From Magnetococcales bacterium (GTDB lineage: Bacteria; Pseudomonadota; Magnetococcia; Magnetococcales; UBA8363), in contig JADFZF010000002.1 of NCBI GenBank assembly GCA_015232645.1, positions 1 to 59,634 on the forward strand: 59,634 bases of DNA, in the 5' to 3' direction. This document shows, one piece after another, positions 1 through 59,634 of this stretch. Under the pieces are notes generated by a model. The model ran no database searches. It saw only the letters and a list, made by a program, of their open reading frames with translations, and was not told where the DNA came from. The stretch's first letter is position 1. Each line of letters opens with the position of its first letter. Position numbers and translations under genes: made by a program.

Positions 1-149
1 CCACTGGTCGTTGATGCGGATGCTACGCCGCCCCTGACGATTTCTCAGTAAAGTCTCCAGGGGATGCGAAGGTGGAACGTGTATGTCATCAAGGTGGGCT
101 GTCCAAGAAACCCCATCTCGGGGTCTTTGCAGCGAAAGCTTTTGATCAT
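1..149 (-). pseudogene. HigB-like toxin (RelE/ParE superfamily) remnant, cut by the window edge and internally disrupted
   Basis: On the minus strand, ATG at 149 opens MIKSFRCKDPEMGF (family N-terminus MIxSFxxKxxE), but this frame stops after 34 codons. A second frame reads HLDDIHVPPSHPLETLLRNRQGRRSIRINDQW out of the window at nt 1 (family core VPPxNRLExLxGDRxGQxSIRINDQWR). The two conserved blocks are about 4 codons apart and out of frame. Family members as I recall them have about 28 residues between these blocks, so this looks like an internal deletion plus frameshift. Confidence 0.4.
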
Positions 150-1048
150 CCCACCACAATAATACACCGCGTCATATAGGGCTAGACAAAACTCCTAGAT
201 TGTCTGTCATCACCCTGTTCTGGAAATAGACCATCTGCCAAGTTCATACTTTACATTCCATGCGGACTCATATAACATGAAATAGTGCAATACTTGTATT
301 AGTTATTTCATCTAAACTTTGATTAATGGCGTAGGAACAGAAATCGAAACAACAAAAGAACAGATATATTAATTATTATTATCGATGCCAATGGGAAAAC
401 AATTGATCGCCTTAAATATCCCAGAGGAACTTTTGTTGATGGTGATCAAAATGAATTCGATGAATTTGTTGAGCATGTTCGTGAAATCTTAGATAACAAT
501 CAGACGTGAAGTTGAGGTAGTGCTTCAGTTTCATCGTGGCACGATTGTCTAATGATATGAAAAATTGTTGTCATGTAGAAATGGATTATATATATATGAC
601 GACCGGTTGTACCCTATTTATTTTCAGTTATTTTCCAGTTTATTATTTAAGTTTTGAATGAGCTCAAAATAGGTTGGACGCTAACAAAGAAGTCGTTTTG
701 GCGCTGATCATCCGCGATGGCATTTTGTCAGCTCACACATGGACGCAGATACTCTTCACCGCTCTTCGGGTGGCTAAACTGAAACGGATAGGTCTTCCCC
801 AAACACCCTATGGCACAATCATAAGGTCACCCTAAGATTCAATAATTAGAAAAATACACCGTTCGCAGCTTGAGCGATCATTTTTCGACTGGATCTTGGC
901 TGTTTATCTTGCGGAATGCATTTTGATCGGTCTATGATTAATGAACCTCGAAGTAAACCTAGATCGGTTGCCCGTGGGCGGGATTCTCTTTGCCTGGCTC
1001 AGCCCGGGGCAAACTGTAAACACGATTGTTTGTATTATTGGAAAAAAA

Positions 1049-1279
1049 ATGACGCAACAGAACCTGGAGGACTTGAGCTTTGAACAGGCCCTCGCCCGGC
1101 TGGAAGCCATCGTCCGCAGGCTGGAGGAAGGCAACGTCCCTCTTGAGGATGGGTTGGTCGCTTTCGAGGAGGGGACGACCCTGTCTCTGTTGTGCCAACA
1201 ACGTCTGGATACGGCCGAAAGGCGTGTCGAACAGTTACTGGAAAAACTGCCGCCAACGGACGGAACAATCGGAACCTGA
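1049..1279 (+). CDS. xseB: exodeoxyribonuclease VII small subunit
   Basis: The 76-aa product MTQQNLEDLSFEQALARLEAIVRRLEEGNVPLEDGLVAFEEG... matches the XseB pattern (SFEEAL..LE.IV..LE.G.l.LE). I chose ATG 1049 over the upstream in-frame ATG 941, whose extension looks non-coding. The gene order xseB-ispA-dxs is conserved. Confidence 0.9.
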   Translation: MTQQNLEDLSFEQALARLEAIVRRLEEGNVPLEDGLVAFEEGTTLSLLCQQRLDTAERRVEQLLEKLPPTDGTIGT

Positions 1280-1285
1280 AGCGCC

Positions 1286-2170
1286 GTGGATTTGAAACAC
1301 TACCTGCAAACCAATCGGTCCCAGATCGAAACCGCCCTGGAATCATTGCTGCCACGCCCGGATGCACCACCGGTTCGCCTGAATCAGGCGATCCGCCACA
1401 GCCTGATGGGCGGTGGCAAACGGCTGCGTCCGATCCTGGTTTTGGCTAGCGCCGATGCTGTGGGAGGCGATCGGAGCCGACTGTTGCCGTTTGCCTGCGG
1501 TATGGAATGCCTGCACACCTACTCCCTGATCCATGACGATCTGCCCGCCATGGACAACGACGATTATCGTCGCGGTCGCCCTACTTGTCACAAACAATTC
1601 GACGAGGCCACTGCCATCCTGGCGGGAGATGCCCTGCTGACCTTGGCCTTCGAACTGGCCAGCCGTCCCATTGACGGCATCGACCCGGAAGTGGTCCTGA
1701 CGGCAGTGCGACAACTGGCAGTGGATGCCGGATTCGCCGGAATGGTCGGGGGACAGATGCTGGATCTGTTGGCCGAAAATCGCAAGGTGCAGTTGGATGA
1801 GTTGCGCATCATCCATCGCATGAAAACCGGAGCTCTGATCCGCTGCGCCTGTGAAGCGGGAGCTAGACTCGGTGGGGGCAACCCCTCCCAAATCGAAGCG
1901 CTGAAACACTATGGCGCCGCCATCGGTTTGGCCTTTCAGATCACCGATGATCTGCTTGATGTCATCGGTGACAGTCACCTCATGGGCAAAGCCACCGGCA
2001 AGGATCAGGCCAACGCCAAAGCGACCTATCCGGCCATCATGGGAGTCCCTGCCGCCCAAAGCCTAGCCTCCGAGCAGGTACAATCGGCCCTGCGGTGCCT
2101 GGAACCTTTTTCGTCGGTCGCCGATCCCCTGCGAAACCTCGCCCGTTACATCATCGAACGTACCAACTGA
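1286..2170 (+). CDS. ispA: farnesyl diphosphate synthase (geranyltranstransferase)
   Basis: GTG start at 1286. Both aspartate-rich prenyltransferase motifs are present: LIHDDLPAMDNDDYRRGRPT and FQITDDLLD. At 294 aa it sits between xseB and dxs. Confidence 0.9.
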   Translation: MDLKHYLQTNRSQIETALESLLPRPDAPPVRLNQAIRHSLMGGGKRLRPILVLASADAVGGDRSRLLPFACGMECLHTYSLIHDDLPAMDNDDYRRGRPTCHKQFDEATAILAGDALLTLAFELASRPIDGIDPEVVLTAVRQLAVDAGFAGMVGGQMLDLLAENRKVQLDELRIIHRMKTGALIRCACEAGARLGGGNPSQIEALKHYGAAIGLAFQITDDLLDVIGDSHLMGKATGKDQANAKATYPAIMGVPAAQSLASEQVQSALRCLEPFSSVADPLRNLARYIIERTN

Positions 2171-2184
2171 AAACGGGACCTCAC

Positions 2185-4071
2185 ATGCATTCCATTCTGG
2201 AAAAAATAGATAATCCTGCTGCCCTGCGTGCATTACGCGAGGATGAGCTGGTACGTCTGGCCGAAGAACTGCGCGAATTCACCATCGATACCGTCTCCCG
2301 TACCGGTGGACACCTCGGAGCCAGCCTCGGCGTCGTCGAACTGACCATCGCCCTGCACCGGGTTTTCAATACCCCCAAGGATCTGCTGATCTGGGATGTG
2401 GGCCACCAATCCTACCCCCATAAGATTCTGACCGGTCGGCGCAAACAAATGGCTACGCTGCGACAACGGGGTGGCCTGTCAGGGTTCACCAATCGCTCCG
2501 AAAGCCCCTACGACCCCTTCGGTACCGGCCATTCGTCCACCTCCATCTCCGCGGCGTTGGGGTTTGCCATCGCCAACAAGCTCTCCGGCGGTGATCGTTG
2601 GGCCATCGCCGTGATCGGCGATGGCGCCATGTCGGCAGGCATGGCCTTCGAAGCCCTTAATAACGCCGGACGCTATAAAAATGACCTCGACCTCCTGGTG
2701 GTCCTCAATGACAACGAAATGTCCATCTCCAAAAATGTCGGGGCCCTTTCTTCCTATCTGAACCGCATCCTGAGCGGTCCAGTGTATACCCGCCTGAAGG
2801 GGGGAACCAGCAGAGTGCTGGGAGCCATCTCCCTGCCGCTCCTCGATGCCGCCCGCCGCGCCGAAGAACACATGAAGGGAATGCTGATCCCGGGGACCCT
2901 GTTCGAAGAACTGGGAATGAAATATTTCGGCCCCATCGACGGCCATGACTTTCGCCAGTTGCTGCCGACTCTCAAAAATATTCGCGAATTGAATGGACCC
3001 TTGTTGTTGCATGTCGTGACCAGAAAGGGCAAAGGGTTCCACCCTGCCGAAACCAACCCCTGTACCTACCATGGGGTCGCACCATTCGACCGCGCCAAGG
3101 GGGTTCTACCCGCTAATGGCGTCAAACCGACCTATACCCAGGTCTTTTCCGAAACCCTCATTCATCTGGCTGAGAAAAACCCCAAAATTTGCGCCATTAC
3201 CGCCGCTATGCCCGAGGGGACCGGGTTGAACGCCTTCCATGAACGCTTCCCCAGCCGTTTTTTTGATGTTGGCATTGCTGAACAACATGCGGTCACCTTT
3301 GCCGCCGGCTTGGCCTGCGAGGGCTATATTCCGGTGGTGGCCATCTACTCCACCTTTCTGCAACGGGCCTACGACCAGGTCGCCCATGACGTGGTGCTGC
3401 AAAAATTGCCGGTGGTTTTTGCTCTGGATCGGGCGGGAATTGTCGGCGAAGATGGACCAACCCATGGCGGTTTGTATGACCTGACCTACCTGCGTGCCCT
3501 TCCGGAGCTGGTCATCATGGCCCCGGCCGATGAAAACCAGTTGCGACACATGCTGCTCACCGCGGTGATGTTGGGCGGTCCCGCCGCCATCCGTTATCCC
3601 CGCGGTGCCGCCCTCAACCTGGAGGCGCCGCAAGAACCCAAAGCCATTCCCGTGGGGACGGGAAGGGTCTTGTGTCAGGGCGATCAGGCCTCGGTGGTAG
3701 CGGTCGGAACCATGGTGCAACCGGCGCTCATGGCCGCAAAAATCTTGCTTCAGGAAGGGATACGGGTGGGGGTGTATGATCTGCGCTTCCTGAAGCCATT
3801 GGATGTTTCGATGCTGCGTCAGGCCGCAGCGGCTCCGCTGCTGCTGACGGTGGAGGAAAATACCGTCCGCGGTGGAGCCGGGGCGGCGGTCCTGGAATTC
3901 CTCGCGGCCGATGGTGCCCTGGATCGAGGTATCAAGGTGCGCAACCTGGGAGTCCCGGATGCGATCATTCCCCACGGCGCCTCGCAGCCATTACGTCATG
4001 AGTTCCATCTTGACGGCGAGGGGATCGCCGCCGCCATTCGCGCCTCCCTGGGCGGCATCAGTTCGAGTTGA
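2185..4071 (+). CDS. dxs: 1-deoxy-D-xylulose-5-phosphate synthase
   Basis: ATG 2185 gives MHSILEKIDNPAALRAL (typical Dxs N-terminus). Also present: GHLGASLGVVELT, WDVGHQSYPHKILTGR, the TPP motif IGDGAMSAGMAFEALNNAG...VVLNDNEMSIS, and a transketolase-like C-terminal half. The ORF-track start 2095 overlaps the ispA 3' end and is rejected. Confidence 0.95.
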   Translation: MHSILEKIDNPAALRALREDELVRLAEELREFTIDTVSRTGGHLGASLGVVELTIALHRVFNTPKDLLIWDVGHQSYPHKILTGRRKQMATLRQRGGLSGFTNRSESPYDPFGTGHSSTSISAALGFAIANKLSGGDRWAIAVIGDGAMSAGMAFEALNNAGRYKNDLDLLVVLNDNEMSISKNVGALSSYLNRILSGPVYTRLKGGTSRVLGAISLPLLDAARRAEEHMKGMLIPGTLFEELGMKYFGPIDGHDFRQLLPTLKNIRELNGPLLLHVVTRKGKGFHPAETNPCTYHGVAPFDRAKGVLPANGVKPTYTQVFSETLIHLAEKNPKICAITAAMPEGTGLNAFHERFPSRFFDVGIAEQHAVTFAAGLACEGYIPVVAIYSTFLQRAYDQVAHDVVLQKLPVVFALDRAGIVGEDGPTHGGLYDLTYLRALPELVIMAPADENQLRHMLLTAVMLGGPAAIRYPRGAALNLEAPQEPKAIPVGTGRVLCQGDQASVVAVGTMVQPALMAAKILLQEGIRVGVYDLRFLKPLDVSMLRQAAAAPLLLTVEENTVRGGAGAAVLEFLAADGALDRGIKVRNLGVPDAIIPHGASQPLRHEFHLDGEGIAAAIRASLGGISSS

Positions 4072-4213
4072 TTTCGAACTGTTCAGATCCCCCAGGTTCC
4101 AAATCATTGACAAACTGGGGTCTTGGTGATTTCTCCAAAGGTCTTGATCTTGATTTTGTCCTTGTCGTTGTATTGGCTCTTTTCGCACCCTTCAGCCATG
4201 GAGAGAAATAAAT

Positions 4214-4582
4214 ATGAATAATATGATTCATGAAATAATAAAAATTATAACTCTGTCTGCGAGCCTTTTCGCAGCCCCCGGTGCATGGGCCATCGGTGCC
4301 ATCGCCATTGACAACCAACTGGGTGATGATGAACCGGCCTTCGGGGTCTCAGTCGGAGAGGATGACAAGGAGTCGGCCAAAAAGGCCGCCCTGAAATACT
4401 GCCGCCAGGCCGGTGGTGAGAATTGCCAGTTTATCGTGTGGTTTGAGACCTGCGGGGCCGTAGCCGTCTCCAAAAAATACTACGGCTACGGATACGGCAG
4501 CACCAAAGCCAAGGCAACAGGGGATGCCTTGGAAATGTGCAACAACAACAACTGCAACATCGTGGCGGCCGAGTGCGAATAA
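4214..4582 (+). CDS. secreted DUF4189-family protein
   Basis: The N-terminal signal peptide is IIKIITLSASLFAAPGAWA. The body is two repeats of the DUF4189 pattern: GAIAID...G.S.G....esA..aAL..C...G..C.ivvwF..CGAvAvS....YGyGyGst...A...AL..C....C.Iv...C. Confidence 0.7.
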   Translation: MNNMIHEIIKIITLSASLFAAPGAWAIGAIAIDNQLGDDEPAFGVSVGEDDKESAKKAALKYCRQAGGENCQFIVWFETCGAVAVSKKYYGYGYGSTKAKATGDALEMCNNNNCNIVAAECE

Positions 4583-4598
4583 ATCCGACCGGTGGGTA

Positions 4599-4643
4599 GG
4601 ATGGGTCGGGGAAGAGGGGCGATCCTCTCCCCCTTCCCCGATC
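4599..4643. repeat. REP-like GC-rich palindromic element, copy A; likely bidirectional terminator
   Basis: GGATGGGTCGGGGAAGAGGGGCGATCCTCTCCCCCTTCCCCGATC. The stem CGGGGAAG(A)GGGG pairs with CCCCTTCCCCG. It sits between the convergent stops at 4582 and 4644 and shares the GGATGGGTCxGGGAAG...CCCTTCCCxG core with five other copies. Confidence 0.6.
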
Positions 4644-6017
4644 TCACGCGAGGTAGTGCAGCAGCCGCACCAACCCTTCGGTACCGGTATGGAAAGTGGG
4701 CAGATGTTGATTTTCATTGGGCGAATGGGGCCGGGAATCGGCCAGGCCAAAACCCAGCAGCAAGGTATCCAGGCCGAACATCTCTTTCATCTTGGCAACG
4801 ATGGGGATGGTCCCCCCCTCCCCGACGATATACGTCTGATGTTTAAAACTTTCGCTCAACGCCCTCCTGGCGGCCCGAAACGAAGGCAGGTCGTCGGCAA
4901 AGCGGATACCGGGGCTTCCACCCTTGGGACGCACCATCTCCACCTGAACACAGGCGGGTGCCAGAGATTGAAAAAATGCTGCCGTTCTGGCGGCAATCAC
5001 GTCCGGGGACTGGTTGGGAACCAAACGCATGGATAGTTTGGCATGGGCCTTGGAGGGCAGCACCGTTTTGGATCCCGGTCCGATAAACCCACCCCACATG
5101 CCGTTGATTTCAAATGTAGGCCGATGCCAGACCCTTTCCAGGATGGAAAACCCCTCCTCGCCCCAGGACTGCCCGACACCAACGTCGGCTAGATAGTTCT
5201 CGGAGGCAAATGGCAGTCCCGCCAACTGCTGCCGCATGGAATGGGGAATATCCTGGACTTCGTCATAAAAACCGGGAATCTGGATGCGCCCACTCTGATC
5301 CTTGACCGCTGCCAGCAGGCGCGCCATGATCTCCAAAGGGTTGGCAATCGCACCGCCAAAACTCCCCGAATGCAGATCACACTTCGGACCGGTAACGGTC
5401 ATTTCCAGCCGAACCAGTCCCCGCAACGAGGTGGTGATGGCCGGCATCCCTTCGCCCCACATGGATGAGTCGGAGATGATGGCCAAGTCGGCGCGCAAAA
5501 GGTCTCTGTTGGTTTCAAGAAACGCCTCCAGATGCGGACTGCCGATCTCCTCCTCGCCTTCGATCAAAAAGACCACATTGACAGGCAACGATCCCGTCGT
5601 CTTGAGAATCGCCTCCACCGCATGAATGTGCATGAGGATCTGCCCTTTGTCATCGGTGGCCCCGCGGGCAAACACCCGGTCATCGGTCACATGCGGTTCA
5701 AAAGGGGGGTGGTGCCATAGTTCCAGGGGATCGACCGGCTGCACATCATAATGACCGTAAATCAAAACTGTTGGCAAACGCGGGTCCCTCTTCCACGAGG
5801 CGGTGACGATGGGAGGTCCCGCATGCTCGTGGATGGCGACATGATCCAGGGACGCCGCGGTCAGTAGTGCTGCGGTATATTTGGCGCACTCCAGCAAGTC
5901 ACCACCATGCTCAGGGAGGCTGGAAATGGATGGCAGTTCCAGATATCGACAAAATTCATCCAGATGCCGATTTCTGGATTCGCGAAGATAGGTCAAGGAA
6001 CGATCTATTCCCGACAT
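4644..6017 (-). CDS. M20-family metallopeptidase (dipeptidase / ArgE-DapE-like)
   Basis: 457 aa. Contains LIYGHYDVQPVDPLELWHHPPFEPHVTDDRVFARGATDDKGQ (metal-binding H and D, catalytic DDKG block), the GEEEIGS metal-ligand block, and a C-terminal SPNE..H motif. Confidence 0.8.
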   Translation of the reverse strand: MSGIDRSLTYLRESRNRHLDEFCRYLELPSISSLPEHGGDLLECAKYTAALLTAASLDHVAIHEHAGPPIVTASWKRDPRLPTVLIYGHYDVQPVDPLELWHHPPFEPHVTDDRVFARGATDDKGQILMHIHAVEAILKTTGSLPVNVVFLIEGEEEIGSPHLEAFLETNRDLLRADLAIISDSSMWGEGMPAITTSLRGLVRLEMTVTGPKCDLHSGSFGGAIANPLEIMARLLAAVKDQSGRIQIPGFYDEVQDIPHSMRQQLAGLPFASENYLADVGVGQSWGEEGFSILERVWHRPTFEINGMWGGFIGPGSKTVLPSKAHAKLSMRLVPNQSPDVIAARTAAFFQSLAPACVQVEMVRPKGGSPGIRFADDLPSFRAARRALSESFKHQTYIVGEGGTIPIVAKMKEMFGLDTLLLGFGLADSRPHSPNENQHLPTFHTGTEGLVRLLHYLA

Positions 6018-6147
6018 GGCGTTTCCACTCGATGACGATGGATTGATGATTGATCCCGAAAGCGGCCGGTTGGGTAACAGCCAGCCGACGGAAGCCGCGG
6101 GAGGTTCGAAGACTCTCCAGCCGTTGATGCCTCGCGCCGCCGCCCAG

Positions 6148-6666
6148 TCAAGTCTCCACTATTTCCTTCGGGTGTCTGACCCACATGACCGTACCACAAC
6201 CAGGGGTGAGTTTGGTCCAATCGGAAGGGAGCTTCAGCAAGGCTAAGGAAGCGGTCTTGATCAGTTCCTGATCCGCCGACACATCGGATGTTCGTCCGCC
6301 CAGATAGGTCAGAAGAAATTCCAATCCAGGATTGTGACCGATCAGAAGGGTAAGGTTAAATCGTTCAGGAACCTTGGACAGCACCTCAAGCAGATCTTTC
6401 AGGTCGGCGTTGTAGATGGCCGGGTTCCATTCGATCGCTTCTTCTGCCAGTCCCAATGATTGACAGACAAGGGAAGCGGTATGCTGGGCCCGCTGTGCCG
6501 GGCTGGCCACCACGTGGTCGGGGATATGACCGGCTGAACGCATCCATCTTCCCATCTTTGGGGCGTCCCGCAATCCCCGATTGGCCAAAGGCCGTTGATA
6601 ATCAGATAGATCAGGGTTATCCCATGAAGATTTGGCGTGGCGCATGATCAAGAGTTGTCTCGACAT
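6148..6666 (-). CDS. sixA: SixA-like phosphohistidine phosphatase (histidine phosphatase superfamily)
   Basis: LLIMRHAKSSW carries the RHG-type catalytic motif, followed by RPLANRGLRDAP and LLIGHNPGLEFLL (the second catalytic His). About 170 aa. I prefer ATG 6666 (MSRQLLIMRH) to the GTG at 6699, but the start is uncertain. Confidence 0.65.
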   Translation of the reverse strand: MSRQLLIMRHAKSSWDNPDLSDYQRPLANRGLRDAPKMGRWMRSAGHIPDHVVASPAQRAQHTASLVCQSLGLAEEAIEWNPAIYNADLKDLLEVLSKVPERFNLTLLIGHNPGLEFLLTYLGGRTSDVSADQELIKTASLALLKLPSDWTKLTPGCGTVMWVRHPKEIVET

Positions 6667-6952
6667 ATCCGTGACCTGTACATGGTGCCTCTTGGGCACA
6701 CCCGAAAACCTGACACGACCAGGGCGGCCTCTCCATTCCTGCGGGAAGAGGCACTGGTCAGGATGCCACCTGCGGAAACGCTGTCTTCATATTATATATA
6801 GATAATACACGCTATTCCCAGTTTAATTCTTACCGATCTTGGTCCATCGAGCTATTTTTCTGTTTTTTACCAAGAGTGGTTTCCGTGATCATCCTTGGGA
6901 TCAAACCGGACCAATCGATGGTAACCGTTGGATTAGGTGGCGAAAAATTACA

Positions 6953-8110
6953 TTATGGATTTGGTGTTGCGGGAAAAGATCGGGCTGGAGGATCGCGAAA
7001 CAAGGTGATCATGAAGGTCGCCCCGCCATCCCGGTTGTTGACCGCCTCCAACAAACCATGATGATGGGTGACGATACGCTGGGCAATGGCCAACCCCAAC
7101 CCCACTCCCTTGCCGGATTCGCCCAGGGACGATGAAGAGAAAGGAAAAAAAATGGAAGGCAATTCTTCCGCGACAATTCCGGGACCGGAATCCATGATAC
7201 GGATTCTGATGCGGTCAGGCAACTCATCGACAGCGACTTGAACCACGGCGCCGTGTGGGCTGAGGGCCGTGGCATTGGCCAACAATTCCGTCAATACGCG
7301 CACGAATCCATCGCGATCCACCTTCACCATACAGGGGGGATCGAAACGTTCCAGCAGTCGCACTTGCCGACACTGGAGTTCATCGAGAACATTGGCCCTG
7401 GCCCGTTGCAACAGTTTGGCCAGATCGTAGGGCTGGAGGTCCAAAGTGCCGTGGTTGGCCTCCAGTAGGGCGAGATCGGTCAGACGATTGATCATTCGAT
7501 CGAGGCGCTCAGCGCTTTCGAGTAAACGCACCAATGGAATCCGCGCCGCCTGATTGTGATCGTCGTCACGCAATTCTCTGGCCAGCGACGCCAGATGGCC
7601 CAAAGACTGCTGCAGCGGCGCTTTCAGATGATGGCCGAGGCGTAGCAACAGACGGTCCTTCAGTTGCGCCGCGCGAACTTCAGCCGCTGCCAGGACTTCG
7701 GCTCGGTGAGCTCTGTCTTCGGCGGCCCGGAGCCGAAACAGACGGCGGATGACCACTTCCAGGAAGTCGGGATCAAATGGTTTGGGGATGAAATCGTTTG
7801 CCCCTGAACGAAAACATTGGACGGCCACCGTCTGGTTGGGGTCCGCGGTCAGAATGACAACCGGAGTCGTATGGCCCTGCTGCCGCAACAGGGTCAGCAT
7901 CGCAAGCCCACTCATACCAGGCATATGGTGGTCGAGAACGATCAAATCGGGATGTTCCCGGGCAACCTCCTCCAGGCCCGATGGCCCATCCGCCGCTTCA
8001 TGGACGATGTAATCCCAGGATTCGAGATACATTCTCAGCATGGAGCGAATTTCGACATGGTCATCCACCACCAGAATGCGATTTTGTTTACCATTTTGGT
8101 GATCATTCAT
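6953..8110 (-). CDS. receiver (REC) - histidine kinase fusion protein
   Basis: ATG 8110 (MNDHQNGKQNRILVVDDHVEIR) overlaps the upstream stop as ATGA. The REC domain shows DD, LIVLDHHMPGMSG and PKPF. The H-box region is LGHHLKAPLQ. The HATPase shows LTELLANA, DSGPGI and GVGLGLAIAQ. Confidence 0.8.
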   Translation of the reverse strand: MNDHQNGKQNRILVVDDHVEIRSMLRMYLESWDYIVHEAADGPSGLEEVAREHPDLIVLDHHMPGMSGLAMLTLLRQQGHTTPVVILTADPNQTVAVQCFRSGANDFIPKPFDPDFLEVVIRRLFRLRAAEDRAHRAEVLAAAEVRAAQLKDRLLLRLGHHLKAPLQQSLGHLASLARELRDDDHNQAARIPLVRLLESAERLDRMINRLTDLALLEANHGTLDLQPYDLAKLLQRARANVLDELQCRQVRLLERFDPPCMVKVDRDGFVRVLTELLANATALSPHGAVVQVAVDELPDRIRIRIMDSGPGIVAEELPSIFFPFSSSSLGESGKGVGLGLAIAQRIVTHHHGLLEAVNNRDGGATFMITLFRDPPARSFPATPNP

Positions 8111-9786
8111 GACTGCTGCCTCCACGCGGGAACGGTAAAATAAAAGCAGGCCCCCTCCCCCACACGGCTGGTCGCATGAATCTGGCCGCCATGAAGTTCC
8201 ACCAAACGCTTGGTCACTGCCAGTCCAAGCCCGGTGCCCCCCGCTTTGCGGGTGGGAGATTGGTCCACCTGATAAAAACATTGAAAAATCGACTCCAGTT
8301 CATGCTCTGGAAGGCCGGTACCGGTATCGGCCACGCACAGTTCGACCATGGTTTCCAGGGGACGGGAGCGGATGACGATTTCTCCCTGACTGGTAAATTT
8401 AATGGCGTTGCCGATCAGGTTGATCAAGATCTGGCGCAGGCGCAGCTCGTCGGCTTCGATCCATTCGGGACCACACAGGTTGCGCATTCCGACCCCTTTC
8501 TCTTCACTTCTGAGGCCCAACGAGTCCACGATCTCCTGGACGGTGGCTGCGACGGCAACGGGTTTCAAAGTCAGATCGATTTTCCCCGCCTCGATTTTGG
8601 CGATGTCGAGCAGATCGTTGATCAGAGTCAGGAGATGGGTACCGCTTTTTTTCATTTCCATCGCCATATGGCTGAATTTTTCCAACATCCGATGGAAATG
8701 ATCACGCGACTCGGATTGGTTGGCCAGGGATTCCATCACTTTTTTTGCGACGGGTAGTTTGAGCGGATCGATCAACAACGGCAGGTAGCCCAAAATGATG
8801 GTCAATGGGGTCCGCAATTCGTGACTCATCATGTTGAGGAATTCCGACTTGGCCCGATTGGCGGTATCCGCCGCCTCCTTGGCGTGTTTGAGAGCCAGTT
8901 CTGTTTGTCGGTGACTGATGCCGAGCGCCCATTCATTGGCAATGCAGGCCAGGGCTTTGAAGGTGTTGTCTGACAGAGTTTGGCGGGAAAACATCCCCAG
9001 CACCCCGATCAGGTGGTCCTCCACCACCAGAGGAAAACCGGCGAATGCCACCATCCCTTCACTTTTGGCCCATTGTTGCTGAGGAATCCTCGGATCGCCA
9101 ATGACCTGATTAGTCAGATGGGGAGTTCGGGACAGGGCAATCTGACCGATTTTGAATGCCCCGATGGGAATACGGGCGTGTGCCCCATCCAGATGGGTGT
9201 AGAGGCCGGAACTGACACGGAGTATCAGCATATTGGTCTCGGGGTCGAACATCCAAATTCTGGCGAAGGCGATTCCCAATCGGGCCACCAGTAGTTGCGT
9301 ACCCGCCTGGAGCAATTCTTCGAGAGTGCTGCTATTGACGAGTATCCCCCCCATTTCGGCGCGCAGCCGTGCCAGAAGGAGATGTTCCTCGATGGTCAGG
9401 TCGGCCAATTTTTTTTTGGTAATATCCACGATGGAGCCGACGAACAGCGGACGATCCCGGATTCTGGCGACGCCCACCGCCAGCCACATGGGGAACATCT
9501 CGCCGTTTTTTCGCAACCCCACCACCTCGCGGCCAATACCGATTATTTTTTTGATCCCGGATTGCTGAAAGGCCTGAAGATAACCGTCATGTTGGGAACG
9601 ATAGGGTTCCGGCATCAACACGTTGACATTTTGCCCGATGATCTCATGCTCGGCATAGCCAAACATCACCGCGGCGGCGGGATTCATCGATTCGACCAAG
9701 CCAAGGTGGTCGATGACGATCATGCCATTGACCGCCACCTGAAAAATGGCCTGTTCTCGTTCGTTGATCCAGGTGGTATCGATCAT
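8107..9786 (-). CDS. PAS-GAF sensor histidine kinase
   Basis: N-terminal PAS (IVIDHLGLVESMNPAAAVMFGYAEHEIIGQNVNVLMPEP...HDGY), then a GAF-like region, HisKA MSHELRTPLTII, and HATPase [25 protein letters not shown]. Confidence 0.85.
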   Translation of the reverse strand: MIDTTWINEREQAIFQVAVNGMIVIDHLGLVESMNPAAAVMFGYAEHEIIGQNVNVLMPEPYRSQHDGYLQAFQQSGIKKIIGIGREVVGLRKNGEMFPMWLAVGVARIRDRPLFVGSIVDITKKKLADLTIEEHLLLARLRAEMGGILVNSSTLEELLQAGTQLLVARLGIAFARIWMFDPETNMLILRVSSGLYTHLDGAHARIPIGAFKIGQIALSRTPHLTNQVIGDPRIPQQQWAKSEGMVAFAGFPLVVEDHLIGVLGMFSRQTLSDNTFKALACIANEWALGISHRQTELALKHAKEAADTANRAKSEFLNMMSHELRTPLTIILGYLPLLIDPLKLPVAKKVMESLANQSESRDHFHRMLEKFSHMAMEMKKSGTHLLTLINDLLDIAKIEAGKIDLTLKPVAVAATVQEIVDSLGLRSEEKGVGMRNLCGPEWIEADELRLRQILINLIGNAIKFTSQGEIVIRSRPLETMVELCVADTGTGLPEHELESIFQCFYQVDQSPTRKAGGTGLGLAVTKRLVELHGGQIHATSRVGEGACFYFTVPAWRQQS

Positions 9787-10090
9787 AAACCATGGACAAA
9801 AATCATGAAACGGGATCCCGGTTCGCTCCGGGGCGACAAAGGCTCGGGGCAGGTCATGAGGCCACTCCCTACCCGGATCCAGACGAAAAATTTTCGTATC
9901 CTGGACTGAATGATTATCCGATGCCTACAATCATCATCGCACGATCCACCAAAAGTATCAATAGAATTTCATTCCTTTCATAGTTATAAGGTCCAATGGT
10001 TCATCTGCTCCCTTGACGTCCCCGGCAATTGGCATACGATAAAGCTGCGCTCCACCGAACCCCCAAAACCATCCGAATCGTGCTTACGCT

Positions 10091-10867
10091 GTGACCTCCC
10101 CGCAAATCATCCCCATCTGGCCCATGGACGCACCTTCGTTGATCCGGGGAACCTATTGGTCGCACCGCTTGGGATTGCCACTTCTGGACCACCCTGGCGA
10201 GACGAACCAACCCATGCTCGCCGTGAATGGTGAACGATTGGAACTGCGTCATGGTTCCAGCCGGCAAAGGGGGGTGTACGTTGAATTTTCGCTCCACAAG
10301 GCGCGGATGATCCAACGTCAGGAGGGCAAGAACGGCCTTCTGACCCGTGCCATCGGCCTGCGCAAGCATCCCTCACCCACGGTCTGGGATGCCACCGCCG
10401 GGTTGGGTCAGGATGGTTTTTTTCTGGCCTGTCAGGGCTGCCAGGTACGCTTGTTCGAACGCTCCCCCATCATTGCCGCGTTGCTGGAAGATGGCCTGAG
10501 CCGCGGCCTGGTCGATCACGAAACTCAACCCGTCATCGAACAACGGATGATCCTGTCTCAAACCGATGCTGCCGCCGCCATGCACAATCCACCCTACCCC
10601 TTCCCCGCGGACGTGATCTACCTGGATCCCATGTTCACCAAGCCCAATGCCACCGCCTTGTCGAAAAAAGAGATGCAGCTGCTGCGTTTATTGGTAGGCA
10701 ACGACGACGATGCCCCTACCCTTCTGGCTACCGCCATTGCCTGCCAACCCCGACGCGTGGTGGTGAAACGCCCGCTCAAAGCCTCCCCCCTGGGGGAACG
10801 TCCACCCCATTTTTCCATCCAGGGAACCACCATCCGCTATGACGTCTACCTTCCGGAGATGATGTGA
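10091..10867 (+). CDS. rsmJ: 16S rRNA (guanine1516-N2)-methyltransferase
   Basis: VWDATAGLGQDGFFLACQGCQVRLFERSPIIAALLEDGLSRG, VIYLDPMF, ALSKKEMQLLRLLVG and RVVVKRP are colinear with E. coli RsmJ (YhiQ) blocks as I recall them (VVDATAGLGRDAFVLAS.GC.V.MLERNPVVAALLDDGL; VVYLDPMF; VKKEM; RVVVKRP). Confidence 0.85.
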   Translation: MTSPQIIPIWPMDAPSLIRGTYWSHRLGLPLLDHPGETNQPMLAVNGERLELRHGSSRQRGVYVEFSLHKARMIQRQEGKNGLLTRAIGLRKHPSPTVWDATAGLGQDGFFLACQGCQVRLFERSPIIAALLEDGLSRGLVDHETQPVIEQRMILSQTDAAAAMHNPPYPFPADVIYLDPMFTKPNATALSKKEMQLLRLLVGNDDDAPTLLATAIACQPRRVVVKRPLKASPLGERPPHFSIQGTTIRYDVYLPEMM

Positions 10868-13800
10868 ACGATTGGCAACACTGGCGGACCACCCTGCATC
10901 GGCTGTCACAAAAAATCGAGGCCACCATGGCCAGGGACCGTCATCGCCTGCAACGGCGCCTCCATTTTTTCAAAAGACAACGTCCCTCCGAAGACCTCCC
11001 TTTTACCGCCCTGGAACAATGGAGCCAACAGGTCGAGGCGGCCGTGGCACGTCGCGAACGGCGCAATCGCGTCTGGCCTACACCCCAATATACCCTGTCG
11101 TTGCCGGTGGTGGATGAAAAGGAAAAAATTCAACATCTGATTTCCAATAATCAAATTATCGTAATTTGTAGCGCCACCGGCTCCGGGAAAACCACCCAAA
11201 TCCCCAAACTGTGCCTGGAACTGAAACGGGGAAGCTTTGGCTTTATCGGCATGACTCAACCCCGGCGCATCGCCGCCCGGTCGCTGGCGACCTATCTGTC
11301 CCACGACCTGGGCTCCAAAGTGGGGGAATGGGTCGGCTATAAAATGCGCTTTGCCGATCAGGTTCAGGATTCCTCCTTGATCAAAATCATGACCGACGGC
11401 CTGCTGCTGGCTGAACTGCAAGGGGATCCCCTGCTCCTGAATTATGACACCCTGATCATCGACGAGGCGCACGAACGCAGCCTCAACATCGATTTTCTCC
11501 TGGGTCACCTGCATCGTATTTTACAAAAACGCTCCGATCTCAAGGTAATCATCAGTTCCGCCACCCTTGATCATGAAAAATTTTCACGTCACTTCGGAGC
11601 GGCCCCGGTGCTGGCCATCCCTGGACGAACCTATCCCGTGGAAGTCCGTTATCGCCCACTCCAACCCGCCACCGCCGAAGAGACCGATACCGATTTATCG
11701 GGTGCCATTCTTGCCTGCATTCGCCACCTGCATCAATCGGGAGAACACGGGGACATCCTGGTATTTCTTCCAGGGGAGGCGGAAATCAGGGATGTTTCAG
11801 TTTCGTTAAGAAAATTATTGAATACCAGTCACGACATCTTCCCGCTGCACGCCCGCCTGGCGTCCCGGGACCAGGATCGCATCTTTTCCCCTGGCACCCG
11901 ACCCCGAATCATCCTGGCCACCAACGTCGCCGAAACCTCCATCACCGTCCCCGGGATTCGCCATGTCATCGACCCGGGTTTGGCCAAGATCAAACGTCAG
12001 GATGTCCGGGGGAGCATTCAACGGCTGGTGGTGGAAAAAATTTCCCGCGCTGCCGCCGATCAACGCCTGGGCCGCTGTGGCCGCACCGCCCCCGGAATAT
12101 GCATCCGCCTCTATTCCCAGGAAGATTATGAATCCCGGCCCGCGTTTACCGATCCGGAAATTCGGCGCACTTCCCTGGCGGCAACCATTCTGGCGTTGAA
12201 ATCACAAGGATGGGGTAATATTGAACAATTCCCTTTTCTGGATCCGCCACAGCCGGCGGCGGTTCAGGAAGGATGGCGCCTGTTGACGGAATTGAAGGCG
12301 GTGGATGGCCATGGCCATCTGACCCCCATGGGCCGGCAACTGGCCCAATTGCCCGTCGATCCACGCCTAGGACGGATGATCCTGGCCGCCCCCCCCTTGA
12401 ACTGCCTCGACCCCATTCTGGTCCTCGCCGCCGCCTTGAGCCTCCCCGATCCCCGAGAATGGCCGCTCAAACACCTGCAAAGGGCGGAAGAGCTGCACCA
12501 ACGCTTCGTGGATCCGCATTCCGATTTCGTCACTTTGTTGAACCTTTGGCGCCATATCGAGGGATTGCGGCAATCCTGTCTTTCGAAAACCGTGCTTAAC
12601 AATACCTTGAAAGGGGAATGGATCGCCCCCAACCGGGTGCGCGAATGGTGGGAAATCTATGCCCAACTGAAAAAAATCACCAAGGAAATGGGATACCCCT
12701 CCCCGGCCATCGATGCCATTCGTCATGCCCCGGTGCATAAAGCGATCCTCGCCGGACATCTGAACATGATCGGTATGAAAAAATTAAAAAATGAATTCAT
12801 CGGCTGCCGCAACACACCGTTTCATATCCACCCCGGATCGGGTCTGTTCAAAAAATCCCCCCCATGGATCGTGGCGGCGGAACTGGTGGAAACCAGCCGT
12901 TTGTATGCCCGCACCTGTGCCCGCGTCGAGCCGGAATGGATCGAGGAGGCAGCAGGGCCGGCCTGCAAACGCGATTATTACGAAGCGGCCTGGGATAGCC
13001 AGTCGGGCCACGTCATCGCCTTCGAAAAGGTTTCCTATTCGGGTCTGCCCCTCATTGCCAATCGCAAGGTCCATTTTGGTCCCATCGATCCCGTGGAAGC
13101 CCGACGCATTTTCATCCAGGAAGCCCTGGTGGGCCAACGCCTGCCCACCAAGGCCTCCTTTCTCACCCACAACCAGGCGTTGATCCAGGAAATACGCGAC
13201 AAGGAACATAAATTCCGCCGCCGCGATCTGCTGATCCAGGAAACGGAACTGTTTGCATTATATGATCGACACATCCCACCCAACACCTACAGTGCCCGTC
13301 ATTTTCATAGCTGGTATTTCCACGCCAGCAAACAGAATGCAACCCTGCTCCACTTCGATCAGCAGCAATTGTCGCGGCTCCCCGAGCAACCCTCGCTGAC
13401 GACACAATTCCCCGGCCATCTGACCGTCCAGGGCCAAACCTTTTCCCTGGAATACCATTTCAACCCCGGTGCCGGCGAAGATGGCTTGAGCGTCCATATT
13501 CCTCTGCCGGCGCTGCAACAATGCCCCGCCCAACCCTTCGAGTGGCTGGTCCCGGGAATGCTGGCCGACAAACTCACCGCCATGCTCAAGGGGCTTCCCA
13601 AAACCTGGCGCAAACAATTGGTCCCTGTTCCCGAAACCGTGGCTTTGTGCCTGCAACACCTCGACCCATCTCACGAATCGCCGTTGTCATTGGCATTAAG
13701 TCGGTTATTGAAAGATAAACGCGGGGTCGATATCCCGGCCCAACTTTTTTACGACCTGGTGTTGTCCGATCATCTGCTGATGAACTTCAAGGTCATCGAT

Positions 13801-14796
13801 CCCCATGATTCCAAGGTTATCACTCAAGGTCGTGATCTGGAAGCGCTCAAAAAATCATTGGGCCCGCAGGCCCAGAGGGAATTCCGCGCCCTCGCCAAGG
13901 TAGGTCTGGAACAAAAGGGGCTGACTCGTTGGAACTTCGGCAACCTCCCAGCCAACCTGGAACTGCCCACCCAGACCGGGACCATTATCGGTTTCCCGGT
14001 GTTGGTGGACCAGGGCAACAGCGTCAGTCTGCAGGTATTGGATGATCCAATCCTGGCCCAGAAGACCATGCGTCGAGGCCTGGTACGTCTGTTCACGTTG
14101 CAGCTTCCGGGTGCGGTACGACAGCTCAAGTCGGTGTTGACCTTCACTCCCGGAGCCGTTCTGGTACACCTGCCCACCGCCAAAAAACAACCCGTCGTCA
14201 ACGAGGTGCTGGATCTGGTCTTCGACCGAGTCTTCCTGGCCGAAATTCCCGAAGGCATCCTGACCCAGGACTGGTTTCAGAATCGTCTTCAGGAGCGGCA
14301 AAAGCTGTTGTTTCCCGAGGCGCAGCGGATCAAAACCCTCATGGATGAGCTGCATGAACTCCATCGTACCATCCGGTTGCTTCTGAAAACCCAAAATATC
14401 AACCCGGGCCTCAAGCCCATCCTGCCCGACCTTGAGGAGCAGCTTGGACGGTTACTGCATCCTGATTTTCTGTGGGAAACCCCCTTCGACTGGCTGCAAC
14501 AATATCCACGTTATTTCAAGGCGATATTAAAACGTCTGGAGCGGCGAATGACGGCTCCGTCCAAGGATGCCCAAAGGGCTGAAAGATTGCACCCTTTTTT
14601 GACGGCGTTTCAGACAGCCTGTAGCAGGGATCAATTTCGCGCCACCGATCCAGAATGGATTTTGTTACGTTGGATGATTGAAGAATTTCGTGTGTCTTTG
14701 TTTGCCCAGGAGTTGGGGACCAGAATGCCGATTTCGGAGAAAAGACTGCAAACTCAGATGCAAAAGCTGGGGCTGACCACTATCTTTTGTCGCTAA
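10864..14796 (+). CDS. hrpA: ATP-dependent RNA helicase HrpA (DEAH-box)
   Basis: 1310 aa. Walker A is SATGSGKTTQIPK, followed by the DEAH box IIDEAHERS, then SATL, LPGE.EI, TNVAETSIT and QRLGRCGR. The long HA2/OB/C-terminal extension is typical of HrpA. The GTG start overlaps the rsmJ stop. Confidence 0.95.
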   Translation: MNDWQHWRTTLHRLSQKIEATMARDRHRLQRRLHFFKRQRPSEDLPFTALEQWSQQVEAAVARRERRNRVWPTPQYTLSLPVVDEKEKIQHLISNNQIIVICSATGSGKTTQIPKLCLELKRGSFGFIGMTQPRRIAARSLATYLSHDLGSKVGEWVGYKMRFADQVQDSSLIKIMTDGLLLAELQGDPLLLNYDTLIIDEAHERSLNIDFLLGHLHRILQKRSDLKVIISSATLDHEKFSRHFGAAPVLAIPGRTYPVEVRYRPLQPATAEETDTDLSGAILACIRHLHQSGEHGDILVFLPGEAEIRDVSVSLRKLLNTSHDIFPLHARLASRDQDRIFSPGTRPRIILATNVAETSITVPGIRHVIDPGLAKIKRQDVRGSIQRLVVEKISRAAADQRLGRCGRTAPGICIRLYSQEDYESRPAFTDPEIRRTSLAATILALKSQGWGNIEQFPFLDPPQPAAVQEGWRLLTELKAVDGHGHLTPMGRQLAQLPVDPRLGRMILAAPPLNCLDPILVLAAALSLPDPREWPLKHLQRAEELHQRFVDPHSDFVTLLNLWRHIEGLRQSCLSKTVLNNTLKGEWIAPNRVREWWEIYAQLKKITKEMGYPSPAIDAIRHAPVHKAILAGHLNMIGMKKLKNEFIGCRNTPFHIHPGSGLFKKSPPWIVAAELVETSRLYARTCARVEPEWIEEAAGPACKRDYYEAAWDSQSGHVIAFEKVSYSGLPLIANRKVHFGPIDPVEARRIFIQEALVGQRLPTKASFLTHNQALIQEIRDKEHKFRRRDLLIQETELFALYDRHIPPNTYSARHFHSWYFHASKQNATLLHFDQQQLSRLPEQPSLTTQFPGHLTVQGQTFSLEYHFNPGAGEDGLSVHIPLPALQQCPAQPFEWLVPGMLADKLTAMLKGLPKTWRKQLVPVPETVALCLQHLDPSHESPLSLALSRLLKDKRGVDIPAQLFYDLVLSDHLLMNFKVIDPHDSKVITQGRDLEALKKSLGPQAQREFRALAKVGLEQKGLTRWNFGNLPANLELPTQTGTIIGFPVLVDQGNSVSLQVLDDPILAQKTMRRGLVRLFTLQLPGAVRQLKSVLTFTPGAVLVHLPTAKKQPVVNEVLDLVFDRVFLAEIPEGILTQDWFQNRLQERQKLLFPEAQRIKTLMDELHELHRTIRLLLKTQNINPGLKPILPDLEEQLGRLLHPDFLWETPFDWLQQYPRYFKAILKRLERRMTAPSKDAQRAERLHPFLTAFQTACSRDQFRATDPEWILLRWMIEEFRVSLFAQELGTRMPISEKRLQTQMQKLGLTTIFCR

Positions 14797-14813
14797 TAGG
14801 TCCCCCGGGCAAT

Positions 14814-14877
14814 GGGATGGGTCTGGGAAGGGACTGGTCCCTTCCCAGTGGGGTTTGGGGCGAAGCCCCAAGGTTTT
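14814..14877 (+). repeat. REP-like element, copy B (archetype); two hairpins, the second followed by TTTT; likely hrpA terminator
   Basis: GGGATGGGTCTGGGAAGGGACTGGTCCCTTCCCAGTGGGGTTTGGGGCGAAGCCCCAAGGTTTT. Hairpin 1 is a perfect 11-bp stem, 14823-14833 with 14838-14848. Hairpin 2 is TTGGGGC-GAA-GCCCCAA at 14855-14871, followed by a T run. Confidence 0.7.
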
Positions 14878-14952
14878 GATTCTGCCCCGTTATCAGACGA
14901 AATTCTTATTGAAACATGAACGAGCACCAGACTGACCGAAAGGGAAATGCTT

Positions 14953-15351
14953 TCAGGGACCACTGCGCAGTTCGATTTCCTGACCATCGGGACCCGCAAT
15001 AAAGGCCACCCAGGGCTGGTCTGGAACCCCGGTGGGGGGCTGGAACGGCTCTTTGAGGACCGTCACCCCCTGATGGGAGAGTGCCTTTACGGTTTCTTGA
15101 ACATCTTCGACAATGAAAGAAAGATGGTCCAAACCCCCACGTATGGGATGATAAGGCTCAAGGGGACCTTTGGAAGGCTTGCCGTTGTAGAGTTCGATGA
15201 TCAGGGAGCCCTGTTGCAGGTAACATAACATTCGCTCTTTGTATCGCCGAGGGCTCTGGATCACCGTGAATCCGAGCAGGTCGCGAAAAAAATGCAACCC
15301 CGCCTCGAAATCTGTACATTGATAAGCGACGTGGTGAAACTGAATCCGCAT
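14953..15351 (-). CDS. VOC (glyoxalase / bleomycin-resistance / dioxygenase) superfamily protein
   Basis: 132 aa. MRIQFHHVAYQCTDFEAGLHFFRDLLGFTV matches the VOC beta-alpha-beta-beta-beta N-module, and GLDHLSFIVEDVQETVKALSHQGV is the second module. It has its own AAGGAG RBS 7 nt upstream of the ATG. Confidence 0.75.
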   Translation of the reverse strand: MRIQFHHVAYQCTDFEAGLHFFRDLLGFTVIQSPRRYKERMLCYLQQGSLIIELYNGKPSKGPLEPYHPIRGGLDHLSFIVEDVQETVKALSHQGVTVLKEPFQPPTGVPDQPWVAFIAGPDGQEIELRSGP

Positions 15352-15392
15352 TCTGAACTCCTTTCCGAAAAACGGTGTGAGGCCGGTTCAGG

Positions 15393-18386
15393 TCAGGGAC
15401 TCACGGGTGACGGGGTCTGGATTTTGTCTGTCCCGGGTTTGAGAGATGTGTTTTTTTTTGAAGGAGGCTTCATGGCCTCAATATAGCCCTGGATGGCTTT
15501 GCGCATTTCTGTCGGCCACTTCAAGTCTTGCCTATCGGGCCAACGTTTTTGAATGATCTGGTCGAGAAAGGTGAAATCCTCCTGCACACATTGTTTGTCC
15601 TGGGGGCCGATGTTGTTGCACTGTCCGACACCCGTATTGACCGCCAACAGGATTGTCGGTTGGGTGGTTTGATTCTGGCTAAACTCCGCAGTCTTGAGGA
15701 TAAAACTACAAAGCTGGTAGTTGAGGTATTCCTGATCACTCAGCAGCCCACGCTGCTTGAACAGGGTTTCAGCCTGCTTGGTATGTCGAACGGCCTCATC
15801 CAGATCTCCGAAGGCCAGATCAAGCAAGGCGATACGGATCAGGGAGGCGTAGAAGGATCCATCAAGTCGGATGGAACTGCTGAGCAACTGATAGGCCTCC
15901 CGAGCGATGGGGGGAGGCATTTCTTCCCGCCAGTTATTGTATTCCTCTCGAAAAAAACGCACCAACTTGGAATAACCATGGCTGAAATGCAACATGTATT
16001 GTATTCTGTTCGGATCCCGGCTGCTGAAATATTCTGCCAGTGAGTAAGCGGTTTGGGATCTTTCTCCAGCTTCTCCCGGATCGTTTTTCAGCAAGGCCCC
16101 CAGGCTTCGGTTGGATTCCACGCGAATTTCTCTGGCCAGACGCATTTGATTGTTCCACTGATTTTCATTTTGACCGGCGCGATTAAGAAACTCATGGGAA
16201 AATTTGGCTGCCTTACTATGAGCCATTTCGGCACTCGGCTTATCCTGTAATTGGCGGTAGACCGACCCCCACAGATAGTTGATCTTAAAAGAAGTTGATT
16301 GGGCATCCATGTTCATGGCCTCCAGAAAGCACTCCACCTCCTCGGTTCGGGAATTCTCGAAGGCCAGGGTGCCGAGGCAATAGACAGAATCCAGGAAGAA
16401 CTCGTTTTTCCGCTCGTCAACGAACAGATCTTCGTTGGCTGCGTAACGGTCCAACAGCTCCAGAGTCATGCCGCGTACAAGCAAGGTGCGGGCTGTGGAG
16501 TAAAGACTTTCATCCACACACAGATAGGCCAGCAGCAGTAATAATACATTGAACTGAATCTTTTCCTCAAGACCCATTTTGGGACTGGCCAAATCGAATG
16601 CCCAGCGCAGCAGTAGCTCCGCCAGTTCGATGGACCGTTTCAACTGGTCTGCCGGATGCAATCCCTCCTCATAAAGCCGACAAAAAGGCGAATCCAGTTG
16701 AGTGACCTTCCGCACCAAAGTCCACAGTGGTTGTTTCTTGTGCTGGATGGAGATTTGGTCATTCATCAACCACGATAATTCATTGATCACATTTCGCCCT
16801 TCAAGGGTGGTGTTGAAAAAATGTGGTATGGGTTCCCCGGTCAACTTGCGACGAAAAAATGGAAAGTGGCCGTAAAAACCGGCCACGCCGTAATGCCTGC
16901 GGATGAGGTTGGAGATTCCCACCATCGGGCTCTTCTGGCTGACGTTGGCATAGTTCAACCTGGGTTCCATCCGTTCGTTCCAGCCGGAACAGACACGCAC
17001 CCGGCCATCAATGCCAATGGAGATGTCTTTTTCTTGAACGCACAGAAAGCAGCGTTTGATCAGGTCCGAATCCAGATCGCAGTTCAGACGCACCAGTTCC
17101 ACTTTCAGACTCTTCGGACCCCATGGGAGGAACTCTGTTACCCGATTCTCCGGTTTCCAGTCCCTCACCAAAGATCCAAAAGCTTTAGTGATGATCTCCC
17201 TGTACGCACTGTGCCCGTCCAGAGAGTCTTGGTTGAATTTTGGTCCCCCTCCAATCGTCCCCGTGCCCGCATCAACCGACTTAGTGGTGCCCATGGTTTC
17301 TGGATTCTTATCGTTAACATAATGAAATTTTTTGACTGTTTTTTGAATCAGGGCGATCCCCTGAACCTGGTCGGGAATATACTTCCCAAAACGTTCACGG
17401 ATAGCTTCGATGATCTCCATGGGTTCATGTTGGGAACTTCCCACCACGTAATTAAAACGGACTCTAACTGCCTTAGTACGAAGCAGAACGGCGACGTTAT
17501 TAAATACCGATGCCAATTTTTTCTCTAAGGGAGCGTCCAAAGGAACGCTCTGCTTTCCGGTATCTGGATGCAAGCTTATTCGAATATCTTTCAGACCGGC
17601 CTGAACTAATTGGTCTGCCTTGTCTTGGTCCAGCAAGTCGCCATTGGTGATTAAATAGCTCTTTCCCTTGGCCTCTCGGATCAAATCCGGCAACTCATTA
17701 TTTTTTAGGGGTTCGCCGCCGGTCCAGGTAAATTCAATACGGGGCATGGGCTGATTATTTCCGCCTCTGGCTTCAACGCTGGCCAAATTCTGAACCATTT
17801 GGCGCAGCCGCTCAATATCCTTGGTCTGGTCGGTTGGAGGGAATTCGTCGTGGTGGCAATACGAGCAGTTGCGATTGCAGCTGGAGGAGGTTTGAATGCG
17901 GATACGACGTTGGGTTTCGGAACCATCATGTTGGGGGGGACCGTGATCAAGGGAGACTGAACTGAAAAGGCGATCGCTGGCAAGCTGATTGCGTAAATCA
18001 GTAAGCTTGGCTTCAAGTGCAGGGAGGTCTGTCCACTGAATGCCGTGCAATGATGTCACCCCTAAGGGGAGATCGTCTATCCGATGGTCCCCTATGAAAA
18101 TTGGCACAACCTGGAGGCCATTATAGATCAAGCGGGTGACAATCTGGTTGTATTCATATCGGGCGTAGCGGGTATTGTTGATGTATGAATGGGAGATCAC
18201 CAGTATAGCAGCCCGGCAGGTGCCGATAGCTTGCTCAATCCATGTGTTTATCGATCTGCCCAGCTCCAAGTCGCGGTTGTCGTCATAGTACGCTAAATCC
18301 ACTTTCTTAAGGGCAGGCAGCAAATTTCTTTTCACCCATTCTTGGTCCCGAGAATCAAAGCTGATGAAAATCTTCCCAGTAGGCAT
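15393..18386 (-). CDS. TIR domain - radical SAM (CX3CX2C plus twitch/SPASM-like Cys cluster) - helical-repeat fusion protein (997 aa)
   Basis: ATG 18386 is preceded by GGAGGGAG; the ORF-track start 18398 is a TTG inside that SD. TIR: KIFISFDSRDQEWVKRNLLPALKK..LAYYDDNRDLELGRSINTWIEQAIGTCRAAILVISHSYINNTRYARYEYNQIV. Radical SAM: CNRNCSYC (nt 17856-17879), TGGEPL, LITNGDLL, IRISLH. Auxiliary cysteines: C-x9-CxxC then ISIGIDGRVRVC. The last ~470 aa are helix-rich with no motif I recognise. Confidence 0.85.
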   Translation of the reverse strand: MPTGKIFISFDSRDQEWVKRNLLPALKKVDLAYYDDNRDLELGRSINTWIEQAIGTCRAAILVISHSYINNTRYARYEYNQIVTRLIYNGLQVVPIFIGDHRIDDLPLGVTSLHGIQWTDLPALEAKLTDLRNQLASDRLFSSVSLDHGPPQHDGSETQRRIRIQTSSSCNRNCSYCHHDEFPPTDQTKDIERLRQMVQNLASVEARGGNNQPMPRIEFTWTGGEPLKNNELPDLIREAKGKSYLITNGDLLDQDKADQLVQAGLKDIRISLHPDTGKQSVPLDAPLEKKLASVFNNVAVLLRTKAVRVRFNYVVGSSQHEPMEIIEAIRERFGKYIPDQVQGIALIQKTVKKFHYVNDKNPETMGTTKSVDAGTGTIGGGPKFNQDSLDGHSAYREIITKAFGSLVRDWKPENRVTEFLPWGPKSLKVELVRLNCDLDSDLIKRCFLCVQEKDISIGIDGRVRVCSGWNERMEPRLNYANVSQKSPMVGISNLIRRHYGVAGFYGHFPFFRRKLTGEPIPHFFNTTLEGRNVINELSWLMNDQISIQHKKQPLWTLVRKVTQLDSPFCRLYEEGLHPADQLKRSIELAELLLRWAFDLASPKMGLEEKIQFNVLLLLLAYLCVDESLYSTARTLLVRGMTLELLDRYAANEDLFVDERKNEFFLDSVYCLGTLAFENSRTEEVECFLEAMNMDAQSTSFKINYLWGSVYRQLQDKPSAEMAHSKAAKFSHEFLNRAGQNENQWNNQMRLAREIRVESNRSLGALLKNDPGEAGERSQTAYSLAEYFSSRDPNRIQYMLHFSHGYSKLVRFFREEYNNWREEMPPPIAREAYQLLSSSIRLDGSFYASLIRIALLDLAFGDLDEAVRHTKQAETLFKQRGLLSDQEYLNYQLCSFILKTAEFSQNQTTQPTILLAVNTGVGQCNNIGPQDKQCVQEDFTFLDQIIQKRWPDRQDLKWPTEMRKAIQGYIEAMKPPSKKNTSLKPGTDKIQTPSPVSP

Positions 18387-18402
18387 AACTCCCTCCAAAT
18401 TA

Positions 18403-18430
18403 AATATAGAATAGAAATTTTTAGATACAA
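18403..18430 (-). promoter_or_regulatory. candidate sigma70-type promoter for the TIR-radical SAM gene
   Basis: The minus strand reads TTGTAT (18430-18425), a 16-nt spacer, then TATATT (18408-18403), just upstream of the SD/ATG at 18386. This is a sequence-pattern call only, in a very AT-rich spacer where such matches arise easily. Confidence 0.25.
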
Positions 18431-18900
18431 TCCTGCCTTCAACTTAGCACCGGATCCTGATCATGATAACCGTAAATAGACTAGGACCGATAGCATCTTG
18501 ATGTCAAGTACATATAACTCAAAGTAGTTTATTTAATTAATATTATGTTGTGATCTATATTTTAGTTAAATATCATGTAAAAAAAATCTAATCTGTTTAT
18601 TGATTGCTTGAAAATGTGGGGGGCGAGTTTCGAGACTGGATCTGTTTCGCCATGGTTGCCCGCTACCCATGGTGCCACCCGAGGGCTCCAGACAGCGGTT
18701 TGCAGCCGATATGACAGAAAATTTCTGCTGTCGCTTCGACATCTGAAAGGATGAGATTCGTCGACAGAAATACAACCATTAGACAAAAATGGCCCGCCAT
18801 GGCCAGGGGGGCATTGCGATTATTGCTGGGAAGGGTCAGTCGGCTTGTATGAAAGTGGCGCGGGAGTAGATTTCAGGATGGAGGTATTAATGCAAATTTA

Positions 18901-18935
18901 AATGATGATAACCTTCCAGTCATGTTATCATCATT
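18901..18935 (-). terminator. hairpin overlapping the stop of the 932-aa Hsp70 gene
   Basis: A perfect 12-bp inverted repeat, AATGATGATAAC (18901-18912) with GTTATCATCATT (18924-18935), and an 11-nt loop. On the minus strand it is followed by TAAATTTGCATT. The stem is AT-rich and so weak. Confidence 0.35.
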
Positions 18936-21729
18936 CAATAAACAGCCCCGGCGGCAGGGATTCACCGTAAAGGCTGACCTGGTCCGCCCGGACCACCGGG
19001 AAGAAGTCCAAAATTCTGGCCACCCGCAATGGCGCCACTCCTGCCTTTTCCAGTTTGGAACTGATTTTTTTTCGTGTAACGACGGCAAGATCAAGGCTGC
19101 GATTATCCACAACCCGGGCCGCCTGTAGAAACAGGGTTTGCATCGCCGCCATTCCAGACCAATCGAGCTTCTGAAACGCTGCAAACGCCTGCTCGACCTT
19201 TTCGGGGGCGACGACCGCCTCGGGTCCGGAATACAGAGGGGTTCGATTGAGCAACAACCCCAGGGCATCGAGGTAAGGATCGGCATATAGTTTGTCCCGC
19301 AACAACTCCTGAGCCCGCTCAAGGTAGAGATCGATCAATTCCGCCTTGATCTCATGCCCAAGACGTTCCAACGCCCCCGAGAGGCGAATCAATTCCGGTG
19401 ACGGATTTTTGCTGGTACGCAAAGTCCGCAACTCCGAAGAAAGTAGACGCTCCTGACGTTGCCGATCCAAACCACCTGCTACCCGACGCCACAAGATATA
19501 TTCCTGCAGGCGGATACGCTTGCCGGGAAAAGCCACCCCCCCCTCCATCAACCGCCACAGGTTGTCGATGCGGACTTCGTCCATGACGGCACCAAATCCA
19601 GGACGAAGGAAATAACCCGCCAGGATCAACCAGGTTTCTTCATGATCGACAGAGTTGGTACGATGAATGAAAATTCCCGCTAAAACCTCCCACAGCTCCC
19701 GGATGACCACCCAATTCCACTCCCCCTTGGCCTTTCCCAGGATTTCCTCCAGACTTTTATTGAGGCGGGTCGGAGTCAGTTTGTCCCGTTTTTCGATGGC
19801 CTTGGCGAACAGGGTTTGAATCCGGGACCTGGCCAGAGCCATGGCTTCCGGGGCCACATTGGGCTCGGCCTTGACCATGGTCTCGGTCCCACGCTTGATC
19901 CCGGCAGGGGAGCCGGTTTCATGGGGGCGAAGATTGAACTCCAACGGCCAGGTTTGACTAAGTTCCGGGGCTTGACTGTGGATCAGCACCTGCAGCAAAC
20001 CCAATTCGTTCTGTTCGGCGCTCAAGGAAACGGGGAGGGATGTTTCCAGAGGAACGACCACCCCCTCGTCGGGTTGGACGATGGTTTCCAAAGCCAACAA
20101 AGGATGGAATTCCCGCTCGTTCCAATCCACCACGGCGCCGGCCTCGACCTGGTTGGCCCTGGTGGAATAGTGGCTTTGAAACCGTACCGGACGATTGATT
20201 TGCATGGTCAACGCCAAGTGGTCCATATTGAAACGTTCGCCACTCCTGGCCCCCCTGGGAAGGATGCATACCAGGGAGGGGGGACCGGAAGATTGACCAC
20301 TCGCCTCGTCCTTGCGATGCACCTCGAGAAAAATGGCCCTGGGGGCTCCCGCCTCGATTCGGGACTCCTTGAAATGGAGAATGCGGCCATAACGTGCCGC
20401 TCCCAGGGCGACCGCCAGGTCGGGCTCCCGGTTTTCCAGGGCCAGTGGACGGTATTCCTGCTGCCAATGGGCGATCTGGCGCAGTAATCGTTCACGTACC
20501 AAATCAGGAATCAACGAGCCGCCGTTGAACAGGACGGCGTCCACCATGGGCAGGCCGTTGAGGAATGCGGCCAGATGTCTGGTCACGGCACTATCGGCGG
20601 CATAGGGCAGACCCCATTCCTTGAATGCCCCGAGGGTGGTTTCCGGAACGTCGGTGCGTTCACAGACAGGGAAAAAACCATCGAAGAGGATTTGATGCAC
20701 TTCTGCCCGGGACAGGCGCGCCGACATGGTTCCGGTGAGCAGGGAAGAACCGCGCCCAGTGATGGACAGGGTGAAATATTCGTTGACGGCACCATCGTCG
20801 GCGAGGATTTTTTCCTTCAAATCACGACATCGCGCCACCAAGTGGTCCCACATCTGACTGGAAAGATGACCCGAATCGCCCACCAGACGCTGTTGCATCG
20901 CATGGGCGATGGCGAGATCGATATTATCCCCACCCAACAAGATGTGATCGCTCACCGCCACGCGCCGAATCTCCGGAGGGAGCGAACCCGATTGCCGTTG
21001 CAGGGAAAAAAGGGAAAAATCACTGGTGCCTCCGCCGATATCGACGACCAGGACGTGACAATCGTGCCGCCGCTGCGGGGGGAGCAGGTTCCACAGCCCT
21101 TCCTGAGAGGGATGACGTTCCAACCAACGATAAAAGGCGGCCTGGGGTTCCTCGATGAGGCGCACCCCTTTGGGAAAACCGGCATCGCGAGCCGCCATCA
21201 ACGTCAACCTCTGGGCCACCGCATCGAAGGAGGCAGGTACGGTAATGGTGATACTCTGGTTCTCAAAAGTGAAATCTTCCCCGGAAGCGGCAAAACGATC
21301 GTTCCACACCCCGCTGAAATAATTGAGGATCAAGGCCAAAGCCCGCAGTGGTGACATTTTTTCCTCGGGCCTGAGTTCCTCGGAACCAAAAGGGAGGAAG
21401 GGGGCGGTCCGATCGGAGGCATGATGACACAGCCACGATTTGGCGGAATGAACCACACGGCCGGGGGACTGGGCCGCCTGGGCGCGTGCCTGATGGCCGA
21501 TCATCCAGGGATTTTTCTCCTGATTTTCGCCCAGATAATGTTTCAACAACGCCGGTTCGGGAAGGTACAAAAACGATGGGAGTGTGGTGGATTCGCCGAC
21601 ATTGGAACGCGACAACCATTGCACCACCGGGAAGACTTCACTGTGATCCCCCCCTTGGAGGGATTGGTAGGCCATGACCGAGGAGGTGGTTCCCAGGTCG
21701 ATGCCGATGCTGAATCGTGCCGTGGACAT
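18931..21729 (-). CDS. Hsp70-family ATPase with long C-terminal extension (932 aa)
   Basis: Actin/Hsp70 NBD motifs are present: FSIGIDLGTTSSVMAY (phosphate 1), VLVVDIGGGTSDFSLF (phosphate 2) and ILLGGDNIDLAIA. The ~330 C-terminal residues are unlike the DnaK lid. Confidence 0.85.
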   Translation of the reverse strand: MSTARFSIGIDLGTTSSVMAYQSLQGGDHSEVFPVVQWLSRSNVGESTTLPSFLYLPEPALLKHYLGENQEKNPWMIGHQARAQAAQSPGRVVHSAKSWLCHHASDRTAPFLPFGSEELRPEEKMSPLRALALILNYFSGVWNDRFAASGEDFTFENQSITITVPASFDAVAQRLTLMAARDAGFPKGVRLIEEPQAAFYRWLERHPSQEGLWNLLPPQRRHDCHVLVVDIGGGTSDFSLFSLQRQSGSLPPEIRRVAVSDHILLGGDNIDLAIAHAMQQRLVGDSGHLSSQMWDHLVARCRDLKEKILADDGAVNEYFTLSITGRGSSLLTGTMSARLSRAEVHQILFDGFFPVCERTDVPETTLGAFKEWGLPYAADSAVTRHLAAFLNGLPMVDAVLFNGGSLIPDLVRERLLRQIAHWQQEYRPLALENREPDLAVALGAARYGRILHFKESRIEAGAPRAIFLEVHRKDEASGQSSGPPSLVCILPRGARSGERFNMDHLALTMQINRPVRFQSHYSTRANQVEAGAVVDWNEREFHPLLALETIVQPDEGVVVPLETSLPVSLSAEQNELGLLQVLIHSQAPELSQTWPLEFNLRPHETGSPAGIKRGTETMVKAEPNVAPEAMALARSRIQTLFAKAIEKRDKLTPTRLNKSLEEILGKAKGEWNWVVIRELWEVLAGIFIHRTNSVDHEETWLILAGYFLRPGFGAVMDEVRIDNLWRLMEGGVAFPGKRIRLQEYILWRRVAGGLDRQRQERLLSSELRTLRTSKNPSPELIRLSGALERLGHEIKAELIDLYLERAQELLRDKLYADPYLDALGLLLNRTPLYSGPEAVVAPEKVEQAFAAFQKLDWSGMAAMQTLFLQAARVVDNRSLDLAVVTRKKISSKLEKAGVAPLRVARILDFFPVVRADQVSLYGESLPPGLFIE

Positions 21730-21804
21730 GATGAAATCAGTCTGAGGTGGATGTTTTGTGGTGGTGGACTGTCAATCGATCGGGTCTCGGATCCATCCCT
21801 GCCA

Positions 21805-23649
21805 TCATTCAGTGCGCACCTGCAACTCGATTTTCCATTGATTATCGGAGTTGAGATGCCGCATCCACAACTCCAGGATCCCCAGTTCGTTGACGATGGA
21901 TTGGATGCGAACCGGAACCACCTGCCCCGGTGGCAGATCGTCCAGTTGGGGAATGGTCACCTCCAAGGTATGATTTTCCTCCAACTCCCGCAAGGCATTG
22001 GGAAGGATGAATCCGGCGACATCGCCACCGCGAATCGAACTGGAAAAAAAACGGAAGTGGACGCTTTTCCCGGTCACGAGTCCGAACTCTTTTTCCATGA
22101 TGAGGTGCTGACTCCCCTCCTCCATGCCCTGGGGGACGACGCACAAGGCCTTGACCGGAGGCTTGAAGCCTGGGACGGCGGGCATGGAGGATTCCAGGCC
22201 GATATAATAGGACCGTGCGGTTCCCGCCTTGATGCGCATTCCCTTTCCGGTGAGCCGGTATTGACCATAAACCGCCGCCCCCTTGGCGACCGCCAGATCG
22301 GGTTGGAATCCTTCCAACAGTCGTACCGGCTGGCCGCTCCAGGAGGTGAGAAGGTCGAGAAGTCTTTGCCGCAGGGGGATGGCTTTGAAGACGCCGCCAT
22401 TGAAGAGGACTGCCGTCGGTGCCAGGAAAGAGTCCTGTAACGCTTCCCGGGGAAGCATGGCCGCCAGATGCGGACTGGAACGGACATTGGCAAGGCTGCG
22501 GCTGAGAAAGCGAGCCAATTGTTTGCTGATGACGGGATCCGACGCATACGGCAGCCCGAATTCGTGCAGTCCGGAGTGGTTGTCCTCCAGCGGCAGATCG
22601 GTGACCAGGACCTTGGGAAAGAAACCTTCGATAATGATATCGTTGAGGAGTTGCCGTTCCAGTTTAACGCTCAAGGTTTTGGCAAACAGGCTGGCACCCC
22701 GGGAGGGAATGGCCAGAGGAATTTCATCGAGTTCGGGCTCCTCGAACAGTTTGACCTTGGCCTTGCCAGCGGCGTGGAGCAGTGCCAGAAACTGCCAATC
22801 ATCAAGGGCTTTCCCCTGGCTTTCCAATCGTGAGGCCAGGGCGTAGGCCAAGGCCAGATCCATATTGTCGCCACCGAGAAGCAGATGTTCGCCGACGCTG
22901 ATGCGTTCCAACTGCAATTGGCCTTGAAGTTCGGTCACGGCGATCATGCTGAAGTCGGCCGTACCACCGCCGATATCGGCGACCAGAATGCAATCGCCGG
23001 GGCGGACCTGTGAGCGCCACCCCTTTCCGGCCTGATCCATCCAGGCATAGAACGCCGCCTGCGGTTCCTCCAACAGGGTGACCTGGCCCAATCCCGCTTT
23101 TTCGGCCGCCGCGGCAGTGAGATTTCTGGCGACCTCATCGAAGGAGGCGGGAACCGTCAGGACGACCTGGGCCTGGGCGGGATCGAAGGTGTTCCCCTGC
23201 AGGGATTGGGCATGCTGAAACCCCGACACCAGCGTTTCGAGGATCAGTCGCGAGCAATCAAACGGGGAGACCTGGATTTCGGGCAGTTCGGAGCGCCATG
23301 GCAGAATATTTTTTTTGGGATCGATGTGAGCGTTGGAAAGCCACGATTTGGCCGAAACCACCAACCGGTCAGGGACCTGGGCGCCATGATCGCGGGCAAA
23401 ATGGCCAATGATGGGCGAGGTTGAAGTGGTTGGCTGCTGCCAGGGCAACCGGACCGCCTCCGGAGAAAATTCATCCTCATGGGGCAGGTAAAGAACGGAA
23501 GGCAAGGTTTCCCTTTCCCCCACCTTGTTGGGACCGAGAATCTGGGAAACCGGGGCGATGATAGGGGAGTTTTCCGTTTCCGGGCCGATGCAGGCGATCA
23601 CGCTGTTGCTGGTACCCAGGTCGATGCCGAGAATGAATCGATGACTCAT
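21805..23649 (-). CDS. Hsp70-family ATPase (614 aa)
   Basis: ATG 23649 gives MSHRFILGIDLGTSNSVIACIG. Also present: ILVADIGGGTADFSMI, LLLGGDNMDLALA and VLFNGGVFK. The 106-codon ORF-track N-terminal extension overlaps the upstream gene and is rejected. Confidence 0.85.
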   Translation of the reverse strand: MSHRFILGIDLGTSNSVIACIGPETENSPIIAPVSQILGPNKVGERETLPSVLYLPHEDEFSPEAVRLPWQQPTTSTSPIIGHFARDHGAQVPDRLVVSAKSWLSNAHIDPKKNILPWRSELPEIQVSPFDCSRLILETLVSGFQHAQSLQGNTFDPAQAQVVLTVPASFDEVARNLTAAAAEKAGLGQVTLLEEPQAAFYAWMDQAGKGWRSQVRPGDCILVADIGGGTADFSMIAVTELQGQLQLERISVGEHLLLGGDNMDLALAYALASRLESQGKALDDWQFLALLHAAGKAKVKLFEEPELDEIPLAIPSRGASLFAKTLSVKLERQLLNDIIIEGFFPKVLVTDLPLEDNHSGLHEFGLPYASDPVISKQLARFLSRSLANVRSSPHLAAMLPREALQDSFLAPTAVLFNGGVFKAIPLRQRLLDLLTSWSGQPVRLLEGFQPDLAVAKGAAVYGQYRLTGKGMRIKAGTARSYYIGLESSMPAVPGFKPPVKALCVVPQGMEEGSQHLIMEKEFGLVTGKSVHFRFFSSSIRGGDVAGFILPNALRELEENHTLEVTIPQLDDLPPGQVVPVRIQSIVNELGILELWMRHLNSDNQWKIELQVRTE

Positions 23650-23671
23650 GAAAGGGTCCTGGCTAGAGGAT

Positions 23672-24319
23672 TTATTTGAGTTCCACCTGGGCCGGGGCGA
23701 TGGCCGGCAGACGCCCCCCCTGATGGTTGAGGGTGCGTGGCAGTTTAACGCGGTTGGTCTTCCAGCCTTTATGGACCAGGGTTCCGGTGAATGGGGGTTG
23801 ACCGATGATTTTTCCCACCAATTGATGGCTGTCGGGGGCAAATCCAGCGGGTACCACCACGTTGGATCCTTCAGGTTCGTCACGGACCGGGACGATTTCA
23901 AAGTGTTCCAGGAGGGCGCTTCGGCAGCCTTCATGGATGACCCGTGCGGCGGCGCCGACCTGGGCATCCTCGAACGGAGCGATTTCCTCCATCAGGAAGT
24001 CGATGAGCCGTCCCTTTTCCTGAAGAACTCCCAGGAAAGAGACGATATGGGCCTCACAACCGGTGTCACCGGTGGCCGAAGCCTGCGGTCGGATGGCCGC
24101 GGCCCGAGGTTCCTTTCTGACTTTGGTTTTGGTACCGGTCTTGATGACAAAAATCGCCGGCAGCAGCAAAATGGCCACCGCCAGGATCGCCCACATGAGT
24201 TTTTCATGATTTTCCCGGATCATGTCAACCATGGGTCCGGGGACCAATGCCTCGGGAGCAATGGCCGCTGCAACCAGAATGATGATGATGAAAACCGCAA
24301 ACAACGAAACAGATCGCAT
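23672..24319 (-). CDS. DUF2760-like protein with N-terminal transmembrane segments
   Basis: There are two hydrophobic N-terminal helices. GRLIDFLMEEIAPFEDAQVGAAARVIHEGCRSALLEHFEIVPV...GTLVHKGWK...PAIAPAQVEL then matches my recollection of the DUF2760 consensus (GRLvDFLqEdI..ysDaQIGAAaR.VH.gC...L). It is the first gene of the operon with the two Hsp70 genes. Confidence 0.6.
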   Translation of the reverse strand: MRSVSLFAVFIIIILVAAAIAPEALVPGPMVDMIRENHEKLMWAILAVAILLLPAIFVIKTGTKTKVRKEPRAAAIRPQASATGDTGCEAHIVSFLGVLQEKGRLIDFLMEEIAPFEDAQVGAAARVIHEGCRSALLEHFEIVPVRDEPEGSNVVVPAGFAPDSHQLVGKIIGQPPFTGTLVHKGWKTNRVKLPRTLNHQGGRLPAIAPAQVELK

Positions 24320-24673
24320 GGGTATCCTCTCCGACCTGGTTGAAGATGTATCCGAGCGGCGTCCCCAGAGGTTCTCTCAGGCGGGCACGCCATTGCATCA
24401 AGGAATCATAGCACCTGGATGGATCGATGGAAAGTCAAGGTCTTGATGCTGGCAAGGTGGCCGGGAGGCGCCCAAGGAGGAGCGTCCTATCCCATCACCG
24501 GCCCCGTCCTGAGCCCAATCGTCAATCCGAAACTCATCTTGAAGAAAAAATTTCTTGCCATCCGCCATGGGGAAAACGTATGGTAACCTCAGGGAGAGGG
24601 CAAGGTCGCTGCTCCAGAAGGAGGCGGCTCTGTTCGTTTGGTCATGGAGCGAATACTTACGTTGGAGGGTTCG

Positions 24674-24886
24674 ATGGCGTCCGTTTCACGAGGATCAGTC
24701 AAATGGTTCAACAGTGCAAAAGGGTATGGGTTTATTGCCCCCGATGATGGTGGCGAAGATGTTTTCGTCCATTTCTCCGCCATTCAGACCGAGGGCTTCA
24801 AATCCCTCGAAGAAGGACAAAAGGTCACTTTTGAAGTCGTTCGGGGACTCAAGGGGCTGCAAGCTGCCAACGTGGCCCCTGCCTGA
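24674..24886 (+). CDS. cspA: cold-shock protein (CspA family)
   Basis: ATG 24674 follows [38 protein letters not shown] carries RNP1 (KGYGFI) and RNP2 (VFVHF). 70 aa. Confidence 0.92.
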
Positions 24887-24918
24887 CCACGTTTTCTGAT
24901 CGTTGCGGCAATCTGGCT

Positions 24919-24961
24919 ACCGCCCGTGACCTGCACGGTCCCAACGGGCGGTTTTCTTTTT
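24919..24961 (+). terminator. rho-independent terminator of cspA
   Basis: A 9-bp stem, ACCGCCCGT (24919-24927) with ACGGGCGGT (24944-24952), is followed by TTTTCTTTTT. Confidence 0.7.
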
Positions 24962-24972
24962 AACCATAAACC

Positions 24973-26079
24973 ATGAATCTCTCGACAGAAGAAAAAAAAT
25001 TTTTCCTCGATATCTTCCGGGGCAAAACACTGTGTTTATCTCTGGTCTCCGGGGTCACGCCACGGGGCATGGCCTCTCTGGGCGAGTGCCTGGGTGAATT
25101 GATCGCCGCGGAAATCAGGGCGGTGTTGTTCGTCCGTCCCGACCACGCCCTGACCTTGGCGGATGACTTCCGCCGCCACACCCGATTCCACCATTGGCAT
25201 CCCATTGAATACTCGGACCATCCTTCCCTTCCCGCCGCCTTGTGGCGTTCCCCTTCGGGAATCTATCCCATTATTTTTCCTGCCGCCGGTCAGACCGATT
25301 TTTTGGATCAAATCGTTCATCTGGCACTCTCCTGGCGCATCTCGCGGATGATCTTCCTGGAGGAACGCGGTGGCCTGATGGACGCTCATGGAAAAATGAT
25401 CAACTTCGTCAATTTCGCCAAACTTTCCGAGTACACCAGCCAATCCGCCACGACCAACGATCATTTCCATAAAAAATTATTGAAATCTATTGATACACTC
25501 CTGTCTCATGGTGTCGGAGCGATCGGCTTGTGCCGCCCAGAGGATCTCCATTTGGAGCTGTTCACCTACGAAGGAGGGGGGACCTATTTTTCCTGCCATC
25601 ATTATTGTGAGGTAAGACCTCTCTCCTGGGACGAGTTCCCGCAGGTAGCCTCCCTGATTCACCAGGGGGTGCGTGAAGGCTTTCTCCTGCCACGCTCCGA
25701 CGAACAAATTTCCAAAATATTGCTGAATGGCTTCGGTGCCTTTTTATCGGGACAGCATTTGGCGGGAATCTGTGCCTTGTTCACCGAAGGATACGAGGCG
25801 GACAATGCCGCAGAAGTCGTGTCCTTGTATGCCTTGACCCGCTATCAGGGTGAGGGGATCGGAGTCAGGTTGGTTCAGGAATTGAAAAGCGAGGCGAAAA
25901 AATTACGCCTGGAGCGGTTGTTCGCCTGCACGCTGCAACCCCGGGTCATGGATTTCTTCCGCCGGCAGGGATTCAAAGATGCCGATACCGCCGACCTTCC
26001 CGTGGCCAAATGGCGCCATTACGATCCTGAGCGCAGACAACGGGTCCACTGTTTTATTTTCGATATTCAGGGAGAATGA
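24973..26079 (+). CDS. GNAT-family N-acetyltransferase with an amino-acid-kinase-like N-terminal domain (N-acetylglutamate synthase-like)
   Basis: The C-terminal GNAT block is LYALTRYQGEGIGVRLVQELKSEAKKLRLERLFACT (the Q/RxxGxG/A acetyl-CoA loop). The ~230 N-terminal residues resemble the ArgA kinase-like domain only loosely. Confidence 0.5.
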   Translation: MNLSTEEKKFFLDIFRGKTLCLSLVSGVTPRGMASLGECLGELIAAEIRAVLFVRPDHALTLADDFRRHTRFHHWHPIEYSDHPSLPAALWRSPSGIYPIIFPAAGQTDFLDQIVHLALSWRISRMIFLEERGGLMDAHGKMINFVNFAKLSEYTSQSATTNDHFHKKLLKSIDTLLSHGVGAIGLCRPEDLHLELFTYEGGGTYFSCHHYCEVRPLSWDEFPQVASLIHQGVREGFLLPRSDEQISKILLNGFGAFLSGQHLAGICALFTEGYEADNAAEVVSLYALTRYQGEGIGVRLVQELKSEAKKLRLERLFACTLQPRVMDFFRRQGFKDADTADLPVAKWRHYDPERRQRVHCFIFDIQGE

Positions 26080-26082
26080 ATC

Positions 26083-27174
26083 ATGGACAAGGTGTGCATC
26101 ATCGGCGCCGGGGTCATGGGAACCGCCATCGCCCACCGATTGTTGCAACGTGGATTTGGGGTCACCCTTCTGGAAAAATCCCTGCCGGGGGCCGAATCCT
26201 CCGCCGCGGCCGCCGGTATTCTTGGAGCGCAATCGGAAGTCTCCGGATCGGGCCCTTTCCTGGAGCTTTGCCTGGCTTCCCGGGCCATGTTCCCGGACTA
26301 CGTGCGGGAACTGGAACACGATTCGGGGGTCGGCATCGACTTTGAGGATTCGGGGGTCCTGGAGGTGGCCCTGACCCCGGCTGAAGGACGGTTGGCTGCC
26401 GGGCGGGCGCAGTGGATGCTGGAACGGGGCCTGGATGTGGAAATTTTGGATCGGGAACAGGCTCGGGCCCTGGAGCCGGGGCTGACGGAGCGGATGGTCG
26501 GTGCCAATTATTACCCCCGCGATTGTCAACTCGATCCCCCGCGCCTCGCCAGTGCCCTGGCAGCAACGGTGCAACGACTGGGAGGGGTGTTTCGGTCCGG
26601 CCTGCAAGTCCTGGCCATGGAAAGTCACCAGGGAAAAGTCACTGGAGTTCGCACCAGCTCCGGCGTCATCCACGCCGATGGTGTCGTCGTGGCCGGAGGT
26701 GCGTGGAGTACCAGCATCGCTCAATTGCCCCCGACACGAACCACCATCAAACCGATGTCGGGCCAAATCATCCAGGTCGTGACACGCCCCGCCAGCTTGC
26801 GTCATGTGCTGTATGGCTATCAAGGCTACATCGTCCCCAGACGGGATGGTCGGGTCCTCATGGGTTCCACCCTGGAGGATCGTGGTTTCGACAAGGCAGT
26901 CACCCTCGATGGGATTCACCGCATCACCTCCATGGCCCGGGAAATGGCTCCCCTCCTAGGTGAGGCACGCCTCGGCGCCACCTGGTCGGGATTGCGTCCC
27001 GCTCCCGCAGACGGTCTCCCGCTCCTGGGAGAATCGTCCCACGTTTCGGGGCTATTTTTTGCCACGGGACATTATCGAAATGGTATCCTGCTCACCCCCA
27101 TCACCGGAAGAGTCATCGCCGATCTGGTGGAAAACAAATCTCCCCCCGTCGCCATCGACGCCTTCCTCCCATGA
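26083..27174 (+). CDS. thiO: FAD-dependent glycine oxidase (ThiO-like, DAO family)
   Basis: The Rossmann motif VCIIGAGVMGTAIAHRLLQRGFGVTLLEK is present. Length (363 aa) and the C-terminal GLRPAPADGLPLLG...GLFFATGHYRNGILLTP block are typical of ThiO/DAO. Assignment to ThiO specifically is tentative. Confidence 0.6.
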   Translation: MDKVCIIGAGVMGTAIAHRLLQRGFGVTLLEKSLPGAESSAAAAGILGAQSEVSGSGPFLELCLASRAMFPDYVRELEHDSGVGIDFEDSGVLEVALTPAEGRLAAGRAQWMLERGLDVEILDREQARALEPGLTERMVGANYYPRDCQLDPPRLASALAATVQRLGGVFRSGLQVLAMESHQGKVTGVRTSSGVIHADGVVVAGGAWSTSIAQLPPTRTTIKPMSGQIIQVVTRPASLRHVLYGYQGYIVPRRDGRVLMGSTLEDRGFDKAVTLDGIHRITSMAREMAPLLGEARLGATWSGLRPAPADGLPLLGESSHVSGLFFATGHYRNGILLTPITGRVIADLVENKSPPVAIDAFLP

Positions 27175-28295
27175 CCACCGATCCACCTCCGGATTCCCCT
27201 CCCCCAGCCTCCCGCGTGGCGGTGGCCATGTCGGGTGGGGTCGATTCCTCGGTCACAGCGGCCCTCCTGGTGCAACAAGGGTATGAAGTGATCGGATTGA
27301 CCATGCGGTTGTGGGATGGGGAAGAAGCCACCGCCCAACAGTCATCGCGCAGCTGTTGCACCACCAACGACGCCGAAGACGCCCGCCGGGTGGCCCAAAC
27401 CTTGGGAATCCCGTTCTACGTCATCGACCTGCGTGCCGCCTTCGCCGAACAGGTGGTCTCGCCGTTCATCAGGGCCTATGCGCAAGGATCAACCCCCAAT
27501 CCCTGTATGATATGCAACCAAACGATCAAATTCGAGCAGCTGCTCGCCGTAACCCACTCCCTCGGGGCCGAATTCCTGGCCACGGGGCACTACGCGGACC
27601 TGCGTTTTCCTCCCGGGCATCCTCCACAGCTCTTTCGTGGTCGGGATCCAAATAAAGATCAATCCTATTTTTTAGCCAGCACCTCGTTGACCAGTTTAAC
27701 GCACCTTCGCTTTCCCCTGGGGGGGCTGACCAAGGACGAAACCCGTGCCTTGGGACGCCAATGGGGACTGCACCTGGCGGGAAAACGGGAAAGCCAGGAC
27801 GTCTGTTTTGTTCCCGGAGGCGATTATGGTGGATTTTTTCGTCGTCACGGTCTGGAGGATCGTCCGGGAATGATCCGGGACCGGGATGGAAATCTGTTGG
27901 GGCGTCATCATGGCATTCACGGTTATACCATCGGTCAAAGGAGGGGATTGGGGATCGCCGCCCCCAGACCAATGTATGTGATTGCCGTGGATCCGGACCA
28001 CAATGAACTGATCGTTGGCCCCGAAGAGGCCTTGCTGGCGGAAAACGCCCGTCTGACCCATATCAATTGGCTTGTTCCCCCGGTTTTTCCCGGCCAAACT
28101 TTGACCTGCCTGGCGCAAATCCGGTATTCCTCCCCGCCGATAGCCGCCTCGTTGACTGTAACCGATCTGTCGAGCCAGGGTGAGATTCATTTTCACGTTC
28201 CCCAAAGGGCGGTCACACCCGGTCAGGCGTGTGTGTTCTACGACGGAGACCAGGTTCTTGGCTCGGGTTGGATCGCGGCCTCAAAAAACAGTTGA
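27171..28295 (+). CDS. mnmA: tRNA 2-thiouridine(34) synthase
   Basis: The PP-loop is VAVAMSGGVDSSV. Also present: CCTTNDAEDARRVAQTLGIPFYVIDL, NPCMICNQTIKF, LATGHYA, KDQSYFL, ESQDVCF. The start overlaps the thiO stop as ATGA. Confidence 0.93.
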   Translation: MTTDPPPDSPPPASRVAVAMSGGVDSSVTAALLVQQGYEVIGLTMRLWDGEEATAQQSSRSCCTTNDAEDARRVAQTLGIPFYVIDLRAAFAEQVVSPFIRAYAQGSTPNPCMICNQTIKFEQLLAVTHSLGAEFLATGHYADLRFPPGHPPQLFRGRDPNKDQSYFLASTSLTSLTHLRFPLGGLTKDETRALGRQWGLHLAGKRESQDVCFVPGGDYGGFFRRHGLEDRPGMIRDRDGNLLGRHHGIHGYTIGQRRGLGIAAPRPMYVIAVDPDHNELIVGPEEALLAENARLTHINWLVPPVFPGQTLTCLAQIRYSSPPIAASLTVTDLSSQGEIHFHVPQRAVTPGQACVFYDGDQVLGSGWIAASKNS

Positions 28296-28296
28296 T

Positions 28297-28359
28297 GGGA
28301 TGGGTCTGGGAAGAGACTGGTCCCCTCCCCGCGGGTTTGGGGCACCGCCACTGGGTTTC
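28297..28359 (+). repeat. REP-like element, copy C
   Basis: GGGATGGGTCTGGGAAGAGACTGGTCCCCTCCCCGCGGGTTTGGGGCACCGCCACTGGGTTTC starts 2 nt after the mnmA stop. It is colinear with copy B over both modules, and its stems are degenerate. Confidence 0.65.
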
Positions 28360-28454
28360 TTTAACAAAAAGTGGAAATTCTTACTTTTTCCATAAATAGT
28401 TATTGAATGTTTTTGCATGGCAAGGGCCCCGTCTCCTCCCCTTGCCAGCTCCCA

Positions 28455-29360
28455 TCATGGGCTGGCGGACCGAATCATGACCTCGCTCAGCAAGGACTTG
28501 AGACGCAACAGGTCCCCGTCCAGGGCGGCCTGGCCCCGCCACCATTGTCCATCGGGAGATTGATGTCCCACTCCCAGGCGAATGTTGGTCAAATGTCGAT
28601 CCATCCGTTGCCGGATCACATGTCCGTGGAGTGCGGCGAAGGGGTCTCTGCGGACGATTTCCCGCAAAACCGCCTCCCCCTCCCGAACTTTCATTGCAGC
28701 GATGGCCAGCCCCTCGGTGCCAATCCGAAACCAGTCTTCGACCAGTCTGCGCGAGTGGCAATCCTGGCACAGGGCCATACGCCATTCCCGGTGAGGCGCC
28801 CCCACCGCCGTCATGAGAGGGGATGGTTCTGCCACCGGATCGGAAGTCCATTGCAGGGAGTGACGACCCCGAGGCAGGTGACAGTAACCGCAGGTCGGCG
28901 AGCGATAATTACCGTCACTCAACCATCGGGAATAATCGCCATCCTCGGCCGCCAAAGTGAGGATCACCCCGTGTTTGGAGATCAGGTAGCTGGCACTTTC
29001 ACGGGGATGACAGCCAAGGCACACTTCATTTTTACGCGCCCGGGCGGCCATGGCCCCATCGTGAATGCTGCCATGGCAGGAGCTGCAATCAACCCGACCC
29101 GGCCGATGACGTGGACTTCTTTCCCAATCCTGGACCAGGTCTTGATCCCGTTGCCGATGGCACTCCGGACAAGCGTTGGGCGGCGTCGGTTCCATCCGCA
29201 TCGCATGGCTGATCCCGGTCATGGCCACCGTCATGGCTAACAACAGACCTGCGAAGACCGGCAGCCGCAGCGAATTTCGTTTGGCAGCCAGGAGGTTAAT
29301 GGTTGTCCCGGTTGAAGCGGGTATATTCCCCGTCCATCCACACCCGTTTGAGGTCCACAT
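28455..29360 (-). CDS. pentahaem c-type cytochrome (shorter paralogue of the upstream octahaem protein)
   Basis: Five CxxCH motifs: CPECH, CSSCH, CLGCH, CGYCH, CQDCH. A hydrophobic signal-like segment LPVFAGLLLAMTVAMTGISHA is present. VQDWERSPRH....VDCSSCHG parallels VKDWRQSRHA....VDCSACHG in the octahaem protein. The ATG at 29360 overlaps the upstream gene by 65 nt, so the start is uncertain. Confidence 0.7.
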   Translation of the reverse strand: MWTSNGCGWTGNIPASTGTTINLLAAKRNSLRLPVFAGLLLAMTVAMTGISHAMRMEPTPPNACPECHRQRDQDLVQDWERSPRHRPGRVDCSSCHGSIHDGAMAARARKNEVCLGCHPRESASYLISKHGVILTLAAEDGDYSRWLSDGNYRSPTCGYCHLPRGRHSLQWTSDPVAEPSPLMTAVGAPHREWRMALCQDCHSRRLVEDWFRIGTEGLAIAAMKVREGEAVLREIVRRDPFAALHGHVIRQRMDRHLTNIRLGVGHQSPDGQWWRGQAALDGDLLRLKSLLSEVMIRSASP

Positions 29361-30600
29361 CCTTGACCATCTTTCCCAAGAGTTTCAGTCGTTCCGTCTG
29401 CGTCGCAATGGTTCTCGAGGTATCGATCATCAGGTCATGACAACCTGACGACATCTTTCTCGCCCCATGGGCCATCCCCTTGTAGGCGCCCGGATTGGCA
29501 AAATACCACATTTCAAAATAATCCCGTTCCACGGCGCTCACGTTGTAGAAGGCCGATTCCATTCCTTCAAGGTCACCGATGCGCACCCGGGGAAACCACT
29601 GCCCCCAGGGATCCGTGGAAAAATGGGGACGGTCGGTCGCCTTCGGCAGCAGCCAACCATGGCGTCGCAATGCTTTGAGCTGATCTTCCACGGCATACAG
29701 TTTTTTCCAGGCGCTCCCGCGTTCCTCATCCAGCGACAGGAAAAAATCTTCCGCAATCGGCGACGGATGACACTCTTTGCAAATGGCCGACCAGCGTTTA
29801 CGTTTAATGGTATTTTCTGCCGTTCTTGGATTGATTTCCCGGATACCCGACTTCCACAGCGACTTGTCGGCGATCAGATGACGGCCATTGGTCATATGGC
29901 ACCCGGCGCAGCCGGGAGCGGGATAATTGCCACGGCGCAGGGGTCGGTTCCAATCCCATTTTTTCCCCTCCCGAAGATAGAATAGGCCGTGTGGCGAGGA
30001 AAAGTAGCTTTGATCGTCAGGGTGTGGCGGACCAGTATGGCAGGTGATGCAGGCTTCGGGCCTGCGGGCCTCGGCGGCAGCAAAACGGTGGCGGGTATGA
30101 CAGGAATCGCATCGCTGGGCCACCGAATGGCAGTGCAGGCAGGCCGCCACTTCCGCCTTGGGTTTTTCGGCAAAAGCCGAACTGTCGGTCAGCCGCTCCA
30201 GGGCCAGGGCATGGCTGGGAAATCCATACCTTTTTTCCTCCTCCATCTGGGCCACGGGCCGGGGATGGCATTGGCCACAGATCGCCGGAGCCGGCAACCG
30301 CAGGCGCTGATGATCGTGGCCATGACAGGCAGAACAATCCACCGGATTTTCACCGCGGGCATGTCGGCTTTGCCGCCAATCCTTGACGATTCCCGGGGTC
30401 AGAGTGGCGTGACATTCCAGACATTCTTCACCTTTGAAGGTTCCGATCACCTTGCGGTCTTGGGGGCGGGAATCGATGCGCGGTTCCCGATCGGCAGAGA
30501 TGGCATCCCCCCTTTGAAGTCGGTTCTCCTGACCGGCACACACCGATACCGGCCACAACCACCCCGCAGCGATCAGAAAGGGGACGATGGCCAGCAGCAT
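29296..30600 (-). CDS. octahaem c-type cytochrome, hydroxylamine-oxidoreductase (HAO) family-like
   Basis: Eight CxxCH motifs: CLECH, CSACH, CGQCH, CLHCH, CDSCH, CITCH, CAGCH, CKECH. I prefer ATG 30600 (MLLAIVPFLIAAGWLWPVSVCAG, a signal peptide) because the ORF-track start 30789 overlaps the upstream gene. Confidence 0.7.
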   Translation of the reverse strand: MLLAIVPFLIAAGWLWPVSVCAGQENRLQRGDAISADREPRIDSRPQDRKVIGTFKGEECLECHATLTPGIVKDWRQSRHARGENPVDCSACHGHDHQRLRLPAPAICGQCHPRPVAQMEEEKRYGFPSHALALERLTDSSAFAEKPKAEVAACLHCHSVAQRCDSCHTRHRFAAAEARRPEACITCHTGPPHPDDQSYFSSPHGLFYLREGKKWDWNRPLRRGNYPAPGCAGCHMTNGRHLIADKSLWKSGIREINPRTAENTIKRKRWSAICKECHPSPIAEDFFLSLDEERGSAWKKLYAVEDQLKALRRHGWLLPKATDRPHFSTDPWGQWFPRVRIGDLEGMESAFYNVSAVERDYFEMWYFANPGAYKGMAHGARKMSSGCHDLMIDTSRTIATQTERLKLLGKMVKDVDLKRVWMDGEYTRFNRDNH

Positions 30601-30650
30601 GCAACGAAATTCGTCGCCATCGAAACCGACCCGACGTGGCCGCGAAGGGG

Positions 30651-31913
30651 CTAGAGTTGGGCTGGGCCGAGTCCACATAAGGTTGCCAATTGACTGATCA
30701 GTTCGTTTCCGGTACCCACCTGGGAGGAAAAATACCCGCCCAGTGCCAGGGCCATTCCCAACAACAGACCGTAGGCCGCCCATTGCCAACGATTGGCGTG
30801 GTTATTGAAACCGGCGAGTTGCCGCAGCCGGTCGCCGTTCTGACGCAAGGAACGGTGCAGCAGATTACGGATATCATGGAAGGCCAGACTTTGAGTGGGA
30901 CATTCGCTGACGCAGCGACCGCAGCCCATGCATTCGGCGGTTTTGATCGCTCCGCTTTGCGCTCCCAGGTGCCAGACCGGGATCCCCATGTCGCATACGC
31001 GCAGGCATCGGTCGCACTGAATGCAACCGGAGGGGTCATAATCGATGCGAAACGGCCCGACCTTGTTCAACAAGCCGAAGGTGGCCCCGAACGGGCACAG
31101 GAATCGACAATATCCCCGATTGCCCAACCACGGAGAGAGAGGCATGCTGCCGTAATAGGTCACCCCGACCGCCAGGGCGAACAATCCCAGATAGGCGGAA
31201 GTCGCGGCATTGGCGGGACGGAGCATGGCCAGCATGGCTCCGAGATAGAGAACAAACCACAGCCATTTGATCCGCCTGAGGCTCCAGGCTCGTGGGCCTC
31301 GCGGGACATGGTCGGCATGGCGAAAGGGAAACCCGACCACTTCGCGAATCCCGACGCACGGGCAGTTGAATCCACATATGATCCGTCGGCCAAACAGGAA
31401 TACGGCGACCATGACCAGGAAAAAGGTCAATGTCCCCGGGGTATGCAACGACGGAAATACCGGCAGCCATCCCAGGTAACCCACATACGGCTCCACAAAG
31501 GGGAACAGGGCGGGGATCCACCACCACAAGACGGTGACATTGACGACAATGATGATCAGCCGTCGGCGGCTGTAGGGATTTTTTTCCGCCCTGATCCGCC
31601 ACAGGCCAAAAACGAGAATGAGGGCACATTCGGTGTATCTGTCGAGCCACCAGGGGGAATCGAAGGCAAATATCCAGGTTTCGTTCAACCAGCCCAAAAA
31701 GGCCCAGGTAAAAACGGCAATCGCCAGCCAACGGACCCATGGAAAATAGCGCCCTGCCAGAGATCGTTGCCGGCTGACGGGGATGAAGCGCAGAGCCGGT
31801 GCGGTAGGGTTGGGGGGGATCGTCATGGGGTGCCCGAAGTCCGTTGCGGTCGAGTGAGCGGGAAGGATCCGGGAGGCGGTCGGCCTCTGCGAGCCATCGG
31901 ATCGTTCAATCAT
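30651..31913 (-). CDS. integral-membrane polyferredoxin (NapH/MauN/NosH-like 4Fe-4S protein)
   Basis: Several hydrophobic helices are present, with CGFNCPC and CRFLCPFG motifs typical of NapH-type proteins. Two ferredoxin motifs follow: CIQCDRCLRVCD and CMGCGRCVSECP. The start is uncertain (M1, or the internal MTIPPNP). Confidence 0.7.
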   Translation of the reverse strand: MIERSDGSQRPTASRILPAHSTATDFGHPMTIPPNPTAPALRFIPVSRQRSLAGRYFPWVRWLAIAVFTWAFLGWLNETWIFAFDSPWWLDRYTECALILVFGLWRIRAEKNPYSRRRLIIIVVNVTVLWWWIPALFPFVEPYVGYLGWLPVFPSLHTPGTLTFFLVMVAVFLFGRRIICGFNCPCVGIREVVGFPFRHADHVPRGPRAWSLRRIKWLWFVLYLGAMLAMLRPANAATSAYLGLFALAVGVTYYGSMPLSPWLGNRGYCRFLCPFGATFGLLNKVGPFRIDYDPSGCIQCDRCLRVCDMGIPVWHLGAQSGAIKTAECMGCGRCVSECPTQSLAFHDIRNLLHRSLRQNGDRLRQLAGFNNHANRWQWAAYGLLLGMALALGGYFSSQVGTGNELISQLATLCGLGPAQL

Positions 31914-32040
31914 CGCGACATCTTAATGCAAAAAAAACACCAGCGGCAACAGACCATTGCCGAAGCGACCGTCCTGCCATACACTTGCCCGACAGCATGG
32001 TGCCTCCTCCATCCCTTTCGATCCCATCCCGCAGGCCCGC

Positions 32041-33141
32041 ATGAACACGACCCATTCATTGCCATCGACCCCACCCAGCTCCCTGTTTTTACGTGCCTGC
32101 CTGGGATTGGAGGTGGAGCGGACGCCGGTGTGGTTGATGCGCCAGGCGGGACGCTACCTGCCGGAGTATCGGGAAGTTCGCAAACTGGCCGGAGATTTTC
32201 TTGCTTTGTGCAAGACCCCGGAACTCGCAGCCCGGGTGACTTTGCAACCCATCGAACGTTTTGCGCTGGATGCCGCCATCCTGTTTTCCGACATTCTGGT
32301 TATCCCCGAGGCCATGGGGATGACTCTGACTTTCCTCGAAGGGGAGGGGCCACATTTCCCCACCCCTCTGAATCGGCCTGCGGAGCTGGAGCGTCTCGTG
32401 CTCCCCGATCCGGAGGTGCAGTTGGGGTATGTATTGAGGGCCGTCCGCACGATTCGCCAACAACTTCCCGCCCCGATCCCACTCATCGGTTTTTCCGGTT
32501 CCCCCTGGACCCTGGCCACCTACATGATCGAGGGGGGGTCCAGCAAAAAGTTCACCCGGATCAAAACCGCCCTTTACGACGATCCCCATTTTCTTGATGC
32601 CCTTCTGGAACGGCTGGCGGTAGCGGTGACCGACTATCTCAACGCCCAGATCGACCATGGGGTGGCGGCGGTACAACTTTTCGACACCTGGGGGGGGGTG
32701 TTAGGTCCCGATGAATATCGCCATTTTTCCCTGGAGCCCATGGCACGCATCATTGCCGGGCTCAAGCGTCTTCGACCCGATGGGACGCGCATCCCCGTCA
32801 TTCTTTTTTCCAAGGGTTGTGGCGGTTACCTCGAGACCATCGCCGCCTCGGGATGTGATGTGATCGGGCTGGACTGGACCACCCCCCTGGATCAGGCCCG
32901 GTCCCGCCTGGGTCCGGCAATAGCACTGCAGGGTAATCTGGATCCTGCCGTCCTCTATGCCCAGCCCGGGCGTATTCGTACCGAGGTCGGACGGGTCCTG
33001 GGAACCATGGGGGGGCAAAACGGACATATTTTCAACCTGGGCCACGGCATCGAACCCAACGTCAACCCGGAACGGGTGGCGGTGCTCGTCCAGACGGTCC
33101 ATGAAGAAAGCCGACGCATCAAACTGAATGTTGTAGCGTAA
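32041..33141 (+). CDS. hemE: uroporphyrinogen decarboxylase
   Basis: ATG 32041. FLRACLGLEVERTPVWLMRQAGRYLPEYREVR is the HemE signature, followed by ILFSDILVIPEAMG and a GF.G.PWTLA block. Confidence 0.93.
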   Translation: MNTTHSLPSTPPSSLFLRACLGLEVERTPVWLMRQAGRYLPEYREVRKLAGDFLALCKTPELAARVTLQPIERFALDAAILFSDILVIPEAMGMTLTFLEGEGPHFPTPLNRPAELERLVLPDPEVQLGYVLRAVRTIRQQLPAPIPLIGFSGSPWTLATYMIEGGSSKKFTRIKTALYDDPHFLDALLERLAVAVTDYLNAQIDHGVAAVQLFDTWGGVLGPDEYRHFSLEPMARIIAGLKRLRPDGTRIPVILFSKGCGGYLETIAASGCDVIGLDWTTPLDQARSRLGPAIALQGNLDPAVLYAQPGRIRTEVGRVLGTMGGQNGHIFNLGHGIEPNVNPERVAVLVQTVHEESRRIKLNVVA

Positions 33142-33699
33142 AATCAAATTCGCGACTCTCTATGTGGAGCCACTGAAGAGACTCCGCACCCCATGCACCA
33201 TAAGCGTAACCGCATATCCATCCAGATCCCCCCAGTCAGTTACAAATCGGCTTGGGTGATTGCATCATTTTCTGCATGTGGTATTGATCCAGAGGATTTC
33301 CAGGTGCGATGTCCCGGCACCCTGGCTCATTTCCATGCCATTGTCCGCTCAAAGATGGTATCATGACGATTGGATGGTTGAGTGTGGTGTGACAGAAGGA
33401 CAAAATGAGTCGGACCAGTGGATGGGAGGGGCCAGGGAAAGGATGGGACCCGGCCAATGGGGTGTGGAGCGAGGCCCGAAGATTTTGATATTTTTCCCCC
33501 ATTAAGGAGGACCACGGGGGCACGCCATGGCCCTCAGGCTTGACGAGTCATCGCGATAAGCCAAAAGGGGGTGTACCTGTTGTTTCGAACCATCGGCATC
33601 GTTGGCCGTCGCTCTCGCCAAAGTACCGGCAGCCGAGGCCCCCGCGCGCGTTTCCCGCGCTGTACACCAACCATGCATCGCGTGACGGGGGAGGAAAAA

Positions 33700-33759
33700 C
33701 CAGCCCTTTGGGTCTGGCACCCAACCCCTGCGGGAAGAGCCCCTTTCCCCAATCCATCC
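33700..33759 (-). repeat. REP-like element, copy D (inverted orientation)
   Basis: The reverse complement GGATGGATTGGGGAAAGGGGCTCTTCCCGCAGGGGTTGGGTGCCAGACCCAAAGGGCTGG is colinear with copies B and C. It lies inside the 724-nt non-coding gap between hemE and the sensor kinase. Confidence 0.55.
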
Positions 33760-33865
33760 GATTCACCACTTCACACCTTCCGAACCAGGTCTTGTATCAT
33801 GGTGGATATTCTGACAAATCCGCGGCCTGACAAAAACTCCATCATGTCAACTTCCGTCTGAAGTC

Positions 33866-36800
33866 TTGAAACTCATGAGTGACCCAGGGATCGAACCCAA
33901 ACGAATACTCCTCATCGACGATCAATATATCACCTATAAATATTTGGATCGTATGATCGATGTCGATGACCTGAAACTTTTCTACTGCCAGGACCCCAGG
34001 CAGGCCTGCCTGGATGCGGAAAAGATACGACCCATGGTCATTCTGCTGGATCTGGTCATGCCGGAGATGGACGGAATGAGCCTGTTGCGGCAATTACGCA
34101 AACATCGGGTGACCAGTAACATTCCCGTCATTCTCCTTACCTCCATCGACGAACCCCAGATCAAGGCCGAAGGGTTTGCGGCTGGCGCCAGCAATTATCT
34201 AGTCAAATTTCCCGATCGGGTGGAGATGATCGCCCGCCTGCGTTATCATGCCCATACCTTTGTGCGCATGGCACGAAAATCAAAGGAATGCGAAGACTGT
34301 ATCGATCTGCTGCAGTCCGCCATCAAAGGGATCGTGATGCTGGATGTCACGTCCAAGGTGATCGTCGATGCCAACGAAACCTTTTGCCAGCTTATGGGGT
34401 ACGACCGCTCCGCCCTTGTGGGCCACCACATGGGGGAATGCGTCCGGATGGAAGATCAGGATTCGGTACAACGGGCGTTGGAGCGGATCCCGCAACCCGA
34501 TCATCGTGTTTACGACGTTTCCCTCCGCCATATTTCGGGAGGTGAGGTTCGGGTGCGCTTTTGTGTGACTGTCGATACCCGTTCCCAGATCGACCGCAAG
34601 GCGATCACGCTGACCTTTGTCCTCGATCGTTCGGAAACCCTGGAAGGTTCCGACTACAGTACCCAATTCCGCCTGCATGCCGATATGATTCCCGGGATGG
34701 TCTGGATGTGCAATCGGGAAATGAAACGGACCTTTTTCAACGATGGTTGGCTGGCCTTTACCGGCAAGATCATGGCTCGCGAACTGGATGACGGCTGGTT
34801 GGAGGGGGTTCATCCCGATGATGCCCCAGGGCTGCGGGTCCATTTTGCCGATGTTTTTGCCTGTCGCCAACGTTTTGCCATGGAATATCGCCTGCGCACC
34901 AAGGATGGGTCCTATCGCTGGGTGTACGACACCGGTTTCCCGTTTTTTGCCCAGGGAGATAACTTTCAAGGTTATACAGGAAGTTGCGTTGATATCAACG
35001 AACGCAAGGGATTTGAGGAACGCTTGCGCAATTTCAACATGGAACTGGAAGCGCGCATCCAGGATCGGACCGTGGAGTTGCAACGGGAGGTGGAAGAACG
35101 AAAAAATGCGCAGATGAAGGAGCGTCGCGCCCGGGAGATACAGAATACCGTCAGCAACATGTTGCGCATTGCCTTGCTCGCCATTCCACTGAAGAAAAAA
35201 TTGGAAACCGCCTTGAGCATGATCGTCAACACCCTCACCGGTGACATGCTGCCCAAGGGGATGATCCTGCTCAAAGATCGGGACCAGGAAACCCTGTCGG
35301 TGGTGGCGCATCGAGGATTCAGCGAACTGTCGCCCCTGCCCTGCTCACGGGTCAAATTCGGCGAGTGCCTGTGCGGAATTGCCGCCCGCCGGCACGAAAA
35401 TATTTTTTCACACCATATCGACGAATTACACTCGATTCGGACCCCGGACATGGAACCCCATGGACACTATTGCCTGCCTTTGCTTTCGGAAGACCGGCTC
35501 CTGGGTGTTTTATCGATCTACGTCAAACACCTGTCCGAATACAATCCGGACAACGAAAAAAATTTCCAGGCTTATGCCCATACCTTGGCCACCATCCTGG
35601 AGCAAAGCCGGACCGAAGAGCTGCAGAAGGAAAAGATGGCCGCCGAGGCGGCTAGCCGCGCCAAAAGCCAATTTTTGGCGACCATGAGCCACGAGATTCG
35701 TACCCCACTGAATGGTATCCTGGGGATGACCAGTCTGCTGTTGACCTCCGAAGTGACCGAAGACCAACGCCGACGTCTCATGCAGATCCACCAATCGGGC
35801 AACAATCTGCTCAACATCCTCAACGATATTCTCGATATCTCCAAAATCGAGGCGGGAATGATGATCGTAGAGTCACGTCCCTTCGTCCTGAACGATGTGA
35901 TCCGTGTCCTCTCCAACTTGGTCGAACGAAAGATTGAAGAAAAACGGTTGGTTTACAGCGTGTCCATTCACCCCGACGTCCCGCAGTTCGTCAAAGGGGA
36001 TTCGGTACGTCTGGGGCAGATATTGAACAATCTGCTGGCCAACGCGGTCAAATTCACCCATGAGGGACGGATTACCCTGAGTATCACCATGGACGAGATC
36101 GAGTTTCATCAAGGGTTGATGCGATTTACCGTTGAGGATACCGGAATCGGCATCTCCCGACAGGTCCTGTCGGGGTTGTTTCAACCCTTCACCCAGGCGG
36201 ACGACTCGACAACGCGCAAATACGGTGGTACCGGGTTGGGGCTGGCCATCAGCCGACGGTTGGTGGAGATGATGGGAGGCACCATCGATGTGGAGTCGGA
36301 ACCGGGCCGCGGCAGCCGGTTCACTTTCACCGTGCGTCTGGGAATCACCCACGAAACATCCACGGGAACAGTACCCGACTCGTTATCTCCCAAGCAGCTC
36401 GTCGCCCAATCCCGACGGGTTCTCAAGGGAGGACGGGTGTTGCTGGTGGAAGATGATCCGATCAATATCGACGTGGCCCGGGATGTATTGCAACAGGTCG
36501 GATTGCAGGTGGAGGTGGCGCACAATGGCATCGAGGCCCTTGCCGCCGTGGTCGGAGATGGCCTGGCGCACAGGAAACACTACGATCTGGTGCTCATGGA
36601 CCTGCTCATGCCCCGCATGGACGGATTCGACGCCACCCGCCTCATCCGCAAACACCTGAGCAAGGAACAACTGCCTATCATCGCCATGACCGCCAGCGCC
36701 ATGAGCGGCGAACGCGAACGATGCCTGAGCGCGGGGATGAACGATCATCTTCCCAAACCGGTGGAGCTGGAGATTCTCTATACGGTTTTGTCGCGCTGGA

Positions 36801-38644
36801 TCCAGATGCCTGATAGGAAGATCGATACCTCGTCCCATCCCCTCCCCCATGCCGCCGAGCCGGGGGAAAGGAAATCGAACCCGGACGACTTCGACTTCAT
36901 CAGAGGCCTCCAAACCATCGACGTGTCCGGCGCGATACGAAAATTCGGCCATAACCCCAAGTTTTACCGCAAATTGCTCCTTGACTTTCGCAAAGGCTAC
37001 GCCGACACCGGCAAGTCCATGGAAGAGGCGATGAATCGCGGTGCCTTGGCGGATGCCAAACGGTTGGCCCACACCATGAAGGGGGTGTCGGGAAACATCC
37101 TGGCCCAAGGACTGGCCGAAGCGGCCCACCAGTTGGAAATCATCATCGGCACCGATCCCGACGTGGAAATGTGCCGCGAGCCATTGCGCCATTTTAACGA
37201 GGCCTTGGCCAAATTGCTTCGGGATCTCGACCCCATCGCAGCGGGTCGGGATCCCGATCCGGTGCCCCCCCCCCCGTCTGTCGTCCAAGGATGCCCCCGA
37301 GGTTCTGGGGCGGTTGGCGGACTGTCTGCGCAGCAACAACGCCCGGGCTTTGGAGATCGTCACGTCGGCCGCGGCCTGGCTGAGAGAGGAGGGATGCGAG
37401 CCGGAATACCAAACCATGTTGGAGTCACTGGAAAAATTCGATTTCAAGGGAGCCATGATGCACTTGAAGATCATATCCGACAAACTGGGGCTCGACCTTT
37501 CGGGAGCCGCCTTATGACCATCGAACCCGTTCGGCGCCAGGTACTGGTGGTGGATGACGATGCCCAGAGCATCCGTCTGTTGCTGGAAGTTCTCCATCCC
37601 CTGGATCTGGAAATAATGGTGGCTACCGACGGTCATACCGCTCTGGAAATCACGGCCCAACACATCCCCGACCTGGTGCTTCTGGATATCATGATGCCCG
37701 ATTTGAGCGGCTACGATGTCTGCCAGGCCATTAAAACCAATGTCGAAACCCGAGACATCCCCGTTATTTTCATCTCCGCCATGTCGGCCACGGAAGATGA
37801 GAGCACCGGTCTTAAACTGGGAGCAGTGGATTACATCACCAAGCCGTTCCAGTTTGAAATCGTCCGTTCGCGGGTGCAAACCCACCTTGAACTGCGTGCC
37901 GCCTACCAGGAATTGGCCCGGATCAATCAAAATCTCATGGAAGAACGGCGGCTGATCGAGCGGGTCCTGGCCAACACCCGGGAGGCGGAGTTGTTGGATC
38001 ATCGCTATCTTTCCACCCACGTCGCCCCCAAGCAGGAGGCGATGGGCGACATACTGTTGGCCGCTTTTCGTCCCGATGGCGCCCAACACGTCATGCTAGG
38101 CGATTTTACCGGACACGGTTTGACGGCGGCCATAGGGGGGCCACTGGTTGCCGATCTTTTTTATGCCCGCACGGCCCGCAATGAACCGATGGAAATCCTT
38201 GTTGATGAAATCAACGCCAAGCTGTTCCGTATCCTCCCCGAAGGGATGTTCATGGCGGCCATTTTTGTGGAAATCAGCCCTGATCGGCGCAAGTGCTCCC
38301 TGTGGAACTGCGGCATGCGCGAGGCCTTTCTGTTCCGCAGCGGGGTTTGCCAGGAACGGCTCTCCTCGACTCATTTCCCACGCGGGCTCATGCGGATCTC
38401 TGAACGCCCGGGAGTCGATCTGGAACTGCGGACCGACGACAAACTGTACCTGTACAGCGATGGATTCGTCGAGGAGATGGATGTTGAGAAACATATGTTT
38501 GGGACCGAACGGCTGCTGCAAATCTTGCAAAAAATTGCTGCTGGCGAAAAAACGTTCGAATTCCTTGCCGAGACTCTGGCCAACTTCCGTCCCAAAGGAA
38601 CCCCTCAAAGCGACGACATGTTCATGGTGGAGGTGAATTGCTAG
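33866..38644 (+). CDS. uninterrupted 1592-aa ORF: a REC-PAS-PAS-GAF-HisKA-HATPase-REC-Hpt hybrid kinase read through a poly-C tract into a REC-PP2C(SpoIIE) phosphatase
   Basis: TTG 33866 or ATG 33875. REC1 has ILLIDDQ and [11 protein letters not shown]. HisKA is [12 protein letters not shown]. HATPase has [28 protein letters not shown]2 has [10 protein letters not shown] and [13 protein letters not shown]. Hpt is [11 protein letters not shown] ~79-aa Gly/Arg-rich segment of non-protein-like composition follows the C run. REC3 then starts at [16 protein letters not shown] (ATG 37514) with [11 protein letters not shown]. The PP2C-like C-terminus has [23 protein letters not shown]. It is probably two genes; see the findings. 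Confidence 0.8.
37265..37275 (+). repeat. 11-nt poly(C) homopolymer inside the coding region
   Basis: GTG CCCCCCCCCCC GTCTG was counted directly in the sequence. It encodes PPPP in the current frame. Confidence 0.95.
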
Positions 38645-38718
38645 GTCAATGCGGTTCCCTATCGGTCTGATAGCGTTATTGCCTTACCAACCCATTGATT
38701 TTTATTGGTGAATGAAAG

Positions 38719-39036
38719 ATGATCGCATACGACAAGGTGGTGGCGGAGCAGAAAGAGTCGGTTCTGACCATCCACATAGCCGGTTGTTTCGGTTATAAGC
38801 TGATTCCCAAATTCCGTAACGCCTACAAAGGGCTTATTGCCGGAGCGCGGATCAGGATCGACCTGGAACGGGTCTACCAGATCGAAAGCGCCGCCCTGGG
38901 GGCGCTGATGGTGATGCGCAATGCTCTGGGAGGCGAAATGGCCGATATCCAGTTGGTCAACCCCTCCAGGGAGGTGCGCACGATTTTGGAGCTGTCGCAA
39001 TACCACCGTGTATTCAAGATCATATCGACTCAATAA
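38719..39036 (+). CDS. STAS-domain protein (anti-sigma-factor antagonist-like, RsbV/SpoIIAA family)
   Basis: 105 aa. The layout is typical of STAS: LTIHIAGCFGYKLIPKFRNAY........IRIDLERVYQIESAALGALMVMRNAL...IQLVNPSREVRTILELSQ. The Ser in YQIES sits at the position of the phospho-site by eye. Confidence 0.7.
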   Translation: MIAYDKVVAEQKESVLTIHIAGCFGYKLIPKFRNAYKGLIAGARIRIDLERVYQIESAALGALMVMRNALGGEMADIQLVNPSREVRTILELSQYHRVFKIISTQ

Positions 39037-39057
39037 AGTTTTATGGAAGGATCGAAA

Positions 39058-40185
39058 ATGAACCAGCCAGTCAGGAAATCGACCGTATTGATCGTCGATG
39101 ACATGCCAAACAACATACGGACCCTGGCAGAAATCTTGAGTGGCGATTATCAAGTTTTAGTAGCCACCAATGGACTCGATGCCTTGCACATCATCGGCTC
39201 GGAAGAGGTAGCGGTGGTTCTGCTTGACGTTATGATGCCGGAAATGGACGGCTATGAAGTGTGCAAAAAGATCAAATCGCTGCCCATCGGCAAGCAGATT
39301 CCGGTCATTTTTGTCACTGCCCGCACCGAAAAATTGGATGAGGCCCATGCCTTGTCTTTGGGGGGGATCGACTTTTTGACCAAACCGGTCCACGCCGCCG
39401 TGGTCCGGGCGCGGATACGCAATCATTTGGCCATGGCGGAAATGATGCGCACCTTGGAACAGCAGAAGGCTCAAATCGAAGAATCGGCCGCCTTCCGGGA
39501 AGAGGTGAACTTTCTCTATCAAACCGACCTCCGTGGCCCCCTGGACCACATCGTCAGCATGATCAACATGTTGGCCTGGAACACCAATTTGACCAAGCAA
39601 CAGGAGGATCTGGTCCTGCCGATCCTGCGCTATACCTACAAACTTTCCAATCTCATCAATTTTTCCATCGAACTGCACAAAATCACCCGGGGTCGGTATC
39701 TTTGCCGTTTCACCAACTTCGATATCCTCAGTCTGATCGATGATTTTCGGACCATCGAAGGCGATTTTTTAAAAAAACGGGAGTATGGCATCCATATTAC
39801 CATCGATGGCACGCCCAGGGGGGATGGTCATACCTTCAAGGTCAAGGGGGATGTTCGTCTATGCTATTCGATCATCAATGCGATTCTGATGAACATCTTC
39901 ACGATTTCTTCACGAGGAGACCGGGTTGACATTGCCTTGACGACCATCAAGACCGATGATCACCAGCTGGCAAGCATTCAGTTTCACAGCCAACACCATA
40001 TCATTCCCAACAGCCCGGAAACGGGGCTAAAGAAAACATTGGTGGCGAAGAAGGATGAAATGAGATGGGAACACGATCTTTATGCCATCCTGCGCATGAT
40101 GAGAATCCAGGAGGGCAACATGAGCCTTGAAAGCACTCCAGAAAACGGTTCGCTCCTCACCCTGTTGTTCCCGCTTCCAGGCTGA
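39058..40185 (+). CDS. receiver domain fused to a degenerate histidine-kinase-like domain (pseudokinase)
   Basis: ATG 39058 follows GGAAGGA; the ORF-track alternative is 39043. REC has VLIVDDMPNN, VLLDVMMPEMDG, TKPV. The H-box position reads QTDLRGPLDHI, with Thr where SHDLRxPL has His. No DxGxG or GxGLG boxes are present (HSQHH and EHDLYA stand in their places). Confidence 0.7.
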   Translation: MNQPVRKSTVLIVDDMPNNIRTLAEILSGDYQVLVATNGLDALHIIGSEEVAVVLLDVMMPEMDGYEVCKKIKSLPIGKQIPVIFVTARTEKLDEAHALSLGGIDFLTKPVHAAVVRARIRNHLAMAEMMRTLEQQKAQIEESAAFREEVNFLYQTDLRGPLDHIVSMINMLAWNTNLTKQQEDLVLPILRYTYKLSNLINFSIELHKITRGRYLCRFTNFDILSLIDDFRTIEGDFLKKREYGIHITIDGTPRGDGHTFKVKGDVRLCYSIINAILMNIFTISSRGDRVDIALTTIKTDDHQLASIQFHSQHHIIPNSPETGLKKTLVAKKDEMRWEHDLYAILRMMRIQEGNMSLESTPENGSLLTLLFPLPG

Positions 40186-43001
40186 TGGAGGCAAGGTTGC
40201 TTCGGGACCAGAAACAACTTGAGATAATCAACGCCATCCAGTCCGACTATATTGGGATGCATCCGTTCAGGACGGTGCTCGCCAAAGGGCTGATGGCGAT
40301 GATGCGTATGACGCACAGCAGCCATGGGCTACTCATCGGATTTGAACCAAACGATGGTCATGACGATGCCCCGTGGGTGTCGGTGACGCTGGTTGAAGGG
40401 GCCGACCTTGCGAAAGATGGCGCTGGGACGGACGGCAACGGCCCCCTGTGGTCCTGGGTCAGGCAGGTCATCGAGAGGGGGGCGGTCAATACATCGGACA
40501 AATGGCCTCGGGAGGTATCGACGTGGTTGCAGAGCGATGGGCGCGGGGTTTCCCTGATGGCCTTGCCCCTGGTTGACGGCCAGAAACTGCTGGGCGGCAC
40601 GATATTGTTCGGTCGCCTCTTGGGGGACGAGCAGACACGGACCACCAGTCTCCAACCTTTGGCCGATACCCTGGCTGCGATCATCAATCGGGAACAGCAC
40701 CAACGCAACCAGAATAAAATTCTGGACGATGCCAAGCAGGCGAGTCGGGCAAAGAGCCATTTTCTGGCCCATATCAGCCATGAGATCCGTACCCCGATGA
40801 ATGTGATTCTGGGCATGGGGCAGTTGCTGTCGAAAACCGATCTCACCCCCAGACAGAAAGATTTGCTTTCCAAAAGTCAGGATGCATCGCAATCGTTGTT
40901 GAACATCATCAACAACGTCCTCGATTTTTCCAAGATCGAAGCGGGGCAACTTGAACTCGAAAGCGTGCCGTTCGCCCTGTCGGGGGTGATGAAACGGGTG
41001 TTGGGACTGATCTCACTCCAATCCATCAGAAAGGGGTTGGAAATTCTATTCGATGTGGCAGCGGATGTACCATCGACATTGGTAGGCGATCCTTTACGGC
41101 TGGAACAGGTACTGACCAATCTCGGGAGCAATGCCGTCAAGTTCACCCAACAAGGTTTGATTATTTTTCGCGTTGGGGTGCGGGAACAGACCGCCACCAA
41201 GGTCACGCTGGGTTTCCAGGTCCAGGATACCGGAATCGGGATGGACCGGGAGCAATCGGCGAAACTGTTTCAACCGTTTCATCAAGGCCTTGCCTCCACC
41301 ACCCGTCAGTATGGAGGCACGGGGCTGGGGCTGGCGATCTCGCAACACCTGGTGCAACTGATGGGGGGAAAGATCGAGGTTGACAGTGTTCCGGGGGAAG
41401 GAAGCCGGTTTCATTTTGTTCTAACCCTGATGTATCGCCAGGAACAGGCGCCCAGATTCAAAGAAACGGCTCTGCCACTTCATGGCCTGAAGGTCCTGAT
41501 CGTGGATGACTGTGAAGATGTCCTTAAAATCATGGCCGGGATGCTAACGACTTTTTCCTTTTCAGTCATTACCGCAGCTTCGGGGGGAGAAGCATTGAAG
41601 ATGTTGGATGGGATGGAGGCCAGGGGTGAAGAATGCGACCTCGTGATCGTCGATTGGCGCATGTCGGGCATGGATGGCATGGAAACCGCCACCAGAATCA
41701 AGGCCAAACGTGGTTCTCGGGAAAAACCACGTATCATCCTGATGACCTCCTTCGGCTGGAATGAGTTGACCAATAACGGTCATGAAGGGATCTTTCAAGG
41801 TTTTCTGCGCAAACCAACGACCTATTCCACTCTGCTGGATACCATCCTGGAATCATTTTCCGGTCGTGTGGCCCAACCTTACGAACCTTTGGAACTTCGC
41901 CGGGTTCCCGCTTCGGTATTGCAGAGGATCCAGGGCATGCGCATCATGGTCGCCGAAGACCACAAGATCAATTGGGAAATCGTGGAAAACTTTTTGGAAT
42001 CGGCGGGTGTGGCGGCCAGCTGGGCCCGCAATGGTCAGGAAGCTGTACACATGGTCGTCCATGGCCAAGAGCAATATGATGCCATCCTGATGGATCTGCA
42101 GATGCCGGTTCTCGATGGGTATGAAGCTTCCAGGCGCATTCTCGAACACTTTCGGAATACCCCCCGACCCGCCATCATCGCCATGACAGCGCATGCGGTG
42201 GTGGCGGAACGGCAAAAATGCTTCGATGTCGGCATGATCGATTTTATTTCCAAACCGGTGGATGCGGGGGAACTCTATCTGGTTCTGTCCAAGATTGACC
42301 GGCCGCTCTTGTCCTCCAGGGAACCGTTGTCCACCAAGGCGACAGCCCAGAACAAGACGTGGCGTTCAGGCCAAGGGCTCGGCGATCTTCCAGGGATCGA
42401 TCTGGCCGATGGGTTGGGGCGGATGGATGGTCGGATCGATCTGCTCAGCCGTCTGATTCGTGACTTTGCCCACCAAAATGCCTCCTTTTTTGACGAACTG
42501 ACCCATCTGCTCAAGGCAGGCGCCCTGCAGGAAGCCAAAAAGAAGGTTCATGACCTCAAAGGGTTGGCTGGCGGGATCTCGGCCCGAAAACTGTGGCTTC
42601 TGGCCATGGACCTGGAGGAGATCCTGGCCGAGGAAACCGCGGAACGGGATGAATTGCTCAAGCGTGTGCAAGAGGCCATGAGCGAGGTGACTGATAGTGC
42701 CCGTCGGCTTGAGGAAGAGGCCAGATCGGCCAGTGGTTCCGAAACGATGCCTTTGCTGGTCACGGTATCCCGGTCGGAATTGTCGGCACTGCTCTCCGGG
42801 CTGAAACATTTGGTGGATCGTGGTGATTTTCAGGCCACGGCGATGTTTCGGGAACTCAAACCGATATTGGTGGCCCAGGGATATGGCGGCATGGCCTCTG
42901 GAATGGAAACCTGCTTGGACAGCTTTGATTTCGTCCGATTCAAGGAGCTGTTAGCCAAAATGATGCAGGAATTGGAAGAAAAAGATGCCTTGATGGCGTG
43001 A
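40185..43001 (+). CDS. hybrid sensor histidine kinase (GAF-like - HisKA - HATPase - REC - REC - Hpt)
   Basis: HisKA is ISHEIRTPMNVI. HATPase has [28 protein letters not shown]1 has VLIVDDCED and LVIVDWRMSGMDG. REC2 has IMVAEDHKIN and ILMDLQMPVLDG. Hpt is VHDLKGLAGG. The ATG overlaps the upstream TGA by 1 nt. Confidence 0.85.
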   Translation: MEARLLRDQKQLEIINAIQSDYIGMHPFRTVLAKGLMAMMRMTHSSHGLLIGFEPNDGHDDAPWVSVTLVEGADLAKDGAGTDGNGPLWSWVRQVIERGAVNTSDKWPREVSTWLQSDGRGVSLMALPLVDGQKLLGGTILFGRLLGDEQTRTTSLQPLADTLAAIINREQHQRNQNKILDDAKQASRAKSHFLAHISHEIRTPMNVILGMGQLLSKTDLTPRQKDLLSKSQDASQSLLNIINNVLDFSKIEAGQLELESVPFALSGVMKRVLGLISLQSIRKGLEILFDVAADVPSTLVGDPLRLEQVLTNLGSNAVKFTQQGLIIFRVGVREQTATKVTLGFQVQDTGIGMDREQSAKLFQPFHQGLASTTRQYGGTGLGLAISQHLVQLMGGKIEVDSVPGEGSRFHFVLTLMYRQEQAPRFKETALPLHGLKVLIVDDCEDVLKIMAGMLTTFSFSVITAASGGEALKMLDGMEARGEECDLVIVDWRMSGMDGMETATRIKAKRGSREKPRIILMTSFGWNELTNNGHEGIFQGFLRKPTTYSTLLDTILESFSGRVAQPYEPLELRRVPASVLQRIQGMRIMVAEDHKINWEIVENFLESAGVAASWARNGQEAVHMVVHGQEQYDAILMDLQMPVLDGYEASRRILEHFRNTPRPAIIAMTAHAVVAERQKCFDVGMIDFISKPVDAGELYLVLSKIDRPLLSSREPLSTKATAQNKTWRSGQGLGDLPGIDLADGLGRMDGRIDLLSRLIRDFAHQNASFFDELTHLLKAGALQEAKKKVHDLKGLAGGISARKLWLLAMDLEEILAEETAERDELLKRVQEAMSEVTDSARRLEEEARSASGSETMPLLVTVSRSELSALLSGLKHLVDRGDFQATAMFRELKPILVAQGYGGMASGMETCLDSFDFVRFKELLAKMMQELEEKDALMA

Positions 43002-43047
43002 GTCCGGCGGGAAAGCTTGGACCAGCGGGTCCACCATGATCGGGATG

Positions 43048-46000
43048 TCAACTGTTCTTGCCCGCGACCGTCGGTAACGGCAATTCCATGATGCTGGATA
43101 CATAACTATTCAAACGGTCATACAAGGCCTCGGTATCTTTTTTGAGAATTTCCACCATGGTGAGGTTTTCAGGAGTATAGGGGTGAGGTGCAGCCAGGAT
43201 GGTTTCAATGCGGCCCAATATTTGATCCGCCTCTTTGGGGGCCTGATTGATCAGAGTCTGATTGAGTTGATGATTGACGCGAATGACGGGCGAAGGATAA
43301 CCTTTGGTTTTGAAATCGGTCTCCTTTTGGCGGATGCGAATAAATAGTGAGCTGATATTGTTGAATATTTTCCTAACTTCGAGGAGACGGGCATCCAGAA
43401 GATCGGCGATGCCTTCCACATCCTTCCATTTCTTCTTTTCATCCTCGCGAACCAGGGCCAGTTGGGTGTGGGCCTCCCGGAGCAGTCTTTGTCCGCAATC
43501 CTTGAGCTTTTTCCCGGTATTCTCATTGTTGGTCCCGGAAAACAGCAGGCCAGAATCGATGAAATTGAGCACGTCGGCGACGATTTCCAAATTCAGATCC
43601 ATGACGGTCTCGATGTAGTCCAACGCCTCAACCAACTCTCTCAAAGAGGTGGCCGCGACCATGAGCGGCAGGACTCCCATGGTTTCCAATATTTTTTTTT
43701 CAAAGGCATACAGATTGAATTCGAATTCGGAATATTGAATTTCCCAATGATAGGAAAGATGCTGCCCATATTTTTTTCTAATTTCAGCGATCGGATAGAA
43801 AATTTCATTATAAATGATGGCGACGGACTTTTCGTAGATGACGTGGATTTCGGGTTGCAACCGATACAACTGGTCGCGAAGGTTGGAATACTGGTCCAGC
43901 CGGGAGCAAAATTTCATGCGCCAATGATAAAACGTCAAAGGAAACCAGTCCGGAGGGGATTGAAAGCCGCGAGTGACAAGCATGGCTCCGAGTCTGGATA
44001 GGTGGGAGGTGAGACGGCGAATGCCTCGAGAGAGAGGCGTCAGAGCCAGGACAATGTTCCATATTCCCTTTTCAGGAGGCTGTTTGGACGTTTTTTTAGA
44101 CCGTCCCAGCTGCCAAAAGATGGTTTGATCGACTTCCATTTTGGTCCGTTCGCCATTTTCCTGCATGAAGCGGCTGATCTCGGCCAAGGTGGAGCGCTGG
44201 AACCTCCGGGGAGAGATGGGGCCAAAATAAAAACCATGGAGCCAGTCATGAAAATGGTTGTTTTTGGGATGAAGCAACCGTTGCAGGGCTGCCAGTCGAA
44301 CGTTATAGCATCGGGCCCAGGAGGTTCGATGGCAGGTGAACACTCGGTAAAGCCAGTTAACGCCGGCCTCCAGAGGGTGTCGATCCTGAGGATGTTTGGT
44401 TTCCGGATCGATTTTTTCGATTTGTTTGTAGAAGCGCAGTTCAGCGGCGATGCGGGTAAAGCGCAGATCGCCCCCCAGGAGGCACCGGGCTTGGCTGGCG
44501 TCGAGCCACTCGGTGGTCACGGCGATGAAAGAAGACTCCCATGTTTTCAGTTCTTCGAGACGCATGGCGACCAGAGTACGGTCCGATCGGCCGCAGCGAC
44601 CGATGACAGGCGCAAACAGGAGAAGATCGCCCAGCATGATGCCGCTGGCCAACACCGTGATCAGCGTCAGCAAGGCCGGATCGGACCAAAAGCCGTGGCC
44701 CAAGCCGGGAATGCCAGCGAATGCCAGCGACGTCCGGTATGGGATTCCGGGGAGCTGATCGGGAGTCATGGCAGCAACGCCACGACCGGACCAGGCGGTC
44801 ACGTCGGAAGCGATGGCATCATCGTCGAGATTGAGGGTGGCGGAGGGTAGCACGAACCGAAGGATGGGCCGATAGCCATGGATCAACTCGGCGACATCCT
44901 CCCGGGCTTGCCGGCAGGAGGCCCTGACATTCTCCAGATCCTGACCGATGTCAGCGACCCGGGCGTTGATCTGGAAGAGGTTCATGAACAGAACGAGCTT
45001 GATTGTGGCCCGGATCCCTCCCTCCCGGTCGGCCAGGGCGTGCAGCGCGGCGAGCTGCTCGCGAACCCTGGCCTGGATTTTGTTCAGTCGTTGGTTGCAT
45101 GCATCGACGAGCAGCCCGGACTTGTCTCTGAAGGAAGAAAAAAAATCGATCCCTGAGGAAGCCAGGAGTGCATCAAGATGTTTTGAAAGCGACGAGGGGT
45201 TGGAAATTTCCACATCGGAGATACCGGGTTCGTATCCCCCATGGATGATAAAATGCGCGGCCCAAAACCGGGGGCTCTTGCGCAGGCTGGGATCGGAGGT
45301 GGTGATGGGCTCGGCCTCGACCACAGGGAGACGCTCCCAAGATCGAACCAAGGCCTCGACATCTTCCTTGAGGGTGTCCCGAAGGCCGTAGAGGGAATCG
45401 GGACGAGGCGGCCCGGTGGCCGTCGCCTGACCCAGGGAAGCATCGACTATCCTCTCGACGCGATCGACATACTGGGTCACCATCTCCCTTTCGGAAAGGA
45501 TGGCGATGATGATATCGTTGCCGGCCTTGATGGCCACCAGGGCGCATAGCCCCACCAGGGTCATCCATCGGGGGTGGATCAGGAACGCCTGACGGATTCC
45601 GGCAAGCACTCCCCCAGCTTCGGCAACCCGTTGCAGAAGACGATTTTTGCCATCCAGCACCACGGTGGCAATCATCACTCCCACGAACAAGGCGGTGATC
45701 TGGCGAAGCCAAGCTCCCCGATCGCCTTGAAAGGCTAACGGATTGTGTGCAACGGTCGCATCCTGGAGAAAGTCGTTCAGGTCGAAAAAAATGGCGCCGG
45801 CGGAGACCAGGAAGAGCAGGATCGCCATCGGACCCCGCAAAAGAACCCCATAGGCCCGCACCATGTCGGTCACATTGGACAGCCTGCCTCCCAATGCCTT
45901 GGGACGCCGCCAGAGTTCCCGCATCGTGGGGGCTGAGCGGATCATTTCCGGCAGAGGAGGCAATCGTTCCATGATCTGGTTGTGCAGGAAGCGAAACAAT

Positions 46001-46539
46001 CCCAGACGCGTGGCGTGAAAAAGCATGAGGACGATCTGATGGAAGGGATTTTCCACCAGACTGTCTTCACGCCCCGAAGACAGGTGTTCGCGAAACTGTT
46101 TTAATGCCAGACTGACGGGTTGACCGGCCGAGGGTTGACTTTGCTCTTCCCTGAGATTATTTCGGTAATGCTCGACACTGCGAATTATTTTATTCTTATC
46201 CTCTTCACTGAGGATTTTTTGTAAATTGTTACCAAACCCCTCCCCTGGGCCATGGCCATCTGGGGATCCCGGGGAAGTCGCGGAGGGATGGGATGGCGAT
46301 GGATACCATTTGGGCATGCCCGAGGGATCGGCCAAGCTAGGACGATCTCCTGGGGTTGGGATGGCGGCTGCGGCATCGGCGGTCGTATTCCGGGATGCGA
46401 ACGGGTTGGGATCATCCTCGGGTCGAGTCAAAAACAGGTGATCGACCCATGCGCCATACAGTTTGAACAGGGTATCGGTAGTCATGAAACCCGAAGCGTT
46501 CCCCGCTGGGCTGGCTGAAGTTGAACGATTTTGAATCAT
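43048..46539 (-). CDS. large hypothetical membrane protein (1163 aa), no recognisable domain
   Basis: A long uninterrupted ORF with protein-like composition. The N-terminal ~130 aa are Pro/Ser/Gly-rich. At least four hydrophobic helices are present (AILLFLVSAGAIFF, ITALFVGVMIATVVL, MTLVGLCALVAIKAG, LLTLITVLASGIMLGDLLLFAPVIG). The C-terminal third is helical and rich in charged residues. I recognise no catalytic motif. Confidence 0.6.
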   Translation of the reverse strand: MIQNRSTSASPAGNASGFMTTDTLFKLYGAWVDHLFLTRPEDDPNPFASRNTTADAAAAIPTPGDRPSLADPSGMPKWYPSPSHPSATSPGSPDGHGPGEGFGNNLQKILSEEDKNKIIRSVEHYRNNLREEQSQPSAGQPVSLALKQFREHLSSGREDSLVENPFHQIVLMLFHATRLGLFRFLHNQIMERLPPLPEMIRSAPTMRELWRRPKALGGRLSNVTDMVRAYGVLLRGPMAILLFLVSAGAIFFDLNDFLQDATVAHNPLAFQGDRGAWLRQITALFVGVMIATVVLDGKNRLLQRVAEAGGVLAGIRQAFLIHPRWMTLVGLCALVAIKAGNDIIIAILSEREMVTQYVDRVERIVDASLGQATATGPPRPDSLYGLRDTLKEDVEALVRSWERLPVVEAEPITTSDPSLRKSPRFWAAHFIIHGGYEPGISDVEISNPSSLSKHLDALLASSGIDFFSSFRDKSGLLVDACNQRLNKIQARVREQLAALHALADREGGIRATIKLVLFMNLFQINARVADIGQDLENVRASCRQAREDVAELIHGYRPILRFVLPSATLNLDDDAIASDVTAWSGRGVAAMTPDQLPGIPYRTSLAFAGIPGLGHGFWSDPALLTLITVLASGIMLGDLLLFAPVIGRCGRSDRTLVAMRLEELKTWESSFIAVTTEWLDASQARCLLGGDLRFTRIAAELRFYKQIEKIDPETKHPQDRHPLEAGVNWLYRVFTCHRTSWARCYNVRLAALQRLLHPKNNHFHDWLHGFYFGPISPRRFQRSTLAEISRFMQENGERTKMEVDQTIFWQLGRSKKTSKQPPEKGIWNIVLALTPLSRGIRRLTSHLSRLGAMLVTRGFQSPPDWFPLTFYHWRMKFCSRLDQYSNLRDQLYRLQPEIHVIYEKSVAIIYNEIFYPIAEIRKKYGQHLSYHWEIQYSEFEFNLYAFEKKILETMGVLPLMVAATSLRELVEALDYIETVMDLNLEIVADVLNFIDSGLLFSGTNNENTGKKLKDCGQRLLREAHTQLALVREDEKKKWKDVEGIADLLDARLLEVRKIFNNISSLFIRIRQKETDFKTKGYPSPVIRVNHQLNQTLINQAPKEADQILGRIETILAAPHPYTPENLTMVEILKKDTEALYDRLNSYVSSIMELPLPTVAGKNS

Positions 46540-46657
46540 GGATATGGTATCATGGGGTGGAAAAATCCACAGCAGACAAATTCATGGGATGAGATGGTCC
46601 GTTCTCCAAACCATTCAAATGATTCTATCTAATTCATACCGCCAAGGTTGTTGACAG

Positions 46658-49654
46658 ATGGTCGCCACCAACAATGAATATCAAGAACAAGCCATCGTCG
46701 CGGCGCTCATGGACGGAGTCGTGGTCATCGACCGGGACGGTGGCATCCGCAGCTTGAATCCGGCGGCCGAGACCATGTTCGGTCATCCATCCACGGAGGT
46801 GGTCGGGAAGAACGTGACGATCCTCCTGTCTGGGTCGAACCTGGGCCACGTGGACGATTCCCTGGCCCAGGCCCACGAGATCATGGGTCAACGGCGCGAT
46901 GGCTCGACATTCCCCATGGAGCTGACCCTCAGTGCCATACGGGGAGGGGACGATCCCGTGTTCGTTGGAGTATTTCGCGATATTACCGCCAAAAAACAGG
47001 CCGAGGCCGCGTTGCAGCGCAGCGAAGCCACCCTTCGCGCCATGGTGGCCAATGCCGTCAACGGCATCGTCAGCATCGATGCCAGCGGCCTGGTGGTCGC
47101 ATTCAATGCCGCTGCCGAACGCCTGTTCGGTTACGCTGCCACCGAAATGATTGGCAACAAGGTCAACATCCTCATGCCCTCCCCTTTCCGGGAGGAACAC
47201 GACGATTATCTGAAGGACTACCAGCAAACTGGAACGGCAAAAGTGATCGGTATCGGACGGGAGGTGGTGGCAAGAAAAAAAGACGGTACCGTTTTTCCCA
47301 TCGATCTGGCAGTCAGTGAATTCGTCCTCGATCACATGCCCCTGTACGTTGGCATGATCACTGATATCTCTCAACGCAAGGCCCTGGAGCAATCGTTACG
47401 CACCGCCAAAATGCAGGCAGAAACGGCCGACCGTTTCAAAAGCGAATTCCTGGCGACCATCAGCCACGAAATTCGGACTCCGATGCATGCCATTCTCGGC
47501 TTGTTGCATCTAGTCATGCAAACCAGACTGGATGACAGGCAGCTCGACCATCTGCATAAAATCCAGAAGGCCTCCAGATCGCTGCTCGAAATCATCAACG
47601 ATATCCTGGATCACTCAAAAATCGAGGCGGGAAAGCTCACTCTGGAGATCACCCACTTTCGCTTGGATGATGTCTTGTCGGCGGTGGCCGATGTGGTCAC
47701 GGTTCAGGCAGGGAAAAAGGGGTTGGAGTTGTTGATCGATCGTTCCCTGGATATTCCCAATCATCTGGTCGGTGATCCGACCCGTCTGGGTCAGATCTTG
47801 ATCAACCTGACCCATAATGCCGTCAAGTTTACCCATGCGGGTGAAGTCGGCATCACCCTCCGCCTACTGGAGATCAAGGGCGAAAAAATCCTGATCGGCG
47901 TTCGCGTCAGCGACACCGGAATCGGCATGACCGCAGAACAATGCGCCATGGTCTTCGAAAAATTCGGCCAGGCCGAGGTTTCGACCACACGTCATTATGG
48001 CGGCTCCGGGCTGGGGCTGTCGATCTGCAAACATCTGATTGAGATGATGGAGGGCACGATCGACGTCGCCAGTCAAACCGGACGAGGGAGTCTTTTTTCC
48101 TTCAGCGTTTGGCTGAGATTACCGCCGGCGCCAGCTACTCCACCCATCCCGGCTTCTTCCCATTTTGAAGGGGTGAAAGCCCTGGTGGTCGATGACCATG
48201 AGCGCTCCAATGCCATCCTGGCAAACATTCTCCGCTCTCTGGGGATTTCTGTCCTCGGATCGTCCTCCGGAGTGGACGCCTTGAGCCTTCTGGTCCGTGA
48301 AACGACCTCAAGCTCTGGTCATCGGATCGGACTGATTTTTCTCGATCAGCAGATGCCGTCCCTGTCGGGAGTGGAGACGGCCCGCTCCATCCTCGATATC
48401 GGCTTGTCGCCCCCACCACTCATATTGTTGCTTCAGGCTTGTGGACGAACTGAAGTCAGGATGGATGTCGATGATGTCATGTTTGCCGGATTTTTGCACA
48501 AACCGTTTACCCCGTCACTGGTGGTGGACGTCCTGGAGAAGCTGGCGGATCGCGATGGCCTACTCGGTCGCCATCCCCCATCCTCCCCCGATCTCGGCCC
48601 CACCCCCAGGACGCCAGGGGACAGCGTCCTTTTGGTCGAGGATGCGGAAATCAATCAGGAGATCGTCGCCGAATCCTTGCGCCGCATCGGAATTTTCGTC
48701 ACGCTGGCGAATAACGGACTCGAAGCAATCCGTCTGGTGCAGGATCGAACCTTCGATTTGATTCTCATGGATATTCAAATGCCGGTCATGGATGGTATCA
48801 CTGCCACTCAAAAAATCCGGACCTTGCCGCATGGACAAAACCTGCCCATTATCGCCATGACCGCCACGGCCAGGGACAATGACCGGAAAAGATGTCTCGA
48901 GGCAGGCATGAATGATTTCATCATCAAACCGATCGAACCCGCTGAACTGATCACGACACTGAACGGATGGTTACCCCGACGACCGCGCCATCCCTTGAAC
49001 GAACATAACGTTCAACCTGCCTCCGATCACAACCGCTTTCCGAGCGTTCCCGATCTGATCGATCTGGAAACGGGGTTGCGTCGGACGGGCGGCAACGCCC
49101 CCCTGCTGCAAAAATTGTGGCGCCGTTTCTTTGACGACCACCATCTGGGGCAATATCGGGTACGAGAGGCCTTGGAAAACAACGATCGGCTGGCCGCCTT
49201 GAACCACGTCCATATCCTCCATGGCACCGCCGGGGCCATCGGAGCCACCCAACTTCAGCTCTCGGCCCAGGCTCTGGAATCGGCTCTCAAGGGGACCGAT
49301 TCCTCGATCCCCATTGCCGCTCTGTTGCGTCGTTTCGAAAAAGATTTTTCCGACGCGATGGATGGCCTGCAACGCTATCATTCCCGGCCTTCCGGGGCTG
49401 CGCCGGCACCCTCTTCGGTCGGACCTCGACCCACGGATCACGATTTCCTGGCGCTTCTGCGACAACTGGTTCGCAGTGTGAGGGAGATGGACCCGGTGGC
49501 CGAAGATGAAGCTGAACGACTGGCCATCTCCCTCGAAGGAAGACCCGGTCATGAACTCGCCAGACGTCTGGTCCAAAAAATTGGCGATACCCGATTCGAT
49601 GAAGCCATGACCATGATCCGGGAACTGGAAAAAATTGTTTCCACCACCTCCTGA
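46658..49654 (+). CDS. hybrid sensor histidine kinase (PAS - PAS - HisKA - HATPase - REC - REC - Hpt)
   Basis: Two PAS modules are present (VVVIDRDGGIRSLNPAAETMFGH... and IVSIDASGLVVAFNAAAERLFGY...HDDY). HisKA is ISHEIRTPMHAI. HATPase has NLTHNAVKFT, DTGIGM, GGSGLGLSI. REC1 has ALVVDDHER and IFLDQQMPSLSG. REC2 has VLLVEDAEIN and ILMDIQMPVMDG. Hpt is VHILHGTAGAIG. Confidence 0.85.
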   Translation: MVATNNEYQEQAIVAALMDGVVVIDRDGGIRSLNPAAETMFGHPSTEVVGKNVTILLSGSNLGHVDDSLAQAHEIMGQRRDGSTFPMELTLSAIRGGDDPVFVGVFRDITAKKQAEAALQRSEATLRAMVANAVNGIVSIDASGLVVAFNAAAERLFGYAATEMIGNKVNILMPSPFREEHDDYLKDYQQTGTAKVIGIGREVVARKKDGTVFPIDLAVSEFVLDHMPLYVGMITDISQRKALEQSLRTAKMQAETADRFKSEFLATISHEIRTPMHAILGLLHLVMQTRLDDRQLDHLHKIQKASRSLLEIINDILDHSKIEAGKLTLEITHFRLDDVLSAVADVVTVQAGKKGLELLIDRSLDIPNHLVGDPTRLGQILINLTHNAVKFTHAGEVGITLRLLEIKGEKILIGVRVSDTGIGMTAEQCAMVFEKFGQAEVSTTRHYGGSGLGLSICKHLIEMMEGTIDVASQTGRGSLFSFSVWLRLPPAPATPPIPASSHFEGVKALVVDDHERSNAILANILRSLGISVLGSSSGVDALSLLVRETTSSSGHRIGLIFLDQQMPSLSGVETARSILDIGLSPPPLILLLQACGRTEVRMDVDDVMFAGFLHKPFTPSLVVDVLEKLADRDGLLGRHPPSSPDLGPTPRTPGDSVLLVEDAEINQEIVAESLRRIGIFVTLANNGLEAIRLVQDRTFDLILMDIQMPVMDGITATQKIRTLPHGQNLPIIAMTATARDNDRKRCLEAGMNDFIIKPIEPAELITTLNGWLPRRPRHPLNEHNVQPASDHNRFPSVPDLIDLETGLRRTGGNAPLLQKLWRRFFDDHHLGQYRVREALENNDRLAALNHVHILHGTAGAIGATQLQLSAQALESALKGTDSSIPIAALLRRFEKDFSDAMDGLQRYHSRPSGAAPAPSSVGPRPTDHDFLALLRQLVRSVREMDPVAEDEAERLAISLEGRPGHELARRLVQKIGDTRFDEAMTMIRELEKIVSTTS

Positions 49655-49674
49655 TCCCTAAGGAAACAATTTTC

Positions 49675-51084
49675 ATGAAACCCTACCAGCGAATTTTGAT
49701 TGTCGATGATCAAAAGGTGAACCGGGACCTTTTGGCCAATCTTTTTCAGCCGGAATACAAAATCATGGTGGCTGGCGATGGTGAGCAAGCCATATCCGCC
49801 GCGGCCAACCCGCAGTTGCGCCCCGACCTCATCCTGCTGGATGTCATGATGCCCCGGATGGACGGCTATGAAGTATGCCGACGATTGAAACAGAATGATG
49901 AAACCTGTGCCATTCCGGTCATCTTCGTAACATCGCTTGGGGAAGTGCGCGACGAAACCAAAGGGCTGGAGCTGGGGGCGGTCGATTATATCTCCAAGCC
50001 GTTTTCACCGCCGATCGTTCGCGCCAGGGTCCGTAATCATCTATTATTGAAATCATTGCGCGACTCATTGGAGGAACAGGTTGCGGCCCGTACCCAGGCT
50101 CTGCAAGCGGCGTTGCGGGAATCCCAGGCTTCCGAACTGGCCAAGAGCGAGTTCATCGCCCGAATGAGTCATGAGCTGCGCACACCGCTCAATGCGATCA
50201 TGTCGCCGATATTCCTGCTCATGAAACGAATGCATGATCCTGAAGACAAAAACAAACTCGCCCAGGTGTATGAATCCTCCAACCATCTGTTAGGCCTGAT
50301 CGACGAAATATTGGAATTTTCCCGTCTGGAATCGGATGAAAACCTGACGGAGAATCATTTTAATATCCATGATTTCATGACAGAATTGCATTCAAAATGG
50401 CATGCCATGGCGGAGAAGAAGAACATTTATCTTGAACTCGAGATGCATAAAATCAATCCACACGCACGTTTTCTGGGCGACTCCACTCTCTTGAAGCGGG
50501 CTCTGGAGCCCTTATTGGACAATGCCATCAAATTCACCGACACCGGTGGGGTGGTCTTGCGGGTGATCCCCTTGGCCATTATCCAAGATCGCATCTCGTT
50601 TCAGTTCGAGATTACCGACACCGGCATCGGGATTGATCCCGGTCGGATCGATGAAATGTTCAAGCCATTCACCCAGGTGGAACTGACGGGGACACGCCGC
50701 TTTTCCGGCGTTGGCCTGGGACTGCCCTTGGCTGTTCTCCATATCAAACGCCTTGGCGGCCAGCTACAGGCCAAAGGCGAATTGGGAAAAGGCAGCATAT
50801 TATCGTTCAACGTCCCCTTTGCACTGGTGGATGACCAGTGCGCAACTGAAATAGACTCCGGGATTGCCAGCCTCGACGTCATCAAAAGCCAGCTCGCCGA
50901 ACTCGCCATCCTGGTCAAAAAAGGGTTCCATAATACCGATCAGTTTGTAGCCGAACGGGTCAGCCTCTGGAGCGCCACTCCCTGGAAGGATGAATTGACC
51001 CGGATCATTCACCTTGTCACCCATTATAACTCCAAAGGTGTATTGAGTGCCATCGATGCCTTTATGGGAAAACAATCGGATTGA
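49675..51084 (+). CDS. receiver - histidine kinase fusion protein
   Basis: REC has ILIVDDQKVN, ILLDVMMPRMDG, SKPF. HisKA is MSHELRTPLNAI. HATPase has LLDNAIKFT, DTGIGI, GVGLGLPL. Confidence 0.85.
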   Translation: MKPYQRILIVDDQKVNRDLLANLFQPEYKIMVAGDGEQAISAAANPQLRPDLILLDVMMPRMDGYEVCRRLKQNDETCAIPVIFVTSLGEVRDETKGLELGAVDYISKPFSPPIVRARVRNHLLLKSLRDSLEEQVAARTQALQAALRESQASELAKSEFIARMSHELRTPLNAIMSPIFLLMKRMHDPEDKNKLAQVYESSNHLLGLIDEILEFSRLESDENLTENHFNIHDFMTELHSKWHAMAEKKNIYLELEMHKINPHARFLGDSTLLKRALEPLLDNAIKFTDTGGVVLRVIPLAIIQDRISFQFEITDTGIGIDPGRIDEMFKPFTQVELTGTRRFSGVGLGLPLAVLHIKRLGGQLQAKGELGKGSILSFNVPFALVDDQCATEIDSGIASLDVIKSQLAELAILVKKGFHNTDQFVAERVSLWSATPWKDELTRIIHLVTHYNSKGVLSAIDAFMGKQSD

Positions 51085-51116
51085 CACCCCGCCAGGAAAG
51101 TCAAGTCAGTTGATGA

Positions 51117-51159
51117 GACAGGTCAGGGAAGGGGGGGATCCCTTCCCTGACCCATCCCC
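51117..51159 (-). repeat. REP-like element, copy E (inverted orientation); perfect 13-bp hairpin
   Basis: GGTCAGGGAAGGG (51121-51133) pairs with CCCTTCCCTGACC (51140-51152). The reverse complement GGGGATGGGTCAGGGAAGGGATCCCCCCCTTCCCTGACC carries the family core. It lies between the kinase stop (51084) and the dnaE2-like start (51177). Confidence 0.65.
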
Positions 51160-51176
51160 TTCACTCGCTTACAGCC

Positions 51177-54100
51177 ATGATTCCATTGTCCGTACGTAGC
51201 GCCTATTCTTTGCTGGAAGGGGTCGACCAACCCGAAACCTGGGTGACCACGGCGAAAAATCGAAAGATAACCGCCCTGGCCCTGACCGACCGCAACTCAC
51301 TGGCAGGAATCGTCCCTTTTGTACAGGCGGCCCGGACGTGCGGCATTCAACCGGTCGTCGGCCTGACTCTGACCCGGGAGGCTTCCGATCCGGGGCTGGT
51401 TCTCCTGGTGCGACATGCCGACGGATGGCGAGCGGTATGCCGTGGGCTTTCCGCATGGCGCGCCGGAGAATACCAACAGGGAATGCAATTCATTGCCGAG
51501 GCGGCCGAGTCGCTGGTGGCCCTGGCAGGCTCCGCCCCCTGGCTGACTGAAGCCTTGAAAATCCCCGCCTGGCGCAAGGACAAGGGTTTGCTCTATGCCC
51601 GCCTCGTACCGGAATCGCTGCAACGGCAACAACTCCTGGCCGCGGCGCGAAGGAACGACATCCCCTGTGTTGCCGCCAACGATGCCATCGCCATCGATGG
51701 GAAAGGCTGGAACGCCCACAAGGTGGTGCGTGCCATGAGCCTGCAAACCACCGTTCATCGCCTGCAACCAGAAGCCCTGGCCTCTCCCCACGCTCATCTC
51801 CTGACCTCCGAGGAAGTGGCACGCCTTTACCCATGGGAGGATGCCGTTGCCCATACCCATCGTATCGCCGAATCCTGTCAGTTCATTCCTTCCCTGGGCC
51901 AGCCGGTTTTCCCCCGATTCCCAGGCGATGCCGCCCCAGAAGAAATCCTAACCCAAAGGGCCATGGCAGGACTGACCTGGCGTTATCGATCCATGATCCC
52001 GGCCGAGGCGCAGCAGCGAACCCGACGGGAACTGGATGTGATCAATACCATGGGCTACGCCAGCTATTTCCTCATTGTCCACGAAATCGTCAAGGAGGCG
52101 GTCCACCGCGGCATACCGGTATTGGGACGCGGTTCGGCGGCCAATTCCACCGTCGCCTACGCCCTCGGCATCACCCATGTGGACCCGGTGGCCCATCATC
52201 TGTTTTTCGAACGCTTTCTCAACCCCGAACGACTCGACCCTCCCGATATTGATCTGGATCTGCCCTGGAATCGCCGCACGGAAATACTCGATTTCGTGTT
52301 GCAACGATTCGGCGAGGATCATGTCGCCCTGATCGGCGCCTTTCAGACCTTCAAGGCCAGGGGACTGTTTCGTGAAATCGGCCTGGCTCTGGGGATTCCG
52401 CCTGATCAGGTGAAAAAATTCACCCGCCAGCTTCCCCGGGGCTCACTGGAACAGATGGAATCGGCCTTGGCATCCGATCACCCGGTCTACCGCTCCATGG
52501 CCGTGGATCGCCCCCCGTGGCGAGGCATGATGCAGGTGGCACAACGGCTGGCGGGTCTGCCACACCATTTCGGAATTCATCCCTGCGGCATCGCGGTGGC
52601 AGGTTGTCCGATACGGGATCGGGTGGCCGTGGTCCCCTCACCTTCCGGATGGCCCGCCACCGATGCCGCCATGGGACCCGCCGAAGACCTGGGTCTGATC
52701 AAGATCGACCTGCTCGGCAACCGTTCCATGGGGGCGTTGTGCGACGCCCTGGAGGTCTTGGGCCAACGCGACCCGGCCGACCCCGAAGCGGGTTTACCGC
52801 CGGAAATGGCCATGGCCGACCCGGAAACCCAAAATCTCATCGCCCGCGGCGATACGGTCGGATGCTTCTATATCGAATCACCCTCCATGCGCGGTGTTCT
52901 TAAACGGCTGGATTGTCGCGATTTCGAGACCCTGGTCGCCGCCAGCTCCATCATCCGACCCGGAGTCAATCAGGGGGGACTCATGGATGCCTTCATCCGC
53001 CGGCATCGGGGTGAGGAAGAGGTCTCCTATCCCGACCCACGTCTGCAACCTTTTCTGCGCGAAACCCATGGAATTCTAGTCTATCAGGAGCAGGTAATAC
53101 AAACCGCTGCCGCGGTGGCCGGCATGAGCCTGGGACAGGCGGACCTGCTGCGTCGGGCCATGGGAAAAAAACGTCATCACGAGGACATGCGCGTTCATGA
53201 AGAACAATTCCTGAAGGGCGCCATCGCCGGCGGAATGCCGATGGAGCAGGCCCGGGCGTTATGGCTGCAAATCATGTCCTTTGCCGGATATGCCTTCTGC
53301 AAGGCCCATTCCGCCAGTTTTGCCCGCCTGAGCTTTCAGATGACCTGGTTGCGCGCCCATCATCCGGCACTCTTCTTTGCCAACGTTCTCAATCATCAGG
53401 GAGGATATTATCCCCCTCAAGTCTATGTCGATCAGGCCCGCAGCCACGGCATCACCTTGTTGCCCCCCTGCATCGTGACCGGTCGTTGGCAGACCGAAAT
53501 GGTTGATCGCCACACGATTCGCATGGGATTGCAATGGGTCAGGCATCTCAATCAGGAAACAGTGGCGCGCATCGTTGCCCGGCGTCCCTTCCATGACTGG
53601 CGTGACCTGCTGCGACGGGTCGAACTCCACCACGAAACCGCGGCCATGTTGGTGCTCTCCGGCGCCAGCGATTTTCTTCAGCCACCAGTCACCGCCGCCA
53701 TTCGACGGCAACGGTTGTGGGAAATCGAATTCAATCATGGTAGCCACGAAGCCCATGTCCCGACTCTCAACCTTTTTGCCGAAGCCGGGGCGGCCCCCCC
53801 TCATGAAAGTTACCTGGACGATGAACCGGTGACCCGACGCATCCAACGTGAGCTGGAGGCCATGGGATTGGCCCTCGCAGAACATCCGCTGCGACTTTAT
53901 CGACAGCGCCTGCTGGCACAGGCCACCCCTTTTGTCTCCGCCAGACGCATCGGCCGGCTCGGCGACGGTCAAAGCGCCGTTTGCGTCGGTCTGCCGGTGG
54001 CGCGCAAATCGTTACTCACCAATAAGGGCGAACCCATGGCCTTCCTGACCCTCTCCGATCGCACCGGCTTGATCGAAATCATCCTTTTTCCGTGGATCAT

Positions 54101-54230
54101 CCAGCACATCGGTGCCCGGCTCAAGCATGAAGGTCCATGGCTGGTTGATGGGACCATGAACCAGGGATCCCTGATCGTCGAGCGGGTTTCGTGGCTCGAT
54201 GCCCAGGACGGTGAGGCCAGCTCGGGTTGA
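51177..54230 (+). CDS. dnaE2: DNA polymerase III alpha-subunit family protein, error-prone DnaE2 (ImuC)-like
   Basis: 1017 aa. The N-terminal PHP-like domain is LSVRSAYSLLEG...ALALTDRNSLAG. The polymerase core is GRGSAANSTVAYALGITHVDPVAHHLFFERFLNPERLDPPDIDLDL, with LLGNRSM and SIIRPG. A C-terminal OB-fold-like region follows. Its size and the lack of a long C-terminal tail favour DnaE2 over replicative DnaE. Confidence 0.65.
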   Translation: MIPLSVRSAYSLLEGVDQPETWVTTAKNRKITALALTDRNSLAGIVPFVQAARTCGIQPVVGLTLTREASDPGLVLLVRHADGWRAVCRGLSAWRAGEYQQGMQFIAEAAESLVALAGSAPWLTEALKIPAWRKDKGLLYARLVPESLQRQQLLAAARRNDIPCVAANDAIAIDGKGWNAHKVVRAMSLQTTVHRLQPEALASPHAHLLTSEEVARLYPWEDAVAHTHRIAESCQFIPSLGQPVFPRFPGDAAPEEILTQRAMAGLTWRYRSMIPAEAQQRTRRELDVINTMGYASYFLIVHEIVKEAVHRGIPVLGRGSAANSTVAYALGITHVDPVAHHLFFERFLNPERLDPPDIDLDLPWNRRTEILDFVLQRFGEDHVALIGAFQTFKARGLFREIGLALGIPPDQVKKFTRQLPRGSLEQMESALASDHPVYRSMAVDRPPWRGMMQVAQRLAGLPHHFGIHPCGIAVAGCPIRDRVAVVPSPSGWPATDAAMGPAEDLGLIKIDLLGNRSMGALCDALEVLGQRDPADPEAGLPPEMAMADPETQNLIARGDTVGCFYIESPSMRGVLKRLDCRDFETLVAASSIIRPGVNQGGLMDAFIRRHRGEEEVSYPDPRLQPFLRETHGILVYQEQVIQTAAAVAGMSLGQADLLRRAMGKKRHHEDMRVHEEQFLKGAIAGGMPMEQARALWLQIMSFAGYAFCKAHSASFARLSFQMTWLRAHHPALFFANVLNHQGGYYPPQVYVDQARSHGITLLPPCIVTGRWQTEMVDRHTIRMGLQWVRHLNQETVARIVARRPFHDWRDLLRRVELHHETAAMLVLSGASDFLQPPVTAAIRRQRLWEIEFNHGSHEAHVPTLNLFAEAGAAPPHESYLDDEPVTRRIQRELEAMGLALAEHPLRLYRQRLLAQATPFVSARRIGRLGDGQSAVCVGLPVARKSLLTNKGEPMAFLTLSDRTGLIEIILFPWIIQHIGARLKHEGPWLVDGTMNQGSLIVERVSWLDAQDGEASSG

Positions 54231-54275
54231 TGAAAGCTTTCCGACCGCGTCCGCTCCCCGCATTCATTTCCCCGC

Positions 54276-55772
54276 TCAACTCTCGATTTCCACCATGGTC
54301 ATGTCATCGCTCTGATTGCGATTGGCCCGATAGCCCCGTAGAATATCTTTAAGAAGGTGCAACGAATCTTTTTGTTTCACCATGTGCAGCAGGGCGCTTT
54401 CCAAACTTTCCTCGCCGAACATTTCACCATCTTCATCTTTTTCCTCGGTAAAGCCATCGGTGTAGAGAAAAATGCGATCGCCCCGTTCCATCGACACCGT
54501 TTGTCCGGGGCCAATCGGTCGCTTGATCACCCCCAGGGCCGTGTATTTCGATTCGACGCGGCCGAACAATTCTTCGTTCCGTAACAGCAAAATACTCGGA
54601 ATACTGCAATTCCATACCGTCAGATGACCCCGATCGGGTGAAATTTCCAGGAATCCGGCAGCCATGAACATGTTGGCTGGCGTTTTTTCAGTCAGTCGGA
54701 TGTTGATTTCGTTGATGATATCGATCAGAGGCAAATTTTTCTTGGTCATTGCATAAAAAATATCGGAAACCATGGGTCCGCACAGGGCCGCGAGCAACCC
54801 GTGGCCGGTGAAATCACCCAAGGCCACATGTTGAGCACCATCGGGACGCAGGGCCGCCAGGAGCATATCCCCGGTGGTGTTTTCCACCGGATTTTGTAAG
54901 AATCGAATTTTCGTCAGATCCAACTCTTCCGTCGAGCGCATTCGGGTAATGACGCTTTCAATGATCTCCCGTTCGTAGGTCAAACGGTCACGATGTCTCT
55001 TGATTTCGTTTTCCATTTCCTTGTGCTGGGTGATATTTTCGGTAAACATCATGACACCGCCATTTTGACCATCGCGCCTCTTCCACGGAAAGGCCTCCCA
55101 ACGAAACCACTGGATGTTGCCCGATGAGTCGGGGATGGGATCGGCATCCTGTCGTTCCCAAATGCCTGCCAAACAGCGCCGATGGATTTCCTTCCATCTC
55201 TCCGCCTCGTCCGGCACCAGATCGTAATGGCATTGATTGACGACCGACAGGTTGACCAAACCGTAGTCATCCAGCCAGCGATGACTGACTTGCAGATAAC
55301 GCATGCCTTCATCGAACATGGCGATGGCTACCGGTGTTTTTTCCATGAACAGGCGAATCTGCTCATCCCGTTCCTGAATTTTTTCCCGATTTTGCTGTTG
55401 TTGTAAGAGCAGTCTCATCCTCTGTCTGAGGACGGCCCATTTGATCGGCTTGTTGATGTATTCCTCGGCACCGGCAGCGAAGGCCCGATCGACGGAATCA
55501 TCGTCGTCCAGGGCGGTGACCATGATGATGGGAATTTTTTGGCCCTCCGGGCTTTCCTTGATCGATCGACAAACGGAAAAACCATCCAGATGGGGCATGT
55601 TGGCGTCGAGGATCACCAGGTTGGGACGATGCCGTTCATACTGTTGCAAGGCTTCGCGACCATCCGTGGCTTCGATGACCCTATATCCAGAGTTGTTAAG
55701 ATACAGGGTGATGGCCTGCAACATGAATTCGTCATCATCGGCTACCAAAATTGAAGATGTTTCATGTCGCAT
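54276..55772 (-). CDS. response regulator with PAS and PP2C (SpoIIE-type) phosphatase output
   Basis: ATG 55772 (MRHETSSILVADDDEF); the ORF-track TTG start is 55790. REC has LVILDANMPHLDG and NKPI. The PAS region is AIAMFDEGMRYLQVSHRW. PP2C has [23 protein letters not shown]. Confidence 0.8.
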   Translation of the reverse strand: MRHETSSILVADDDEFMLQAITLYLNNSGYRVIEATDGREALQQYERHRPNLVILDANMPHLDGFSVCRSIKESPEGQKIPIIMVTALDDDDSVDRAFAAGAEEYINKPIKWAVLRQRMRLLLQQQQNREKIQERDEQIRLFMEKTPVAIAMFDEGMRYLQVSHRWLDDYGLVNLSVVNQCHYDLVPDEAERWKEIHRRCLAGIWERQDADPIPDSSGNIQWFRWEAFPWKRRDGQNGGVMMFTENITQHKEMENEIKRHRDRLTYEREIIESVITRMRSTEELDLTKIRFLQNPVENTTGDMLLAALRPDGAQHVALGDFTGHGLLAALCGPMVSDIFYAMTKKNLPLIDIINEINIRLTEKTPANMFMAAGFLEISPDRGHLTVWNCSIPSILLLRNEELFGRVESKYTALGVIKRPIGPGQTVSMERGDRIFLYTDGFTEEKDEDGEMFGEESLESALLHMVKQKDSLHLLKDILRGYRANRNQSDDMTMVEIES

Positions 55773-55796
55773 CCGTACGACCCCGTCCAATCGTTT

Positions 55797-56183
55797 TTAT
55801 TCATTACCATGCAGCAAGAGCTGATCCAATTCCCGATGCAGCAACCGTGCCGACTCCTGAAGTGGGACAACGTATTGACGGGCTTGGTGATGGTCACCCT
55901 GCTTGCCCAGTCGTTCCAGAACGGAACAGTACTCGGCCAAGGCATCGGCACCCAGGGAACGGCTCCCTCCCTTCAGACGATGCGCCTCCGCCACCAGTGC
56001 CTCCAGGTCACCCGACTCGGCGGCGGCGCAAATGGCGTCGATACGAACGGGCAGTTTTTCCAAAAATTTTTTAATGAGGCCATCGATGTTTCCACCCATG
56101 TCCTCGCGCAGCAACTCCAATTCCTTGAAGTTCAGAACTGGCAGATGTAAAGCAGCACCGGCAACGTTGACAGTCGATTCCAC
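55797..56183 (-). CDS. Hpt (histidine phosphotransfer) domain protein
   Basis: LVAEAHRLKGGSRSLGADAL is the Hpt H-x-x-K-G motif, and the N-terminal LNFKELELLREDMGGNIDGLIKKFLE is typical of Hpt. I prefer GTG 56183, which follows GGGAG plus a 6-nt spacer; the ORF-track start 56333 adds 50 residues of non-protein-like composition. Confidence 0.65.
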   Translation of the reverse strand: MESTVNVAGAALHLPVLNFKELELLREDMGGNIDGLIKKFLEKLPVRIDAICAAAESGDLEALVAEAHRLKGGSRSLGADALAEYCSVLERLGKQGDHHQARQYVVPLQESARLLHRELDQLLLHGNE

Positions 56184-56631
56184 ATTGGTCTCCCGGAAAG
56201 TTAAGGGGGACTGGGACCTGTGGTGTTCCGGTATCGGTTGAAAGGGCGGCTGAATCCACTCCACCCTTTGGCGGTCAAGCCCTTTCACGACAACCGTCAA
56301 TCTCCATGGTCGGCCCCTGAGAGCCCCGGGCATATCTGGAAAAAAATATGTTTCCCATCATCTGGTTAAGATCACAGCAGTGCCGTCTCCTCGACGAGAA
56401 GATATAAGAAATATAAGACATTTTAATTGATCTGTGTCAATGGATAATGAATGGCTCGGGATCGCCATTCAACTCTTCGGTCTCCGGCAAAGACCGTGCT
56501 GGAAAGAAAATTACGTTTTCCGTTCCGCCAGGTTGGTTTACCATGGTCCCTGGATCCGCTTGACGCCGTCGCGATTTCCTTGTACCAACGGCCCGGGGAT
56601 TCCCTATCATCCTGCTCGAGGAATAGCGACC

Positions 56632-58650
56632 ATGACTCGAACGCATCATCATCTGGTCTGTCCCCTGGACTGTCCCGGGGCTTGCGCCCTGGAGGTGGTC
56701 CTGGAACAGAAGGCCATCCAATCCATCCGTGGCCGATCGGACCACCCTTTCACTCAGGGGATCATCTGCGGCAAGGTCGGCCATTACCGCCGTCACCAGG
56801 AAGGCCCACGGATACTGTACCCCATGCACCGCACCGGTCCCAAGGGTTCCGGAGAATTCAGCCGGGTGAGCTGGGAAGAGAGTCTGAGGCATGTCGCCAA
56901 TAAACTATCGGCCATCACGGCCGAGCACTCCCCCGAAGCGGTGTTTCCCTTCTATTATGGCGGGACCATGGGATTGATTCAGCGGGGGGCGGTGGAACGC
57001 CTGACCCATCGCGCCCAATTTTCCCGAATGCTGGGGACCATCTGCTACCCCATCGGCTTTGCCGGCTGGCGCGCCGGGGTAGGACGGGCCGTGGGACCCG
57101 ATCCGGCCGACATCGCCCACAGTGATCTGATCATCCTGTGGGGGATCGATGCGGCGGTCACGCACATCTCCCTCCTGAGCCACGTCAAAAAGGCCCGGAA
57201 GAACGGAGCACGCCTGCTGGTGGTCGATCCTTATGCGACCAAAACCGCTCGAATGGCCCACCAGCACCTGCAACCCCGTCCAGGTACCGACGCAGCCCTG
57301 GCGGTAGCCATGATGGGGCTCATGGTACGCGAGGGCTGGGTCAATGCGGACTACCTGGCCCGGCGTACCGATTTCGATGCCGCCATGGCGACCCACCTGC
57401 ACTCCAAAAGCCTGCAATGGGGGGCCGATATCACCGGTATCGAACCCGGGGTCATCCATGCCGTGGCCAAGGCCCTGGCCGAAGCCCGGGCACCTTTCAT
57501 CCGCATCGGTCTGGGGATGAGCCGCCAGACCAACGGCGCGGTCAACGTCCACGCCGTGGCCTGTTTGGCCGCCATCACCGGTTCCTGGGACAAGGAGGGA
57601 GGCGGCGCCTTGTTCGCCACTGGCGACGCTTTTCACATGCAGATGGAACCGGTACGCCATTCCCGTTTCATGACTCGACCCACCCGCATCCTCGACATGT
57701 GCCGCCTGGGGGATCTCTTGACCGATCCGCACCTCACCCCTCCGGTCAAAGCCCTCCTGGTCTTCAACGCCAATCCCGCCGGCTCCTGTCCCGATCTCAA
57801 CAAGGTTCATGCCGGACTCCAACGGGACGATCTGTTCACCGTGGTCCACGAACAGGTCATGACCGATAGCGCCCGCATGGCCGATGTCATCTGGCCCGCC
57901 ACCACCTTTCTGGAACAGGATGACCTGCTCAAATCCTATGGCCAATACACCTTGCAATTTTCACCCGGGTGTCTGCCGCCGCGGGGAGAGGCCCGCTGCA
58001 ACCATGACGTGGTCAATGCCCTGGCCCAGGCCTTGGGATTCCAGGAACCCGCGTTTACCGGGACCAGTCTCGAAAGAATTCATCAACTCCTGTCCGCCTC
58101 CGACTACCCCCCTCTGGCGACCTGGAAGGAACCGGGCTGGCTCGACTGTCGTCCCAGCCGGGAAGAGCGGCAATTCATCCATTCTTTTCCTACCAGCGAT
58201 GGTCAATTTCACTTTTATCCCCACTGGACCCATCCCACCATGCCCACCATGCCCGATCATTGGCCTGTCAATGCTCGGGATCGTCAGTCGCTGGAGTATC
58301 CCCTGGATTTCATGGCCCCTCCCGCCCTGGATACCCTCAATACGACCTTCAACCTGGGTCCCGAGGCCCCCGAACCCCGTTTATGGCTGCACCCTCGGGA
58401 TGCCGCGGCGCGTGGCGTTGTCGAGGAGGATTGGGTGGCCGTCTTCAATGAACGCGGTCGGCTGACGCTGCGGGCGACCATTACCGATCGGGTTCCTCCT
58501 GGATTGACCATCAGTCCCGGGTTGCCTCGAGGGGGCGTTTTCCCGGGGGGAATATCCACCAATTGCCTGACTTCCGCCAATCCGGTGATGCCTGATGGCG
58601 GCGCCTGTTTTCACGACAATCGGGTGCAGGTGGTCAAGGCCGATCAGTGA
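56632..58650 (+). CDS. molybdopterin (bis-MGD) oxidoreductase family protein, cytoplasmic type
   Basis: ATG 56632 gives MTRTHHHLVCPLDCPGACALEV, the N-terminal Cys cluster of the Mo/W bis-MGD 4Fe-4S domain. The internal ILWGIDAAVTH and LVVDPYATKTA blocks and the C-terminal beta-barrel block (WLHPRDAAARGV.EEDWV.VFNERG) follow. I see no Tat signal. Confidence 0.8.
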   Translation: MTRTHHHLVCPLDCPGACALEVVLEQKAIQSIRGRSDHPFTQGIICGKVGHYRRHQEGPRILYPMHRTGPKGSGEFSRVSWEESLRHVANKLSAITAEHSPEAVFPFYYGGTMGLIQRGAVERLTHRAQFSRMLGTICYPIGFAGWRAGVGRAVGPDPADIAHSDLIILWGIDAAVTHISLLSHVKKARKNGARLLVVDPYATKTARMAHQHLQPRPGTDAALAVAMMGLMVREGWVNADYLARRTDFDAAMATHLHSKSLQWGADITGIEPGVIHAVAKALAEARAPFIRIGLGMSRQTNGAVNVHAVACLAAITGSWDKEGGGALFATGDAFHMQMEPVRHSRFMTRPTRILDMCRLGDLLTDPHLTPPVKALLVFNANPAGSCPDLNKVHAGLQRDDLFTVVHEQVMTDSARMADVIWPATTFLEQDDLLKSYGQYTLQFSPGCLPPRGEARCNHDVVNALAQALGFQEPAFTGTSLERIHQLLSASDYPPLATWKEPGWLDCRPSREERQFIHSFPTSDGQFHFYPHWTHPTMPTMPDHWPVNARDRQSLEYPLDFMAPPALDTLNTTFNLGPEAPEPRLWLHPRDAAARGVVEEDWVAVFNERGRLTLRATITDRVPPGLTISPGLPRGGVFPGGISTNCLTSANPVMPDGGACFHDNRVQVVKADQ

Positions 58651-58700
58651 ATGGAACTGGTCTGGGACGGGACGCCTCCTTCCCAGCCCCCTCCCTCAAC
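58651..58700 (+). repeat. REP-like element, copy F (degenerate)
   Basis: ATGGAACTGGTCTGGGACGGGACGCCTCCTTCCCAGCCCCCTCCCTC starts directly after the stop at 58650. The imperfect stem pairs CTGGGAC with the CTTCCCAG arm. Confidence 0.5.
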
Positions 58701-58719
58701 CTGCCTACAAGAAACTCCC

Positions 58720-59634
58720 ATGAATGATACCTTTCACCCCGCGGGACACTTGATCATCGGCCTTGCCGGCAAAACCTTGCAAGCCCAAGAACGCGCCTGG
58801 ATGGTGACCCACCGCCCCGCGGGAGTCATCCTGTTCAGCCGCAACCTGGGAACTCTGGACGAGGTGGTGGAATTGATTCAGGCCATTCGCGCCACCACCT
58901 CGCCACCGCCGACGTTATGGCTCGACCAGGAGGGGGGGCGGGTTCAACGGTTGCGCGCCCCATTGACTCGCTATCCCAGCGCCGGCGCTTTATCCCAATG
59001 GGAGCTGGATCATCCTGGAGCGGCGCGCGATCTGGCTCTCGATTGGGGCTACCTGTGTGGAACGGAACTGATCGCCCTGGGATTCGGCGTCGATTGCGCC
59101 CCGGTATTGGACCTGCGGGAACCGGAGGCCCACCCCGTGATCGGCGACCGCTCCTTCGGCGACCATCCCAAACAGGTGGTTCGTCTGGCCGGTGGGTGGC
59201 TGGAAGGATTGGCAGCGAGCGGTTGCATGGCCGTGGGAAAACATTTTCCCGGTCACGGCGGTGCCATGGTCGATTCCCACCGCAGTCTCCCGGTAATTCA
59301 CCGCGATCGCCAAACGTTGATGGACCGGGAATTGGCCCCATTCCGACAACTCGCCCCTCACCTACCGGCGTTGATGACGGCCCATCTGGTGGCTCGGAAC
59401 CTGGATGCAGATACCCCCGCCACTTGGTCCGCCAAAATTCTGGTCGATCTGTTGCGTCGCGACTGGGGTTATCGCGGCCTAGTGGTCTCCGATGCCATCG
59501 AAATGGCCGCCTTGGACGGCGATCTGACCACGCGAACCCAACGTGCCGTAGCTGCAGGCTGCGATCTGGTCTTGTGCTGTACCGGTCGCATGGAGGACAA
59601 CGAAGCCGCACGTCTGGGGGTGATGACGGCCCTG
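58720..59634 (+). CDS. nagZ: beta-N-acetylhexosaminidase (GH3), 3'-truncated by the window edge
   Basis: This ORF is absent from the ORF track because it has no stop within the window. My own translation from ATG 58720 gives MNDTFHPAGHLIIGLAGKTL...GVILFSRN...LWLDQEGGRVQRL...GFGVDCAPVLDL...IGDRSFG...GKHFPGHGGAMVDSH...LMTAH...WGYRGLVVSDAIEMAA. These are the NagZ/GH3 signature blocks. Confidence 0.85.
   Translation, partial: MNDTFHPAGHLIIGLAGKTLQAQERAWMVTHRPAGVILFSRNLGTLDEVVELIQAIRATTSPPPTLWLDQEGGRVQRLRAPLTRYPSAGALSQWELDHPGAARDLALDWGYLCGTELIALGFGVDCAPVLDLREPEAHPVIGDRSFGDHPKQVVRLAGGWLEGLAASGCMAVGKHFPGHGGAMVDSHRSLPVIHRDRQTLMDRELAPFRQLAPHLPALMTAHLVARNLDADTPATWSAKILVDLLRRDWGYRGLVVSDAIEMAALDGDLTTRTQRAVAAGCDLVLCCTGRMEDNEAARLGVMTAL

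Follow-up and report, generated by a model that had tools for sequence, protein, structure and literature searches.

The window, i.e. the whole stretch of 59,634 nucleotides from a Magnetococcales bacterium that was analysed, carries at positions 14850–18930 what is most likely a self-contained, horizontally acquired two-gene module. This is most likely an anti-phage or conflict module of an undescribed type. The large gene encodes a 997 amino acid protein with a predicted TIR domain, a radical-SAM core with a twitch-type auxiliary domain, and a TPR-like helical solenoid; the small gene encodes a putative VOC/glyoxalase-family enzyme. The overall explanation offered here, a two-gene defence module with a tethered TIR NADase and a core that would gate this effector, is given a probability of about 0.5.

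PADLOC-DB v2, NCBIfam and Pfam contain no family that covers the whole 997 aa protein; PADLOC-DB v2 gives only partial matches at the domain level (PDC-S66, ThsB, SAVED-TIR and pVip). A literature search found no paper describing a TIR/radical-SAM/TPR architecture. This agrees with the initial annotation, made from the sequence, which knew of no described family with this domain order.

The gene pair and its chromosomal setting

Positions of the features are collected in Table 1. Translation of the large gene gives a stop-free chain of 997 aa. Its start, ATG 18386, is directly preceded by GGAGGGAGTT (read from the sequence), and a ribosome-binding site, GGAGG, lies 6–7 nt before the ATG; an in-frame TTG further upstream (18398) has no GGAGG ribosome-binding site. 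The open reading frame is thus real, and every motif that the initial annotation quoted is found in the protein where it was placed. Its four domain calls (TIR, radical SAM, auxiliary Cys cluster and helical repeat) also hold by Pfam, profile alignment, AlphaFold and Foldseek. The full-length AlphaFold model has a pLDDT of 77.4 and a pTM of 0.75.

Table 1. Features of the two-gene module and its borders, in window positions
Feature	Position	Strand	Basis or remark
Large gene, 997 aa TIR/radical-SAM (twitch)/TPR-like protein	15393..18386 (stop codon included)	(-)	Translation, Pfam, AlphaFold
TIR domain, residues 6–122, putative catalytic Glu78	18021..18371	(-)	Pfam TIR_2, NADase-TIR alignment, Foldseek
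Radical-SAM core, residues 160–350	17337..17909	(-)	Pfam PF04055, invariant columns, Foldseek
Disordered insertion, residues 352–395	17202..17333	(-)	pLDDT <50
Twitch-type auxiliary Fe-S domain (predicted), residues 416–470	16977..17141	(-)	Invariant Cys, beta-hairpin in model
Conserved helical connector, residues 471–547, PLxGISxAIRRxYGxAGFYxHFP	16746..16976	(-)	Alignments, model
TPR-like alpha-solenoid, residues 548–975, about 18 helices	15462..16745	(-)	AlphaFold, Foldseek
Partner gene, 132 aa putative VOC/glyoxalase-family metalloenzyme	14953..15351	(-)	Pfam Glyoxalase, conserved tetrad
Upstream intergenic region, 544 nt	18387..18930	(-)	AT-rich close to large gene
GC-rich hairpin	14849..14872	.	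Between VOC gene and convergent hrpA gene

The VOC gene has the same orientation as the large gene, begins 41 nt past the latter's stop codon and has its own ribosome-binding site (AAGGAG). It lies inside the segment that the initial annotation proposed to clone (14953–18930), yet it was not recognised there.

The upstream intergenic region presumably contains the cassette's own promoter. It displays a single weak sigma-70-like site (18569–18542), a count not above the shuffled expectation, and a search of the region against Rfam gave no match. A 15-nt inverted repeat at 18898–18938, behind the upstream Hsp70-like gene, looks like the terminator of that gene. At the other border, the GC-rich hairpin is a probable bidirectional terminator and cassette end; terminator-like sites in this region are no more numerous than expected from shuffling.

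The GC content of the cassette is 0.48–0.52, compared with about 0.57 for the rest of the window, and the flanking genes are different in every locus compared. These two properties are the signature of a mobile insertion. The initial annotation asked whether homologues sit in variable defence islands: the flanks do vary from locus to locus, but most loci lie amid housekeeping genes and not in recognisable defence islands. Defence-type neighbours are scattered (a restriction endonuclease in locus L004, a transposase fragment in L026), and searches of phages and plasmids found no copy of the family.

Domains of the large protein and their nearest relatives

The TIR domain is detected by Pfam TIR_2 (E-value = 1.5e-13, 51.7 bits; gathering threshold 28) and by Pfam TIR (E-value = 8.6e-11, 42.4 bits; threshold 21.3). 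FISFDSRD occupies residues 7–14. E78, within RYARYEYNQI, aligns through the family profile with the Glu of WTNYEL in the AbTir/BtTir NADase TIR structures (7uxr, 7uwg and 8g83), which agrees with the by-eye alignment of the initial annotation, and it is kept in all TIR-bearing members of the family. Foldseek matches the domain to AbTir (7uxu, TM 0.80) and also to SARM1. The threshold score and the position of the Glu place this domain, by prediction, in the NADase-competent subgroup. PADLOC matches residues 6–97 to PDC-S66 (7.7e-12) and ThsB (5e-7), which likewise display a bacterial TIR_2-type TIR with a catalytic Glu. The likeness to Thoeris and PDC-S66 proteins is limited to this domain; neither the cassette nor any related locus has a ThsA-type gene (SIR2, Macro or TM with SLOG), and an assignment to Thoeris is rejected on this ground. 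In the AlphaFold model the linker to the rest of the protein (residues 138–158) is disordered (pLDDT <50), and the TIR domain has no predicted interface with the remainder of the chain.

Pfam Radical_SAM (PF04055) matches residues 165–279 (E-value = 4.7e-10, 40.3 bits; cut-off 29.5). The core motifs are C170-x3-C174-x2-C177, GGEPL (223–227), TNG (247–249) and IRISLH (268–273). Family-wide, RRIRIQ, the three Cys, GGEP (223–226), T247/N248, R269 and R310/N312 are either invariant or conserved to at least 90%; the three Cys and GGEP are invariant in 17 sequences, and three family members show CX5 or CX8 spacing in place of CX3CX2C. Across 17 homologues with only 28–46% identity to the window protein, none of the catalytic residues varies, which is far beyond chance. 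The above-threshold score, CX3CX2C and GGE thus assign the protein, at the sequence level, to the radical SAM superfamily, and the folds agree with this earlier call: the best Foldseek matches to the core are MoaA (1tv7, E-value = 1.5e-6) and viperin (5vsl/5vsm, E-value = 4–6e-4, TM 0.56–0.58). The MoaA match extends over 337 alignment columns (chain 1tv7_A has 327 residues) and includes the C-terminal cluster domain. MoaA, viperin, BlsE and BtrN, the best relatives by fold and sequence, are all small-molecule enzymes, and this kinship suggests a nucleotide or sugar substrate. The disordered insertion that follows the core is unique to the window protein and is a gap in every homologue.

The auxiliary domain displays the motif C436-x9-C446-x2-C449-x16-C466, and all four Cys are invariant in 17–20 sequences. 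The twitch/SPASM hairpin signature is CX9–15GX4C. The segment C449-x11-G461-x4-C466, a beta-hairpin in the AlphaFold model, fits this signature by sequence. The initial annotation had noted a resemblance to twitch/SPASM domains, of which the twitch part stands and the SPASM part does not: with only four conserved Cys, no Pfam SPASM hit on the 997 aa protein and no seven-Cys SPASM motif, the domain is of the twitch type, and SPASM membership is rejected. Pfam Fer4_12 is below threshold (E-value = 0.014, 16 bits; cut-off 22). The helical connector lies between the twitch domain and the solenoid and shares with the twitch domain the highest density of conserved columns (0.145).

The final ~450 aa are all-helical in the AlphaFold model (pLDDT 86). 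Foldseek yields only generic TPR proteins (LGN, Tom70, Rap, IFIT and APC; E-value = 2e-3 or worse, TM about 0.2–0.47), with a probability of 1.0 to LGN, Tom70, Rap and consensus TPR. A Pfam TPR search gave no hit in the window protein, and TPR_8 matches in the homologues are weak and below threshold. The helix-rich, repeat-like character given to this part by the initial annotation is in accordance with the model; the sensor role also suggested there is uncertain. Several motifs are strongly conserved (VDExLFS, LFSDGY, FYASLIR, RGLLTDQEYLN and CxNxGxxDxxCV), and the solenoid, with a conserved-column density of 0.124, is as conserved as the catalytic core. Thus it is not hypervariable; instead of sensing an invader, it may serve as a scaffold or contribute to the active site. 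AlphaFold predicts barrel, twitch domain and solenoid as one rigid body (pTM 0.75 for the whole chain).

MoaA (GTP 3′,8-cyclase) is also the best sequence family of the core (E-value = 4e-13, NCBIfam). Both proteins have the Cx2C…GxxxxC auxiliary-cluster motif, and R163, seven residues before the first cluster Cys, is placed like R17 of MoaA. They differ in the fourth invariant Cys of the window protein, C436, with which the auxiliary cluster may be fully ligated. In addition, C449 is followed by VQEKD, so that acidic residues (E452, invariant in a four-sequence alignment, and D454, invariant in 17 sequences) replace the Arg pair after Cx2C that binds guanine in MoaA (R266/R268 in S. aureus; PDB 2fb2). 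The MoaA model TIGR02666 gives 49.1 bits against an equivalog cut-off of 284; with this score and the replaced Arg pair, MoaA identity is rejected. There are no molybdopterin genes near the large gene.

Prokaryotic viperins (pVips) have in common with the window protein the radical-SAM chemistry class, the MoaA/viperin structural neighbourhood and an apparent defence context. The PADLOC pVip match to the core (2.8e-11) covers only model positions 11–154 of 262, and NCBIfam viperin_w_prok gives E-value = 6e-9 with 35.4 bits against a cut-off of 180; membership is therefore rejected. Known pVips are about 300 aa long and stand alone; an auxiliary cluster, TPR solenoid, fused effector or VOC partner is not known from them, and all four are features of the present system.

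Avs and NLR-like STAND proteins show the same plan of an exchangeable N-terminal effector (TIR, protease, nuclease or membrane), a conserved centre and a C-terminal TPR-like solenoid, and a similarly scattered, horizontally moving distribution. Here, however, the centre is a radical-SAM enzyme and not an NTPase, and the partner is a VOC enzyme. P-loop/STAND models in Pfam, NCBIfam and PADLOC do not match the 997 aa protein at E-values up to 0.1; with the radical-SAM barrel as the central fold, this class is rejected. DSR2 and SpbK resemble the window protein in having an N-terminal NAD+-consuming effector with a large helical or solenoid region, and abortive infection is the expected outcome. 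In both, an NADase is reported to be fused or linked to a phage-protein sensor (PMC11850899, PMC12847820). Neither is known to have an enzyme inserted between effector and sensor or a separate partner enzyme, and the sequence similarity is confined to the TIR. Radical-SAM enzymes are needed for defence in Ophion (OpnABC; bioRxiv 10.1101/2025.09.30.679545) and in HXS (PMC13128918). Ophion combines the enzyme with PHP and PRTase, HXS with a His-Xaa-Ser repeat peptide, and neither system is known to have a fused effector, a solenoid or a VOC protein. The HxsC4 model (NCBIfam) gives 33.7 bits against a cut-off of 500.

A rare family with exchanged N-termini and a VOC partner

A word-indexed search of 5.8 billion proteins yielded only three homologues. 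Among 1.84 billion representatives there are 21 matches below 1e-30, in about 16 full-length clusters. The family is found in five of 185,579 species genomes (Falkowbacteria, Dojkabacteria, Deltaproteobacteria, Ignavibacteria and Chloroherpetonaceae) and at five loci in JGI metagenomes. The family is extremely rare, and its distribution over several distant lineages is patchy; the sequences compared are few, about 20, and most of them come from metagenome bins.

The N-terminal domain is exchanged on a constant radical-SAM/TPR core. Most members have TIR_2; others have the protease domain CHAT (P0006 and L025; in P0006 the PADLOC ‘chat’ model scores 5e-19 and the His/Cys dyad motifs HFSGHG and NAC are present), the HD phosphohydrolase domain HD-CE with an HD motif (P0010, P0011 and P0022), the TIR-like DUF4062 (P0015), or two to three hydrophobic helices (P0008). 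All 19 full-length members whose N-terminus was examined have a recognisable domain (the TIR of P0012 is truncated), and none is an effector-less core. Three members with TIR, CHAT and membrane helices (L009, L013 and L016) are 51–54% identical over the aligned full-length proteins; thus the swaps are recent. By analogy, the TIR/CHAT/HD/transmembrane set corresponds to the usual effectors of abortive-infection systems.

The partner protein scores above threshold with Pfam Glyoxalase (E-value = 1.8e-12, 48.1 bits; cut-off 20.6), and its putative metal-binding tetrad, H7/E53/H76/E127, is invariant in 13 cognates; on these sequence features it is placed in the VOC/glyoxalase superfamily. No specific NCBIfam equivalog applies, SMU1112c/YaeR being below its cut-off (57 bits; cut-off 140). 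The VOC gene is linked to the core at 14 of the 18 assessable loci (adjacent and downstream at 12, fused at two); an adjacent copy is absent at L012, L018, L024 and L026. VOC and core sequences co-evolve (r = 0.69, Mantel 0/5000), and comparison of loci shows that the VOC partner accompanies the core and not the TIR. The VOC metalloenzyme is most likely a dedicated partner of the radical-SAM/TPR core.

Proposed function and alternatives

The large protein would consist of an exchangeable N-terminal toxic effector, here a TIR NADase, and a conserved catalytic core formed by the MoaA/viperin-like barrel, the four-Cys twitch cluster and the TPR-like solenoid. In the barrel, the core would bind SAM together with a substrate resembling a nucleotide or sugar nucleotide, the solenoid assisting, and would carry out radical chemistry on this substrate. 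The VOC enzyme would next process or remove the product by metal-stabilised enolate-type chemistry. During infection, the occupancy or assembly state of the core would license the tethered effector, probably via oligomerisation, and the licensed TIR domain would deplete NAD+ and stop growth of the infected cell. From architecture and distribution we infer that the module is probably an immune or conflict system with the TIR as its effector; the specific licensing mechanism is a tentative proposal. The defence reading of the initial annotation is strengthened by the family-wide patchiness, the diversity of flanks, the low GC and the swapping of immune-type effectors, with the qualification that the loci lie mostly amid housekeeping genes.

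A core with a purely metabolic role would account equally well for the conserved radical-SAM and VOC catalytic residues. The module might then belong to a rare secondary-metabolite, cofactor or detoxification pathway, with the N-terminal domain serving regulation or localisation. Enzymes of the radical-SAM and the VOC type are common in natural-product biosynthesis, and self-resistance is a role of VOC proteins; the housekeeping flanks and an AlkD-like DNA-alkylation repair gene adjoining the large gene at one VOC-less locus are also in accordance with such a role. This is improbable. Biosynthetic enzymes do not show an exchange, at a single position, of a TIR that keeps its Glu for a CHAT that keeps its His/Cys dyad, for HD or for membrane helices. 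In addition, the module consists of one or two genes at every locus, no further conserved biosynthetic, transport or precursor genes accompany it, and its taxonomic spread is extremely patchy. In another model, the solenoid would bind a macromolecule, perhaps a phage protein or peptide or, as in IFIT, the 5′ end of an RNA, for modification by the radical-SAM enzyme, which would inactivate the invader or trigger the effector; the absence of a conserved precursor-peptide gene from the compared loci speaks against it. Rap- and IFIT-type solenoids are among the structural matches, twitch/SPASM enzymes often modify peptides (there are weak NCBIfam matches to peptide maturases), and the rigid barrel-solenoid packing would suit a clamp. 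But the TPR matches are generic, with low TM, the best radical-SAM relatives act on small molecules and it is not obvious what the VOC partner would do to a macromolecule; this makes the idea equally improbable.

Viperin-like chemistry deserves more weight, although it too is unlikely: the radical-SAM and VOC enzymes would make a polymerase-poisoning NTP analogue as the main antiviral activity, and the N-terminal domain would be a parallel arm not controlled by the core. Viperin and MoaA are the closest folds, and pVip matches the core in five of seven members scanned (1e-6 to 4e-12; two HD-CE members give none), besides the NCBIfam viperin match given above. Many viperins are linked to nucleotide kinases; a guanylate-kinase-like gene follows the VOC gene in one locus, and members of the P0017 clade have as their partner a second, small radical-SAM protein resembling viperin and MoaA. 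Against this, the viperin and MoaA scores are far under the family cut-offs, an effector-less core would be expected among the 19 members were the core sufficient, and the auxiliary cluster, the 430-aa solenoid and the VOC partner are not known from pVips. The initial annotation raised the possibility of coupled chemistry: the radical-SAM enzyme would act on a product that the TIR domain makes from NAD+ by cleavage or cyclisation, or the TIR domain on a radical-SAM product, and the result would be a signal or toxin. Both enzymes are in one chain with conserved catalytic Glu and radical-SAM motifs, and MoaA/viperin-type enzymes use nucleotides, as ADP-ribose derivatives are. This coupling is now disfavoured and very unlikely: in close relatives (51–54% identity), and with HD-CE in others, the same core bears non-TIR N-termini, so that its chemistry appears to be independent of TIR products; moreover the VOC partner tracks the core, and the TIR sits on a disordered linker with no predicted interface.

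A more speculative reading, which is unlikely, takes the radical-SAM/twitch/TPR core together with the VOC enzyme for a new kind of immune switch. The enzymatic core would then stand where NLR-like proteins have their STAND NTPase. It would act on a nucleotide, or a similar molecule, that is specific to infection; the radical reaction would be irreversible, the VOC enzyme would proof-read or reset it, and its outcome would be the licensing of whichever effector (TIR, CHAT, HD or membrane helices) is tethered at the N-terminus.

Domain structure of the large protein

The large gene was proposed in the initial annotation to encode a single 997-aa chain in which a TIR domain, a radical-SAM enzyme and a helical-repeat region are fused. 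The translation is free of stop codons over all 997 residues, each of the motifs quoted is found at its reported position, and a GGAGG box lies 6–7 nt ahead of the ATG at 18386. Pfam searches agree with both enzymatic domains: TIR_2 is found at residues 6–122 (E-value = 1.5e-13, 51.7 bits against a cut-off of 28) and Radical_SAM at residues 165–279 (E-value = 4.7e-10, 40.3 bits against 29.5). Glu78 had been taken by eye as the catalytic Glu of the TIR domain, and the family profile does align it with the Glu of "WTNYEL" in the solved NADase TIRs AbTir and BtTir.

A cysteine cluster with the spacing C436-x9-C446-x2-C449-x16-C466 had been likened to twitch/SPASM domains. The segment C449-x11-G461-x4-C466 is a CX9-15GX4C hairpin, the mark of twitch/SPASM auxiliary-cluster domains; thus the twitch part of this assignment stands. 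The SPASM part does not: in Pfam the SPASM models gave no match and Fer4_12 was below threshold, and as only four Cys are conserved the auxiliary domain is of the twitch type. A Gly/Thr-rich insertion of 44 residues (positions 352–395) separates the radical-SAM barrel from the twitch domain; it is unique to this protein among the family and is predicted to be disordered (pLDDT <50).

A full-length AlphaFold model, with an input alignment of 17 family sequences, has a mean pLDDT of 77.4 and a pTM of 0.75. Residues 138–158, which connect the TIR domain to the radical-SAM barrel, have a pLDDT below 50. When modelled separately, the C-terminal 450 residues are predicted to form ~18 paired helices (pLDDT 86), consistent with the helical repeats described earlier.

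Foldseek shows the best PDB fold to be MoaA 1tv7 (E-value = 1.5e-6, 337 aligned columns including the C-terminal cluster domain), followed by viperin 5vsl/5vsm (E-value = 4–6e-4, TM 0.56–0.58), then TIR domains (AbTir with TM 0.80, SARM1, TLRs) and TPR proteins. The solenoid matches generic TPR solenoids only (LGN, Tom70, Rap, IFIT and APC subunits, E-value of at least 2e-3), and a fold search of BFVD yielded nothing but generic radical-SAM proteins of phages and TPR/Sel1 proteins of giant viruses. In sequence comparisons with solved structures, the radical-SAM enzymes that come closest are 8wm2 ("Fe-S radical SAM"), BlsE, GDGT-MAS, MoaA and BtrN. MoaA is the top NCBIfam model (E-value = 4e-13) with 49 bits against a cut-off of 284, and the prokaryotic viperin model gives 35 bits against 180. 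Thus the radical-SAM domain is related to both families and belongs to neither.

The partner gene and the exchangeable N-terminus

A small gene, overlooked in the initial annotation, is situated 41 nt 3′ of the large gene on the same strand and is preceded by a separate ribosome-binding site. Its product is a VOC/glyoxalase protein of 132 aa (Pfam E-value = 1.8e-12). At 12 loci a cognate VOC gene comes directly 3′ of the large gene, with an overlap or a gap of up to ~45 nt: the window and, among loci of family relatives (L numbers; P numbers denote relative proteins), L001, L002, L004, L009, L011, L013, L016, L019/L020, L021, L022 and L025. P0010 and P0011 are large proteins that carry the VOC domain as a C-terminal fusion. 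A cognate VOC is therefore adjacent or fused at 14 of 18 assessable loci.

The exceptions are L012, L018, L024 and L026. In L024 and L026 the large gene is followed by non-coding sequence up to the contig end (326 nt and 182 nt, respectively). In L018, which encodes P0017, the large gene shares 4 nt with a second, small gene of the radical-SAM type; the partner in the divergent P0017 clade is of a MoaA/viperin-like radical-SAM type instead of VOC, and in the fragments P0033 and P0027 the small radical-SAM is fused to the solenoid end. In L012, from a Chloroherpetonaceae MAG, the next gene is AlkD-like ("DNA alkylation repair enzyme", Pfam 7e-53). This neighbour may hint that the product of the core (the large protein without its exchangeable N-terminal domain) damages DNA, or it may be a coincidence. 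A VOC gene further downstream in L012 lacks the family motifs, is of a different type and was rejected as a cognate partner.

The metal tetrad H7/E53/H76/E127 does not vary among 13 cognate VOC proteins. When members are compared pair by pair, VOC identity correlates with core identity (r = 0.69, a value reached in 0 of 5000 Mantel permutations). By these sequence comparisons, the VOC gene and the large gene are inherited as one unit. In L021 (the P0005 locus) the VOC gene is followed by a guanylate-kinase-like P-loop gene (E-value = 1.5e-7, partial domain), a setting reminiscent of viperins, many of which are linked to kinase genes.

Conservation was computed across 17–20 family sequences, and the positions listed here either do not vary or reach at least 90%. 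They comprise RRIRIQ, the three cluster Cys, H178, D180, GGEP, T247/N248, R269 and R310/N312 in the radical-SAM domain; the four auxiliary Cys; VDE 624–626, Y704/G707, R760, S802/Y805, FYA 845–847 and LLxDQEYLN 881–889 in the solenoid; and D930/C933. There are 0.124 conserved columns per residue in the solenoid versus 0.13 in the enzyme. With conservation on a par with that of the enzyme, the solenoid may serve as a scaffold or contribute to the active site instead of being a diversifying sensor. P0004, P0009 and P0012 display CX5CX2C or CX8CX2C in place of CX3CX2C, with the remaining catalytic motifs intact. In P0004, a deltaproteobacterial protein, the last ~90 residues are tandemly duplicated (residues ~905–1030), and this repeats the conserved C-x-x-x-G-x-x-D-x-x-C-V motif at the solenoid end.

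At the N-terminus most members carry TIR_2. L009 has an AbTir-like TIR of another kind, P0015 a TIR-like DUF4062, P0006 and L025 have CHAT, P0010, P0011 and P0022 have HD-CE with an HD motif, and P0008 has two or three hydrophobic helices. The CHAT domain of P0006 matches the PADLOC "chat" model (5e-19) and has the dyad motifs HFSGHG and NAC. In L025 a sub-threshold match to "Effector-associated domain 7" (19 bits versus 32) lies between CHAT and radical-SAM, and may connect this member with the adaptor domains found in other conflict systems. L009 (TIR), L013 (CHAT) and L016 (membrane helices) show 51–54% identity over aligned full-length proteins, thus the N-terminal swaps are recent. TIR domains, caspase-like proteases, HD hydrolases and membrane helices are standard interchangeable effectors in CBASS, Thoeris, type III CRISPR and Avs.

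Distribution and genomic setting

A word-indexed search of 5.8 billion proteins yielded three homologues at 31–44% identity. A 17-sequence profile returned only four already known proteins from the same set, with its reach restricted by the candidate pre-filter. Scanned exhaustively with HMMER, 1.84 billion cluster representatives gave 21 proteins below 1e-30, ~16 of them full length. In a scan of one genome per species, the family is carried by five of 185,579 species (Falkowbacteria, Dojkabacteria, a deltaproteobacterium, Ignavibacteria and Chloroherpetonaceae), and five loci were found in JGI metagenomes. No members were found in phage and plasmid collections, where the plasmid matches are two Brachyspira radical-SAM genes only (14% query coverage). 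The family sample is ~20 sequences, mainly from metagenome bins. Six of eight window proteins queried in a cluster look-up were present, each a singleton at 90% identity, and thus that collection contains no close relative of the host lineage. Extreme rarity and occurrence in candidate-phyla-radiation bacteria explain why catalogues missed the module, i.e. the large gene with its VOC gene.

Coordinates of features in the window and at loci of family relatives
Locus	Positions	Strand	Feature
Window	15393–18386	-	Large gene
Window	14953–15351	-	VOC/glyoxalase gene
Window	17202–17333	-	Insertion, residues 352–395
Window	18931–21729	-	Hsp70-like ATPase gene
Window	21805–23967	-	Hsp70-like ATPase gene
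Window	43048–46539	-	1163-aa open reading frame
Window	6953–9786	-	Histidine kinase/response regulator gene
Window	33866–38644	+	Histidine kinase/response regulator gene
Window	40185–43001	+	Histidine kinase/response regulator gene
Window	46658–49654	+	Histidine kinase/response regulator gene
L002	10001–13093		P0004
L004	4088–4832	+	EcoO109I-type restriction endonuclease
L012	12836–13540	+	AlkD-like gene
L018	4030–4809	+	Second small radical-SAM gene
L021	4220–4921	+	Guanylate-kinase-like gene
L025	470–3757	+	CHAT-bearing large gene
L026	4840–5409	+	DDE transposase fragment

The GC content of the cassette is 0.48–0.52 versus ~0.57 in the window. It is flanked by a convergent hrpA on one side and by an Hsp70-like/DUF3731 pair on the other. 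The pair consists of two paralogous ATPase genes directly upstream, one with a C-terminal DUF3731 "DnaK-related" domain and a weak partial match to PADLOC candidate PDC-M61B (5e-9). Its host-like GC and its absence from all other family loci rule it out as a component, and it is probably unrelated to the module.

The flanks differ from locus to locus, and the neighbours are mostly housekeeping genes. Only occasional neighbours suggest defence or mobility, namely an EcoO109I-type endonuclease 600 nt 3′ of the Falkowbacteria module and a transposase fragment upstream at the P0009 locus. A tRNA search of the window found none, and direct repeats flanking the cassette were not above chance. At the cassette, an Rfam scan detected no element, e.g. 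no SAM riboswitch, and promoter and terminator counts were no higher than the shuffled expectation.

Elsewhere in the window, the 1163-aa open reading frame has no Pfam match at E-value 1e-5, and its longest-start version has no exact copy in the protein collection. Large hybrid histidine kinases and response regulators are also unusually dense; a 1592-aa example combines PAS/GAF and kinase domains with three receivers, Hpt and a SpoIIE phosphatase.

Relation to known systems and proposed working

Radical-SAM enzymes are known in immunity chiefly from viperin, which makes chain terminators, and lately from peptide-maturing HXS and Ophion-type systems. These three have other partners and another layout than the present module. 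The likeness to Avs is limited, since the large protein shows no NTPase by Pfam, NCBIfam and PADLOC models and its solenoid does not diverge faster than its enzyme. PADLOC gives single-domain matches only, no NCBIfam or Pfam model spans the solenoid or the whole protein, and the NCBI label on homologues is only "TIR domain-containing protein". In accordance with the earlier view that the architecture is undescribed, full-text literature searches gave no account of a TIR/radical-SAM/glyoxalase or VOC layout; "HD-CE" gave clinical matches only. Two radical-SAM mentions were discarded as precedents, one in a Dnd paper (irrelevant) and one for a different FtsH ternary system (Kaur et al. 2020).

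The most economical reading is that the module is a mobile one- or two-gene immune system with TIR as the predicted effector. TIR is read as the effector because its catalytic Glu is conserved, its tether is flexible and it is replaceable by other toxic domains. The radical-SAM/twitch/solenoid unit, together with the VOC protein, would form the conserved engine. The nearest relatives MoaA, viperin, BlsE and BtrN act on nucleotides or sugars, which suggests that the substrate is a small, nucleotide-like molecule. The reactions of VOC enzymes pass through enolate or enediolate intermediates stabilised by a metal; such chemistry would fit the processing of a keto or enol product from radical oxidation/dehydration of ribose. 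The state of the enzymatic core during infection would license the effector, probably via oligomerisation, and VOC would be a processing or reset step. Licensing is favoured because fused-effector immune proteins normally conserve a sensor or switch.

It is also plausible that the radical-SAM enzyme and VOC make an antiviral nucleotide in the manner of viperin, with the effector as a parallel arm; this view is favoured by the neighbour in L021 that resembles a kinase gene and by the use of a second radical-SAM protein as partner in the P0017 clade. The initial annotation had tentatively coupled the two enzymes, with the radical-SAM enzyme modifying the TIR product or the reverse. Action on a TIR product is disfavoured, as N-terminal domains are swapped on a constant core. 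It is improbable that the solenoid grips a macromolecular substrate, and a non-immune metabolic role of the module has equally little likelihood.

Judged from its sequences, we rate the module as a putative modular system of the abortive-infection type whose central engine is new; that this engine embodies a truly new switching principle is rather unlikely. The radical-SAM enzyme is placed where modular single-chain immune proteins normally hold an NTPase switch, and the same core combines classical exchangeable effectors with a dedicated VOC metalloenzyme partner. With two genes in ~4 kb and well-defined catalytic residues, the compact module lends itself to direct tests. Should it prove to be a defence system, it would represent a new enzymatic logic in bacterial immunity, and could expose a new modified nucleotide or metabolite, antiviral or signalling.

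Follow-up and report, generated by a model that had tools for sequence, protein, structure and literature searches.

The long open reading frame that joins a hybrid histidine kinase to a REC-PP2C response regulator in a Magnetococcales bacterium is very probably the by-product of a frameshift at a C homopolymer and not an evolved architecture; the sequence evidence points to two translationally coupled genes in a conserved signalling operon. The initial annotation had proposed such a pair, a kinase of about 1216 aa followed by a 376-aa REC-PP2C protein, and orthologues, synteny and codon usage agree strongly with it, while no evidence contradicting the two-gene reading was found. The features are listed in Table 1 by their positions in the window, which is the whole stretch of 59,634 nucleotides analysed.

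Table 1. Features of the kinase and REC-PP2C locus and of the genes that follow it
Feature	Position	Strand	Basis or remarks
Hybrid histidine kinase up to the C run	33875..37264	+	Pfam REC-PAS-PAS-GAF-HisKA-HATPase_c-REC-HPt; orthologue alignment
C11 homopolymer	37265..37275	+	Non-conserved Pro-rich linker (PDPVPPP) between kinase HPt and C-terminal tail
C-terminal tail of the kinase, about 80 aa (RLSSKD...SGAAL)	37276..37517	+	Frame of 37278, stop TGA 37515-37517
Shine-Dalgarno-like GGGAG	37502..37506	+	7 nt upstream of ATG 37514; read from sequence
REC-PP2C (SpoIIE-type phosphatase) response regulator, 376 aa	37514..38644	+	Pfam Response_reg + SpoIIE
STAS-domain protein (anti-sigma-factor antagonist type)	38719..39036	+	Pfam STAS, NCBIfam ant_ant_sig; syntenic in all relatives
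REC protein, 380 aa	39043..40185	+	Conserved cluster member by synteny
Second hybrid kinase, HisKA-HATPase-REC-REC-HPt	40185..43001	+	Domains; synteny

Direct reading of the sequence gave the same 11-nt C homopolymer (GGTG-C11-GTCTG) that had been reported at this position, and no other homopolymer of the window is as long; next come four runs of 9 nt, with a G9 at 32690 and a T9 at 9409 among the runs of that length. The mechanical ORF of 1592 aa with a TTG start (33866..38644, forward strand) was likewise recovered, and the translations that had been quoted for the fused and the neighbouring frame after the run were reproduced exactly. It is likely that the kinase truly starts at ATG 33875 and not at TTG 33866, as suggested by the N-termini of its orthologues (P0002-P0007 align with the window kinase from MSDP.. 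on) and by the database call P0001; from this ATG the fused product is 1589 aa. In the MAFFT DNA alignment, both aligned relatives have a single 1-nt gap at the run, so that C11 is one base above what the conserved reading frame needs. When the run length was changed in silico, 10 or 13 C gave a kinase of 1213/1214 aa (from ATG) or 1216/1217 aa (from TTG) with the stop at 37515 and a separate 376-aa gene, 8, 11 or 14 C gave the fused ORF, and 9 or 12 C gave a truncated kinase of 1168/1169 aa with the stop at 37381. The statement that 10 or 13 C encode two genes and 11 C one fusion thus holds, and the TGA of the kinase does overlap the ATG of the REC-PP2C gene as ATGA, as had been described.

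The stretch between the run and this junction carries a clear coding signal in the neighbouring frame. The assembled frame reads there as a Gly/Arg-rich "linker" of 80 aa, which had been judged unlike protein, and the neighbouring frame had been judged protein-like. Codon usage bears this out: the tail frame scored +39.8 bits, the fused frame -9.5 and the third frame -72, against a reference of 33.6 +/- 13.9 bits for in-frame windows and -43.5 +/- 17.6 for off-frame windows. Moreover, all of the residues that are invariant in the C-termini of the six orthologues (L, N, A, L, L, D, F, A, L) are kept in the tail of the window. With the tail alone as a single-sequence query against 1.84 billion proteins, phmmer matched residues 1142-1213 of the 1217 residues of P0002 (E=1.6e-8), and its other matches were only multi-stretch and probably spurious. 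The tail has no match in Pfam, NCBIfam or PDB sequence searches. In a homologue this region is predicted to form four helices with a pLDDT of about 76-87, and Foldseek matches with the model of this homologue were limited to the HPt half, with none for the tail. Identity to the outgroups is 28.9% for the tail of the window and 24-26% for those of its relatives; since it is not below that of the relatives, the tail is undecayed and any frameshift is recent.

Comparison of orthologous loci in related genomes, which had been recommended as a check, gave a consistent picture. In the literature, these relatives belong to a freshwater clade of Magnetococcales in which HA3dbin1 is also placed. The six orthologous hybrid kinases (1189-1220 aa, 43-76% identity) cover 99-100% of the 10-C kinase including the 80-aa tail, and the 1589-aa product of the window itself (P0001) covers 93% of it. 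The tblastn matches of the relatives' kinases to the window begin at 33866/33875 and stay in one frame up to 37237/37240, and in four close Magnetococcales loci the HPt and the tail lie in a single one-frame HSP. A separate 376-aa REC-SpoIIE gene follows in these four loci, and its start overlaps or adjoins the stop of the kinase (ATGA, GTGA or TAATG). The two genes are unfused in five loci, with a separate REC-PP2C gene of 376 aa in L001, L002, L003 and L005 and of 371 aa in L021. Kinase, REC-PP2C and STAS genes are separate in a relative of 47% identity, and an orthologue of 45% identity has the same terminal tail with no REC-PP2C gene downstream. Homopolymers reach 5 nt at most over the final 400 nt of the kinase genes of the four Magnetococcales relatives, and the site itself is at most C5. 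The best 120 REC-PP2C homologues are 369-415 aa long, except for one of 503 aa, and none of them has a HisKA/HATPase kinase domain. Neither the six kinase orthologues nor these 120 homologues include a protein with a fused HK-HPt-REC-PP2C architecture.

Other searches brought up no independent copy of the locus. Exact-product look-up returned no record for the 376-aa and 1589-aa proteins of the window, and no second copy of the locus (0 matches) was found in genome and metagenome contigs with a pattern of the two flanks and 6-16 bases between them. With HPt plus tail as the query, a protein search yielded three distant hybrid-kinase fragments only, a metagenome search for related loci returned only relatives of 39% identity or less, and a plasmid megablast gave no match.

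Neither the run nor the read-through is exceptional in itself. The C11 run is statistically unremarkable, within the expectation from dinucleotide shuffles of the window (mean of 0.36 C11 per window; at least one C11 in 21 of 100 shuffles). The open read-through of 79 codons is unremarkable as well: the -1 frame is open for at least 79 codons at 18% of positions in the genes of the window, and this is the expected outcome for about that share of such shifts. What is above chance is the coding signal of the alternative frame together with its conservation in orthologues.

These data suggest the following course of events. The Pro-rich linker that leads from the HPt to the helical tail of about 80 aa would have turned into a poly-C tract in this lineage only, with an in-frame form of 10 C (V-P-P-P-R-L), to which the assembled sequence adds one C. 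Past the extra base the kinase would be read in the -1 frame, which is free of stops for 79 codons and, owing to the ATGA junction, coincides with that of the downstream gene. The outcome would be the 1589/1592-aa ORF, a kinase without its tail that is joined to REC-PP2C via an out-of-frame Gly/Arg-rich stretch. If the 11 C are real, every annotated catalytic domain survives; moreover, REC-PP2C has retained a Shine-Dalgarno sequence of its own and therefore could still be made separately. This GGGAG (GGAAGG or GGAAAA at the same position in relatives) would putatively allow independent initiation of REC-PP2C even in the fused state.

In the operon, the order is a hybrid kinase with HPt, REC-PP2C, the STAS protein, the REC protein and the second hybrid kinase. 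The phosphoryl group would be relayed from His of HisKA to Asp of the kinase's own REC, then to His of HPt and finally to Asp of the REC of the PP2C protein; AHTMKG holds the phospho-accepting His of the kinase. Such a relay may control how the STAS protein, on which the PP2C phosphatase presumably acts, is dephosphorylated, as in partner switching of the HptB-HsbR-HsbA type. The C-terminal stretch of about 250 aa of the REC protein has no family match, and the tail of the second hybrid kinase after its HPt (…CLDSFDFVRFKELL…) is analogous to that of the first.

The extra C would have arisen when a tract of 10 C slipped, either in vitro, by amplification, base-calling or assembly, or in cells, as a recent or heteroplasmic slipped-strand mutation. 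We regard an artefact and a genuine allele as about equally likely. The frame discrepancy from the orthologues sits exactly at the homopolymer and a 1-nt change repairs it. On the other hand, none of the 38 other homopolymers of 7-9 nt inside long open frames interrupts its frame, and Pfam matches run at full length across several of them, for example a G9 inside hemE and a C8 inside hrpA. The assembly is thus not generally prone to homopolymer indels, which counts against an artefact. What counts against a genuine allele is the fully intact tail; selection should act against its loss, except where the change happened only very recently. Further frameshifts were looked for in the contig and none was found; three overlapping ORF pairs (6953-9786, 28455-30789 and 1286-4071) were considered and rejected, each having complete and distinct domains.

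As the alternative to a homopolymer error, the initial annotation had named slipped-strand variation that toggles between fused and separate proteins. As a selected phase-variable (contingency) site, the run would switch the population by slipped-strand mispairing among three states and diversify its signalling output: separate proteins at 10/13 C, a tail-less kinase fused to its REC-PP2C target at 8/11/14 C and a truncated kinase at 9/12 C. We consider this unlikely, even though 10-11 residues suffice for hypermutability in a G/C run, the three outcomes are distinct with the annotated domains kept in all of them, the assembly is otherwise clean at homopolymers, and the poly-C of Bordetella bvgS provides a precedent (PMC1891110). 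As at a contingency locus, a long mononucleotide tract lies in a coding region and a change of its length switches the frame in silico. However, the tract is neither kept in relatives nor beyond what base composition gives; it is absent from the four close relatives and from more distant orthologues, so there is no sign of selection keeping it, and the read-through is an expected accident. The word "toggles", in the sense of a functional switch, therefore found no supporting evidence, and the site is not a conserved contingency locus. Quite improbable, too, is a reading in which the 11 C are genuine and the tract serves a free-living magnetotactic coccus as a functioning contingency switch, to which a degree of +1 slippage by tRNA-Pro at CCC-C may contribute. 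If this were true, the operon would yield either free kinase and REC-PP2C or a tail-less kinase tethered to its own phosphorelay target, and the partner-switching pathway would be rewired stochastically within a population.

Recoding would be another way to give both kinds of product. With 11 real C, the tail frame would be restored in a fixed fraction of the products, either by transcriptional slippage or by a +1 ribosomal slip of tRNA-Pro on CCC-C that stalling at poly-Pro favours, and one mRNA would give the separate proteins as well as the fusion. The run does offer three consecutive CCC-C sites (GTG CCC CCC CCC CCG), the needed shift is +1, and CC[C/U]-[C/U] is a documented +1-slippery motif, on which slippage at the second codon amounts to as much as about 1% in E. 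coli (PMC4519876). To this extent the tract resembles known +1 frameshifting of tRNA-Pro, in which a +1 shift would here regain the conserved frame. However, such non-programmed slippage of tRNA-Pro is a low-frequency translational error (PMC4519876), and nothing here points to programming. Programmed sites are normally conserved, whereas no orthologue needs or has the frameshift; no 0-frame stop follows the run for 79 codons and there is no obvious hungry codon; the fold of the RNA of 37255-37360 is less stable than those of shuffled controls (z=+1.41); and no Rfam element was matched across 33000-40000. Nothing supports programmed recoding, and we hold it to be very improbable. Hardly credible, finally, is an evolved functional fusion HK-REC-HPt-linker-REC-PP2C with the Gly/Arg-rich stretch as a genuine flexible linker. 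The ORF is open, all Pfam domains are intact, and a phosphorelay donor that is tethered to its acceptor would make a plausible mechanism. Nevertheless, codon usage in the linker frame is non-coding, the same DNA has an alternative frame that orthologues conserve residue by residue, no kinase orthologue or REC-PP2C homologue is fused, and the ATGA stop/start overlap and the Shine-Dalgarno sequence are still at the junction. The evolved fusion is already largely refuted by the present data.

The two-gene reading has consequences for the databases. The public 1589-aa protein P0001 would be a frameshift chimera and should not be taken as evidence for HK-HPt-REC-PP2C fusions; the proper annotation of the locus is a pair of genes, or else a kinase with a frameshift and a REC-PP2C gene. 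Gene callers cannot flag such an error, because the frameshift lengthens the ORF instead of breaking it.

Among known systems, the gene content is close to HptB-HsbR-HsbA of Pseudomonas aeruginosa and CrsR-CrsA of Shewanella, which also have an HPt donor, a regulator with REC and PP2C domains and an adjacent STAS protein; here these components were assigned by Pfam and NCBIfam. Several of the REC-PP2C homologues are named "HptB-dependent secretion and biofilm response regulator" by JGI. In HsbR and CrsR, a third domain is a Ser-kinase/anti-sigma domain (PMC6482189), whereas the 376-aa protein consists of REC and SpoIIE only by Pfam, without such a domain. The HPt also differs from that of HptB-HsbR-HsbA, being built into the hybrid kinase instead of forming a protein of its own. 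No sigma or anti-sigma partner for the locus was identified.

As for the homopolymer, phase variation of Bordetella pertussis is driven by a poly-C frameshift (C6/C7) in the hybrid kinase gene bvgS (PMC1891110). In both cases a C run lies within the coding sequence for a hybrid sensor kinase, and an extra C shifts the frame and alters the C-terminal part. However, the shift in bvgS truncates and inactivates the kinase, and its switch is experimentally reversible with a phenotype, whereas the shift in the window removes only an unannotated tail and reads into the next gene, and the tract is not common to relatives. Should the 11-C allele prove to be real and to vary, a poly-C switch like that of bvgS would be present in a bacterium that is environmental and non-pathogenic; nothing found favours this over a trivial slip. 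In Campylobacter and Helicobacter, the length of poly-G/C tracts merges or splits adjacent ORFs, and these tracts are many per organism, conserved as tracts and variable between reads of a single culture. The run described here is similar in that its length decides whether neighbouring ORFs give one protein or two, and different in that it is one lineage-specific tract. It also resembles the homopolymer indels and pseudo-fusions of draft or metagenome-assembled genomes, with a discrepancy of one base in the longest homopolymer of the contig, repair by removal of one base and an undecayed sequence downstream; unlike a platform-wide indel error, it is accompanied by no other frame break among the 38 runs of 7-9 nt. 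The extra C is an ordinary homopolymer frameshift, either a sequencing slip or a recent mutation.

The functional, ancestral arrangement of this locus is two translationally coupled genes, a hybrid kinase followed by a REC-PP2C (REC-SpoIIE) gene, and the 11-C sequence is one base longer than the two-gene frame permits. The run of exactly 11 C (context GGTG-C11-GTCTG) is the longest homopolymer of the 59,634-base window; four 9-nt runs rank second in length. The mechanical ORF across it encodes 1592 aa, or 1589 aa from the likelier kinase start at ATG 33875, in the Pfam order REC, PAS, PAS, GAF, HisKA, HATPase_c, REC, HPt, gap, REC, SpoIIE/PP2C. The initial annotation had held that 11 C fuse the two genes and that 10 or 13 C would separate them. 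All its coordinates and strings proved right on rereading the sequence, and simulated run lengths reproduced the outcome: 10 or 13 C gave a 1213/1214-aa kinase (from ATG 33875) and a separate 376-aa gene, 8, 11 or 14 C gave the fusion, and 9 or 12 C gave a kinase truncated at 37381.

Coordinates of the features discussed (residues are those of the 1592-aa ORF)
Feature	Position	Strand	Remark
Mechanical ORF	33866-38644	+	1592 aa
P0001, the window's own database product	33875-38644	+	1589 aa
C run	37265-37275		
HPt	residues 1037-1118		Pfam
Stretch without Pfam match	between HPt and second-gene REC		~100 residues
REC of downstream gene	residues 1226-1337		Pfam
SpoIIE/PP2C	residues 1403-1589		Pfam
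Tail module, first kinase	37278-37514	+	C-terminus after HPt
Stop (TGA) of neighbouring frame past the C run	37515-37517		overlaps ATG 37514 as ATGA
380-aa response regulator	39043-40185	+	
Tail module, second kinase	about 42774-42998	+	diverged form, after HPt
1163-aa protein	43048-46539	-	
G9 run in hemE	32690-32698	+	
TIR/radical-SAM gene and two HSP70-like genes, side by side	15393-18398, 18931-21729, 21805-23967	-	

When the 10-C version of the kinase was used as the protein query, P0001 spanned only 93% of it and six orthologues 99-100%: P0002 from a Magnetococcales MAG (76% identity, 1217 aa), P0003 from Magnetococcus sp. THC-1_WYH (75%, 1211 aa) and P0004-P0007 (43-47%, 1189-1220 aa). 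Their alignment continues through the post-HPt tail up to the C-terminus, and the residues of the motif L..L...L...N..AL...L...DF..A...L are invariant in 7/7 aligned sequences. Moreover, an unbiased phmmer run with the 79-aa tail translation against 1.84 billion representative proteins had as its top match residues 1142-1213 of the 1217 of P0002 (E=1.6e-8). At the DNA level, we compared four Magnetococcales loci, L001/L004 (nWRX3bin12), L002 (THC-1_WYH), L003 (HA3dbin1) and L005 (nWRX3bin6). In all four, HPt and tail form a single one-frame tblastn HSP, a separate 376-aa REC-SpoIIE gene has its start overlapping or abutting the kinase stop (ATGA, GTGA or TAATG), and no homopolymer within the kinase gene's final 400 nt exceeds 5 nt; aligned with MAFFT, the relatives are exactly one nucleotide short at the C run. 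In a 47%-identity relative, a 1220-aa kinase, a 371-aa REC-SpoIIE protein and a STAS protein are encoded by separate genes. The kinase of a 45%-identity relative closes with this tail too, with no REC-PP2C gene following it, so the tail is the kinase's own C-terminus. HisKA or HATPase occurred in none of the best 120 REC-PP2C homologues (369-415 aa, and one of 503 aa with PAS).

The C11 run itself is no more than chance: dinucleotide-preserving shuffles contained on average 0.36 C11 runs per window (at least one in 21/100 shuffles) and 1.32 C10 runs. The 79-codon read-through is not remarkable either, as the -1 frame is open for at least 79 codons at 18% of positions in the window's confident genes, and an ATGA junction automatically makes the -1 frame of the kinase that of the next gene. 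What exceeds chance is the tail frame, with a codon-usage score of +39.8 bits, compared with -9.5 for the fused and -72 for the third frame after the C run (genuine in-frame 79-codon windows, 33.6 +/- 13.9; off-frame windows, -43.5 +/- 17.6). The initially proposed pair of coupled genes behind the fusion is thus upheld by synteny, codon usage and the suggested comparison of orthologous loci, in which kinase and REC-PP2C genes are separate. The 1589/1592-aa ORF arose by accidental read-through; an evolved kinase/REC-PP2C fusion is largely refuted by the unfused orthologues and the poor codon usage of the fused frame. The chief value of this result is for annotation: the single fused protein P0001 of the public collection, sole member of its protein cluster, is a frameshift chimera, and the 376-aa product of this contig has no separate database record. 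The locus is a fresh instance of homopolymer frameshifts, artefactual and real, which are commonplace.

As to the origin of the extra C, we see about an even chance of an artefact, and a genuine allele is a serious possibility that falls short of even. Among 38 other 7-9-nt homopolymers inside long open frames of the window, none interrupts the frame, and full-length Pfam matches span several of them, such as C8 at 12389 in the gene of an HrpA-like helicase. The window is otherwise clean at homopolymers, which speaks against systematic homopolymer errors of the platform. On the other hand, a clean contig may still be compatible with slippage in vitro or a miscall at this single G/C run, which is much longer than the others; a G10 tract amplified with Taq gives 9, 10 and 11-mers (PMC1891110). 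Exact look-ups of the 376-aa and 1589-aa products returned no record, scans of genome contigs and metagenome contigs for the flank pattern no second copy of the site, and protein searches no near-identical kinase fragments. The tail is 28.9% identical to those of the outgroups P0004-P0007, versus 24-26% for its relatives' tails; on this comparison it appears free of relaxed constraint, so the frameshift, if real, would be recent. The C tract lies in the linker from HPt to tail, poorly conserved and varying in sequence and length among orthologues, and encodes PDPVPPP in the window's lineage. A further slippage-prone tract, the G9 run in the housekeeping gene hemE (uroporphyrinogen decarboxylase), is in frame with a full-length Pfam match.

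Alternatively, 11 C might be combined with programmed recoding, since a +1 shift regains the conserved frame and CCC-C, a motif on which tRNA-Pro is documented to slip (PMC4519876), occurs three times in the tract. However, the frameshift is neither present nor needed in the orthologues, neither a 0-frame stop nor any other obvious stimulator accompanies the C run, Rfam has no match, and the RNA flanking the run folds less stably than its shuffled counterparts (z=+1.41). We regard recoding as very unlikely.

The tail is an unannotated, conserved helical module of ~75-80 aa at the C-terminus of hybrid kinases, with the motif L..L...L...N[AS].AL, ~30 residues and then [FL]DF..A...L. It is conserved in the six orthologues and three metagenomic hybrid-kinase fragments, and had no sequence match in Pfam, NCBIfam or PDB. 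For one of the metagenomic fragments, AlphaFold predicts four helices past the HPt bundle (pLDDT about 76-87); Foldseek recognised only the HPt part of the model, the tail being without match. The second kinase of the cluster closes in an analogous ...SFDF... tail.

The order kinase-HPt, REC-PP2C, STAS, REC protein and second hybrid kinase with HPt is shared by the window and four close relatives; the 47%-identity relative has at least the first three genes. Directly downstream of the cluster, the opposite strand encodes a protein of 1163 aa that matches neither Pfam nor NCBIfam and is kept there in 4/4 close relatives. Comparison of 31957-33874 with L001 (1-6426) and L002 (1-8000) found synteny downstream of the kinase and none upstream, where the relatives have CheA-CheB-REC/GGDEF and then a variable insert (HTH and Gp49-like in L001, PDDEXK_2 in L002) and in the window hemE is followed by ~730 bp devoid of confident genes. 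Elsewhere, a minus-strand 1001-aa protein with N-terminal TIR and a radical-SAM domain adjoins two HSP70-like proteins, one with DUF3731 ('DnaK-related'); these may form a defence-type gene cluster.

By analogy with the partner switches HptB-HsbR-HsbA and CrsR-CrsA (PMC6482189), the kinase HPt would phosphorylate the REC of the PP2C protein and so modulate how the STAS protein is dephosphorylated. Judged by its domains, the REC-PP2C protein would fall outside the HsbR family proper on one defining feature, the Ser-kinase/anti-sigma domain, which it lacks. The 380-aa REC protein, flanked in relatives too by the STAS and second-kinase genes, might supply this absent kinase or anti-sigma function; its ~250-aa C-terminal part has no family match. 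With a real 11-C allele, the kinase would lose only its tail, and the REC-PP2C gene could still be translated alone because a Shine-Dalgarno-like GGGAG remains 7 nt ahead of its ATG. Only a small share of the total probability falls to a genuinely exploited switch, and the chance that the poly-C tract works to switch phosphorelay partners from free to tethered and back is slimmer still. Among known cases, the bvgS frameshift (C6/C7) comes nearest to this locus.
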